The notes under the pieces: model-generated | Database searches by the model: none | Told to the model about the DNA's origin: nothing | Seen by the model: only the letters and a program-made list of their open reading frames with translations | From: Bigelowiella natans CCMP2755 | Taxonomy: Eukaryota; Protista; Cercozoa | DNA length: 64,000 nt | Assembly: GCA_000320545.1 (NCBI GenBank) | Contig: ADNK01001860.1 | Coordinates: 124,001-188,000 of the forward strand | Reading direction: 5' to 3' | Translations under genes and position numbers: made by a program | Shown here: positions 1 through 64,000 of the stretch, piece by piece | How the letters are laid out: each line of letters starts with the position of its first letter | Position numbering within the stretch: the first letter of the stretch is position 1

Positions 1-571
1 GAACCTTGCAACCTTCCCTCGATTCACACACGTATTGGTTATCGACTGTGAAATATCCTGATTTATTTTCTTTCTATTAGTGTTTGAAATAGATAAGGCA
101 TATCATTCCCCATTCATGTTCATCATACAGACCGTTTTCCGCCATCGTTTTGCTCGCAATTCTGATGGATCTCGAGAATGCGGTAGTATCCTTCTCGGAA
201 CGTTGTTCTCCTCCGCCCGATGGTCTTCCTCCTTTCTTTCTCAAGAATTTAGATGCCTTGGCCATAAATGCAGCGTCACAAACGTGCAGCAATGGTTCTT
301 CTTCTGTTTGCCCCCTCCTTTTCGACTTGCTCTCTGCTGTGTCTGTGCGTTGCTTCAAATCACTTTCCGATTTGCTCGCTGTGTCTGTTTGTAGCTTCAA
401 ATCACGACCTAAGCTCTCGTTGATCTTCTTCGTACTCCTCCCAGCCGTCATGGCACCATTCTGTGCAAGTGTATTTGATCTCTTTATCAGTTCGATCCAG
501 GTCGAGGGTTCAAGTGCCTTCGCGAGGGAGATGATCGGAGGAGGAGGAGGAGGAGGAGGAGGGCACTCCAT
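1..571 (-). CDS. Hypothetical protein, 5' part; probably continues beyond the left edge of the window
   Basis: ORF 77..721 with a plausible start at MECPPPP (571), a short internal repeat (DLKLQTDTASKSES/DLKQRTDTAESKSK) and a GT donor-like site after ...DEHEW. No domain recognised. Confidence 0.4.
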
Positions 572-1448
572 TGGGCGTAGCACTTCTTCTGCGTGTAAGG
601 AGAGCGAGTGTGTTTTGTGACTAAAATACAGAAAAACATGCCATTTTGGTCCTGCGACATCAAAAGATCTCCATGTTCGGAATCCATGGACCCGCCACCG
701 ACGATGGACAGCTAGAAACAAACCAACGCTCGCGCACGTTGTCTGGAGCTACCGGCTGATGATCAGTCTAGCAGTGCCCTCCCCCGGGCGGCTAGCTACT
801 GAGTAACCATTGCACTTTCAGTGCAATTCAGCAGAGGTTACCGAGCAGATCTACCTGATGAATGAGGACAAGCTCAGCATGTTTCATCGTTCAAAGAAAG
901 ACAGACGTGCATTGGTGACATTGGCATGCGAAGGCGATTTGAGCAGCAGTCGCTACGTGTCACAGTGTTCCCCGTGCTGCTGCCAAATTCAGCCTCTAGG
1001 CTAGCTAGGAATGCTAATTGCAAAAGCAAAGTGCATCAATGAATGTTGTGGCAAGTGCACCAGTGAAGCACGGACCGCACGGCGGAGGTGATGCATCGCT
1101 GGACACGTGCGTAGCATGCGCGCAGCACTGCCATGTCAGATTTGTACAGGGGTTGCTATGCTGTGAGTCACATTTATTCAATTGTGCATGCAACCGTGAG
1201 CGCCGCCCGCAACCAAAAAGTGGGGCACAGTTTGACCATGGCGTTGCGATGCGCGCTCATTGCGCGCAAATCAGCAAGGAACATGGAGAAAGACAAAGAC
1301 AAAGATAATGATGAAAAACAATGGACAAAGACAAAGACAAAGACAAAGATAATAATGAAAAACAACGTTTCCAAAGTGTTAGTGCCTCTAACTAGCTCAT
1401 GGAACACATGATCATTGCAGAAACGAGCAAGCACAATGACATATGTGG

Positions 1449-1529
1449 GCTGTAGCTGCTACACTGCATAGCTACATTAGGATGACTGTTGAAAATGTCA
1501 TTGTAATCATTTCATTACATCCGTCTCAT
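1449..1529 (+). repeat. Copy of a ~80-bp dispersed repeat (core GTAGCyGCTrCAyTGCAyAGCTAC..GGATGAC(TA/TG/CA)TTGAA...TTCATTACATCCGTCTCA)
   Basis: Alignable by eye with 42219-42293(-), 42350-42378(-), 45898-45936(+), 55521-55588(-), 55926-56001(+) and 61835-61878(+). Confidence 0.8.
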
Positions 1530-1686
1530 GTATGCAGATAAAGGATCAGCAGGCATTCCATTGTTGCAGGCTCGCTGGCTAGGAGACAAACATATCAATC
1601 GAGATCATGGTAAATTCTAATGTTGCATACGGAGACGATGCGACGTGATGTGAGCGCTATTGCAGGGATGACGCCGCACCTTATGG

Positions 1687-2416
1687 TTATCCCCTTCCAG
1701 CGGACTTCGATCTCGGCAGTCTTCGATTTGATGGCCTTCCGGCACTTCTTTTTGGCACAGTGCCTGCCGTTCTTTGAAATACGATGTTCCCACATTGCTG
1801 AGATGTTGTGATGTTGTAAGGGGAATGGTAACGTTGCGCATCTAGGAAATATATCTTAGCTACACTATCCGTATGATTCCCCATCCATACATTCAATCAA
1901 CCTCATATGCGCTGCGAGTGCGAGATGCTACTCCATTCTCTTCTGAGTTGGGCAATTGTTCTACCTTGCAATGAGTGGCGTCTTCATCGTGATTAAGCAG
2001 CCTTAGGGATAAAATAGATGACACGCGTCGGTGTGTTAAAATGGTGCCAAAGGGCATATGTATAAGTGAGGACGTGCCAATGCTTAAAGCTTTCTTCTGA
2101 AAGGAAAAATCCTCTTGTCTTTCGTGCATTGGGAACACGATGAATGGGGTCGCAAGGGCAGAAAGAAGATGTATAATGTTTGTCGTCAGGACATTTCGGC
2201 GGCTTCTACCATACCCGCAATATCGGCACTCCACACGTAGTACTCCTGCCTTCTGTCGAGCGAGCTCCGCATTTAGTCGCACCATTTCATGGACCTGGTG
2301 ATGAAAGGGTTGGGCGGGGAGAAAAGACATTCAATACAATATACCTTGGGTGAACAATTGGTGCTGCATTGCAACTACTTGTATACATCCTTTGTCGACG
2401 CATCATCATCATAATT

Positions 2417-2448
<32 letters not shown>

Positions 2449-2626
2449 GTCTCACTTGCGCCGGTACAAAGACCATAGTGAAGATGATGAAGATGCTGAC
2501 AAGCGCCCTTCGATCGAGTAGATGGAGGCGGCAGCGGTCAGGGTCGGAAAGTGATTTTCCAAACGCGAGGAGAAAACACAGAGAGTCGTCCATAAACAAC
2601 AATAAGATATGTACAAACTTTATATC

Positions 2627-2658
<32 letters not shown>

Positions 2659-4757
2659 ATGGTAGTACTAATCAGGTGGATTTAACATCGAAACTACCGG
2701 CCCATTGCCGTTTCTGGAGTGATGTCTCCGTAGCCAACCTGCACATCAGGAGCAGCAGAAGATAGGAATATAAAAACGAGCAGCAGAAGATAAGAATGTA
2801 AAAACGTTGAATACAACTCTTAAATGATGGTGCATTGGACATGCCGATAATGATAGCGAATATACCAACTAATATTATTCATTCTAATGAAGCGCCCAGT
2901 ACCAGAACCCCCCCCCTCCCTCTACTCTATTTGCAAGGAAGATAAGAACGATTTAGCCGTTAGTGTACGAAACACCGTAGAGAAAGTGATGATCGTGAAG
3001 TATATGCTCTCACCTAGTAGAGTGGTATTTGGTGTTAAGCATCAGATTGCCAAAAGAGTGCGAAAGAAAAGGACGAGCGCAGGAAAAAGAAGAAGAAAAA
3101 AGAAGAAGAAGAAGAAGAAGAACGAAAAAATGGTTTTGACAATGATGATAATCATGATGAAAATACCAAAACCAGAAACCGTTTCCACAGAGCTTTGGGG
3201 CCCTTCGATAGCGGTGAAAGAGCCTAAGAGAGGCAAACATAATTTTTTATGATGTTGATACAGAGGCTGCAAATCGATAACTTTAGCCTTTTGAATCAGT
3301 CTATATTTTTGCTCTCCCTCTCCCTCTCTCTCTCTCCTTTTATTTCATTTAGTTCTCTTTCCTCTGTCTTTTTCCTATCACCCCATTTCTCTCTCCCCCC
3401 CCCTCTCCCCCCCCCTCTCTCTCTCTTCTCTCAGATATTTTTTTAGCTACCAGCAAAGCAGAATATTAACGTGAGTACGGTAGAAAAAAGTCGCGCTTTC
3501 TGCAGAGCGTAGCAATCAAAGTAGAAGAGTTATAACACATCAAAAATAAGCATAGGCGGAGAAGCAATCGGGATGTAGTGTAGACTGTATGGTGATGACG
3601 ATCATGATGAAGGTAGTGGAGTGGAAAGCTCAGGCCACGTTTAAGGTTTAAGTATACGAGCACCTGCAGTTGCAGCCTGCTTATCTTACCAAAGAAGAAA
3701 TCCTCGGTCTCCAAAAACCTAAAGTTCAGAGAGGAAGTGCCGTATAAATGAATCTACACTGCTGCTACTGCGCACTAACACGTACACCACCTTTGGAACC
3801 GCAAAACGCGCAAAACTCGAAAGATTTGCAAGCCTCTTAATTCCTAATACGCGGCGGAAAAAAAATTAGGTCACCATACAATTGATATCGAAAATTAAAC
3901 TTCCATTAATGACGCTGCTTATGTGCAACTCTAATCGCCTCTCACGTCGAATTCCTTGCCGGAGTAAATGAAGAAGACAGGAATGCAGGACACCAGGTCT
4001 ATGATTCCGTACCACGAAGCCACATAACGTAGTCTTGAAACACGACAGATAAAGCGAGAAAGAAGAGAAAGAGAGGTGAGGTTCAGGATAAGCTTTTCTA
4101 TGAGTAATATGAATAGTTCCGAAGAACGCATTCCGAGTTAGAAATTGGAAGGAGTTGGTTACCGGGACTCTGCGACCCAAACCCGTAGAAGGTACTCAAT
4201 AAGAAATATGCTTCCAACCACAAAATCAACCTCTTTTTGCCGCTTCCCACTGCGAATATTATTATCATAAAATGCAGATGTAATGTGGATGCTTAGTATT
4301 CTAATACATATCAGAGCGAGATGAGACGAAGTGATCCCGATGTGGTAAATGATGGCAAAGAATCATAATAACACAGGCCCTCTAATCGTCACTCTTGTTT
4401 TAGCTCTCAAGCTACCTCTCCAAATCGACGACAAAGAGGACGCATGCGAGGAGATTGACAAAGAGCAGAAATATATCGATAGCTGCACCAAGATTTGATT
4501 CCGAACTGTTCAGGAGATACCTGTCGTTGCAGCAACAGTGTTTAATGTACAACAAATCAATTTTTCCTTAATGAGCGAGTCAACTGAAACCTAATCGATA
4601 CTCGAATATCTTCAAGCATTGACAGTTCTTGTATATTTCCTTCGACGCTGCTGCGATTTCCATCGTCTAGCTTGGCGTCATTAGGACGAACAGCCGCACT
4701 CGCGAGTCTTTTCGTTTCGCGTTTTCCGCGCAGTGTGTGCGGCAATCTCTTGCTCAT
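1687..4757 (-). CDS. Voltage-gated (6TM) potassium channel, multi-exon, with C-terminal Cys-rich zinc-ribbon-like tail
   Basis: Spliced reading gives S1 AAIDIFLLFVNLLACVLFVVDL (~4420-4520), S2 VGSIFLIEYLLR, S3 YVASWYGIIDLVSCIPVFF, S4 LRGLQIFRVLRVLRFQR (~3790-3840), pore helix ESIYFTIITFST joined to VGYGDITPETAMGR (~2700-2737, TVGYGD filter), S6 ALVSIFIIFTMVFVPAQ and tail ECRYCG..NHDEDATHCK/QCG. Start codon approximate. Confidence 0.88.
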
Positions 4758-5025
4758 CCTTGGTCCTTCCGGAGTCGCAGAACCCCGACTCCCCTGATTC
4801 GTTTCAATTTAGCCGTCGCCACGTGGCAAAGTTTAACAATACTAATATTAGGAGGCACAGTACCACTTCGTCGAGTGGTATTTGGTCCGGTACCATCGGT
4901 CGGTATATTGCTCAGGGAGATTCCATGCTCTTGTGCCTAAGAAAGACGATTTTGGGGCTTGTGCTGCAGTGGGGGCGTGATTCGTTCGACAGCGTTCAAT
5001 GGGCGTTGAAGGCGGTGCTTGCCAT

Positions 5026-5039
5026 GTGTTGTTGTTGTT

Positions 5040-5112
<73 letters not shown>
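5026..5112 (+). repeat. (TTG)n microsatellite
   Basis: Directly visible; one of dozens of SSRs (CA, GA, TA, CAT, TAG, GAA) in the window, most of them intronic. Confidence 0.95.
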
Positions 5113-5301
5113 TCGATTATTATCGATATTACTGCAGTAAATAAAGATTTCGTGACTCTTTTTTCACGGAGGTTGTACCAAGATGCAAAAACATAGCTGT
5201 TAAGCCAAGGATGCGAACAGAATAACTAACGAACTAACTTATGTACATGGAAGGCAGAAACATTTCTTACGTAGGAGTTTTTCCTCTGGATGATTGATTA
5301 A

Positions 5302-5746
5302 TAGGGTGCAATCCATACCTGTCAAAACTTGTAAAATTGGTAAAAACGGTTTTTCATTTTTGGGAAAAATGTTCCAAGTATGGAGTGCACCATTTGGGGT
5401 CACATCGTCAAAACGTGTAAAATTGGTGTGTCATTAGCGGTCACTGCCGGGTATCCCGGTGTGTTAACCGGGATTTCACATGGAAACACCGTCACTACCC
5501 GGTAGCGCCAAAATCGAGATATGGAAACGCCTTCGCGAAATAAATAAAAACGGCACAACCGGGATTTCACATGGAAACACCGTCACTACCCGGTCAGGTG
5601 ACCAATTTTGCGGGTGACCAATTTTACCAATTTTGCATCCAAAAAGTTTTGGTAATGCAATTTTTGTAAAAAATGACCGTTTTTCGACTTCAATTTACGT
5701 AAATTACCAATTTTGAACGGAAAAAAAAAGTATGGATTGCACCCTA
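5302..5746. mobile_element. Non-autonomous DNA transposon (MITE), 445 bp
   Basis: Perfect 17-bp terminal inverted repeats TAGGGTGCAATCCATAC (5302-5318) / GTATGGATTGCACCCTA (5730-5746); the outer TA may be a TA target-site duplication. Subterminal AAAATTGGT/ACCAATTTT repeats and an exact 38-bp internal direct repeat (5466-5503 / 5557-5594). No transposase ORF. Confidence 0.88.
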
Positions 5747-5912
5747 ATTATTCCCAGTTCCCTAGAGTATTCGAAGTTCGTTCGAAGTTACGCAGTTTGT
5801 CAGGACTCATCAACAGAAGAAAAGCAAGTTTTAAGCAGGAGCCACGTGGCACAGTGGAGATACAGACATCGGCTGCTAGCCCTGTGCCCCGCACACCAGC
5901 CGTGCAGCATAA

Positions 5913-7517
5913 TTGTGTCTGGCTGTGCTCACAGGCTCCGAAACTCGTAGAAATATACGAAAAGACATTTCTTTGACTGCAGTTGCATGGGCAGCCACAG
6001 TCATTTCTCTCACAGGATTCAACTACTTCTACTGTGGGGTGCATGAGGAAGAAACAGTCCCCGTGCGCACGATAACAACGAAAGATGGCCCGAAGGAGGG
6101 GGCGATCACTTCAGAAATTAGGTTTGTCTCCACCTTCAATGCATCGATTCTGCAATCTTCGAGTGAAATCTACGTGCGATGTATATATGTATATGCATGA
6201 TGATCACATTTCAAGATTTTGCCTGAGTTTTCGTCACAATCAGGGTTCATGTTCTAATGGTTTTAGATCTAACAATCAGCATTGAATTTGATCAGAATGT
6301 ACGGGGTAAAGCACACTCCACCTGCATTCCTCAACATTCAGCGTTGCTCCCATTCCTACTGCAATCAGACGACTGCTACTCTCAATGTTACTGCGTGTGA
6401 AAAAGCACTGGCTTCTCCAAAAAAATGCCCAGAGCACCTAAAAATTGCAATGCTTCAAGCAAAACAATTTAACCCGGTGGTGTACCTCTATGAGGCCGGA
6501 GGCAGCTGCAAGGCGTTTGCTTCGAAGCATTTTGTCGAATATGTGGATCTTGGGTTTCAGAAAATTGGCAATCTGTATTGTCTCATGATGCAAAACGCTA
6601 AGCCTGATAGCTATGTGAAAAGAAGTGGCTGGTTGTGGCAGTCCTCAATGATGCGATGGCTGGCAGTCGGAGACCCTGACATCAAATGGCCGCCGCGCTT
6701 CAATCTTCTTGATCATGACATGATGGCATGGACAGATTCAACAAGATATTTTGACAAATTTGGAGACGATGCCGAAATTGCAATCTGCTGCTACCATCCG
6801 GTGTGCAATGGGATCTACTCGCTTTTCACCCATCGTTCGGCTGCCGATCTCACTAGATATGTGATAGAGGGGCTTCAGTACTGGTATACTGACATACATG
6901 CATTGATTTCATACACATATGAAGGCACAAAACCTGAAGAGTTTGAATGTTGGGCAAACGAGCACACCAGGCCTCTTGGATTACAGTCTAATGGTTTATG
7001 CGCTGAGGACTGGATTCGCGCCCCACCTGAAGCGTCCTTGAATACCTCGTATCCAGTACATAATTCATGTCTTGAAATGCCAGATGGAAGGGTGTCAGAG
7101 TACATCATGGGTGATCGTGAAGGAATTTACGAACTCTGGAATGTGAGCAAGCCCGGAATCGATTGGAGAATAGACACATATCAAATGGGTAGGGAGAGGT
7201 GTCCTGCGCATAAACTATATTACAAGAAAGGTCACCTACATTACAAGCTTTTGGTTGGGAAGGGAGACAAGAGGAAGTGGAAAAAAGTTTCTAAGTCCCC
7301 GTTTCAACGGATCTTCGGCGCACATTTCGCGGCTGACTACAAAAAGCTGATGAAATATCACTTCCGACCTAACTTAATGTCCATCAATGAGACCGGCTGC
7401 AAAGAATGTTTGCAAGAAGATTGTGATTGCATGAACACAAAATGCGAATCATGCTTCACCAAGTGTTTAGACAAATGCCAAGTTTTGAGGGATTTCGTCG
7501 AAGCTATCGAGGAGTAA
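5913..7517 (+). CDS. Putative type II membrane glycosyltransferase-like protein (at least 2 exons)
   Basis: N-terminal hydrophobic segment (LTAVAWAATVISLTGFNYFYC), then a 411-codon ORF (6282-7517) containing a DxD-like motif FNLLDHDMM after MMRWLAV, and a Cys-rich C-terminus. The function is inferred. Confidence 0.55.
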
Positions 7518-9540
7518 CAACATCACTGAAACCGCATGAGATTGTGCACACGATGTGTCCGCTTTGTGCATCAAGGTGCATTCATGCAACAACAATGCAC
7601 GCTAGATGTAGCCGTTCTTGCATTGTGTGCACGCGCATGGGATTCGAATTTGAACCATTGTCAAATTTTGTTGGCGCTTGGTTGGTGGGATTTTTGGATG
7701 TCGATGCAGGGAGCATCTTCGAATCGCTTTGTGGACTGCTTCGTGCACACATCAGGTTCTGTCTGGAAATGGTTGGAAACGTGGTCGTGAGCACAGCCAT
7801 CTGCAACTTCGCTCATCAGATGAGTGTGGACTTTCATCACCTTGCTAGCTTGTTTCTTGCGATGGAATTTGACATTTTGGATTTGGTTCGGCTTCAAGGT
7901 TGTCCATTCTGGCTTTGCGAGGACGGTTTCACCAAGTTCCATGCAAAATTTTGTCGTCAACATCACAGATTTCGTCTGCCAAGTTTGCTTCGCTCATCGC
8001 ATCATTGCACAGCTCTGGAGCTCTATAGCTCGCGTTCAAGTCAGAGACACGCACACACTTGTGAGCATGCACTCGGTCTCTTGCATTGGAGTGCCCATGC
8101 TGCAAGTACATTTTCAAGTGCACACGTGGCGTTCATGACTCCACGTGCACCAAACAGTTTGTGCACACGTGTGCACCAGCATGCACCACAGCGGGCAGAA
8201 CGTTCACGTGAATGCATGTGCACTCAATGTCTCATGTCCAGACGTGTCAACAATGTGCACCACACACGAACCATGGTGCATGAGAAGCGAAAGAATTGAT
8301 GTTTTGATCACGCATGCATGCAATGTCAGGGACAGGCACACACTTGCAAAGTGCACTTTGTCTCTTGCTCAAATGATTGATTGACCAAATCGCTTTGCTT
8401 CTGCACGTGCTGATGCCATCACATCGCACCGCAGGCTGCCATGATCGAGTGCATTTTCCCAATGATCCCATCCATCACACGCATCTGTGTTGGGCATCAC
8501 GTTTCGTCTGAACGTGCACGTGAACAACGTGATTCATTGAAACGTGACACCAGCTGACAGCCATCAAGCGAAGCTAGCTCAAACCGAAGGTTTGGCGCTT
8601 CACACCCAACCAACCAGCAATGCACGCGGCAACACAAACCCGTGCCAAGGGGTGAAAGTGGTGACTTCGAGAACGCGCGTTGCCCAATGCATCCACACGT
8701 CAAAGAGAATGAATGGATCACACTTCACAGAAATCGTGAAAGAAAACTTCGATGTTTGCGTCTTGCACGATGAAGATGGACACAGCAATGTGATCATCGC
8801 TGAGCAAGCTCACATCACGACCCGAGCTTCCGCATGTCCACTAGCCATCACATCCTCTTCAACTCACTTCGCACAAGAGCTGCTCAATCTGATCACCATC
8901 GATCCAAGCAAGTTTGAACTCTGCTAAACCCTCCAACGCAGGGTCTCGAGTTGCTCAAGTTTGCAATCATCAGAGGTTTGGAAAAAAGCAAGATGTTGTT
9001 GGGTCACAAAAGAACGAAGATTCCAACAGGGTCTCGAGTTGCTCAAACTTGCAAACGTTGGAGATTGAAAAAAGACAAGGTGTTGTTGGGTTGCAAAACA
9101 GTGAGGATTCCAACAGGGTCTCGAGTTGCTCAAGTTTGCAAACGTTGGAGATCAAGAGAGGTGCACAAATTCTCAGTGCCATTCTCTCAAAATGTTTGTT
9201 TGCATTGGCACAACTAGACAATGGGAAGATCACACCAACTGCCTTTGGTGCAAAACAATTGCGAACATCATCAAGAGCAACAGCGTAACTTCAGGCTTTC
9301 TTTGAAAACAACGTGCCGCGGAGCAAAGGAACAAAGAAACCGGCAAACTTGAAGTGAAGCAGCGAGGATTCGAAGCTGCCACCACTTTGGCCAAAAGGGG
9401 AAAATTTTGTGATGTTGGCCGAGTCTAGCGTGTGCTGTGGCTGCTCCAATGATTAGCCTCATTGTGGGCGATGTAGCTAGCACGCTGACAGGCGCAGAAC
9501 CATGCAAAAATCACATCAATTTTGGCTCAAGTCAAGCAAA
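7518..9540. mobile_element. Degenerate, TpA-eroded repeat- or TE-like island, family unidentified
   Basis: About 11 TA in 7518-9420 (5 in CTAG), very high TG/CA content, His/Cys-rich pseudo-ORFs, and an 87-88-bp tandem repeat inside. No termini recognised, so TE origin is inferred. Confidence 0.55.
8933..9152 (+). repeat. Tandem repeat, 87-88-bp unit, about 2.5 copies
   Basis: CAGGGTCTCGAGTTGCTCAA recurs at 8939, 9027 and 9114, with alignable intervening sequence. Confidence 0.9.
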
Positions 9541-9638
9541 CCTTGCTCACACAGCATCGTAGCTGCTGTACATCACAGGTAACCGCTGCATGTAGGCACG
9601 CAACTGTTGATCGTGCATAGCATGATGGACAATACTGG

Positions 9639-11047
9639 CTACTTTTCATTGAAAATCAACCCTGCATTTGCGATACTATATTGAAAAGAGAGTCTCGCAC
9701 TACAAGGCGACTTAGAAACCAAGCACTCCATCGACTCCTTTCCGGGTTTATTCTGGAGCCGATATCTCACATTTACTGCATGCGCCCATGTTATTCCAAG
9801 AGCTGCAGTCTGAAGTAACAAATAATTTTACCTCAATTAATCTTACACACACAACAACAACATACACATACACATACAAACATATGCTCGAAGACAACGC
9901 GCCCACCAAATTTTCTCCGTCATCAGCAAGCCCCTTTTTCATGCCCCCAGACACTTGATTCGTGACCACAATAGGAATTCTGTAGGTCTCTCCCAAGTAC
10001 TTGAGCTGTTATAGAAATATCCTGGGGAGAGTGCCAAAGCAAGACAAATGTTAGTTGTGGAATTACTAAAACCTTTGAGGCGGCGATGCTGAGCATCATC
10101 TGACGCTCTGGAATGTGTTTCGAGTCGAAATCAGATCTGAAAGGAGAGGCCATGCTGTCTACAATAATCATTTTAATTTGCTTTTCGATAATAGTGGCGT
10201 CCAGTTGAGTAATTTGGTCCACTAGCTCATGTGCGTGAGAGCACTGGAAAACGTGGATGCTTTGTGTTAACTTCTTCAGTGCCTGATTAATATAAATTCA
10301 TTGGAAATACATTTGTAATCCATTCGAGTTAAACTTGCATGTGTGTGTGTGTGTGTGTGTGTGTTTGTATTAGAGCAAACCTTAACGTCATAAAATTTGG
10401 GGTATCTACTGCGAGCAATCTCAACTAGGCGAGAGGGGCTGAAAGAAGACTCGGTGTCAACGTAAATAACACCCCCACCTAAGCCTCCATACTCTATTGG
10501 AAGATACGCCATAGCTGACAAAGTGGTGCACCACTGGCTTTTTCCTACACCTGATCGAATGGAAGTAGTAAGTATACAATCCGTCAGAGAGGAAGGTTTC
10601 CTTTCACTGAAAAGACAAAAGTGACCTGCAGCGCCAACAACTTCGGTTATAATCCCTGGTTCGATGCGAACTTTGGAGCTCTCGAAAGTGAGGGAGGACA
10701 TTTCCGCGTCAAGCATGTTAAACGCAGTCCTTGGCTTCGGTGCCAACGTTGCATATACCTTCCGTAAAGCGGAGGCCAAATCGCCTGTAGATGTTCATAT
10801 CTGTTAGCGGCATTCTTTTCTGATTGAGCATTTCATCTGATTGACCAACTGAAATATCCAAGGCGTCTATAATGTCGAGATCCGGACGCTCTATTAGGTC
10901 CTGAACCGTTTTGATGTTCTTAGACTCGCACCTTTCACACAGACATCGTGTTTTACGTACATACATCGAAAGCGAGAATGCGAGACAGTGTTATTACAAG
11001 TCAGCAAAGTGGCCTGGTATTAATCTTTTCAGCCTTCGACCCGCCAT
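9639..11047 (-). CDS. RAD51B: DNA repair protein RAD51 paralog B, multi-exon
   Basis: Spliced N-terminus MAGRRLKRL...KTVQDL...VYATLAPKPRTAF is characteristic of RAD51B. Walker A ITEVVGAAG/VGKSQWC, GGLGGGVIYVDTESSFSPSRLVEIA, Walker B MIIVDSMAS, IPIVVTNQV, AALGITWAHAVNVR, KSP. Confidence 0.9.
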
Positions 11048-11253
11048 TAGTGTGTATTCCCCCCTGGTTCCCCTTCCTCAATGCATACTTCAAGGGGGAG
11101 CTTCGATGAGGTTCGAGCAGAAATGGCTTCCCGCCACAATTTCATCCAAAACGTAGTTTGGAAGGCGATTTACAAGGTGCGACAACACATTACACGAAAA
11201 TCAGTGCTGAAAAGTTACGAAGACCTGGTTCGCTCGAGCTTCCTTCCTAGTAG

Positions 11254-13408
11254 ATGGGCAAGGTGGAGGCCCTCCTCTTCATTCTTGGGCTGGTAGATCT
11301 ACAGGATGCTGCTCAGGTGCAGAGGAGCCATGGGCTACTGAGGATCTCGGTCACACGACGACGTGCGAATCGACCGTCGGTCCAGGAGGTAGTTCAATGT
11401 AAGCCGTCTTCGTCCCCGAAACAGCAGCGTATGTTGTTCCGAAAAGAGAGCTCTCTGCTGGTTGAGGGTGGGCAGACTTCGGCATAATATTGCCCCACGA
11501 TTGCTCGTATATTATGCATGTGTGGCCATATGACGCGGGCATGTCCAGGCCTGTGCTGATTCCTTTTTATTCGAAGGAGCCGATTATCCTCCTGGAGCAG
11601 TTCAACAACCAGCATCATGTCGCCCTGCACAACTTCCGGGTGATGCACGAATCTTTACTTATATTCTTCGGCGTCGCTAGTCTGCCTCTCTGCGAGTCGA
11701 AAGTCGTTGTAGCCGATGAAGAACCTTTCACTGATGCTGCTTACGTACATGTTTCAGGATTTTCAGTATTATGGCCCCATTGGCATTGGAACACCTCCCC
11801 AGGTTGCTTGCACAAATAGGAAGGCCGTCCAACATAAACTACATGTATACGACGATAGGCACACTTAATCGAAGTGATCCTCATCCAAATGACGCTTATA
11901 TTTGCTGTCTTCCTAGGAAATGCTGGTTGTTTTTGATACAGGATCGTCAGATCTATGGGTCACAGGTAGTAATACTAGACTTCACACCTTTCCGCAGCTT
12001 AATCTCCTCCTCTGATTCGCCATATTTACTCGGCACAGGAACCAGCTGCAATCCCTGCAGTGGAAAAACGAGATATGATTTGGTACATCTGATGATGATC
12101 TCTCCTTCACTACTCCTGAGTAGCAGCTCCATGATGACGGTGGTAGGGATGGATGGAGGAGGTGCTGGTGGTGGCGACATTGTGCCGGCCATCAATTCAC
12201 GTCATTATGTATCGCATGCTTGTAAATGTGAGAGTGAGTAGTGAGATCGTACGAGTGCGACTTACATTTCAATTCATTGCATAATCGTAGTATCTCTCCT
12301 CGACGCATTCAATAACGTGCGAGGGTTGTGGCCCCCCGATCCAAAAGCTCAACGACTACGGCAGCGGAGAAGTGGATGGTTACGTCATCCAAGATAGGTG
12401 ATGTAGGAAATAAAGGGAGATACAGAGTCATAAAGTTTTCTGAAAGTCTATTATCATCAGGCTGTTCTTATGTGTGTAATGTCTCCGTCTCTCTTCTTTC
12501 CATCTCACTGGTGCTATCGTTGTCGTACCTTCTTCCGTTTTCTTCTCTTCTCTATTTCTTGCAGATTAACGGTTTCCAACATCACGACATCTTCAAGTGT
12601 TACGTAATTGCTCATATCTGTCAATCTAGACACAAAATGCTTAAATAAGAAAGAAGAAGAAGAAGAAGAAGAAGAAGAAGAAGAAGGACAAGAAGGAATG
12701 GAAATAAAAAGATGCGTTTGCAAGATGCGAAACGAAGGGAGGAGGAGGAAGAAAAAGAAGAAGAAGAAGAAGAAGAAGAAGAAGCAGAAGATCTTCCCGC
12801 CTTACAAAAACGTGCAAGCATACAAATATGTGAGACTACTCACTCCCCCTCCCCTTTCTCTTTTCGTCGTCTCTCCGTTGTTTGTCTGCATTCTTTTCCT
12901 TACCTACTACTCGGCCCGTCCCTAGAATGGGTCTTGCATCGAGAATGGGAACACGCCAAATAAGCTTCCGTGATGAAGGTGTCCTGCTGCTGCTGCCGCC
13001 TAGGGACGATATGATGATGATTGAGAAGGGGAGGAAGAAGAGACTTGCGTTTGTCTAGTTTGCTACTATTTTCATTGATGACAGGGGAGACAATAATAAC
13101 TTACTACAGGCATTCTGGGGCTAGGGTTTGCCGCGCTAGCGGAGTATAGCAAGCCCATACCCATCGACACTCTTCTACTTGAAGTACGTACTTACTTATT
13201 ACCGAACACAGCTCGCGCAAATCGGCATTCTTCGTTGTTTGTCATCGTAAATCGAATGAGTTTCGTGAGATTCTATTTAATGTAGTAGCATTAAAAGTAC
13301 CGCGTACTCATGTTGTGTAACCCCCCCTGGGAATGTGGATGTATTCTCCTCCCTTCTCTTCTTCTTCTTCCTCTTTTTGTCCTTCTTCTTCTTCTATCTT
13401 GCACCGAC

Positions 13409-13455
<47 letters not shown>

Positions 13456-13812
13456 CTCTCTCCAATCTTCTCTCATTACATTGGTTTCTTCCCTATTACT
13501 TTGCTGTGACAGGCTGGGATTCCCAGAATGTTTTCCTTTTACATCACGTCTGGATCGTCTAGCGGCTCTCTGCTAACATTCGGAGGGTAGTAGAGAATCA
13601 TGATGATGATGATGATGATGATGAAAACCGAGCACACGGATTGAGGCGATTTTGGCTATTAGAAGGAGGGGATCACGCATCTCTCATTACCGTGTCCTTT
13701 CCTGCTTTCTTCTAAAGCGTCAAATGGCTTTCGTCTATTTTGCTACTGCTGCGGATGAATCCATGCCGCCGAATGCTTCTCCTGCGGGAGGCTGGTGTTA
13801 TATTTGTATGGG

Positions 13813-13848
<36 letters not shown>

Positions 13849-13995
13849 CGACAACAACGACAACAACGACATACTGTGGGTTAGGTACGATCCAGAGCTT
13901 CTCGATAACAGGAGCAGTGTACATTATACAGAAGTCACCACGACGCCTTTTGTCTCAGGACCTGCCTACGGGTCGTCATTGAGTAGTAGCAGTAG

Positions 13996-14033
<38 letters not shown>

Positions 14034-14228
14034 CAGTAGTACATATGTGGGCATACATCATACACGTTCCGTGGTGTTATCGGATAATCGCTGAGATTCT
14101 GTAACATCGTCAGGTATTGGATGGTACGGCTGAGCCAGTTTTCGATGGCTGGGGTGTGTGCTGATGAGCGTCTCTATGTTGCCTTTTCTTGCGGTGCAAT
14201 CATTTCTGTACAAGCTAAACACACTGTA

Positions 14229-14266
<38 letters not shown>

Positions 14267-14380
14267 ACACATATCTCAGGTGAATATGACCGGCGAGAAT
14301 GTGATTACGATTGTGGACTCCGGTACGTCGCTGATCTGTTTGCCAGGCATCTTTTTTACCAAAATCGTTGAGGTAGTAGC

Positions 14381-14412
<32 letters not shown>

Positions 14413-15001
14413 CATGATGACAACGATGATGTTGATCAAGATCATGATCATGGTATACCTGTGAAGAAAAGAAAGAAAAAAAAGAAGAAGTGCTACCGGT
14501 TTTCCTCCTCCATCATCATCCTTCTTCTTGCCACTCCACGCTCCTCAACGAATCTCTCCTTTCACAAAGCATTGCTGCCGCTGATATATCTCGATCTCGC
14601 TCTACCACTGAACTCGAGCGTGTCGTTGATGATGAAGATGATTATAACGAGTATGAACGCGGTGCTGCAGGAGTTGCTACAGCTCGATGGATCTTCTGGG
14701 TGCTATTTCACCAATAGGGGAGAGCTCCGGTGTAGTCGAGGCAAGGATGTGAGCATGTTCCCGGACATCCAAATCCGCTTCCCCTCGGTGCGTTGACGCT
14801 GCCAACGTGATGATATTAACCCGCATCATGTTTATGGGGGTCCACTAGTAGTTGGTAGTGCTAATTAGTATACATATATTTCGTCGATCCTAACTGCCAC
14901 CCCCCCCTGACATTGTCTGTATTGTATGACGCATATGTGATGATTGGTGTGTTGGATTCATCCTTTCTTCCCTGCTCTATCTGCTGCTTTCACCATCGGG
15001 C

Positions 15002-15044
<43 letters not shown>

Positions 15045-15698
15045 AATATATATATACACACACACATACAAATATATGTAGAATATTTTTATATACCGCA
15101 TGATGTTTACACATGATACACAGTCTGATATCCCTGGGAATGACACGGTGCTTATCCTCACACCTTCTGAGTATTTCGTCGCCACAGAGGATGGAGGCTT
15201 CCTTCTAGGTCGGATTAGATACTTACAGCATGGATGGAAGGAAAAGAATCAAGAGTAGATCATATCTTCTCACACGAGATGAAAGCACCCACTTAATAAC
15301 TCATGTCTCATTTCTTGTGTTTCTCTCCGCCCCCCCCCCCCCCTCTCTCTACCCGTTGTTCATCCCTTTTATTGGCAGGGATGCAAAGCTCGGCGTCCCA
15401 GTTCATAATCCTAGGCGACGTTGTCATGCGACGGTTTTACACCTTGTTTGACAGGGAGAATCTCAGGTAGTAGCAGTAGGGTAACTTGTACTAGAAAGAA
15501 GGACAAATCAAAGATGATGACGACGATATGATTAAGAAGAAGAAAAAGAAGAAGAAGAAGAAGAAGAAGAATTATGTCCTCTCTATCAAACACTATTCAC
15601 TAGATCAAGGTCAAGATCGTTCGAATGGTAGCAGCAGAAGATTCGCAGAAGACGACAATATCTTTTTTAGATTTACTCGTCCACTCACTCACCCACAC

Positions 15699-15729
<31 letters not shown>

Positions 15730-16225
15730 CCTCTTCACTCTTCTCTGCCTTCATTCCCTAGAATCGGGTTCGCTGGAGCAACGACAGCACTGAGCCTGAA
15801 TACGGATAAACACAGCAAGGGTAAACACTTCTACATCGATGTGAGGAACCTCTTCATCGTCGTCGGCACAGTAGCTGCTGGTCAGTAAGTAAGTAAGTTA
15901 GTCAGCAGTACTACCATGGCTGAGTTCATCTATATGATGATAAAGAAAGAAGGAAAATGCTGCTGCCGCTGCTCTGGATGTCAAATCCAAGCAAAATCAA
16001 AATAGTATCAATATTATAAATATATAAAAAGAGAGAGGGGGGGGGCGGGGAGGAAGAGCATAAATACCGTCGAACTCACTGCATTGTCACTGTTATGCAG
16101 GCGTATGGCTGCTGGCCACAGTGGCATGCATATACTCTCGTTTTCGAAATCAACCTCCTCGTGGGTATCATCTGCAGGAGATGAAGGAGATGAATGGTTT
16201 AGCTCCACAACAAGTTGATACATAG
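11254..16225 (+). CDS. Pepsin-family (A1) aspartic protease with signal/pro-peptide and C-terminal transmembrane anchor, many exons
   Basis: DFQYYGPIGIGTPPQ (~11758-11802), VVFDTGSSDLWV (~11918-11965), YGSG, GILGLGF (~13110), FSFYI..LTFGG, YWMV, IVDSGTSLI (~14310), IILGDVVMRRFYTLFDREN, RIGFA; hydrophobic tail; TAG at 16223-16225. Confidence 0.92.
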
Positions 16226-17043
16226 AGAAGGGACTAATATGATAGGCTAGCAACGCTACAAAAACTGTATATATCTGCGGTATCATCATATGCTGAACAA
16301 GTGTTGTAATGTAATCGTTCACAACAAATCTATGTAAATATTAAACTTCTATCCGTATGCGTAATGTTGCATATTGGCGAAATTCGTGAATTCTCATGCA
16401 TCGTTCATGAAGCACACGCGCAAGATCTATCAACAATGCGATTCACAAATGAAGCAATGGACACGGTCTGCAGCATGGTACAAGACGCACTCTGTAGAAC
16501 ATAGCTAGATAGCGTCGCTTTCCCACACAGCCAAGTAGACATTTGCTGGCTTGGCATGTGCAGGTAGGGCAGCCGCACGCACATCTAGCTAGACTGATGA
16601 AATGGCAGCATTATGCGTGTCTAGGGTCGCTGTATTGTTAGGCCGTCCTTCCATTTTTTATCACTTGACGCATGCTGCTTTTGGATTGCTATACGAGCAT
16701 GACATGATTATATGTACAATATGCTGTGACGAGCATATGACTGTGCCCCCCCTAGACCCCTACTACGGACATGTGCTTCTTACATGTAGATGTCGCAACG
16801 TATCATCATGCGAGGCAGATCAGATTACCTGCTTTAATAAAATACGGCTGCAATGCTCACATACACGCACTATAGATCGCTACTCACGGCTTGTAGCACA
16901 TACTTAAGTTCCAATGATTCTTGTGACTTTGTTTCCAAATACTTTTGCAACGTGGTTATGACTTACAGAACACAGAAACGCGTAGATAACAGTTGTGTCT
17001 CTATTTTCAACGGCGACATTAGTAGATCATGATCGAAGTCATA

Positions 17044-18790
17044 TTATTTTTTTTTATCGTTGGCAACAGACGGCGGATTCAAATCCTCAACTCGATAAGA
17101 TTGTGCGACGTCTGTGCAACATGCGAAATACATAAAGGTCAGTAGAGCTAATGTACCGAAGAGAAGAGCAAGAATGGCGGAAATTGCTGAAGGGCCTAGC
17201 CCCATCTCAGCTCCCTCACTGTCATCACCGTTTGTTGCCAAAGACCACAAATTAGCAGTTGTCGTCTTTAGTTCTGAATTAAGTTCGTCACATTGGTCTG
17301 CAACCGTAGCGAGCGCTGACAGGTAAAAAATAATTGACGCGCAGATAGCTGCTATGGAAGAATAGGTCAAGAACTTATGCGCTCTTTCCCCATAGCATGC
17401 TGATGGACAAATAGCATCGCCTAGTACGAGTGCGATCGTAAAGGCAACAACAGGGGCTGTGAGCACGATGGCGACAGATGCAAGTCCTTCTGCGTCAAGC
17501 ATTGCCAACTGACATTTGTGACAAGCAGATGTAGCAACAGAGCTAATATTCGCCACTTGGTTGCTGGCAGCTTCACCAGTACAAGCCAGCAGTGTGTAAT
17601 CCGTTCCATCGATGTTTATTTGCGCGTTGAGATTGGCCCAGTTTTCGCATCTCAAGTCGTCGTATCCGGGAACTCCAATATTCTGGAAGGAGCTCAGTTG
17701 TGGGATGAAGCGTGGGTACCAACAGAACTTAGAGACCCCGTACGAAATGAGGGTGTAGAAGGTATAGCTACGATCTTCGCCTAGAAGCGATGCTGTGCCT
17801 TGGTGCTTTTCAATCGAAGACCAATACCAACTGTGGAAGCTTAGAGATGCAATCGCAAACCCAACGCTAATGCTTCCTTGGAATAACACCAAGAACAACA
17901 ACCATGAGCTTCCCGTAGAGAAGAAGAAGAACAACGCATAGAATAGAAGGGCTCCTATCCCACAAGCAATGGTACCAATTCCCAGGTAGCCAGACGCTCC
18001 TATTTCCATGCTACTATCTGAATTGTCCGCCCCGTTGGTGGTTGCATTCCATATTGAACTTTGAGTTAATGCTAGCTCCTGGTTGTAATCATGGCATTCT
18101 GCTGAGGCGTATCTTAGCCCAGTCGTGTAGCATACTATCGATCCAATCAAGCAAAAAATAGCAATCATGGTAAGGACCTTCTCCCACTTCTCTGGGACGT
18201 TGCCGTGGCAACACTTTGAAAAGAGTATCAACACGCCTACCGGAACTAATCCTACCAATCCTAGCATGGCCCAAGAGACGCCCTCTTCCATAGCTGCGCG
18301 ACACTTTTTGCAATCATCGCTGCTGCTACATTGGGAAAGAGTGTACGTTGTGTCTCCTTGACTAATTGTCGCATCTAGATTGTCCCAATTCTCACAATTC
18401 CAATCTGAGAGCGAAGGAACGCTGATATCTATGTTGTTGTCTAGATCTGGAACGCTTTGGGGGTAGTGACAAAACTGAGTCAGCCCGTACGACACAAGCG
18501 AGTAAAACTTATAGTCGAAGGTGTTTCCGCCTACCGATGCTTGCGAATCATGCTCTACTATCCCGGTCCAATACCATGACTGAACTGCCATAGCAGCTAT
18601 CCCACAAAGAAGCCCAAGAATCAGGAAATTGATCGTAAACGATAGGAAGCACGTCTCGCCCTGCCGTCAATTGTAGGAACGTTTGTCAGACATCCATGTG
18701 CATTTACGAGTAAACAAGACGATGGATATATTGATGCTATCATACCTCACAAATTGCGCAGCATATGCCACAGAAGCAGCATCCACCTTT
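17044..18790 (-). CDS. Membrane protein with two tandem claudin/PMP22-like 4TM modules
   Basis: 515-aa ORF with a clear internal duplication (SWYWTGIVEH..YGLTQFC..CENWDNL..CKKCRAAM / SWYWSSIEKH..YGVSKFC..CENWANL..CHKCQLAM). An upstream exon adds TM1; true start uncertain. Confidence 0.7.
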
Positions 18791-19483
18791 CAGCTGACAA
18801 CAAATACCAAGTAGTTATTGATCTGGCTACCCAATAGTAATTGTGAGGTGAGACAATTGACTTTTTTGTCTGCAGCTTCTCTTCTACTTCAACAGGCGTT
18901 TATTAATCCTTCACATCCATTTCAGTAGCACACCTTGGGTTCGTCTTCTAGGCTATCTTGGTCCCGGTCCTTTTCTTCAGCACCATCCACACAATAGGAG
19001 TCCTTTGCGCTTTCGAGACTCTGAAAAACAACTGTCATCAACACAGAAACACATGGCATAGAAATTACAGCGCTAGGAGCAGCATCGTCCCAACATCCCA
19101 TGAACCCTACGGGAAATGAAAGACAAACTAACACTTCCCCCCCTTCCCCTCTTAACAAATTGCAATCACAGATATTTTTCTCAAGAATGAAAATTCAAAG
19201 TTTTGTGCTGACCAGAATTCTGGAGTCATCGCTGGATGGTACCAGCATGTTTAAATCAAGATAGTGCCTCAAAGATCGAGAGGGGTTAGGATAGGAAGAG
19301 GGGAGAGCCCTTGCTTTTTCCTCGGGCTCAATTCAGGGGGCCGGGAGATGAGATGGGCGTTGATTCAGGTGTGTGATCCCAAGAGCACCAGCCTGCTAGG
19401 AGATCAAAATACATGCGCTTTTTCTTCAACGACATACACAAATGACACTTTTTTTCTAGATTTTGCGAATAAACCCCACAGAT

Positions 19484-19561
19484 ATCACCGACCCGCTTCA
19501 TCGGACAGCGAAATCCCTTATTAATCCGTCGTTGGTGCTGAAAACCGAAGCCAACGAGCTC
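19484..19561 (-). repeat. Inverted copy of an opine dehydrogenase coding fragment (21365-21440)
   Basis: The reverse complement matches 21365-21440 except for a 2-bp insertion. Confidence 0.9.
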
Positions 19562-19949
19562 AAACATAGATCTGCTCGGAACTATTTTGGGAATGGTACG
19601 TTTTTTTAAGATATCCATGGATATATTGCCCTAAATTGATTGTGAGCAAGCTGTATTTCTTAGAAAAAGAAACCCCGTTCATACATCGGTGCTAACCGGT
19701 AGTAGCAGCACATACATGAGTACCCACCAATTCTCACTGTTGTCGAAGTCATTTTAATCTAGTACCTGCCTTGGGTAGTTTTAAGCATTATTTTATGACC
19801 ATATTTACCTCGGAAAACGCTGAGGATTCACATCCAACGGCAGAGGCGAAGGGATGTCGCATGGAAAATATTGCAAGATATCTTCCGGGACAGTCCTGCA
19901 AGTGTGCACGTTCCGGGTGGCGAAGCATCAACAAATCATACGAGTGGAC

Positions 19950-20598
19950 ATGTCCGAAGAAGACAAGAGCTATTCCTACCCGACCCCTTTCCCTGTTCTA
20001 TGCGTTGTGGGTGCTGGCAACGCATCCCACGTCTTCATCCCCCTCTTCGCATCCCAGGGCTACACCGTAGACGTTTACGCAGGGTAAGCCGTAAAATTGC
20101 TCCTGACACAAACACGTATCAATGTATTAGTGCGAATACTTTGGCAATAAAAAGTAATTAGGGAAACTTTATTGTATCATCGATAGACTCCCTGTTACAA
20201 TAATAATCATCATCATCCTCGTCGTTGTCGTCATCAGATATGGGGATGAGGCAGAGCGACTTCTGAAAGCAACGGAGACACAACCAACAGGTATCCACGT
20301 GTGCGACCGACGGAATCCAGGTAAAAAACGTGAGTTCAGCGGCAAGCCGAGGATGATCTCTAAAAACCCACAAGATGTTATTCCGAAGGCTGACGCGGTA
20401 GGAGATTATTATCGACCCGTGTGTGTGTGTGTTTATTTGACTCTGCGCTATCTTGGTCGACTTGTCTTTTCCGCAGATTATCATGGCCCTCCCCTCATTT
20501 GCATTCCGGAGCGTATTCGAAGAGATAAAGCCCCATCTCAAACCACACACAATAATGTATGTAGCGCGCATAGATCTCACACGTAGGCACTGACAACA

Positions 20599-20637
<39 letters not shown>

Positions 20638-21912
20638 GGAATCGACCTGGTTTGCAGCTACGGAATGCCAGGACAAGGAGGCTTAGATCTCGTAGCACGG
20701 GAAGTGTTCGGGAAGATTATTGCTAGAGGGAAACTCACCGTGGCGGGTATCATCCCTATGCCGTTGAACTGTAGAATCCTGGAATTCGGCAAAAAGGTAT
20801 TACAGAGTGTTACACGAAAATATGCTATCGAATCGTCATCGATGATTGCACGGCATCTGAACTTTGTATCTACCTCAGGTTGACTTTGCTTCGCTGAAGG
20901 ACTCTTACGAACTTGCCGCCATCCCGAGTGACCAAGCAGCCCCAGCTGCCAAGTTACTCTCGCGCATCCTCAGGAGAAATGTGCAGCCCCTGAGCCACTT
21001 TGCAGCGATAGCATTGCACGCGTCAAATCCCAACATTCATCCCGCACGCCTCTATGGATTGTTTTCCGACCACCGAGAGGGTAAAGTGTATAAGGAGAAT
21101 CCTCTATTCTACGAAACGTTCGATGAGAAGGTACAAGCGGAAAGAGGATTGGGGTGGGGAAAGAAATGAACATGCATGGCTGATCCTTTCATAACTCCAT
21201 TCTCTCATTAACGAGCAGTCCGCCGAGTGGGCTCAAAAGGTGAGCGATGAGAGGATAAAGGTTTGGAGAGAAATCGTACGCAAGATGAAGATTGGTGAAG
21301 TAAATGAAGTGCCTCAGCTTAAGGAATACGTCATGGCCATCTACGGTGACCAGATTCATGACAAGAGCTCGTTGGCTTCGGTTTTCAGCACCAACGACGG
21401 ATTTAAGGGATTTCGCTGTCCGATGAAGCGGGTCGGTGATGGCTGGACTCTTAACTTTCATAACCGATACTTCATAGAAGATATCCCAGAAGGCTTCTGC
21501 GTCTACAAAGGCATTGCTGATTTAGCCGGCGTTAAGACTCCCGTAAGAACATGAAAGAATAGAAAGCAGCGTGGATATTTTCCTTTCATGGAGATCAAAC
21601 CGTATCGCCCATGTCTTTTACCACTTTTTCTCGTTTGTTGCTAAACGGGAGGATACATCATTTTTTTAACATCCAACGCAAGAAAATTACTAGATTTTCG
21701 ATGATGTCTCATTCGTATGCTACTCTTGCGCGGCTCAGGCGATCGACAAGATCCTTGGTTTCTTCCAAAAATTCATGAATTTCGAGTTCATCAAGGATGG
21801 AAAGCTCCAGGGTAGGGATGTTGGGAGAACGAAGGCCCCACAGGCTTTCGGAATTACCACTCTCGATGAGTACATCAATGGAACTTCGCGGATTAGTCAG
21901 AGCAAATTATAG
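19950..21912 (+). CDS. NAD-dependent opine (octopine/tauropine-type) dehydrogenase, multi-exon, C-terminal SKL
   Basis: Rossmann motif VCVVGAGNASHV, ALPSFAF, PGQGG, PMPLNCRILEFGK, NPNIHPARLYGLF, NPLFYE, FHNRYFIEDIPEGFCVYKGIADLAGVKTP, TKAPQAFG; ends ...ISQSKL-TAG. Confidence 0.88.
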
Positions 21913-22563
21913 CACAGTGCATGGCACGCCATGCCTGCAAGCTAGCATTTAAGCAATATTATAAATGATTAAATATATAACATAGTGTGCGATTAACAAA
22001 GAATCAAGCAAAGGACTAATAATTGCTGCAGTGCGTGCCTTCGTTGTGTAGTTGCACTCGCGGTGGATGAAGGATGCGTAAGGAAATACGAAAGAATCGT
22101 TTCCAAATTTATACTCTTCTAGACTTGCCGCCCGCTAGCCCGCGTCAGCTATAATTTTTTATCAGTCCGGAGCCTGTATTGCAACGCGCATAAGACATGT
22201 ACAAGCTCATGCAGACATGCGTTAAGTAACTAACATGTCTAGATGTGCAAATCATCTAGCCATTGTCACTGCGTATTACTGGTTATGCTTGCTTTGATGA
22301 CAATATTTTAAATGGTCTGCATGCAATGCTTAGAATGTGTCATTTTAAAAAAACACATTAAAAAAAAAGGGTTGCAAAAATGCTACGATTCGTTGCATGC
22401 CACACTACGCTAGTACGATATGCATGCATGCTAGATGTTCACAGGTGAATTTTTTCATCGGTCGCTTTAATTTATGTAATGATTATTGTGTGTGATCAGC
22501 GTAATGATGTTTCTAAGTTCTCATCGCTAGTACTTAAAAGCTTTTCTTATCATGCGCCTAGAG

Positions 22564-23754
22564 TCACGAGCATAAATCTGCAATTTCAGACCAAAGGGCA
22601 GCTTCTGTAGCTGCTGAGTAGGAAGTAGCAGGTGGCATGTTGTTTGCTCTGCGCGTGCTGCATCCTTTGTCAATTGTGCGTCCATCATTAACTACACCTA
22701 AAGCATCTTCTGCGAAAGAAGGTGTCAAGTTTTTGTTTGTATACTCCTTTTTTGCACATCGCGTCTCAACAGGGGGGGTGCCGGTATCATCGTAGTGCTG
22801 CCATGTGGTTCTTCCATGTTCGCCATCAACATTTCTCCCTTTCTTCTGTACGCTGTTATTATGCGTGCTCATTGATGGCTGCAAGTAATTCCGCGCATCT
22901 TTTGAGTTGGCTGTAGCATGCGCTAGTTTGGGTGCACATAGTAGCCAAGGGTTGTTGATGGATTGCATGTCCTCACGTGATAAAGATCGTATTTGTGAAG
23001 TAAAAGTTTTCATGCTTATGTGCTTGAATTTTTTATAAATTTTGTCCCTACATTGGGATAGTTCATTTTTTGGCATCAATTTTTGCATTCCTAGTGTATC
23101 CATTTGCACCTTGACAATGGCAAGTTTCTTCATTTTAACATCGATGGTGGCGCGCAGGTTTCTACTCATGGGAATGGAACGCGATTTACCAAAAGCTTCA
23201 ACATACATTTTGGCAGTTTCATTGACTTTGTCTGCGAAAGAGCTGTCTTCAGTATACCTCGAAGGATGATAGCGCTTAAATATAATATCATCCTCCCCGC
23301 CTGTAGTATATGAGTCACAGTGCTTCACCTGGCTTCCCTCAGGTATGGTCTCTACTTCATTATTCTTTGTTTCTTCCTCGATATTTTTTGTAGGCCAGTA
23401 ATCTCCTGAGTAGTCAGGATATTCGGGATCGTACTCTTTAAAGTTACTTTTCATTTGAGTTCCCAAGTTGCGTTTGGTCCTCCCCCGTCCTCGTCTTCGT
23501 TTGTTTTGGAGCATGAACAGTGGTGCTGAGAAGTTATATGTTTGAGGAGCTACCTTGTTATTCATTCGCATGCCTGGGTGTATTGCTGAGTAGCCTGTTG
23601 AAGGCGTCATCTTTCGATGAGAAGAGTTCCGGTTATTGTTCGAAGACCTAAATGTACGCTTTCTCCCCCCCCCGTGTTTCCAAGAGTCTATTATGTGAGG
23701 ATGAGAGTTTCCTGTTCTCTGGTGCGGTAATATGGGAGTGAATTTGGCCAACAT
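22564..23754 (-). CDS. Hypothetical protein (396 aa, single long ORF)
   Basis: Long uninterrupted ORF in normal-composition DNA, divergent from the ankyrin gene. No domain recognised. Confidence 0.6.
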   Translation of the reverse strand: MLAKFTPILPHQRTGNSHPHIIDSWKHGGGRKRTFRSSNNNRNSSHRKMTPSTGYSAIHPGMRMNNKVAPQTYNFSAPLFMLQNKRRRGRGRTKRNLGTQMKSNFKEYDPEYPDYSGDYWPTKNIEEETKNNEVETIPEGSQVKHCDSYTTGGEDDIIFKRYHPSRYTEDSSFADKVNETAKMYVEAFGKSRSIPMSRNLRATIDVKMKKLAIVKVQMDTLGMQKLMPKNELSQCRDKIYKKFKHISMKTFTSQIRSLSREDMQSINNPWLLCAPKLAHATANSKDARNYLQPSMSTHNNSVQKKGRNVDGEHGRTTWQHYDDTGTPPVETRCAKKEYTNKNLTPSFAEDALGVVNDGRTIDKGCSTRRANNMPPATSYSAATEAALWSEIADLCS

Positions 23755-24126
23755 GTTGTTTGGAGGGACGAACGAGAGTTGATTGCGTTGCAGTTTGAAA
23801 TGTGAGGACAGTCTCTCGATCAGATCGTGGTTAAACGCTGAGAATTCCGGAACGCTTCCTCACCTTTTCCGGAAATGCAAGCATGATTTATGGACTAGAC
23901 AGGCAATTTGCTTGTCGCAGGGACAAAATTCAAGGAGAGCTTGCGGCTTTCAAGCAATCTAGAAGAAATAATTAGCCCTACCTCGGCCCGAGGAGAAGCT
24001 AAAAAGAGTATCCGGATCACATGCGACACACACTCTACCTCGTCGCACAGAGAGATTGTCATCGTTTTCATATAAATGAATGCAGGACATCAGCACGTAG
24101 GAGTTTTTCTAGCAGCGACATAGAAA

Positions 24127-25157
24127 ATGGAAACTAAAACAGAGCAGAACCCAGTTGGACAAGCAAGGGCCACGAGAGAACGGAAGAATGCATCAAGGGA
24201 GGAGGAGATCGAAAAGATAAAGAAGCAGATGAGACGGAAGCGGAAGGAGATCAGGGGACGTGAAGTCCCTTCAATAACAACAATACAAAGACGAAGGAGC
24301 GACATCGAAACTGTCCGTCAGATGACGCCACAGAACGGCGTAACAACCTACCAAAATAACCAGAAAGGTTGGTCCTGTGTGCTCCGTATTGCTTCGAATC
24401 ATCCTAAGAAAATGTTTACCTCTTCAGGCCACTCTTCGACATCTCTCCGCGCCAGCTCATTCCCCACTCCTCCGCCGCATCCACTACTCTTGGCACACTT
24501 CAAGCGAGGGCAGAATGATTGCTCGTTAACCCCTGCGAACGTTAACGCACAGCTTCTCCTGGCCTGCGCCCAAGATCAAGTGGCAAAAGCTCGCTATCTC
24601 ATCAACGTAAAATTAAAACACAATTTATATAAGGAATTAAGGGTTGGAGTGGATGTAGTGATGTAACAATAGGAAGGTGAATTACATCTTCCATAGCGTA
24701 ATCGTTTCGATATCCAGGAGGCGCGCGCTGATGCAGGGGCTCGAGATAGAAGCGGTTGGACTCCTTTGGCAACAGCCGTGCAAAGCTGCAGCAGGCGAGT
24801 ATTACGTTACTTGCTTCTAGAAGCACGAGCCAACGTGAATGGAAGGTTTCCCGTCTACGATCCATCAACATCATCGTCGTCTTCATCATCTGACGGTAGT
24901 GGCAACGATGGTGGAGGAGGACGACTGAGGGTACACTTTTCTTGGACCGCCTTAATGTTGGCCGCACGCACGGGCGATGAAGCGTCGGTTCGGCTGCTGA
25001 TTGGAGAAGGGAAGGCAAACATACACTGTTATGACAGCGAGGGCTTCACGCCGGTAAGAGAGGGGGGGGGGCAGCGGGGGAACAGTAGCATGAATATCAG
25101 AACACTAAGTGTATTGGATACGTATTTTTCTTCACGTATTTTTACCTATTTTTTAAG

Positions 25158-25203
<46 letters not shown>

Positions 25204-26972
25204 TTTTCCTCTGTGACTTTCTATTTTCCCGTTTCGAAAACAACTTACTTCACCATTGAGAGCAAAAATCGACAGCATGAATACGCCCTTCTTAGCCCGT
25301 GTGTATGCTATCATTCCCTATCAGCTGATCATCGCATCCCAGCATGGCCGATCCGGTGTAATACGCGATCTACTTCTAGCTGGGTCTGGCATAGAGTCCG
25401 CTGATAAAGGAGGGCACACTGCATTTGCTCATGCGTGTATAAACCACGAATTCGGCGCTGCGCAAGCACTTATCAAGGCAAGGGCGTTGGTTGACTCAAG
25501 GGGGGGGGTAGTTGGAATGACAGCTCTATTGCGCGCCGTGCGGTTCGGTGAGGAAGAGGTGGCACGCTACCTTCTAGATGAAGCTAAGGCAAACGTGCTG
25601 CTCCCAGACCTAAATGGAACCTCACCGGTAGGCAAGCTGCTCTTGTAAAACTTCGTATCGTACCGTCCTGTCCGTTTCATATATGTTATTCCTATTGTTG
25701 TAACCGCATCCATCCATACCTCTTCCGCTTCAAGAACAAACTTTCCTGCTACTTTGCTTACTACCAACAATGACCATCATCATCATCATCATCATCATCA
25801 TCGTCATCGTAAAAACATCATCATGACACAGATGGCCGCAGCGGCGTATCTCGGTAAGGAGAAGCTAATTGAGCTTCTAAGGATCCACAAAGCCAACGTT
25901 GACCAGCAAGACAAGGACGGGCGAACGCCATTTATGCGCGCAACTGAGCAAGGGCACGTGAGCGCTCTAAGAACCCTGCTTAGTCTAAAGGCATCGCCTC
26001 TTTTATGTACAAACAGTGGCAGAAGCTCACTGATGGAGGCTAGCCGGGTAAGAGGAAGGACAGTTAACTACCTTTAATATTGTTACGTATTATGAGAAGT
26101 AGTAGTGCGTGCCATCACATCAGTCATTAAGCAGCAATGGGGAGTCTCCTCTCCTCTCCTCTCTTCTTCTTCCTAACTAACTTCTCACGATACGTATCCT
26201 TCACAGAGAGGCCATCTCTATTGCATGGACTTGCTATTGGTCACGTGTCGCGTCAACGTTAATCGCTGCGACGACGAGGGCCGCACAGCGTTAATGTATG
26301 CGGCGGACGAGGGAAAGACAGCTGCTGTTTGGATCCTACTTGACTTCAAAGCCCGTCTTGATGCTACCACATATAGTGGGAGTCACACGGTGATTGTAGC
26401 AGTGATAGTAGCTTTTGTGCGTGTTGTGCTCCAGGAAATCTGATTGTGTTTGGTGTGTATTGATGAATCTTCTCAGAAATGCATTGTGAATCTCCTCCTC
26501 TCTCCCTCACCTCCTCCTCCTCTCCCTCACATTTATGCTTTTCTAATGCTTTTCTTCCGTCTTACATCACCAGGCGCTAATGCTGGCCGCTAGGAAAGGG
26601 CACGCGGAGGTCAGTGACATTCGTGTGTTGTGCGTGCTGTCGTTGCGAGAGAAATAGAGGAATCCGGAGATATGGGGTGGCCAAGTAGTCTTCTCTCCGC
26701 TTTCAGATGGTTGCTGCTGCTATTGGTATCCTTATGCTAAAGCTGTTCTTGTGGTCACGACGAGCAGGTATCGTCGATCTTGCTCGAGAAACGTGCGAAT
26801 GCCAACGCTCGGTCACTGCAAGGGCACACAGCCCTCCACCTCGCATCTAAACAGGGAGAACTGAGTGTGGTGAAGCTGCTCATCAAAGACGGCCACGCCT
26901 ATTTGAACATCAAGACGAATCATGGGAGAACAGGTAGCAATGGTGGTGATTGATGGTGATGGTAGTGGGTTG

Positions 26973-27012
<40 letters not shown>

Positions 27013-28009
27013 ATTGCTGTTTCAAACCTTTCAAAGCTGTAATCCGAAGACATGGGTGCGCACACGAGGAAAAAATGAGAATTACCGTTGTTCTGCGGCA
27101 CGACTTCATTTTCTTTTTGTGTATTAGCTACTCTAACTTTTTGGTCTTCCTTCCATTCCACCTCCCTCCCCCTCAGCATTGATGTTTGCAGCGAAGCAAA
27201 GAAGAGAGGCTGTGGCAAGGTGAATGTCATCTCCTCTCTTAAGCAAGCTCAATCGTGCACAGCCTGCCCCCCCCCTTACCCTTTCTTTCACCAGGTTTCT
27301 GCTCGACGAAAAGGCGTCAGTAGACGTCATGGCAGACGCGAGTGGCAAAACAGCGCTCATGCATGCCGTGCAGAGCGGATCGTTCGGGATTGTAAGGATG
27401 TTGGCAACCGACTTCAAGGCCAAACTCAGCCTGTTTGATAACAAAGGCCGCTCCGCGTTGACATGTGCTCTTCATATCCTAGCTCAGTGCAGGGCTCGAA
27501 TCACTAGTAGTGGTGGCGGGGGCACAAGAGGGCAGCGGCGGCGACAGCTGCAGCAGCAGAATCTCCAATACGAGATGATAAGAATAGTCTTATTTCTGCT
27601 CGCACACCCGGATACAGTGTCAGGTACAAGCGTGGCCGATACGATTCTTATCAACAACTGCTGCTACTTGCTGCCCAACCGTCGCCGAAGACGTGAGGAG
27701 AGGCGAGAAGCTATCATGAACCTTCTGAAGCTGTTGCTGAGCAGCAGCATCGGAGGGCTCATCGTGGAGTATGATGACCAATGGTACATGCACGCCAAGC
27801 TCTTTGCAACGTATATGAAGCACAAGCAACATCAGCAGCAGCAGCAGCAGGGAGAGAAAGAGGAGGAGGAGGGGGAGAGAGCAGATGTTAGAAAAACGTC
27901 GTCGTCATCGTCATCTTCATCGTCATTCACAAACGTCCCAAGTGCCCCAGCAGCGACAGCAGACATTTCTTCTATTCCTACAAGTAGTTCCATGTACAGC
28001 ACGAATTGA
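24127..28009 (+). CDS. Ankyrin repeat protein, multi-exon
   Basis: Repeated ANK motifs: WTALMLAARTGDEASVRLLI, GHTAFAHAC, GMTALLRAVRFG, GRTPFMRATEQGH, GRTALMYAADEGK, GHTALHLASKQGE, GKTALMHAVQSG. Confidence 0.9.
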
Positions 28010-28876
28010 TGGTGTGGAATCTGCTACTAGTTTATAATCATCAAGAATGAGTAAAATAATGGTTTCATTTTGACACGGCACGTTTCCCAGCTAGCGCATG
28101 CACCACACTACATTGGCTCATAACGACAAGCATGCGCGTAACACACAGTGTGGCCACAGAATGGCTGCCAGTAGCGTACTGAAGCTGAACAGGCGATGCA
28201 TGCTAGCATGTACGCTGTGATCGACTGCATGGCTATATGTGTACGTACCTTATCTAGATTATGTGGCGCAAGTTGCAGCAGCTAGGATGTATTTGACAGC
28301 CTCAACGCCTAGACGTGCTTGGCCTAGTTGTGTGCGTGTCCATTTAGCTAGTTAGCCATCATGACAAATGTTGCCATTGTTTTGTTTTCATTGGATTGCA
28401 TACTAGCGAGCTAGCTAGCATGGTGCTGCTTTCAATGACGTGCGCATGTGCGAAACCGTGACATCTAGATTTAAATCTAAAAGATATAAGTTGAGTATAG
28501 AAAGGCTAGTACGTACAACATCTAGGCGTTTAGTAGCAGGTAGATCTAAAGATAGCAGCGTTACTAGGTATTATGTACTTTTAATCCAGGAAAAGGATGT
28601 CTAGAGCATTATTACTTGTATGGAGCTACCACATCATCAGCGGCGCGTAAATGATGAGCTTTCTCAACAAATAATTAATGAACAGCAGCCAACTTCCGGT
28701 TCTCCCTCCTTCGCAATGTTAGCTATACATCTCAGCTGCAAATCCGCTGCTTTCTTTCTGCAGACAGAGGCTCTACATCGTATTGGCCATCGCCGGACAC
28801 ACGTCTCATCAATCCATATCACCGTCGTCATCGTCGTCATCACCATCATGACCATCATAGCTGAAACACCCATCAC

Positions 28877-29323
28877 CTACAAGGTGAGCTGTTCGGGGGC
28901 GATACCGCATGCCGTTTGCAGGTCAACTGGAGTGGCGGGAGTGTTAAGGCTCACGTATCCGGTAAGGCCAGCGTCAGCACGCGCTGCGTAGACAGCCTGT
29001 TTAGCGGCGAAAAACACACTAGCACCCAGCTGGTACGGCGGCTCTCCCACCGCCTTTGAACCTAACGTGCTCACCTAGGTAGTTGTTGTAGTAAGTAGTA
29101 GTAGTAGGAGGAGTTATTCGCAGATCGAGACTATCATCATCGAGTTGGTGCAGCTGTGAGACACTGCTCGAGAGGACATCGACGACGGCTAGAATATTGA
29201 TGTTGGTGGTTGGTTTTTGCGGCATGCAGAAGAAGAAGAAGAAGAAGGAGGGGAAGAAACAACAATCTCCCAGTCTCGCGCTGTTCGCTCCACTTTGTTG
29301 TGGCATGTATGTGTATGTGTATA

Positions 29324-29366
<43 letters not shown>

Positions 29367-29877
29367 GCACGCGCGCGTTGTGTTGCGTGCATACATATCA
29401 CCTACCACTGGTGGCAACTACTACCTCCGATAATTACAACTACTACTACTACCAAACTACCTAGTGATATAGATTGTGCACGGCAATAATAATCACTACA
29501 ACATAGTAACTCACTGTGGCGGGGTTGGAGGTCTTCAGAAAGGTGACGTTAAAGATCTGCGGGATGTCGAGGGCAGTGGGGGGCTTGTAGTCCCAGGTTC
29601 CTGCGGTAAGAACTTGCCCAGTTTTCTCACACTGCACGACGGCCTCTGTGAGGTAAAATCCCAGCGATTGAATGAATGCTCCCTCCACCTTCGGTGTTAA
29701 TATACAAAGAAAACAGAAGTCATCATCAAGGACGGGAGAAGGGCTGGATGTGTGGTAGCATTGATTGCTTGGTCACATATCTACAGCGAATAGTACAAAC
29801 TAGACCTAAGGAACCACCAGCAGCGACGTGTACGTCACTCTGCGAAGGTTTCGATTTGGCAGCACGTGCTACTCTAC

Positions 29878-29922
<45 letters not shown>

Positions 29923-31405
29923 GATAGAGAGAGAGAGAATGATGATTGCAACGACAACGACAATGACAGTGATGATGATAATGGTGGTGATGATGATGAT
30001 GATCGCTATGGCGAGAAAAGACGGGTGACACGTACCTGGCCAACATCCACCGATGGATTCAGGCTTTTACCGCAGTCGTAGACAATATCGCAACGAATCA
30101 CCTGATGATCATCATCATGATGATGATCATGAGGATGATGATCACAGTAGTCTTTACACATATAAAATATATCCTCCCCCCTCCCCCCCTGATTATCTAA
30201 CTAGTTTGTCGTTCTTCCTCCCCCTCTTGTTCTTCTTCATCTTGATTCATTCGTCATAAATATCTCACCTGAATCTCCCCAGTCAGAACATCCAGCTCCA
30301 CCTCCGAGCAGCACGCGCAATACACGAAGTAGTCGTACAAAGGGTTGGTCTTCACGCTGCCCGACGGCCCTCCGCCCCAGTAGCCTTGAGCGGAGAGATT
30401 CACCCCATTGCTGAACGCCTGGATAAGTAGCGATTGATTGATTGATTGGTGATTGATTGATTGATCGAATGATTGATGACGCAAAAACTGCAGTAGGAAC
30501 AAAAAAAGATGGGGAAAGATAATGCGGGGAGAAAACATATTCCAACAGCAAAGCTGCTGCTGTTGCTGCTGTTGCCATGCGATGTAGAATGGTCAATATT
30601 GTATCGAAATCGTTGGTTCGTACAACACAGGACAAGGCAGTAGTTAGCTGGTGTCGCATAGTAGTAGTAGTATACCGCATCGATCGCATCCTGCCAGGGC
30701 GTGTCGTTTGTGTGTGTGAGGTACGGCTGAAGCCTCTTGAGCAGTACATCGGCAGCCATTATTGCGGCGTTGACCACCGTCTGAGTACATGTGCAAGTAA
30801 TATTCATATCAGTCACACACACACACACACACACACACAGAGAGAGAGACGCACGCACACGCACACATACACGCACACGCATACACGTAAGATCTGGCGG
30901 TTTTGAAGTCAGTTATTTGTTTATATATCGTGTTCTTACTACTACTACTACTACTACAACTACTACTACAACCTCTGATGTTCCTGAGCCCCCTGTGACC
31001 GTGGAATTCGGTATAGTTTCCGTGGAGTTGTGCTGGATCACGATCATGGAAAGGGGCACCGAAAGACGATACGCGACAGCCTGCGCTACTTTGGTATTGA
31101 TTCCCTGGCCGAGCTCCACACCGCTGTGAGCAACACAGATTGTACCATCCTCCGCAAGCACGTTGATGTTAACACCCATTATGTACCCTCTCTGCGTGAT
31201 TCCGTACCTGACCATTCGTGGGGGGTGAGGAGGAGGAGGAGGAGGAGGAGGAGGAGGAGGAGGAGGAGAGAAAAGAGGAAGGGGTAAGACGTGAGACAGG
31301 AGCAGAAGATGTGCGTTCATTTTTTGTGAGAACCATCATCATCATTATCAGCAGCAGCTGCAGTAGCATTATTAGCATTATCGTGATGCCGTCATCATTG
31401 TAGAA

Positions 31406-31436
<31 letters not shown>

Positions 31437-32442
31437 GACGCACGCACACGCACACATACACGCACACGCATACACGTAAGATCTGGCGGTTTTGAAGTCA
31501 GTTAGTGTAAATTACTTGACGGGAGTCATATAGATTCCACGCTTTCGCCATCGATTGGCCTTGTTGAACGCGGCTACGGCAGCGGTGCGCTTAACGAACT
31601 CTGCTTGCGTCTTCAGAGCTTCCCACACCTATTTTAGTAAACAAAAGAAAAGGAGGGGGGGTACATATTTTTGGAGCATGAGCATGGTGAGGCAAACATT
31701 TGTGTTATCACTGCTGCATCTTTTTCGTCGCCGTGCCATCGAATTTTTCATCATCATCATCATCATGGTCATTGTTTATCGATACGTTTTGCAGTTGGTT
31801 GTAAGCGAGAGGGTCGCCGATGGGCGTGGTCTGCTTGCCGTCCTCAGCGTAGAAGTTCATCTCTCGCACCTGTGACAAGTAATGGCAATGGTGATGACGA
31901 AGACGATGATGATGATGATGGTGATGATGATGGCTGATGAAGATACATGATCATGTGCTGAATAGCAGCAGCAGCAGCAGCATCAAGCACTTGATTCTCT
32001 GAAACAACACCCACCTTATTCGGAGGGAGCTTGGTCTCGTAGGCGACGCGATCGATGACATTTTCCATCATGAATACTCCTGAGCATACCCCAGGAGAGC
32101 GCATGTCCGTGTTGGTGATGGTGTTGGTTTTCAATGCGGCTGCGGTAGTGCGGTAGTTGGGAATGAAGTAGGCGTTGTCCATCATCGTCTGCATCATGTC
32201 GAGAAGACCGAACGTGTCGTCGATGGTGTATCCAGCTGCGGAAAGAGGGGGAGGAGGAGGAAGAAGAAAAGCGCGACAACCAGAAATGGAGGGGGGGATG
32301 AGTGGGGGGGGGGAGCTACAGATTTGCATCGACCAAAATTGAACAAAAGAAGCTATTATTCAAGGGAGGACACGGAAACGATGATGATTGGAAAAAGGTA
32401 ATAGGGTAGATGATGATGATGATGATGATGATAGACATACTT

Positions 32443-32484
<42 letters not shown>

Positions 32485-33232
32485 CACATTACTCAACATT
32501 TATACTCAACCAATATATATATATATATATATATATATTGTAAAGCTCCTCCTCATCACAGCTTATTACCATCTGAGAAGCTGTCGATAGAGATGGCGTC
32601 AATCATCCCCTTGCTCGAAAAGCCAACCTTGTAGCGCGCGAGCGTTGGGTGACGGCCCCCCGTGGTCGCCATGTCCTGCCGTCGCATGAGCTGCGAGCGC
32701 ACGGGGAGGCCGATGTTCTCCGCTGCGACAGCTACGGCGGTGGCTAAGGGGACGTTTCGGGAGATCTTTCCACCGAAGGCCCCCCCACAGCGCCGCGTGC
32801 CGGCGCGTATCTTGTTGGCAGGCTTGTTTATTGCCACGGATACCTGTGATGATGAAGGCAATGAGGAGGACGATGAGGATGATGATGAGGATGATGATGA
32901 GGATGATGATGGTGATAATGGTGATAATGGTGATGTGATGGTCGCATCAGTATTATGCTGTCCAAGACGGGGAAACACCCACGCACGCTGCCTGGCGCAC
33001 CTGCTTCCTCACTGTTGTTGGCCCTTGGGACGCGGACTCTATGGCCACGCGGCCATCCTCGTCGGGGGTGACGAGCACAGACTGCGTTTCCATGTAGAAG
33101 TGGCATTGCCCATGAGTCCGAACATCGCCCGTGACCACGGAGGCGCACTTCGCCCAGGCACTGTCGACATCCCCGCGCTTGACCAGAGGGTATCCCTGCT
33201 GCATGTATCTGCACAAATACAACAATTACACA

Positions 33233-33268
<36 letters not shown>

Positions 33269-36129
33269 AAAGTAGATTATTAACAATGTAATAACCCATA
33301 ATGGCATCGACTGCTAAATCATTTCGCGAAAGTAATGGCTATGCAACCTTAAGATGGGCTACTTCACACACACACACACACACACACTCACACAAGTAAT
33401 GTGCCTCATCAGTATATCTCCATGATCATATGATCATGATCATCAACCACACTCATGACATTACTTGTTCCCCTTGTGGAAAGAGCCCTGCTTGATCGCA
33501 TCGTCAATACCGATCACGGCAGGCTTGGTCGCTGCACCGTAATTGACCGTCACTAGCCGTGCCGCCCTCTCGGCTATGTCAAAGCTCACAGCAACCACCA
33601 ACGCCACGTACTGCCCATAGCACAGCACCTCGCTCTCTGCGAAGATCTGCTCATCTCCAGGGAAAGGGCCAGCGTTGTTTGAACCCCCCTTTTTAGCATT
33701 GCATCTTCCATCAATAATGTATATTATGAGCAATGTGATGACAAAGAAATACTACCAAGTCCTTGACATCCTTCGCTGTCACCACCCTGACGACTCCTGG
33801 GAGTGCTGCTGCGGCAGTGATATCGATGCTCGATATCGTCGCTCGCGCTTTGGTCGACGTCACAGGGCACGCAAATAGGCAGCGGTTTGGATTGGACAAG
33901 TCTCCGGTGTACCTGAAGGGAGTTGGCAACCAGTCGGGTCAGTTAGCAACCTTTAAGCAGAAAACAACGAGATGCTTTTTTGGTCCCGCATGCCCGCGTT
34001 AGACAAAAATGATCGCTGTGTTCGCCTTGGATTTCGGTAACTAAATTCAAGATTGTACGTTACTATTTCGTAGCGGGGCTGTTTTGTAACTGCGCTTGTA
34101 ATAATTGAGTTGCCATTATTCTCCCCCTTTCCCTCTCTCTCTCTCTCTCTCTTTGTCGCGTGAGTTTCCCCTTCTCCCCCCCCCCCCCCCCCCCTCTTCT
34201 GACTTGGCTTCTCCAGAGGCTTGTATTTTTGCTGCAAGCTTCGTGACGGGAGCGTTAATAGGCGCGAGGCTGGGGTCTCCTCCTGCGTAGGTCTGAGAGG
34301 CTGAAACATTGATGATGATGATGATAATGATCAGGGAAATGATGCACAGACTGAAGTAAAGGTGGTGTACGGCGGTAGTGGCCGGAGGTTGGATATTAAA
34401 CAAATAAAGACAAAATTAGTGTAATATGTGTACGTTAGGAGGAAAACATTGATTGATTGAGACATCATTATCGACGACGACCACTACTCACCTGTGGAAG
34501 TTGGGCGTCGATAATGCACGGCTGCTGACCGTAACTCGGGCGGTAGAGTAGCAATCCCAGGGACTGCGAAGTGCGCTACAGCAGCCAAGAAGCTCTTGTA
34601 GAAAGTAGTAAGAGCTAAAGAGTGCCTGTACTCCTCGGGAGCCTCGAGCTTGGGAGAGGTCGCATCATCATCGTCGTCTCCATCTGCAGCTTCCACGCTG
34701 CTTTTCTTCTTCTCCTTCTCTTCTTTGATCTCCCTGCTCCTGCGGAGATTATAAGCCATCACCAAAGGAAAAAACATACGTGTTGCTTCGCATTGCATAC
34801 AGCTTTATTCATATGTTAAAAATATAGTGTAAAATTTGTTGTCGTCATAATCTCCAAGAACGCTCTTCGTTGCATGTCAATAGATTTCCCAAAACAGCAG
34901 CAGCAGGAGATGGCGTGACTGATCCACAAACACGTGGCAAGGCAATGGGTGCACAAAAGCGGCGGCAGCAGCAGCAGCAAGAGCACCTGTAAAGGTTGTG
35001 TCTGGCAATTTGTTTCAGCTCATCAGCCAGGCTCTGTACACCGATCTTCAAGCCTGCGGCCGTCAAGGGCTGTTTGGCCAAGGCAGCGGTTGTTTTTGGT
35101 GCAAAGAAAGGGCCGTTCTGCATAGCGCCAATTGCCATCCTGACCTCTTGAATCACACCATCAGTGGCTTTGAAGGAAAACGCTGCGTTGACGTACGCGT
35201 GAGTATTGACATGTCGGCCCATCACCTGGCGTGTGGGGATATTATCGACAAATTAATGATGTCCATGAAAAACTGATGAGGACTTTCACTCGAACCCTAC
35301 TACTCTTCTCTCTATCTCTCCCATCCATCCCTCTTTTTGCGTGTGTGTAGGAGTGGGTGGGTGGGGAGGGAGAAAGGGAGGAGAGAAAGAAAGAGAGAGA
35401 GGGAGAGAGCCTACCTTGTGAGAGTCGAAGAAACCGTAGTCGTCCTTAAGTGGAATATCGACATTTACGACAAAAGGCGCATAGTCTTCTGGGGAAATGC
35501 TGAGATAATCACGCACAGCCATTGTCGCAGGGGCTGTTTGGCCGCTCTGGATGACACTAAGCGTTGCGCCTGCGCTCAGTAAGAGAAGGATCACGTCTGA
35601 AGGAAAATCGGGGTGCGAGCGAGCCATTTCGAGGTTCCCTGAGGGTTTGAACACGGAGAGGAGTAAGGGTGGGAAGGAGGAGTGATGACTGTTAATTAAT
35701 GTGTCAAGTAATCATAACTCTGATAGTCCTACTACACGCATGTTCAAGCAGCATTTTTATTACCTGCCCAGCTACCAGCGTTCCTGACTTGGTGGTTGGC
35801 AACGAGGCGCAGGTGCCTACCGATGGCCCCCCCTCTCTGCGTATTACTGCCCTCGAGCGCTTTGATCAAGTTTGCCAAACTTACGCCGGCGCCCACCCTT
35901 ACCCCATCTGCTGTACTTTCGACTGTAATAGACAGAGCCGTGAATTAAAACTACCATATTTACTACAACACACTCACGCACCCACGCCCATCCTTTCCTT
36001 CGGATGATCAAAAGAATGAGCGGGACGCTACTTTCAGATCGTTTCTCTACTCTACTGCGACGTTCTCTTCTTACCACTCTACGACTACAACAACAATTAC
36101 AACAACAACAACAACTACTACTACTGCTG

Positions 36130-36163
<34 letters not shown>

Positions 36164-36784
36164 TACCAGCAAGAAGTTCCTTGAGATTTCCAATATGTAC
36201 GAATACATCAGGATGGTCATTGGGATGAGAATTGTAGTACTTGACGACTCCAATCGACGTGTTACCGCTCACGAGCCGCACGCGTGCCTCCGCCTTTTGC
36301 GCGCTCTGATATGCGGCCACGGCGTCTGATAGGGACTCTGCCTCAACCCAGGTGGGTGTAGCAGCAGATGTGCTAGCTTTCCCTCCCCCCATCTCTGCGG
36401 TGGAGGAAACTACTGCGCCGTGACCGAGATTATGAACGCGTGATACAGTCCCTGCAAGGGTTATTGTATCGTCGTCGTTCTCATCTTCCCCAATCTCTCT
36501 CAGGAGTCCATCCTCTGCTTCCGCCTTCTTTCTCTGCTGCTGCTTTTTCTTATCGCCCTTTCCCTCGAGGAGCCTCGCCTTCTCTTCGTTGGCGAAAGAG
36601 TGGGCGGCCTCGAGGATGGGCCGGTACCCAGTACAACGGCAGATGTTCCCTGAAAACGCGTCCTCGGTGTCGTCCAGAGTAGGCTTCTCGCCCGTGCGCT
36701 GCAGCATGCCGTACCTACGCATCGAAGGAGATGATGCTAGCTATTGTATTTTTGGTACTTGTTGTGGATCCCCCCCCCCCCCCC

Positions 36785-36837
<53 letters not shown>

Positions 36838-37466
36838 CGTGCAAGCAAGTGAGACCGGTTACTACTTACATTGCCATCACCATCCCCGGAGAGCAGTATC
36901 CGCACTGCGAGCCATTACAGTTGGCTAAGCGCTCCATGGCCGGATGGAACCCCTTCCTCTCGCTACCTATGCCTTCAACTGTCGTTACCTATGAGAGCAT
37001 CAGATCACCGTGAAAAGGGCAGACACGACCCCAACAAGGGCGAGGGTGATGTTAATGAAAATAAACTACCTTGGCCGAGTTGAGAGATGCCAGCGGCCTG
37101 AGGCACGAATTCACGATAGCTTTGCGACCGTCCGAGTATCTAAGAGAAGTGCCGTCCCCACGCAACATCATCAAATGACCAGAAAGAACAACCAATCTTA
37201 TTTCCAGCAATTGATTTTCTAAACGGGTAAGGAGCGAGGGGCTAGAAGTGATAAGGTAATTACGAGAGGCAGAGTCATCATTCATATACATGTTAAACAT
37301 ACTCGACGTGGACAGTGCACGCGCCGCACCCGCCTTCAGCACACCTGAGAGTTTAAATAGAGATTGAGGACCATGAATATCATTAAGCGTTCTCTCAAGC
37401 CTTCTATTATCTTGATGGATCTCCATAGAGATTCATCCCCCCCCCCACATGATCATATCCACGCAT

Positions 37467-37499
<33 letters not shown>

Positions 37500-37884
37500 T
37501 GTACTCACCCTATCTTCGTGCCAGTGAGCTTGAGCGTCTCCCTTAGGAACACCGCGAGGGTCATGCGAGGGTCAAAATCACAAGCGATGTGCGTAGTCCC
37601 GTTCACATCAAACGACACCCGCGTGCCCGATGTTGAGGCCGTCTTCACTTCTCCAGCCTTTGCCTGACAAACGAAAATATACCAGGAGATTGCTGAGTTC
37701 CTATTACTTTATAGGCAAAACTTAAGATTACCTCCGCTGCTAGATCGACCCACCCTTCAGAATCACTTCTCGCGCTACGCTTTGTTTTTTTATTATTGAT
37801 GACGGGAGGAAGTTCCCTAGTCAGCGATGGCCAAGGACCATCAGGACGTTCCAGGGTGCGCGGGGCTAACACGCGACTTCTCAT
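28877..37884 (-). CDS. Xanthine dehydrogenase/aldehyde oxidase family molybdo-flavoenzyme (aldehyde oxidase-like), many exons
   Basis: 2Fe-2S region [42 protein letters not shown]; FAD region [15 protein letters not shown]; Moco region [55 protein letters not shown]. Start approximate. Confidence 0.92.
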
Positions 37885-38985
37885 CGCTTTCCTTTGTAAT
37901 AATTTGCAAAAGAAGGATGTAAAAATATTGGTATGCATGCAAGAATATTAAGACGAGAAACGAGACCTCAATGCGAGAGATTAGAATTAGGTGTTTTCAT
38001 GAACGATAGCACGCAGGAATACATTTACATTACAGAGCCACAACACCTTCTGTGCTCCTTCGGTTTCCTCGCACGGATAGCAACTTGAAGCACCGGTTTA
38101 CCGCCCCCTTTGCTTGCGCACTTGACAGCGTAAGAGACCGCATCACGCCACCTGTAGAAAGGTCCAGGATTAGCGCTTCATGGCTCAGCATTCGTTCGTT
38201 CGACCACGTAAGTAATAATGACATAAAATTCATGTTTATCTTTTTCATCACTTCTCAAATCCACAAATAATCACCCTAGCCCTAATCCCTACCCTTTTTC
38301 GTCTTCGATAAGACACCAATCTCCGTCGGCGTCGCGGAAGACCAGCTTTGAACTAATTTAGTTTTAAAAAAAATCATTGTCCCAACTTTCTGTGAGGATA
38401 CACGATATACATATGTGTTGTCTTGGCCAGAAATTTTCATACGTGTGTATTTTCGTAGTGACACCTAGTCGATTACATCATAATTACCCAGAGCTCTTGA
38501 AGTAGTTCATAACCGCTGCCCAGCCAACTCCAATAGGTGCACGAACAGCATTTTTCCTCCCCGCAACTTGGAGAGTCACATAGTTCGAAGGCATATTAGA
38601 GAGAAAGAATGAAATTCAAGTCTCGTCTATGCAAATCCTTGTACTGGCGCGTTGGGAGAGTGAAACGTGTGGCCAGGGGGGGATGAAGATCCGACTCAGG
38701 ATTGTGTCTCCTGTGGTTGTGAAGCCTTTTTATAATTGCGACATAAAATATTCATGTCGCAAAAATAAATATGCCCACAATTTCTCAGAGATAAAATAAA
38801 TATTTCTTCGGCGGAGGGTGAGGTGAGGTGGTGAGTACGATGAGAGCAGGATTTCCAGAAATGAGAACGACATATTTTAGAAGATGTCGCAGCATGAAAA
38901 CGAAATTGCAAACTTCGAAGAGACTGCCAATTTCTCGGGATTTCAAATCCGAATTCGAACCGCCGATCGAAACTATCGCCCGCTG

Positions 38986-40506
38986 ATGGGATGGGGGTGG
39001 CTTCCACCCTCAACAACTCCTCCCTACCTCGTATCATCTCCCCCTTTGGCGAAGTGGCAGCTGGTGGCTTCGAAGTTCTTTGCCTTCAATGTTCGACCTG
39101 CTCTGATCATGCTCCTCCTTGTTCTCTCCGCTCCCGGCAGCGACGAAAGCAGCTGTAAGATTGCTGAAGTTACAATTCATGTCCACAAGCGCATCATGTA
39201 GATGTGTTCTCATTCTCCCCCAAACCCCTTTCATCTTCGATGTCCTTTCATACACCACTAATTCACTCCATCTCTCACCCTGATTGACCACAGACTGACC
39301 ACATCCACCCACACATCTACACAGCGACCAAACGGGGATTGAACGCTGGCGGCAGAGTAAACTCTGTCGGAAAGAAAAGCGCATTCAGAATGGTGGATAG
39401 GCTTTTGAAAAAACGCCAGCGACGTACCAAAAAATCTCAGGAATGGAAGTTGCGCGCTCTCCGACGTTTGCAGAAAAATCAGGATGGCAGCTGTGACAGT
39501 GACGAAGACAGAGATTCGAATGGTGTTGAAATGGTTGAGGCTATGGGCAACAACAGCGATCGTAGCGATGGTAAATATGCAACAGAATAGCACCTCTATA
39601 TTCTCCATGCCCGGAAGATGTGCAACCATGTTTCGAATTAGAGAAGTAGAAGTGGAGGAACATAGCCACGCGGAAACTAAATTAATGGCATATACTATAC
39701 CTGACATTAAATCTCTGATAAGACATTCTGCATGCTCTTTATTATTCGTCAGGAGCCAACATTAGGCAACTTATTTGGAAGGCAGCCAATGTTTTCGAGG
39801 AAGATATGGCTGTCGAACAGATGGGAGACGAGATAAATCCGAAGTATGGATTCGGCAGGAAGAAGCCGAGACCAAAACCGCCAAAACAGCATCCGGTGGA
39901 ATAACATGTTTAGTTACTGTATGATGTTTAAATGATGTTTACCCTCATGTTTGGAAAACTAAGAGCGGGAGCACTTTCTCACTATTTTATTTCCTCCTTT
40001 TCATCATACTGCTACGACGCGCGTGGCCCCTCCTTTTCAGGATGTGGGTCTGCGGCAATCAGCGATGAAGGAGATCCAGAGTTTTTTCGGGATAGAACAA
40101 GGGGAGGAAGGACGCAAGGGCAAGCGCAGCCAAAGCTGTGACGAGGGTGCCAACTGCAAGGAACGGCCCGAATTCTTTGTTAACGAAGACTGCCTCGGAT
40201 CGAGAAAGACGTTCACGAATGATAACAACACTCACAACAATGATAATGATAATAGTAACAGTAGCAGAGTCGGTGATGAAGATGAACCTGCGGAAAGCAG
40301 GGACTACCAGCGTCAAGGATGGCCAGAGCCAAAAGGCAGCAGATATCGACAAGATCATAAAGAAGAAGAAGAAGAAGAAGACGAGGTGATCTGGGGCACA
40401 GAATATGGCCGTCGCGCCCTGCCGAAGGCCCGTGATAAGATACCCAGTTTTCTAGAAGGATTCCTCTTTGCAAATTCCTCTGTGCGGTGGAAGAAGATGT
40501 ACGTAT

Positions 40507-40546
<40 letters not shown>

Positions 40547-41175
40547 TGTGGTATCCGACGACGTATGAGACGTTACTCCTCTATCCCCCCCCCTCCCCCT
40601 CCCTCTCTCTATCTCTCTCTCCCCGTCATTGTAAATTCGTCCCCCCCCCCCCCCCCAATAGTTACGCGTTTGAACTGAAGGATATCGACCATGAGCATAA
40701 GTTTCGGAAGGCTCTCTTTCGAACGGCCCTTCGGCAACCAAATCTGCACAATAGGGGAAAAGCTCTCAGGTTACTTTCAATGCAGCTGCACAGCAAGAGG
40801 AATTTGGACAATGAAAGCAGATTGACGATTTGGTAAAATCAATGGATGTCCCCCCCCCCTTCTCTCAGGAAGCTGAAACTATCGGAGGAGGCTGCACAGC
40901 TCCTCGAACGACACTTTGCAGATGAGATTGCACGGGTTGTCAGAGGAGAAACAGGAGGAGAGAAGGGGAGCAGGGTACACCACTACACTAACAACAACAA
41001 TGCCGTGATTGCGAATATGCGCTATCGTACGATGATGTTGTGCTGCCGTATCAGGGCAATATAAGCCGCGTTTTGAGGCTTGGATTTTGGCACAAACGCT
41101 GGAAGACATTGCTCAGGAAAAAACCGAAGGAGGTTGTAAACAGCCAAGGAGAATGACGACAGACAGACAGACAGA

Positions 41176-41229
<54 letters not shown>

Positions 41230-42051
41230 TGAAGCTGGGAGAGGCTAAATTGAGAGACAGTTGATGGAGAAGATGAAGAATCAGATAGAATAGACACGCA
41301 CGAACAAGGAGAGAGCGAGAGAAAGTTCATGGAACTAAACCAGAGTCAGTCTTAATGTTGTTACTTTAAGGAACAACATTCGTAATAATGCAAAGATTAA
41401 TGTATCATGAAGAACGATGGCTGTCCATAATCTATTACATTGCCGATTAGCTTTGTGTTTCCGACGTACGAGCATCTTCTGCAGCATATTTGATGTGTTG
41501 TGTTTCTGGATTGCAAGTCCGATTACAGAAAGGATGACATCGCGACTCTAGTATGGGGCTGCATCCATAGCACTGAGGAAGTATGTACGATTAATAACGG
41601 CAATACTTTCTTGGTAGAAAGAGACAGGAGGGGGGAACAAAGAAGACAATAGTGCGACATGAGGGTGAAATAGGCAGCAGAGAAACAATTTCCACATCAA
41701 TTATCTTTGCCTTACTCCCTTCTCCTTATTTCTGCTCCTGCTTTTTCTTTAAACCCACAGCTGTGCCAGCCCCTGCGCGATTCCCTTTCCATGCGGAGAC
41801 TGAGGGATGGCGAGATCGACTGCAGACTCGGTTGGGACACATACGTCACATACAATGTTTGGCTCCTCCTCAATATCAAGCCTGCCTACGTAACAAAGCG
41901 CGACCCCGCAAGCTTCGATGACGATGATAGTTGTGATAATAGTGGTGGGGATTATTCGCCCCTCGTCGATGCACCTGCGCCGCCGCCGAGCCACCGCCAG
42001 CTGTTGGACGACACCGCTACTCATGAATCGTTAGAGGATGCGCTTGAATAA
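38986..42051 (+). CDS. Hypothetical multi-exon protein
   Basis: Series of GT-AG-bounded coding-like segments (39339-39570, ~40040-40500, ~40660-40755, ~40870-40935, 41761-42051) separated by SSR-rich introns. No domain recognised; start uncertain. Confidence 0.45.
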
Positions 42052-42410
42052 AAAGTAACCTGTACCTTATTTGTATGTATTAGGGTGTACATATATAATA
42101 GACATTTAAAGTAACATCATATATAGGGTATATATGGTATTAGACAAAGTAATATCGTATATAGGATATATCTGGTATTACGTGTCTGTAATACATAATT
42201 GCCTATCCTCGCTTATCATAAGACGGATGTAAATATCAATTAAATTTGCTCAATAGTCATCCTTATGTCGTAGCTGTGCAATGCAGCGGCTACCAAGCGA
42301 TCATGGAAGAAGTGCACTGGCATGGTGGCCACGTGAGGCACAATGCTGTGCGAGACGGATGTAATGAAGTGATTAAATGCTGTGCAGATCTAGATAGGCA
42401 TGCATATATC

Positions 42411-42470
42411 CACAAAATGGATATTCGATGCACAAAATGGATATTCGATGCACAAAATGGATATTCGATG
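42411..42470 (+). repeat. Exact tandem repeat, 20 bp x3 (CACAAAATGGATATTCGATG)
   Basis: Directly visible. Confidence 0.95.
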
Positions 42471-42700
42471 CAATTATGAATTTTTTAAACTATATTCATG
42501 TGAATGTGCGCGCGCGCGGTCATGTGCATCTAATCTTTTGTTTTTGGCGGAACGTCACGCCATCGGATGCCCATATTTATGTTGTACATGAACCTAATCT
42601 CTAAATCTTGTACATAAATATGTGAGCTCCGCAGTCCCAACATGATCGTGCTTTTGCATCGCCGATCAATCGTTTTTTGCAGTTGCTCTGTTACTTGCCC

Positions 42701-43925
42701 CTACTCGTTGGCATGTAAGTTTACCATGGACAGCCTTGCTTTCTGCGCTTCTACGAGTATGTCCGTTAAAGATTCTCGTCTATTTCTTCGCGTTTTTTTA
42801 CCTACAGCTTTCCCGTATTTTGTAGCGGATGGCGAGTTAAGATCTTCTGATTTTTCGTCTTCCTCATCATCATATCTAGCCAACTTTCTTCCTGTGTACG
42901 CATTTTGAACTCGGAATTGTACTGTAAATATTTCTTGCACACGATGGACCATGTGCATTATGTCGCAGGCTTGACTAAAATCGCGAACATGGATGCCTTC
43001 GATTTGGGTTACCTTCCAACCTTTACCGACACCGTATTCATGAGCATCTGAATTCTTTGATATTTTAGTGACTCTCAGGGACTCGTTTATTTCAAAGCCA
43101 GCAGATAGAGAATGAAATGTCAACACTTTTTCATTCTTCTCATGCAAACCAGTTGGATTAAGCATTCCAACTTTGCATATTCCATTTTCTGCTAGAGCAC
43201 TAGACATGATCTCCCTGGCCTCCCACTTCGAAAGTACGAGAATATCGTTGATTTCCTCGATAATCCAACCCAATCTCACGCCTGAATGGTGCGCAGGGCC
43301 ATTTTTTGCAAGACTTCCGACCGTAAGATCGTCTGCTATTTCGAACCCATCTTCTTTCCTCACATGAAATTCAATCTCTTCAAACTGCTTTACTTTTCTA
43401 TTCACGGTTGGAATAAATTCTCTATGTAGGCAAGACGGCGCGAAAAATAGCATTTCTATAACTACTATTATTACGAATCGCAAGGTTGCATCAAGCGCAA
43501 ACGAAAGAAAAACTGTTACTAAGTAATTCTTCATACAGTCGGGTTGAGTAAATGACTGATAAACAACAGCACCTCCGAAAATCAAAATGAAAAATGCCAT
43601 GATGCATAAAACTATAACATCCCAGAAACTGTAGCTCATATTCTTCAGATCTGGGTGGTCCAGCGGAAGAATAGCGTCCCCGCAGCAGCCTTCCTCACTT
43701 GATACACCAGACTCTGTGACGAATCTTTTCGCAAAATCGGATCCCATATTCAAATGTCTGGTCACGCCTCCCTCGTTGAGTTCACCGGCTGCATTCTTCT
43801 CTATCGCCTCATATTTTTCGTCTTCATAGTCCGCATCAGGAGGTGGTACCTGAGTAATAATCGTATCAAAATTGGTGTGCACGAAAGATAACATCATTTA
43901 TGTTGTGTGAGTGAGTAGATTTGGG

Positions 43926-43971
<46 letters not shown>

Positions 43972-44620
43972 CTCGCCGAGACAGATGATCATGAGAAGTT
44001 GACGAGCATTTCCAATGTCTGGTATCCCTTTCCTGATCTTTACATTTATTGCAAAGATAACCTCATTTGTCTGAACGCTAAAAAATGGTCAATTGCATCA
44101 CCTGGAGCTCTGCGCGTATCGGTCTTCGCATGAAGCGAGAGAAAAGAGATCGGAGGGGATATACTATAATCATGGTCAGATATGCCGTAGAGTATCCTGA
44201 CCATATATCATCTCAAATATATTTAAAAGAGACATGTGGAGATAGAAACCTGTCACTATGTCCTGATAACAGAGCATCAGGGCTTGCACAGCCATCGTGG
44301 CGAAGATAGTAATCATCAGTATCATCTGTCGTTTTACTGAAACAAGGAAATCTCCTCTATGATGGAACATTATTCCAATCCTGCAAAGCAAAAGGTATAT
44401 GTCTCTGATTTTGAATAGATTTACATTATGGGCAAATGACCAGCTGTGGGTTTGGCGTAGACTCCAGCAGAGCCGATTTCCAAAACTTCTCCAAGATCGC
44501 GATTTATACCGCAACTGAAACATCCGGTTTGATTCCCTCCAAAATGCAAGTTCGTTATCATTCTTGGCATGAATAGAGTCCAGAATCTTAAGATTATTGG
44601 ATTGGGGAGTTAAGATGTGC
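42701..44620 (-). CDS. Membrane protein with polycystin-1/REJ-like TM region and two C-terminal PDZ-like domains, possibly 5'-truncated
   Basis: Two PDZ-like segments (GFEIADDLTVGSLAKNGPAHHSGVRLGWIIEEIND; GFEINESLRVTKISKNSDAHEYGVGKGWKVTQIEG), several TM helices, and upstream exons with LRQTHSW..FHHRGDFLVSVKRQMILMITIFATMAVQAL. Confidence 0.62.
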
Positions 44621-44919
44621 ATTGAATTGATGTTGCTAATTTACCCCAGCGAGGCATAACCCGAAGGCAGCGAAGCCTATGACAGCGAGGACGAAAATAT
44701 TCACGATGAGCATTGTCGCACGTCTTGATAAGCTTAACTTTGGATATATTCTTGCTCGGGATGATACCCCCCCCCCACAACAGCTCTATCTGGATTCGGG
44801 ATCTCCTTTCTTTCACAGATGATCTCTTGGAGGTAAGAATCGCTGTCAGTTTTGGAATGCGTTTCGGTTGTCCTTTCCATTTCCCGAATGGTTGATTTTG
44901 CGTTGTCGCATGCCGTAAA

Positions 44920-45850
44920 CCCCTTCCGTTTTGATCCCTTCGACTGGATTGCAACCCTTTTGGAAATGTGTTGTTCATCACGTCTGTTCAATTGTTCATT
45001 GCATTGGAATCTTCAATCTTTGTGCAGTCGATCATCAAGTTGCTTTCTTTCTTTCTTTCAGTGTGAGGTCTGTCTTGGTGCCTGGCTCTCCAGAATGCAA
45101 CACACTCGTTGCCTCCATCTCTCTCACAACCAGAGTCCTGTTGGCTAGTTGGATGAGCCCTCAGGTGACTTGCTAGCTTCTAGAGCTTGGACAAGGATCA
45201 CAGCGTCGACAGACGAGTCGTCAGGATGGATGTACTGCGACTTCCCTCTTGACTCTCAGTTGTGCTGCCTACTTGCTGCCATGGACGCCAATTTTGCAAC
45301 GTGCTCTGCTCGTTTTCACACCAGAGCTAGCAGAGAGCTAGGAGTCCTCGTTGTTTTCAGCTCGAGGCACTGCGCGTTTGCTTCTTTCCAGCTTCGCAAG
45401 TGTCATGCAACACTTTGGAAACGTGGTCGATCAGTGAACTTTCTTTCTTTCTTTCTTTGATGCGAAGTTCAATGATGTTCACTGTTCAATGTTCTAGCTT
45501 CTTTCATCACATCGATCCCTTCTTGCCTTGTGTGTGCGACGACATGCATGGTTTGCAGGAGGCATGCAAGGAAGGGCACTGAGCTCGGACGCTGAGACAC
45601 TGCTGAGACCTGACGGACACTAGCTAGCTGGGATTGACGCATGTGCACTCCATTCCGATCCGTTCGGTGCTTGCAAGCGTGTCGCAAACAAACGCACGCG
45701 TGCATTGCACAATTTCATCTAGTCATGGGAACGCCGCACGCACGCACACCATGCACGTGACAGTCCTGACAGCCACAGCGAAAACACGTGAAGATCGAGC
45801 CTACGACACGTGTGATTTTTTCATCGACGCATCTAGGCATGCTAGCATGC
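44920..45850. mobile_element. Degenerate TpA-eroded repeat- or TE-like island
   Basis: About 14 TA in ~930 bp, 11 of them in CTAG. Shares motifs (TCGAGGCACTGCG...TGCAACACTTTGrAAA) with 59033-59190. Confidence 0.55.
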
Positions 45851-46051
45851 TTGCATGCAACCGGTACTAGGGTAGCATGAAAATGCGCGCAACATTGGGA
45901 TGACTATTGAAAAGATTTAATCACTTCATTACATCTCAGAACGTTCATGACCAATTGAATTTTTAAGAACACACAATGATGTAAAGGCTGAGCGTAATGA
46001 TCATCCAGAAAACCCGATTGTTCGATCAGGCCATATCCCAAATGTTGACAG

Positions 46052-49000
46052 TTAACGATCAACCTCACATGTAGGATTATTGGTTTTCAGCTCTTCAATG
46101 ACGTCGTCTGATACATCGGCGCACCAGAAAACGTCAAGGTGGGTTAATTTAGGGCATGATTTGGCGATCTCACTTATAGATCGATCTGTCACCTTTTTGC
46201 AAGCGTAAACATTAAGGCGGCAAAGATTTTTGCACCTTGATAGGAGAGTAATGGAGTTGTCAGTGATCTTGTCACAGCAAGGAACCATCAATTCTTCCAG
46301 CTCCGTGCAAGTCTGTGATATTTGTGACACAGATGCATCCGTAATCTGATCACACACTGCCAGATTTAGCTTTCTGAGCTGCGGACAGCCTTTTGCAACT
46401 TTGATGATCGATTCATCTGTCAACTTCTCGCACACAGAGAGATTCAACACTTGCACAAGGGGGCAATTTGCCCCGATTTGACCAATACTCTGATCTGTAA
46501 GTCTTTTGCAGTGCCCAAGATTCAAGTTTAGAAGATTTTTGCAATGGCTAGCCAACACTCCGATACTTTGATCCGTAATGTAGTCGCAAAAGCAAAGGTT
46601 GATTCTTTCCAATTTTGGACACTTCCGAGCGAGTTGCGATATTGACACCCCGGTCACTTTCTTGCAGTTTCTGATGTTGAACTCAACGAGGCTGGTGCAA
46701 CCTTCCGCGACGGCCTGGATGGCGTAGTCAGTCAAGTTAGCACACTCTTCCAAAATGAGTGTCTGGAGACCCGAGCACGCAGCAAGACCGCTCACACCAG
46801 CATCGGTGACCTTATGGCAGTGGCTTACATTAAGAGACCGCAATGCCTTGCACTCAGCTGAGATTGCTTTCAAACTCTCGTCAGTAACCCCATTGCATTT
46901 CGAAAGATTCAGATCACGCAGGCTACGCAATTTTCCGAGAAGGGCGCCTGATGTGTCAGTGAATATGTTTCCAGAGAGGCTTAGAGATTCTAATCCAGGG
47001 ATTGCAGCTAGTGCTGGAGCGAGGAGCTTCAGCTCTACGTCCCCCATATTGCAGTTAGTGATGCTGAGAGTCTCAAGTGCATGCACCTTGAGGCACTCCG
47101 CAATCGCGCTCACTTCCAACACATTCAAGTTAGTTGAAGCCAAGTCAATGTGCTTCACACTGGTGTTGTGATGGAGTAAGGAGAACAGCCACACGACGTC
47201 TTGGGAAGTAGCGCGTGAGTACTCTGCCCTGTCCAGCTCGTTGGCGCGTAGTTTCAGCACTGGGATCTTCTGTTTGTACTCCAAGGTTTCGAATTGGGTA
47301 TGTTCGGGCAGCTTGATGCAGGCCTCAGCCACCATCCGGATGTGTTTGTCCGTCATCTGGCACCCGTGAAGATTTAACGATTGAAGTGGAGATTCGCTGG
47401 AGATCACAGCGGCAATTTGCTTGGCGTCATTGTCTGTTAGAGGTCCTATCTTATCTGTACGGTATAGCTGCCAAGGGGTAGATTCATACAGAGAATTCCA
47501 CTTCTCGCGTCCTAAAGACTCTAGGAGGCCGTTGGCTATTCGGCAGGCTTCGATCCAGAACTCTGGTAGCTGTAGCGCGGCGAGAAAGTTGGACAACGCA
47601 ACGCTTAGCTCCACTTGCTTGAAGCCCTCTACTTCCCGAATTAGACTCTTGACCAACTTATCTTCCAGCGCCACCCCCTCTAATCGCCTAGTCGTTTTTG
47701 TCCAAGCCACCAAGGTCTTTTCAGCGCTCTTTACATCGTTGATGGTCGTCTTGTAGAGCAGCTCATGCATTATCTTCCACTGACGCTTGTCCTTGCACGT
47801 AGCGAGGAAGGAGCACAGTAGAATCGTCAGGTTGCGCCCTACCGTGTCTACGGCCTCCACAAATGTTACCAGGGATTGGATGTGCTTAAACGACGATGCC
47901 CCCCCTAGATTTCTGTAGTCGTTGGGACACGACTCGTTCTGAACGCGGGCCTTCCAAGTGCCGAGGATCTCCTTGACAATGTTCACTACGTTGTCGGTGT
48001 CCTTGGCTTCGTACGCCTTCTGACAGGCAAGGAAAAAGGACTGATCGGCTTTTTCCCAGTTGGCGGTCTTGCCCTTTTTTTCGTTCTCTCTTGCTGCTAT
48101 CCTGAGCCGAGTAATGCGGGCTTCTCGCTGGCAGTCTTTGTTCAGAGGATCCGACTGGAGCGTGCGATTGAAGCTGCTAATAGCGAGTGACAACAGCCTA
48201 TCCCCCCCCACTCCGTGGTCTTCATATGCCTCCTGCGACAGGACTTTGGCGTTAGCGTAGTCGATAACGCTCATGTGCTTGACGCGGACAGTGAGAGCGC
48301 GTAAATCCACACTGACAAATTCGTAACCAGGGCCGCTGCGCTCTAGCGATTCCAGACACGCTGGCGTGAGTCGTACGCCTGTGGTGGCAATGACATATTT
48401 GACGATGCTTACGATATCATGTCTCACGGCGCCGAACAGGTTGTGCTGCTCCTCAATTGAGAGGGCCTTCGGGCCGAATCGTAGCTTGAGCTCGAACGGC
48501 AACTCCGTGCCCCAGAAGTTATGCGTCTGGTCGGTCTGGTGAGCACGGGTGACGAGGTTGAGGAAGTCCACGACCATCGCTCGAGATTCGTGGTCGGAAG
48601 GCTGTGTGTTTTCATGGCGAGCGAGCTCCATCCTCATCTCCCTTCTCAGCACGTTCTTCAAAGTCCTTTCACACATCGTGACCAGAAGTGTGCGTCTAGC
48701 CTGATCGGCGCTCGTGTCCTTCCCTGCTCAGTCAAACCACACATTCATCACAACCGATCCTCTCGTCGTCGTTTTGTGTGTGTTGAGTTGTGTTATACAC
48801 GGAGGATGCCAAAGTACTTCACTTTGAACGAATACTGAATATGGTTTATCTTCTGTGGCACTGTCGCTTTACTGTTGACTCTCCGCTTGTTCTCTCGTGT
48901 AATTTTTAATATGTGGGAAAGGGATTTAAGGTGGTTGCGGAGAGAAATACGTGTATATATCATGTCGTAGCAGCAGCAGCAGTAGGAGTGACGGTCGCGA

Positions 49001-49397
49001 TGATTGTATTATTTCTGCTTTTGTGTGGTGACGAAAGCACCTTTGATCAAAGACCGAACGAGACCAACATGTCGCACGTTAATACCTTCAGCAGTAAGAG
49101 GAAAGCAAGGAAAAGAAAATGAGAAAACTATGTTGCGCCGAACAAACGGGCTTGTGTAAAAATGCTGCATCGTCATCATCATGATCAAGCCACCCTATTA
49201 AACACCCTTTTGTTGCTGCTATATGATTTGAATACATAATTTAGTAGGAGGTAGTAGTAGTAGTAGTAGGTAGTAGTAGTAGTAGTAGTAGGTAGTAGTA
49301 GTAGTAGGTAGTAGTAGCTGCAAGTAGCAGTACAATATAATCATTGACAATGTCGCAAGACAACGCTATTATAATTGCTTCATATAATGTGCTAAGA

Positions 49398-49433
<36 letters not shown>

Positions 49434-49458
49434 ATGTGCTACTCTGCTCCAACTAGCT

Positions 49459-49489
<31 letters not shown>

Positions 49490-50027
49490 GACGACGACGA
49501 CGACGACGACGACTATCACTACTCCCACTAGTACCATTTCTGTGTAATTCTTCTGACACGTGAATTCTTTGCAGCTCTTCAACGCTCTTTTTTGAGAACC
49601 TGATGTGTACAGTTATTCCGCGACACACAGTATCAGAAGCTGAAATAATCATCCCTAGAGCAATAACTTCACACAATGGAATCACCACTAGTTCTAGTCT
49701 TAATCTCATCATCTTTTTGTTAACATGAATTGGGGTAGTAATCATTTATCGTATATCCCCCCCCCCCCCCCCCAAAAAAAAAAATCGTCGTTCTTCTCCT
49801 TCCGCTCTTCTTCTTGTTCTTTTTGTATCTTTTTTATTCTCTTTAGTGATTGGTTGTCGCAATGTTGGAGATGGTGGTGGTGGTGGTGGTGGTGGTGAGG
49901 AAACTACTCTTCAGCAAATGCTGGGATCAGCTTCTCGACGAGGATGCGGGTGGCTTTACGTAAGCGATCGTTGTGTTCGTGCCGGTCCTGCAGCCATAGC
50001 GATATCATTACACAATGCTAGCTGTGA

Positions 50028-50061
<34 letters not shown>

Positions 50062-50237
50062 GTAGTCGTCTTGTCGTCTTCGTAGTGTGTCGTGGTAAGC
50101 AGCGACAACGAGCAAGCAACAACCGTGTAGCTTTGGCCCCAATTTGTAAGCGCATCGCAGGAGAGTGGAGGGTGGCCGTTTTCTTTCAGATATCTGGAGT
50201 AGGAGTAGGAGGAGACATTAGCGGATACGAACGACAA

Positions 50238-50274
<37 letters not shown>

Positions 50275-50447
50275 TGATAGGTTAAGAAGTAATAGCGATT
50301 CGTATGATGTTGATGTAGTGTGGTGCTGAATCGGATGTAAGGCTTGACCGCCGTTCCCCGTAGTAGCAGGAAGAAAATAATATGTATTGAAAAGAAATAT
50401 AGAGAGCGAGGGAGAGGAAGGAGAGAGGGCAGAATGGTTAGAGTATA

Positions 50448-50483
<36 letters not shown>

Positions 50484-51482
50484 ACTGTAGGAACTCAGGT
50501 CGCAGCATTCGGAAGAAAACAGCCTGTGTAATGACATAGACGGAGGAAAACAATTACGATGATTCACTAATGGTGGAGACGGCGGCGACAGCGACGACGA
50601 CGATATTTGAAGTTATAGCAATGTAGTTTATTGTTCGCTATTCTCATAACACGATACTGAAACATGTGTCGGGGACGACGGTGATGATGATGGCATGGAG
50701 TTGGTGAAAAGGCTAAGATATCTTATGTGATAGGAACCGAACATACACGCACGCACACACAACTGCTGCTGGATGTAGTAGTAGAAGAAGAACAAAAAGA
50801 AAGCCAGTAGCAGTAGTACTTGTGAAGGTCTATTGAGGTGAGCGGTATCCCACACACTCTCCGGAGGAAACGCACGAGCTAAATCCAGCAGATAATAGCG
50901 ATTGTCCTTACCTGAGGCATGCAATAAGGATAAATTATGTTAAAGGTTGCGCCACAATCCCTCACCACTGGCCCGTTATCATGCGCGCGCTCGTGTGCGT
51001 GTATGTGTGGTTTACCTAAATGGCCTTCGATGTCTCCAGCCGCGTGGAGAAGATTTGGATGTCCATTTTGATCACAGATATAGTGACCTGAGAGCAGAAG
51101 AGGGCGAGAGGAGGGGGAGGAGGAAGAGGAGGAAGGGAAATAGGGTCAGGCGGGTATTCTTTCAGGTAGTAACATCTGTATGGATTGTGCAGCAGATGTG
51201 TGGCGTCTAAGCAACACTAAACAGAATTACACATTATCATCGATATCATCATTATCGCCATCGTGCGTAAAGATTCCATGGTGTGAATGGGGGTGGGGTG
51301 GTAGTTGTGTTGCGCCCCTTCCTTCCTTCCTTTTCCCCCTCTTCGCTCTCCTCTCTTGACAATGAACAGCTGATGCTCGAGAGGTGGTTGTAAGCTACTT
51401 ACCCGCCAGATGCAAGTCATCTGCTATCTCCTCCATGATTTTGTTGAACTAATATGACATACACACACACACACACACACAC

Positions 51483-51532
<50 letters not shown>

Positions 51533-51678
51533 TACACAAATCAGAACAGTGATGCCGTATCCCATCATCTCTTTCTATCTCGCTCCTCAGTAACATAATT
51601 ACTCTGACAATAATGACTACATGCAGCACCTCCTATTCATGTGACCTATAGAAAGAACAGCGTGCATGCATCTTTGCA

Positions 51679-51752
<74 letters not shown>

Positions 51753-51862
51753 CGTGTGCGTGTGTGTGTTTGTGTGTGTTTAGGAACACTACTTTCTCGT
51801 CAGATCTATGGATTATCTTTCCCGCGTCCTTCGATCCTGCAAGCAGTGATAGTAAGTCAATG

Positions 51863-51904
<42 letters not shown>

Positions 51905-54111
51905 CATCTGCTAAGTGTGATTATCGATGGCAAGCATGAAGAATTCTGACCGTAGATCATTTTCTTGAGAGGCAGCAGAGGCATAGCTACGATACGGTAA
52001 CCTAGTGGAAAATAAAAGAATACATGCATCTCGTACGCACCCGCAGCAGCAGCAGTAAGACGATTATAAAGAGACACATCACCAACGCCAATGAAACAAA
52101 TATCTCCATGATCACCACCACTATCATCATTATCCTCCTCATCATCATTCCATCGACTGAATTATTTTCTTCTTGATACATTCAAAAAGAGTAAAATCAC
52201 CGTGAAAATCCACCAGTGCTTGCATCGGTACCCGGATTTTCTTCACATGATATTTATACCTAACATTTACGTGTCACACACGCACACATGTACGCACATT
52301 ATTAATATTACATATAATATCATATATTATACGATTTTCAATGGAAGCGAAGATTCATGATTGGCCATCATCATTATCATCATCATCATCATCCTCTTCT
52401 TCTTCTTCTTCTCACATGTTAATAGCTCCCTTCAGCTCGTGGCCTGCTGCTTTTGCTGCATACTCCAAGTTCCTTTTAGAACCCCCTAGTAGCAGTTGCA
52501 GAAGTTATAGTAAACGAAACAAGTCATTTTTACGATTGATAGTAGCAGTTGTAGAAGTTGTAGTAAACGAAACAAGTCATTTTTACGATTGATAGGGAGT
52601 AGGAAAAGACATGGAAGTTAAAACATTGCGAGCATAGAATTTGCAGCAGGTCTGGACCCTTGGAGGAAGTTTTCGTTCGATTCAAACATGGAGAGACGCA
52701 GACGACGCATAGAGCAGAACAACGCCCAACACCGCAGCAGCTATACATGCACATGATAACATAAAATACGCACGCACATTAAACTACACGCACACAAATA
52801 ATATTGACCATAGATCCAGTTGGACTTTCCCATCGGAGGGTCGACGGCTAGTTTGAACAGAATACCGCGCACCAGGTACTTATCACCTGCATTATTGTAG
52901 TATTTTGGGTTAATGTAGTGAAAATTAGAAGCAGAATTAAGTAGTAATAGTAGTGTATATGAGGGACAATTTGTATTTCAAAAGATTTACAGCTACATGA
53001 ATATTGAGATATTTGCAGGCTCAAGATGATCTATCTACAAGTGGTAGGTATCATGGACCTCCTGCAACCCCGCCTAGCTTGTGTTTCTTCACGGTTCGTT
53101 TTTCGTGCAGAAAGTATTCTGTAATAGCTGTGCGTCCGTAAGCCTGCACATCATAACCGCTTAGAGGAGAGCAAAACAATAATCTTGGTGTCGAGTAATC
53201 CCCTCAGTGTCACGCAGCAACTACCTTTGCAATCTCAATGAAGTCAGTGCTGAGTTTGGTGAGCGTCTTGTACTTCACCAACACCTGAGAATAATAGCGT
53301 AATTTGCTAAGTATAGTAGTCCAATGGTCAGCTTCTAACTTAATGTACATGCACATTTTGCATTCTACACCTCATGAGCAGTCCGCTCAGGTAGCTCTTC
53401 CGCTTCAAGAAAGGAGGAACTCCAATCTTTCATTTCTACAACCTGCGTTTGATTGGCACGTTATGTCATGGAGAATGATTGAACTTGCCATACATCAATT
53501 ATACCTGCCGATCGTCAAAGATAGACGTGAGATTTAGGCTTTGCTTGAGGGACTTTTCATATTTTGTCTCCTCCTTCCGCTTGATTTTCATTCTCATTTT
53601 TCTCTCTTCTTCATCCTCTGGAGCATCCTGAGCACCGTATCGAGAACCGCTTCCGGCAACCTTCAAATCATCGGGATTGGTGAGAGCGCCATAAGTTTCG
53701 CCCTGTTGAAAATATCGCGAATAATAAGGATAAATGGTAAGCCAAGCTATTCAAGAAAACATGAAGACACGAACAAAATGATGATGATATTGGGGAGGAG
53801 TATAAGTAGATGGGCTATCTAAATATAATGTAGATGTGCTTGGTTGTTGTTACCTGTGCAGCTCCGTAGGCGTCAGTGCCATAAACGTCCCCGAGGGAAG
53901 CGTTGTACGAATCAATATCTATTCCATCACCCCCTTCAAACTCTTCATCGTCGTTCGTCGGACCAAAGCCAAGGTCCTGCGCACCATACCGCGACCCATG
54001 TTCCGAGGTAACCTTTACCTTCTCTTCTGAATTCGTAGTTTTAGCTAACTCATCCTGCTCCTCCTGGGTCATGCCTTCAGGGACCAGGGAGGCCCCGTAC
54101 TTGCTGCTCAT
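46052..54111 (-). CDS. Clu (clustered mitochondria) domain protein with C-terminal cysteine-containing LRR array, many exons
   Basis: Clu-type motifs GGVAG/DKYLVRGILFKLAVD, KAAGHELKG, PMQALVDFHG/YRIVAMPLLP, AGDIEGH, DNRYYLLDLARAFPP, FRMLRPEF, LSCDA, ELHRNG/INVRHVG. The last exon (874 aa) carries about 11 LRR-CC repeats (LNLSxCxxLTDxSI). Confidence 0.88.
52487..52592 (+). repeat. Intronic tandem duplication, 53 bp x2
   Basis: Two copies that differ at only two positions. Confidence 0.9.
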
Positions 54112-54751
54112 GATGGGATATTTTCTTCCTTTTACGGTAGAAAAACATGTCTAAAAAGTATAGATATTGTCCGCATCTTCTAAATACCAGATCTGAAGAT
54201 ATGCGAAATTAATTTAAGGAAGGATATCGTAAGATTTGAATTCTCATGATTACCAAAATTGATGTTTTCGGCCTGATATTCAGACTATTTACATGTGCGC
54301 AGCCGGAAACAGATTTTTCGTCTCCAACGATGTCGTAAGGAGAAAATGTTAGGAAAATATCTACCGGAATTAATAATCAGAACGAAAAACTAACAACAAT
54401 TGCAATAATGATGACATAGAGTCTACATGTTTTTTATTTCACCTGGGCATTTACTCGAGATTATTGCCGTTGGAAACCCAGCTGACGATGCGTAGGAAAC
54501 AGAGCTGAAAAATAATAAATGGATGGATAATTATTCCTGCGACAACATATTTTTATTGTCGTCACAACAAAGCACAGAGTTTCGTTCCCTCATCAACATC
54601 GTCGCGGAACTGTACGGACTCAGGTTAGCTGTCTGGAGAGAGAGGCATTCTGTATTCAGAAGCTTGCCATTTCTTGCCGTGACATGTAGAGATTGATTGT
54701 GAGACTTCAGGAAATTTGTCTTATGTGCCTATTTCGTCGTGAAAGCTGATT

Positions 54752-55342
54752 ATGTCATATACCAAAGAAACCGTAATGGAGGATCAAGAAGAGGTGTTCG
54801 AAGTTGAAAGAATCGAGCACATAAGAACGCGCAAAGGACAGAAAGAATATCTGATCAAATGGAAAGGCTACGGCGAATCTGAAAATTCTTGGGAACCTGC
54901 ATCAAGTTTCGAAGAGGGTTTGGATAGTGCCCTAGCGAAATATTTGCAGAGGCGAGAATCTGAACAAAGACGCAAATCTCGTTCTTCTTACTCGAGGAAA
55001 GGTCGAAATACACCCTCGAGGAAAAAGATAGCATCCACGAAAAAGGCATCAGCAAGCAGCACAAAGAGAAAGAAAACTGTTCCGGCCATAGGCACACGAC
55101 GATCTGCACGCCTCAGCAAAAGGCAAAAAAATGCAATAGAGGATGTCGACAATGAAAGAGTGAGGGCGGGAATAAGGGAATTAAAGGCTGCCCTTGATGA
55201 GGCATATGAAGAAGGAGAAGAGGGAAGCAAAACTCCCGAACATGACGCAACAACTGAGGACACTGAAAACACTGAGAAAGCGGATGTTCCAGTATCAAAT
55301 TTCGGATGGGCATCTATTTCGAGTATTTGTCCAATATCGTGA
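54752..55342 (+). CDS. Chromodomain protein with basic hinge, acidic stretch and C-terminal CaaX-like motif
   Basis: EEVFEVERIEHIRTRKGQKEYLIKWKGYGESENSWEP with aromatic cage F/W/Y intact; K/R-rich NLS-like region; ends CPIS-stop. No chromoshadow domain visible. Confidence 0.9.
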   Translation: MSYTKETVMEDQEEVFEVERIEHIRTRKGQKEYLIKWKGYGESENSWEPASSFEEGLDSALAKYLQRRESEQRRKSRSSYSRKGRNTPSRKKIASTKKASASSTKRKKTVPAIGTRRSARLSKRQKNAIEDVDNERVRAGIRELKAALDEAYEEGEEGSKTPEHDATTEDTENTEKADVPVSNFGWASISSICPIS

Positions 55343-55520
55343 AGAGATGCGTCAAACCTCTGACACAGATCCGTTATGATTCAATTTGTGCACAAATTTA
55401 ATGTCGAGTTGATGATGCAAAGTATCGAATTCAATTGCTGTTTGTTCACATTGCATTGACTATCCATTGCACATGAGACATCTATCGCATAGCTCGGCGA
55501 CCGTACATCGTATACAGCAT

Positions 55521-56001
55521 GTAAGACGGATGTAATCAAATTAATCAAATTTGTTCAATGGCCATCCTCATATAGCTGTGCAATGCAGATATCACATCGT
55601 CGTGTTGAATCTGTTGGTCTCCGCTATGCTAGCTATGCATGTCTATCATTATGATGTGTTTAATGCAATCAAATGCATGTTGTTTCGGTCTTGAATGGCG
55701 CGCATTTCGCGCAGCAGTGCGTGTTTCCTTCTCATCGCAAGTCAATCTTTTCGTTTCGTCGTCGCGCATCACTATGGCAGTGGGCTGATTATATTAAGCA
55801 GCGTTGATGTGTGGTGTGTGCAATGCTAGCTAGAATGCGCGCTCCGCGCCTGGGCATACTTGGTAGCTATCTAGCTAAACATACACATATATCCTGTAGC
55901 AGAAACCAACAGATGCAACATTAGCGCTGTAGCCGCTGCATTGCACAGCTACATCAGGATGACCATTGAAAAATTTAATTCTTCATTACATTCGTCTCAC
56001 A
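55521..56001. mobile_element. Putative old MITE formed by two inverted copies of the ~80-bp dispersed repeat
   Basis: 55521-55588 is the imperfect reverse complement of ~55936-56001. No clear target-site duplication. Confidence 0.55.
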
Positions 56002-56298
56002 CATATATCCTACGCAGGTGTAGCAGCAAGCAGATATCACATCGTCGTTCGAAAATTAATGCGCATGCATCATTACACATCGTATCGAATCGAATAATCG
56101 TAGCAGCATCATTAAGTATTATATTAGACGGTGTGCTTGTATTAAACAAGAATGCGCATACTTATTTACACGACAAACTGCAGATGGAATGATACATATA
56201 TACGATGTACGTATGCTAGCAACTCATGTAAATAGACCATGGTATTTTTTCCAACAAAGTTTTTCAGCGAAAACCTTTTTACACATACTTTTCTTTCA

Positions 56299-56801
56299 TC
56301 ATCGAACAATTTTTCTGCATACCCGCACGCTAACGGAACAACGTGAGGAATAGGCAAATTGAGAAGTTGTTCGGGACTTCCAGTTTCTCTGAATCAGTAG
56401 TACCCTCCCCGAGGACCAGAACGCCGAGAATACTGAGAGTATACTCCTCCTTTTGTCTCCTAATGTAGAGCCGGCTACATTTAAGTATTTCACTCAATGG
56501 AGTACAAATTTTAATGTTACGTATGCGTAGCCACGGATGTTGTCCTCATACTCATCAATTTTCCCTAAACTCCGAATCGATTTGGCACGTTTGTCCAAAA
56601 TCCTAATGAGTTAAGCACCAAGTACTTACTATAGGCAACCCCGATTTATGGGTAAAGAAAAATAGAGTAAAAGGAGCTACTCTTGGAATTTCTTCGAGTC
56701 GTCTTCCGAAATCTTGATGGTCTTCAAGAAGGTCTGATAAGAAAGCGTACACAATTCTATCTGCTTACTTCACATTTTTTTGATGAACTTAAATATTTAT
56801 A

Positions 56802-56872
<71 letters not shown>

Positions 56873-57757
56873 TACCACAAACTCATCTTTGGAAACGAAA
56901 CCATTGCTGTCCTTATCAAGTCCTGTGAAATGGAGTCATATTTTAAAAAAATTTCTAAGCATATCATGCTTTGATGCTGTACCTGTCTTTGCATCGTCCT
57001 TCGCGATTTTAATTTTTACAATCTATTCAATTGTGTACCAAATAGTACCCTCAGAAGTTATGCTGTACTTTTCCACAATACGGGCAAAAAAAGATTACTA
57101 ACAGCGCGTTTGAGCCGAGCAACATGACCAACCTTGAGACCACTTTCCTATTTGTACATAAGCACACCCATAAACCAGTGACTACAAAATCTATGCTGGT
57201 TGAAAACCTTTTCGAATGATTCAAAGTCAGTGATTTCAAGGAGCTTTTCAAAGTCATATTTCTTCTCCTCAAGCTCTTTTTGCTGGCCAGTTAGGCGGGC
57301 CATCTGCAACAATCCCGCCAAACTGAAAACAAGTATAATCATCGATAGGATAAAGGAGAATTTTCAGGGTCTGAATATTAATTTATACTCGGTCGGAACG
57401 GTGAAATCAGGTTCCTTGGCTTGTTTCTTCATTGCTGAAATGACTTCTTCGCTAACGTCCTTATAGATATAGATCATCAGAGCTGCTCCACTTCCTTGTG
57501 AAGCTGAGTAAATTGTTGCGAAATATTTGAAGAAAATATAAATCTCACTGCTGCAGTGAGCTCGGAGAAAAACTTGTCCAATTCCCGCGTTTCAAGCACA
57601 TCGTTCTTGTTCGCATCGAATTCCTTGATAAATACGTCGTCAAAAACCACCACTAGTAGCACCACAGAAAATAACAAGATTTTAGAATAAGGGTGGAGGG
57701 ATTGGACTCACGCACAGAGAAGAGTTTTTGGGCAAGTCCTGATTCGCTTGCTCCCAT
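56299..57757 (-). CDS. EF-hand calcium-binding protein with possible N-myristoylation, multi-exon
   Basis: Starts MGASES; EF-hand loops FDANKNDVLETREL and DKDSNGFVSKDEF. 3' end approximate. Confidence 0.65.
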
Positions 57758-58059
57758 GGCTGGAGTTGGGCGACGATAATATCTCCCGAGAAAAAGGTTG
57801 AAACAATAATATCGTCGGGTATTTTCATCATGCGACAAAACTTTATTTCAATCAGGATAGGAATTGCATACTAGACGCTAGTCTTAACGCGCTGTCCTAT
57901 TATTTTAAGATGGCGGAAAAAAAGATATCACGGGATATAATCGTTGTCGCACACAGGATTTATCCTATGAATGTGGAATTGCCTCGGTTAGCTTGTGATC
58001 TTCTTTCTGGTGCTCGAATCCTCTTCGTGTCTTCTGGAAACGTCGATCATCAGTGGTTC

Positions 58060-59018
58060 CAAGGGGGATTCACTCCCCCGGGTTTTGGTCCGTGTCATGC
58101 TCGGAATCCAATCCAAACTTCTTCCGAAGCACCACAGAAGACTTCTGGACGTGTGAGAAGGTCCAGAATTGTCCAGAAAGGGGTGCAAAAAAGTGGATTT
58201 TCAAGGAAAAAAATCGAGGGCAAAAACTTTGGGTGCCGCGGAAAGGGTCCACTTTGCGTGTTGGCTCAAAAAAACATGCTCAGAGGCCGTGTCAACAGCA
58301 ACTCCATCACCTCCAGAAGTTCCACTCCAAAGTTCGCAAAATTGAACGTTTCCGCGCCAAAAAGGTGCTTTTTTTTTGTGGTTTTGACTTTGGTGAGTTT
58401 TCGATGTGTGGCTCCTAGCGGCCTGCACGGTGCCGATGCGGCAATCAATGAAGCTGGATGTGATGCGCGACGCGCAGCTCCAGAGCTGCTTGGGATTGGA
58501 CGCACGAGCAAGACGTGTGGGCACGATGGCGCACACTGGCACACTTTGTGCGTGCGCCCAGCGCGCGCGCGCACGCAAGCACTCACAGCTTCCCACTCTG
58601 ATGCACACTTGTCACTTGATCATCAAATTGAAGCTAGACACGTCGCGACGTCGCGCACGACTGGATGATCGACGCTGCGCACGTGATCAGTCACACACGC
58701 TGGTGCACACATCGATGGGAAGGGCGGGAATGATGAACAATGAATGATGAACAAAGCATTGATCAAATCTGCATGCGCCAGGGAAGTGGGTTGGGCACAT
58801 CTGAGACATCCCAGTGACTCGATGCCAAGAGTTCCGCCAATGTGCATCTTGGGCAATTTCACTGGACACTTTGTGGATGGTTTTTGAAGAAAACATTGAG
58901 GAATTTGAACAAAATTTGCATTTTTTTGGGTGAAATCGAAAAAATTTTCCCGGCTGACGCCGGGGCAAAACCGCCGAGCATGATGCGGACCAAAACCCGG
59001 GGGAGTGAAACCCCCTTG
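58060..59018. mobile_element. Non-autonomous P-element-like DNA transposon (959 bp), TpA-eroded
   Basis: 45-bp TIRs CAAGGGGG(A/T)TTCACTCCCCCGGGTTTTGGTCCG(TG/CA)TCATGCTCGG (58060-58104 / 58974-59018) and an exact 7-bp TSD GTGGTTC (58053-58059 / 59019-59025). CAAGG...CCTTG ends with a 7-bp TSD fit the P superfamily. Confidence 0.9.
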
Positions 59019-59032
59019 GTGGTTCAAAGTTA

Positions 59033-59157
59033 GTTCGAGGCACTGCGTTTCGCACACTGCAAATCTCTTGTTGCAACATTTTGGAAGTGCAGTTTGTCAT
59101 CATTGTTCATTGTGCATTGCTCTTTGTTCGAGGCACTGCGTTTCGCACACTGCAAAT
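59033..59157 (+). repeat. 32-bp direct repeat GTTCGAGGCACTGCGTTTCGCACACTGCAAAT x2
   Basis: Copies at 59033-59064 and 59126-59157. Confidence 0.85.
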
Positions 59158-59772
59158 GCCAGAATGTCTTGCAACACTTTGAAAATGCGCGATCTAGCGA
59201 TGCAGTTCATCATCATTGTTCATTCTAGCATTGTTCAGTTTCTTTCTTTTTCTATGGAACGTTGAATCTTGAATCTCCCCCACATCTACTTGCTCAAGCT
59301 AGCAAGCTAGCAAGCTACACATGCAAGCAAGTTCCACCAGTGTCTGTGGCGAATGGTTCCACTCCATTGCAAGTGGATGCATGCATGGATGGGTACATTT
59401 ACGCACGGACTGCTACGTAGTGATTTTTGGTGCACATATGCATGAGTACACATAGCCGCGCCACTGGTGCATACGGAGGAATTGTAGTCACATGCTAATA
59501 CATGAGAAAAGTAATTTAATAATGTGCCACGAACGTTATTTTGGTGGCGAAATAGTACTACATAGCCATGGACGCTGGGTACACACATGCGCATAATTGC
59601 ATCTTAGCTTTCAGCGGAAATATGCCACCGTCGTCCAATGAATTATGATTTGTCATGAAATATCCTCTTTTCCCCCCCCTTCCGATTCCGAATGGCAGAA
59701 GGCAATGGTGGATCAGAGATGCAACTTACAATCCTCTCCTTCCTTCGATCGACGTGCACATCTTATGCATAT

Positions 59773-62700
59773 TCACTTGAACCTATAAGATCATGTCGTT
59801 AGAATCTGCAAGTATCTTCGCTGATATTGACTGACGTAAATTGTATACTATATTTATGCTTTTTTATGTTATGCATTTTCTCGTCCTCTCGTCCTTCCCC
59901 CTCACTCTCCCGCACCCGCCCCCCCCCATACATATAATATCCGTATAATGTACAATGATTTTTCATTCGACTTTCCTAACCTGGCCTTCACTGTGTTTCC
60001 ATCGAATACCCGCCCATTTAAATCCTTATTAAAAGTTATTATTATCACTATGTATCCCTTCATTGTTGGTGCTGCCGATTCATCAATGAATCAGCAAGAA
60101 AGAACGGCGTCGGAAGAGGAAGAGACGAAGAGAAGAGAAATAAAAGAGAGGGGGGAGGGAAGAGAAATAACATAACAGAGAAAAACACGCATTTACAACA
60201 AACACACAAAATACCAACCAGAAGCAAAAACAGGCAACAAAAGCACCCATTGTGAATCAACTATGGCGCTGCTGCTACAACTGCTGCTGCTTCTGCGCCT
60301 CAACTTAATTTTTCACGAGGACAACCTCATCACAATCATCATACCATCCTCCTCCTCCTCATCATCACCATATTCACTTATCATCGTTGATGAGTGTCGC
60401 TCTTCATGACTGCTACTGCTACAAAATTCATACCTTAAGTGCTGCCTCCGCGGCTTTCGTGGTTTTAAAGCTTACAAACACTTTACCTCTATCGATACCG
60501 TCTTTAGAAATTGTGACGTTGGCGACCTGTGCAGATGGGAACGATGATGATGATGGTAACTATGATGATAATAATTACGATGGTGACAACAATAATAATG
60601 CTTATAATCCGGATAATTATGATGGCGATCATAATAGTAATATTGATCATGTTTAAGTCGTAAAAATACATTACTGTCGACTTCAGAATCGATCAATCAA
60701 CTACACGAGCGACAGCAGCAGCAGAAACAATATTTGCGGCGATCACGACGTATCGATATACGAAATTTCTCTCCCTTCTCCCCTCTCTTCTTGCTCACTC
60801 GCCTTGCCTTCAGGCCCATATAAATCAGTGGCTAGCTTCTCTCTCTCTCTCTCTCTCTTATATCTCCACTAATCAATAGTTTTCTACATGTTGCCCTAAC
60901 TCCTCGTTCTCCTTCTCACCTCTCCGAAACCCTCGCATTCTATCTTGATATCTTCCAAACACTCCTTGTACCTGCCAACAGCACCATCCATTACTACTAC
61001 TTCTTCTACTACTACTACTACTAACTACTACAACTGCTACTACTACAGATGTATAGGGGGAGGGGGCTTTATAAATCCAATTCAACTGAGCATGCTGCAG
61101 ATATCAATTCCATACAATCATAAGGATCATCCTACTCTCGTTCGTCCTGCAGCATTTTCTCCGTGATCATGTTCTCCAGCACAATGTTTTGGGAGGGGGG
61201 CGGCGCGACGGTGGAGGAAGTGGTCGTTGCTACAGTCGTGTTAATCCCGGTGATGCCGCTCGTTATTGCCGGGTTGATATTCATCATCCCCCCAAGGCCC
61301 CTTGAAGAAGTAATTCGTCATCGTCGTGAAACAGCACCAAACACAACATCACATTAAATGACATCGAGCGCCACAACATAAATATACCAAACGTTACATC
61401 AAAATCCACAAAACAAAACCAAGAACAACCACAACTTCAGAGCGCTGAAAAGGCATCGTCCGTCGTTGACTCTCACTCTACCCCCTCCCCCCCTCCTCTG
61501 TTGCCCCATCTTCAAAGCTGCTGTGATCTGCCGCAAAATTTATTTTCCCTATTATTATTCTCCACCACTATCGGTTGTAATAAATACCCGCTCAATGCTG
61601 CTGCAGCAGCTGCTTGCTGCATCTGAAGACCAGCTGCCATCATGAGCGGATTCCTCATCGCAAGGCCTCCAAAGCCCCCTAGGCCGGTAGCAGCACCCAG
61701 TAGTCCTGCTCCTGCCCCAATGCCTCCTAGCCCCAACCCCATAGTGCCTGTGAGGCCCATAGACGGTCCAAGGCCACCGAGGACTCCACCTCCTTCAATT
61801 ATAGCGATTGTAGTTCAAATTAAGTATATATATAACTGTTGAAAGAATGTAATTCATTCATTACATCCGTCTCATAAGTATAATTTTTCCTCAAAGGAAA
61901 ATGCGATATGCTGATGTAATTCGACAAACAGAAATGTAGTGCAATTTGTGTGTCTTCCTCTAGTAGTGTCGTCGTCGTCGTCATCATCATCATCATCACC
62001 AACATCAACAAGAGCAATAATGAGATACCACCGGGATTATAGCCCGCAGGGCGGCCAACTTTCAGCGGACGACCGACTAAATCCATGCCGTTTAATTGCA
62101 GCGCGCGGGTCGCAATCTCAGGGGTCTATCAAACAACCAGACATCATGAGTCCTCCTCGTTGTAATGATATCAATATCATTTTCGTCATCATCATCCATC
62201 CCTATCAACACCTTAAATTCGATGAAACAATACTTGCCGGAGTCGTTCATAGTACACCCCGCCACAACGTTTGGTCCCAGAGCCTGTTAAGCAATATTCT
62301 CTTTAGCTCGCATCGCAAACGTACACGCAGTCATACTCAATCATCCAATATGCGTGCTGCACACACTTGTACCAGCGTCACAACGACTTACCGAGTCGAA
62401 AAGGCTCGCGAGCATATCAGAGGTCACCCCTACTGTAATGTTGCCGACGTAGATCTCTCTAGCCTTCTTGTTTGGGTCGTTTTTGCTTGCCGCAGCCTTA
62501 ATGATAATATGAAGAAGGAAGCACCCGAACGATACCATACCAACGATTACTCAACAAGCGATGATTCAAAGGTGATTTTTGATCAAATCCGTATTGCTTA
62601 TTTTATGAACGTCTATCGTTCCTTTCATATTCTCTCTACGTGGCGACATAACAGACGCGTGTTCTTCGAGGAGAACCCACCACATCATTGACGGCGCCGC

Positions 62701-63074
62701 TGTTAGGGTCGATGTATCCTCGAGGCCTGCCCGTGCGAATGGGACGGCCGACAAGGTTCTCCCCATTTACACCTAAAGCCTTAGTTGCAATTTCCGGAGT
62801 TCGAAATTCCACGAATGCAAACGTCCCGCCACTGTCAAGTTGGACCTGCAATCGCAACATATCCTCTAAATCATCGTTTCTGCGAGACATTTAGAGGGGC
62901 AGCAAGAATGAGAAGGGGGAGGGATTTGATAGGGAAGACAACCCGTACGCAAGGTGGCCCATCTTTATGATATTGTTGAAGGACGTGGTGAGTGTTGAAG
63001 AAGGTGTGGACCTGTAGCAATAATTTAGTGCTCAGCAACGTAACTTAAATGTGTGAAAGGAGGCAGCACACACA

Positions 63075-63114
<40 letters not shown>

Positions 63115-63639
63115 ATGTCTCCACTTATCCCTCGCTGCAGGTTTCCAACGTATAGTTCCCGCTGTTTTGGATTATCTGCCGGCTATCAAACAACAAACAT
63201 CAGGGAATGAGTTGTGGAAGCAAACAGAGCAGTAGAAGTGCGCAGGGGCAGAGTAGAGAGTAGCATGGACGAATACACTTACATTCGAAACTCCAAGCTG
63301 AGCTTTTGCAATCTGTTCCTTGAGAAGCGCAGCGGCTGTTGCTGCAGCATCTACTGCAGATGATCTTGGCGCAGGTGCATTCTGAGCGGGGATACTACTT
63401 TGTGCTGGTATTGGTGTTGACGTGCTTGCGGGGGCGTTCGCTGGTGACGGACCCACATCCCAACCCCTCTGCTTCTTTCGCCTCCGACGGGGGGGATCAC
63501 CATTGCCGTTTTCGGTTTTGGTATCATTAGCAGTGCTCTGAGTAGAAGCTTTGTGGTCGTTACTGGAGGTCGGCTCGATCTCTTTGCGATCACGCTTTTC
63601 ACCCGGAGCTGCCTCTGTACTAGCTTGCGCGTCGCTCAT
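59773..63639 (-). CDS. U2AF2: Splicing factor U2AF large subunit (U2AF65)-like RRM protein, multi-exon
   Basis: RELYVGN, GTFAFVEFRTPEIATKAL..LVGRPIRTGRPRGY, KAREIYVGNI, GKYCFIEF, LVGRPLKVGRPAGY; C-terminal UHM-like IVLENMI...DLNGRVFDGNTVKARFK; N-terminal RGWDV. Orthology not certain. Confidence 0.75.
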
Positions 63640-64000
63640 CGTATATGTAACTGCATCGAAATAAGTGGAGATGAATTAGACGGTTGAGTTGATCCAAATT
63701 CTTATTTTTTTAATTCCCTCCGGGAACACATGCCAGAGGGATGCGTCATCATAATGGAATAATATCATCGACTTGCGGAATGCAGAAGAACTAGACTGGT
63801 CAAGAAAATTAAACTTCACTGAATTCTTTTGAGTAAAAGATGCCACAATGGGGAAATTGAACTTGCAATAACGTCGTGAAAGTGGCATTGAATTTACATT
63901 TGTACGCACCAGGACCGCGCGCGAAGAACGGTTTGTGTGCGAGAGCGGAGGGGGCAAGGCGCAAAGGATTGAAAAGTACGAAGATAATTGTAGGACATTC

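Follow-up and report, generated by a model that had tools for sequence, protein, structure and literature searches.

Near-complete loss of TpA from a 2-kb island of Bigelowiella natans nuclear DNA, probably by TpA hypermutation of an old insert

What has removed nearly every TA dinucleotide from some 2 kb of Bigelowiella natans nuclear DNA lying between two host genes? The stretch analysed (the window, 64 kb in length) contains 3,482 TA, or 54 per kb. Island 1 (7518..9540; 2,023 bp) has retained 15, seven of these in CTAG, where 135 are expected from its own base composition and 115 from the background rate (Poisson p 6e-32); the remaining 2,023-nt windows possess at least 52, with a median of 114. 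The initial annotation had estimated about 11 TA in 1.9 kb, which agrees with our counts of 11 in 7518-9425 and 15 in the whole island. Its TA-free section from ~8110 to ~8570 was also found, there being no TA across 8107-8575, the longest such gap of the whole window. The relative abundances (rho) in island 1 are 0.11 for TA, 1.76 for CA, 1.62 for TG and 0.78 for CG, compared to 0.77, 1.18, 1.16 and 0.89, respectively, in the background.

A two-state model (HMM) recognizes TA-poor segments in the window at about 7376-9425/9568, 44.8-45.9 kb and 58.0-59.4 kb, the last two corresponding to two further islands (~44917-45864 and 57990-59330). The neighbours of island 1 are located where they had been placed previously: the TAA of the upstream ORF occupies 7515-7517, immediately before the island, and the stop codon of the downstream gene is found at 9639-9641, about 100 bp beyond its end. 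The latter gene (3′ exons at 9639..10990, minus strand) had been called RAD51B, and its best PDB matches are to RAD51 homolog 2. The "sharp targeting boundaries" that were claimed hold approximately at best. The edges fade rather than being base-sharp, with HMM limits of 7376 on the left and 9425-9568 on the right; the 3′ reads of the RAD51B-like gene extend to ~9475, inside the edge of the island; and the changes in a database variant (P0001, discussed below) lie within the coding end of the other neighbour.

A process with this outcome has been measured in this species. Mettrop et al. (bioRxiv 10.64898/2026.01.13.699255) describe hypermutation of TpA to TpG or CpA in B. natans mutation-accumulation lines: two integrated viral regions accumulated 231 mutations, of which 230 were A->G or T->C, every one of these on TpA. 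According to the preprint, B. natans possesses 124 TpA-poor clusters, the TpA-poor CDSs are enriched in transposon domains, and an ADAT2-like protein is named as candidate enzyme. Our literature search on this TpA hypermutation returned nothing beyond this work. Under its cut-offs, the values obtained here (0.09/1.89 for the first 1-kb window of island 1, which passes, 0.10/1.80, and 0.14/1.51 for the second 1-kb window, which is borderline against 1.52) are overall those of TpA-poor sequence; its three-window cluster rule needs a longer stretch than the 1-2 kb of the islands in our window. Island 1 resembles the published regions in species, in the loss of TpA with gain of CpA and TpG, and in the involvement of both strands. 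It differs in that the process is nearly complete, on islands of 1-2 kb, and in that the island frames, searched as they stand, gave no credible viral match.

We consider it probable (roughly 85%) that an old insert, probably derived from a repeat or transposon, was exposed to the TpA hypermutation known in B. natans until hardly any TA was left and CA and TG were in excess. On either DNA strand, the A of TpA would be deaminated to inosine and then be copied as G, so that TG and CA should arise about equally often; the candidate enzyme is the ADAT2-like protein proposed in the preprint. The likeliest target is a domain of silent chromatin, ~1 kb or longer, and targeting would go by such domains and not by duplication. 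CAG/CTG is likely subject to a second, slower loss through C->T, by which some TAG would be re-created.

Comparison of island 1 with its other genomic copies bears on the direction of change. Among 39 listed differences in 7500-8700 there are five adjacent CA-versus-TG swaps, at 7705, 7714, 7804, 7821 and 7825, where 0.2-0.4 are expected by chance (computed on the 34 differences in 7570-7860, leaving out five further right). The swaps go either way, the window having TG where the copy has CA or the reverse, which is what independent loss of a common TA predicts; we infer this direction, no unmutated copy having been found. Since identical sites ended up as CA in one copy and TG in another, at least part of the mutation postdates the duplication of gene plus island. 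The 87-bp repeats of the island contain one CA/TG swap, and also two of the type AC/GT, which speak against a pure TpA reading. About six A/G or AC/GT differences fall at potential former ApT (7704, 7713, 7824, 7522 and the repeats at 8978-9151); ApT has a rho of 0.92 against 1.07 in the background, possibly a weak second motif. The conversion of TA to CA/TG, as originally proposed, is thus supported by composition, by the reciprocal differences between copies and by the published B. natans mutation-accumulation spectrum.

The upstream host gene (5955..7517, plus strand, start approximate) contains an intron at 6120-6293 and corresponds to B. natans model Bigna1/77057. It encodes a protein of about 462 amino acids with a hydrophobic N-terminus and a Cys-rich C-terminus, for which no Pfam family was found, nor any homologue outside its own cluster (P0001 and two B. 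natans models). Although it was duplicated along with island 1, its paralogue (model P0004) being ~90% identical, the gene keeps a normal TA content (rho 0.57-0.60). By eye, the database protein of Bigna1/77057 (P0003; 6294-8927) consists of the upstream ORF spliced onto two frames of the island, with exon 1 omitted. This is likely a false model that splices past the real stop owing to lost stop codons: the loss of TAA and TAG leaves long frames open in the island, which explains why the model runs into it.

In the window, this gene has its final 59 codons and its stop (7338..7517, plus strand) intact; in P0001 they are altered, with five residue differences and a read-through of the stop. All six of these end differences fit a single TpA->TpG/CpA change, compared to only 1/30 further upstream; the changes are read from the codons of the window, the variant having been compared as protein. 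The front part of P0001 matches the paralogue, so that recombination between the two, or a chimeric assembly, may account for the variant. DNA runs X1 and X8 contain just two copies at the end of the gene, and the wild run X15 has an intact stop, so P0001 likely derives from another strain. A spread of hypermutation into the end of a host gene is therefore possible, judging from the protein sequence of this variant. Three variants further upstream (6851, 6864 and 6889, within 6205-6889) are common to X8 and X15 and absent in X1; they seemingly occur in both paralogues, possibly through gene conversion or a strain difference.

The left part of island 1 (7518..8630) exists, with the upstream gene, in one or more diverged copies elsewhere in the genome. 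Between ~5700 and ~7900 there are two sets of contigs of similar depth, one identical to the window and the other ~90% alike, and the latter runs across the stop of the upstream gene into the island. Segments 7787-7827 and about 8566-8606 occur in several genomic copies, with up to five other contigs matching at position 7822. To the right, the X1 and X8 contigs have no differences from the window over 8568-10300, where the island part offers the mutator few remaining targets, and their depth is taken as that of a single copy; copy number was judged from separate contigs, read depth not being equal to it. The section 8790-9540 is single-copy yet stripped of TA. Copy number, which had been suggested as a check on a mobile insertion, accordingly gives a divided answer, the left part being dispersed and the right half not. 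Transcription is likewise uneven. RNA depth, from one run read at ~6% and excluding runs X16-X20 (share under 0.2), is ~12 at the end of the upstream gene, mostly from paralogue-type reads, 0.2-1.9 over 7594-8448 and no more than 0.11 over 8449-9474; on the end of RAD51B, from 9475, it is 3-4. One MMETSP transcript (P0005) spans 7664-7963. The RNA coverage proposed as a second check therefore shows a weakly transcribed left half and next to no signal at 8449-9474. Taken together, the contigs, RNA depth and transcript suggest that island 1 is partly repeated, and mostly but not fully silent.

Transposon-type ends are clear in the other two islands. Island 2 (57990..59330, limits set by eye) encloses a 961-bp element (58059-59019), bounded by terminal inverted repeats of 46 bp and flanked on each side by TGGTT. 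Two of the three mismatches between the inverted repeats amount to a TG/CA swap. This element sits in an older repeat, also present at 45351-45432, and the loss of TA continues beyond both of its ends. Island 3 (44917..45864) adjoins a degenerate MITE-type end and has a repeat in common with island 2; eleven of its 14 remaining TA are CTAG. Its left edge comes close to, or overlaps, the region where the minus-strand frame 44613-44987 starts.

Other elements of the window have escaped. A 455-bp MITE (5297-5751) just upstream of the host gene, with inverted ends of 22 bp and direct repeats of 38 bp inside, retains its TA (rho 0.61), as does the complete 478-bp MITE at 55522-55999 (rho 0.85). The latter belongs to a dispersed family with a common end motif (1513-1528, 42219-42366, 45889-45935, 55522-55999 and 61859-61874), this motif having seven matches in the window compared to 0.55 expected. 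The element at 560-1528 looks partly hit (TA rho 0.55, 7/35 TA in CTAG). Host genes recognized by Pfam are an ankyrin gene (24697-28006, plus strand), a xanthine dehydrogenase-like gene (34848-36740, minus), a PDZ gene (42704-43897, minus), an LRR gene (46055-48727, minus) and a chromodomain gene (54743-55339, plus). Duplication alone is neither needed nor enough to attract the mutator, because the duplicated gene and the two MITEs of less than 500 bp keep their TA while a single-copy stretch is stripped. Element age may be an alternative to chromatin-domain targeting as the explanation for the spared MITEs.

What island 1 was before it decayed is less evident. A minus-strand frame without Tyr, which had been reported at 7661-7966, extends over 7664-7993 and encodes 110 amino acids with no Tyr, seven His and four Cys; it is likely a coding remnant, and transcript P0005 carries it at 99%. 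A Tyr-free frame of 128 residues (8541..8927, plus strand) is possibly another. Within the single-copy part, an 87-bp (29-codon) unit is tandemly repeated ~2.5 times at 8939..9151 (plus strand); the unit is LRR-like by eye only, and no family match to this region was found in Pfam, by word-based protein search or in PDB. The frames of island 1, searched as they stand, gave nothing credible in Pfam (best, F-box-like, E 0.03), PHROGs, a word-based protein search, PDB, the ESM Atlas (best 0.76 in one search, none in another) or viral contigs, where one matching stretch was counted without a locus. A phmmer search against 1.84 billion proteins returned the own-species transcript and two proteins, an SpaA adhesin and a low-complexity ORF, which were rejected as repeat-rich. 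Rfam (best E 0.09) and metagenome contigs likewise provided no credible match to the island. No transposase or viral hallmark gene was matched by these frames, and the island has no convincing terminal repeats or target-site duplication, although original repeats could have been erased by decay. Nor could it be aligned with MITE ends from other parts of the window. Neither was an empty site detected, since no joint skipping the island exists in 3/3 DNA runs, which possibly represent the same or close strains. Of the features of a DNA transposon or endogenous virus, dispersed copies are present, in the left part only. The "inactivated mobile or foreign insertion" of the initial annotation is accordingly plausible: the repeated left half and broken frames agree with it, and the proposed searches for transposon or virus proteins and for empty sites turned up nothing in its favour. 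Because neither an unmutated source copy nor a homologue was found, we infer both this origin and the ancestral TA state.

The TA that survive are not a random remainder. The three islands, a sample of 4.3 kb, retain 39, of which 24 lie in CTAG, 12 in TAG on one strand only and three in neither, where the background density would give 10.7, 79 and 149, respectively. The limits of island 3 were drawn from non-TAG sites, and limits drawn from all TA leave 9/13 in CTAG. In islands 1 and 2, CTAG makes up 13/23 survivors compared to the 25% expected under no 3′ preference (p 0.001), and a two-strand model in which TAG is 9.6-fold better preserved provides a close fit to them. These data suggest that the mutator acts roughly ten times less often on an A that precedes G. 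The islands are also depleted in CAG/CTG, at 0.69 overall and 0.63-0.75 individually, compared to 0.87-1.06 in 13 pieces of background. In forward simulations on host background, sparing of TAG alone gave the right mix of survivors with CAG/CTG at 0.96 +/- 0.05; CAG/CTG decay alone reproduced the 0.63 with few CTAG; and the two combined came closest, the 24 CTAG being reached by no model. Tentatively, then, the mutator spares TAG and a second process, C->T, operates beside it, although the source elements may have been CTAG-rich from the start. Decay at Dcm-like CCWGG sites was considered and does not fit, most surviving CTAGs being in CTAGC/GCTAG. No usable B. natans methylome was found in the literature, and the terms CTAG, TAG, trinucleotide and context are not mentioned in the main text of the preprint (10.64898/2026.01.13.699255).

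Several other explanations deserve consideration. The surviving CTAGs could be new TAs arising from later C->T loss at CAG/CTG, the mutator having no 3′ preference for its A. Depletion of CAG/CTG in all three islands, and the simulated value of 0.63, are in keeping with this, but such regeneration predicts ~3 CTAG to 9 half sites where 24 to 12 are observed, fails to account for the CTAG share in islands 1 and 2, and needs either CTAG-rich sources or a decay of CCAG/CTGG much faster than that of other CAG/CTG; we regard it as unlikely. Decay of methylated CG in an element that was TA-poor at the outset might produce the excess of CA and TG, and CG ancestors could yield the same swaps between copies. 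There are ~5 single CG-versus-CA/TG differences between copies, and the rho of CG is slightly low. With CG hardly depleted, however, complete swaps ought to be much less frequent than single changes; in fact the two are equally common. CG decay cannot remove TA, the loss of which is seen directly in P0001, and the same pattern recurs in three separate islands, all of which makes this explanation highly improbable.

Pairing of duplicated DNA might instead set off a RIP-like process with an inverted spectrum. All three islands contain repeated sequence, and the escape of MITEs under 500 bp is reminiscent of that of short repeats under RIP; the spared duplicate of the upstream gene, the stripped single-copy section 8790-9540 and the single-copy state of the main hypermutated viral region in 10.64898/2026.01.13.699255 render such a trigger quite improbable. 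A further proposal concerns origin only and is compatible with TpA hypermutation: island 1 could be the remains of a host gene, or of a duplicated fragment of one (LRR-like, for instance), that fell silent and was then hit by the same mutator, with nothing foreign inserted. The single-copy right half and the failure to find end repeats, target duplication, an empty site or a viral or transposase match are all consistent with this, as are the many TpA-depleted CDSs with host-like domains in the preprint. Against it stand the multiple copies of parts of the left half and the clear transposon-type ends in the two other islands of the window. We find a host origin somewhat doubtful and, on the strength of the repeated left part and of those ends, favour decayed mobile DNA.

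Fungal RIP, which depends on RID/DIM-2 in the sexual cycle, consists of C->T transitions and creates TpA. The process in B. natans resembles RIP: it is a regional and strand-symmetric hypermutation, it acts on one dinucleotide in DNA rich in repeats, and it may leak into neighbouring sequence. It is unlike RIP in that TpA is removed (rho 0.11) and duplication alone does not predict targeting. Among adenosine deaminases, ADAR favours UAG. The A->G chemistry and the preference for a 5′ U/T are common to TadA/ADAT, ADAR and the present case (PMC12027372), and TadA8.20 edits UAG best, on RNA (PMC12027372). In contrast, TAG is the surviving context in B. natans, and the changes are found on both DNA strands.

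Island 1 is a further instance of a process already published for B. natans, and not a discovery in itself. What our analysis adds to the main text of the preprint is the survival of CTAG with loss of CAG/CTG, evidence against a duplication trigger, and a possible spread into a host gene, with hits in its end. A fuller proposal, which we offer as speculative and more apt to fail than to hold, is that TA is attacked by a DNA adenine deaminase coupled to silencing, which, unlike ADAR or TadA, recognizes TA before A, C or T and leaves TAG alone, beside C->T decay at CAG/CTG. This mutator would mark transposon-derived domains of at least ~1 kb, irrespective of their origin or copy number, and would spread into neighbouring host genes, removing stop and Tyr codons in some strains. 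If true, the CAG/CTG decay beside the mutator would mean non-CG methylation in a rhizarian. The island is useful as an end-state sample of hypermutation, and its surviving CTAGs provide a fingerprint for tracing the mutator enzyme. The sparing of the duplicate gene speaks against a trigger of the RIP type, and a lost stop of the P0001 type suggests that the process has a cost to host genes.

Follow-up and report, generated by a model that had tools for sequence, protein, structure and literature searches.

A TA-stripped miniature transposon family in Bigelowiella natans whose TG/CA terminal mismatch probably descends from TA

A short non-autonomous DNA transposon of Bigelowiella natans appears to have lost every TA dinucleotide, apart from those lying within CTAG, to a mutation process, and it is likely to have been amplified after this conversion, as an element without any editable TA. 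It is located in a window of 64,000 nucleotides, the term denoting here the whole stretch of DNA that was analysed. The terminal inverted repeats (TIRs) of the element disagree at one dinucleotide, which reads TG on the left and CA on the right. The explanation that can be put forward with fair confidence is that the founder of the family carried TA in both arms and that a host mutation process directed at TpA changed A to G there before the family multiplied. The arm mismatch is by itself of little weight and the mutation process has already been described in a preprint. What matters more is the rule that no C precedes an edited TA which, if it holds, can be checked against the published mutations and used to test candidate deaminases. 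A second useful addition, again if it holds, would be evidence that small DNA transposons are within reach of this defence and that a fully converted non-coding element nevertheless spreads. The features concerned are as follows.

58060..59018 (no strand assigned): MITE-like non-autonomous TIR element of 959 bp, almost TA-free, present in about 16-23 near-identical copies
58053..58059 (+ strand): left target-site duplication, 7 bp, GTGGTTC
59019..59025 (+ strand): right target-site duplication, identical to the left at 7/7 positions
58060..58104 (+ strand): left TIR, 45 bp, starting CAAGG
58974..59018 (- strand): right TIR, complementary to the left at 42/45 positions
58093..58094 (+ strand): TG of the left arm, a putative former TA, common to the family
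58984..58985 (+ strand): TG of the right arm, CA in arm orientation, a putative former TA
58415..58418 (no strand assigned): surviving TA in CTAG
58634..58637 (no strand assigned): surviving TA in CTAG
59026..59300 (no strand assigned): adjacent high-copy, TA-poor repeat in which TA, CA and TG alleles segregate among copies

With the element placed at 58060-59018, the 7-bp target duplication is the longest given by any of the ten boundary choices scanned, and contigs from other copies diverge from the window at 58060 and at 59018. An initial description, with a 5-bp duplication and 46-bp TIRs, was rejected because the other copies diverge at 59018 and the 7-bp duplication fits. An 18-mer from the TIR occurs twice in the window, where shuffled sequences lead one to expect 0.02 occurrences, and the inverted repeat is therefore not a product of chance. 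The arms are mismatched at three of their 45 positions. The TG/CA disagreement was already described in the first-pass annotation, and the letters and contexts that it quoted are those found; a further mismatch at 58068, A against T, is absent from it.

None of the seven long open reading frames that overlap the element has a Pfam match, nor does the one frame from a separate ORF search (0/1), and the element matches no Rfam family. The reading frames presumably owe part of their length to the absence of TAA and TAG stops. The combination of TIRs, a target duplication, no transposase and many near-identical copies is that of a MITE or similar non-autonomous TIR element, for which 959 bp lies in the upper length range, and the TIRs, target duplication and high copy number likewise identify the target of the mutation process as mobile DNA. 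A search of metagenome contigs with the TIR pattern gave no match. Three matches to the pattern in viral contigs were dismissed as chance, since they consist of the short motif only and give no BLAST alignment to the window.

The ends of P-superfamily elements have the motif CANRG, and those of the present element similarly start with CA; literature searches found no printed statement of the P end motif. Galileo, which belongs to this superfamily, generates target duplications of 7-8 bp according to the available text of PMC4168063, and the 7-bp duplication found here, in a single insertion only, agrees with the 7 or 8 bp of Galileo and of the superfamily. The duplication differs from the Galileo consensus, GTANTAC, in all but its outer letters. 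A further difference from the P superfamily is that the element has no transposase, so that the family is not assignable by its defining protein. Taken together, the 7-bp duplication and the CA ends suggest the P superfamily.

The element contains only two TA dinucleotides where 55.3 would be expected, an observed-to-expected ratio of 0.04, together with an excess of CA (83 against 60.7, ratio 1.37) and of TG (87 against 58.4, ratio 1.49). CG is present at a normal level (61 against 64.1, ratio 0.95), and the first-pass statement that TA is gone from the element and CpG abundant is thus accurate. Amongst 1122 overlapping 959-bp intervals of the background, taken outside four TA-poor tracts, the lowest TA ratio is 0.41. 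Besides the element, these tracts are found at about 7550-9430, at 44900-45870 and at 59026-59300. The 70 bp of single-copy left flank (57990-58059) contain no TA where 3.9 would be expected, which may reflect a slight spread past the element.

Depletion of TpA with a gain of CpA and TpG is the pattern of hypermutation in B. natans, where integrated NCLDV and virophage DNA is subject to mutation restricted to TpA (Mettrop et al., bioRxiv 10.64898/2026.01.13.699255, 2026). According to the main text of this preprint, 231 of the 302 nuclear point mutations in mutation-accumulation lines fell in two viral insertions, nearly all of them changing TpA into TpG or CpA at a rate of about 6e-7 per site per generation; the background rate is 3.4e-10, with an AT-biased spectrum, against about 7e-7 for the TpA process. 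The same text reports 124 TpA-depleted clusters genome-wide and, in the TpA-depleted coding sequences, an enrichment of domains of DDE endonucleases and reverse transcriptases, and its authors propose an ADAT2-like deaminase as a candidate. The system described there resembles the present one in that the species is the same or nearly so and TpA is lost to TpG and CpA in the element too. It differs in that the target here is a short, non-autonomous, multi-copy TIR element whose conversion is nearly complete, its TA ratio being 0.04 where the NCLDV region has 0.45. The mean CA/TG gain of the element, about 1.43, is slightly under the 5% cut-off of 1.52 used in the preprint, and its TA ratio is far under the cut-off of 0.43. 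The product of the open reading frame at 17047-18666 is a 100% match to protein P0015, which clusters at 90% with a B. natans protein, the next matches being at 59% (a Lotharella globosa cluster) and 50%. A chromodomain reading frame yielded no taxonomic assignment.

The element is a further example of this already described process, to which the sequence rule is possibly a new addition. Fungal repeat-induced point mutation (RIP) is comparable in that it makes dinucleotide-specific transitions on both strands and saturates repeats. In contrast to the Bigelowiella process, which removes TpA, RIP changes C to T and creates TpA. Since the main target in the preprint is single-copy, its main text does not show homology sensing for the B. 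natans process.

Both of the TA dinucleotides that survive in the element lie in CTAG. Within six mechanically chosen segments CTAG accounts for 21 of 53 surviving TA, against 147 of 3429 elsewhere (p 5e-15), with little or no bias in two of the six that are short (0/4 and 1/6), and within the four hand-drawn tracts it accounts for 23 of 37, against 145 of 3445 outside, the context test covering one 64-kb window. Per kb and relative to the background, TA with neither a 5' C nor a 3' G stands at 0.034, half-flanked TA at 0.113 and CTAG at 2.3. The last figure is a 2.3-fold enrichment, which goes beyond mere survival and for which blocking alone does not account.

The words left behind by the process indicate on which side the protection lies. 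CTG makes up 119 of 796 NTG words in the TA-poor tracts against 1806 of 8695 (p 6e-5), whereas TGG keeps its share (147 of 794 and 1610 of 8696, respectively). As CTG is scarce and TGG is not, the block lies on the 5' side of the TA, reading along the edited strand. The alternative that a 3' G on that strand is responsible was rejected on these two shares and on a change from TTAG to TTGG at 59032. Strand-processive conversion received no support from runs tests (z 0.01, 0.31 and 1.22), with no strand runs of TG or of CA.

These observations can be accommodated by a mechanism in which a candidate adenine deaminase would act on DNA, editing the A of a TA whichever strand carries it. Where a C immediately precedes the TA, deamination would be blocked on that strand, presumably as a property of the enzyme, and because such a C protects its own strand only, CTAG alone would be safe on both. 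The founder copy was probably converted to completion whilst its ends could still be used by a transposase. Amplification of the converted founder, which most plausibly came after conversion, would then have fixed the TG/CA asymmetry. The wider proposal is that the TpA mutator edits the A of ATA, GTA and TTA and not of CTA, with the untouched CTAG a fingerprint of the enzyme, and that a fully edited non-autonomous transposon is immune and keeps amplifying, its mismatched ends a dated fossil of editing; the chances that all of this is correct are about even. The terms CTAG, MITE, terminal inverted, flanking and context have no occurrences in the main text of the preprint, and a literature search at the level of listings and abstract openings gave no paper evidently reporting a CTAG exception. 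The exception, and amplification following conversion, are possibly new, and neither is stated in that main text.

Twenty public runs contain all or part of the stretch. Six of the 24 listed were compared, with marine RNA runs having small shares left out of the copy comparison and with runs X7 and X4 representing one sample. Contigs from the body of the element have a depth of 166.4 in run X10, against 7.09 for the flank, and of 1191-1338 in run X7, against 74.2, giving a copy number of about 16-23, for which depth is a rough guide only. The ratio of body to flank is 23.5 in X10 and 16-18 in X7, a gap that is probably low-depth noise and may reflect a change in copy number. Single contigs of 502 and 324 bases stand at the depth of the body, and the copies must therefore be near-identical. 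In run X15 one contig matches 58060-58331 with no differences, and the right arm has no other letter at the mismatch site. In X10 and X7 every place with G>A at 3% or more is assigned to another position, and none therefore falls at 58094. The young family thus carries the TG/CA asymmetry in common, and the first-pass prediction that TA would be found in the consensus or the youngest copies fails. Indeed, the result comes close to an asymmetry fixed in all copies, which the annotation had regarded as evidence against its own reading.

A fixed asymmetry, in a family with several end variants (including those at 58999-59000 and 59010), could also arise if the two arms came from different subfamily members, or if the ends had been selected to differ for the binding of transposase, in which case no common ancestral dinucleotide is needed. 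This is very improbable, as it leaves an exact TG against CA in a TA-stripped element unaccounted for, and even for recombined arms TA would be the simplest source.

An origin from TA in both arms leads to the question of whether any TA allele persists at the site. All arms were aligned onto the right arm for an allele count at 58984-58985, where contigs with G>A at 58985 against those with T>C at 58984 number 16/13, 17/14 and 14/13 in the three DNA runs (3/3). A separate comparison gave 9/8 for X7, 8/8 for X10 and none for X15, an excess in one of three runs, and in no run does T>C exceed G>A. The excess of G>A is suggestive of the pattern expected of a TA allele, from unphased allele tables in which a net TA excess can conceal CG copies. 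Contigs that start at 58980-58981, 4-5 bases before the site, add a depth of 388 in X7, 430 in X4 and 587 in X3, and by way of the end filter these might raise the G>A count, such that part of the excess is possibly an artefact. Amongst raw RNA reads of run X23 from a diverged subfamily, one of two minus-strand reads has A at 58985 without C at 58984, and depth bins place the TA allele in the middle of its read; two plus-strand reads from that subfamily carry TG. This single TA read may stem from an error in sequencing or from a subsequent reversion of TG to TA. Evidence at the site for a direction from TA to TG/CA thus consists of one raw read and a small net contig excess, which are suggestive and no proof.

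The textbook route to a TG/CA pair is a CG ancestor, with deamination of methyl-cytosine leading to TG in one arm and to CA in the other. Some loss of CpG has occurred in the vicinity. The adjacent repeat has CG/CA differences at 59046-7 and 59077-8, with G>A at 59047 reaching a depth of 2223 of 10173 in X10, and A>G at 59078 being found in 15 contigs against 2 for C>T. CCG/CGG is depleted in the pooled TA-poor tracts, at a ratio of 0.61 to the background, with other CG contexts unaffected, and is perhaps a separate methylation footprint. The CG/CA polymorphisms and the CCG depletion mean that CpG loss is not nil, and the AT-biased background spectrum given in the main text of the preprint would also favour a CG origin. 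The element itself does not display the CpG depletion expected of methylation decay, its CpG content being normal, and the CpG positions of the TIRs are intact, three of three in each arm (6/6). The lack of any run in which T>C exceeds G>A at the mismatch also speaks against a CG ancestor, which is a most unlikely origin. A literature search for methylation data on B. natans gave nothing usable among the matches listed.

TA in both founder arms is the likely ancestral state of the mismatch, a view that follows from the TpA-to-TpG/CpA hypermutation reported for the species, a process that is not itself new. This part of the first-pass reading stands as the likeliest origin, in that the process is measured in the species, its footprint is found in the element and a TA allele is suggested by one raw read and a net contig excess, even though the consensus and the young copies are without TA. 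The mismatch is flanked by G before and T after, and would be open on both strands under the context rule. Independent mutation of each arm, as the annotation had supposed, is not required. Both sites are TG on the plus strand, and one A-to-G episode on one strand is sufficient; one episode or two would do.

It is also conceivable that both arms were once TG (or CA), that one arm became TA through an ordinary transition and that the TpA process then resolved it the other way. As starting states TG and CA outnumber TA about threefold, a new TA is quickly removed, and the arms differ at 58068, a non-TA site, so that ordinary changes have occurred; the TA read in X23 could be such an intermediate. 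This route requires the slow background mutation (3.4e-10 against about 7e-7 in the main text of the preprint) to strike exactly that base, and the TG/CA double mismatch is a recurrent one, with three more instances separating repeat copies within TA-poor tracts. A rough calculation, based on assumed rates, puts TA in both arms at 0.70-0.90, a transient one-arm TA at 0.10-0.22 and CG at 0.002-0.105. The one-arm route is unlikely, and a founder with TA in both arms is preferred.

The repeat that directly follows the element provides a further view of these alleles. Over 59026-59240 its summed depth in X10 is about 10,000, against 7 for unique DNA, it is present in RNA reads, and its copies carry TA, CA, TG and CG alleles, which make it well suited to a phased study of the mutation process. 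Raw reads with TA are found at 59053-4 (C>T in 71 reads, A>G in 14) and at 59090-1 (24 and 7). TA alleles at 59096 and 59077 were rejected, as they are outnumbered by the partner change.

The other TA-poor tracts show related features. The 1.9-kb tract at 7550-9430 has 12 TA, 6 of them in CTAG, and its reading frames have no Pfam match; it includes an 87-bp tandem repeat (8932-9152), and two TG/CA double mismatches distinguish the copies of this repeat. In the tract at 44900-45870, where the repeat at 59026-59240 has a diverged relative, 12 of the 17 surviving TA are in CTAG. A second inverted-repeat element is found at 55520-56001, with arms of about 107 bp that are 79% alike and TGT ends, and fragments of it lie at 1449-1530 and 42219-42305. 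It retains its TA (32 against 37.9 expected), which means that not every repeat has been wiped of TA, and 4 of its 19 arm mismatches set TA against TG/CA.
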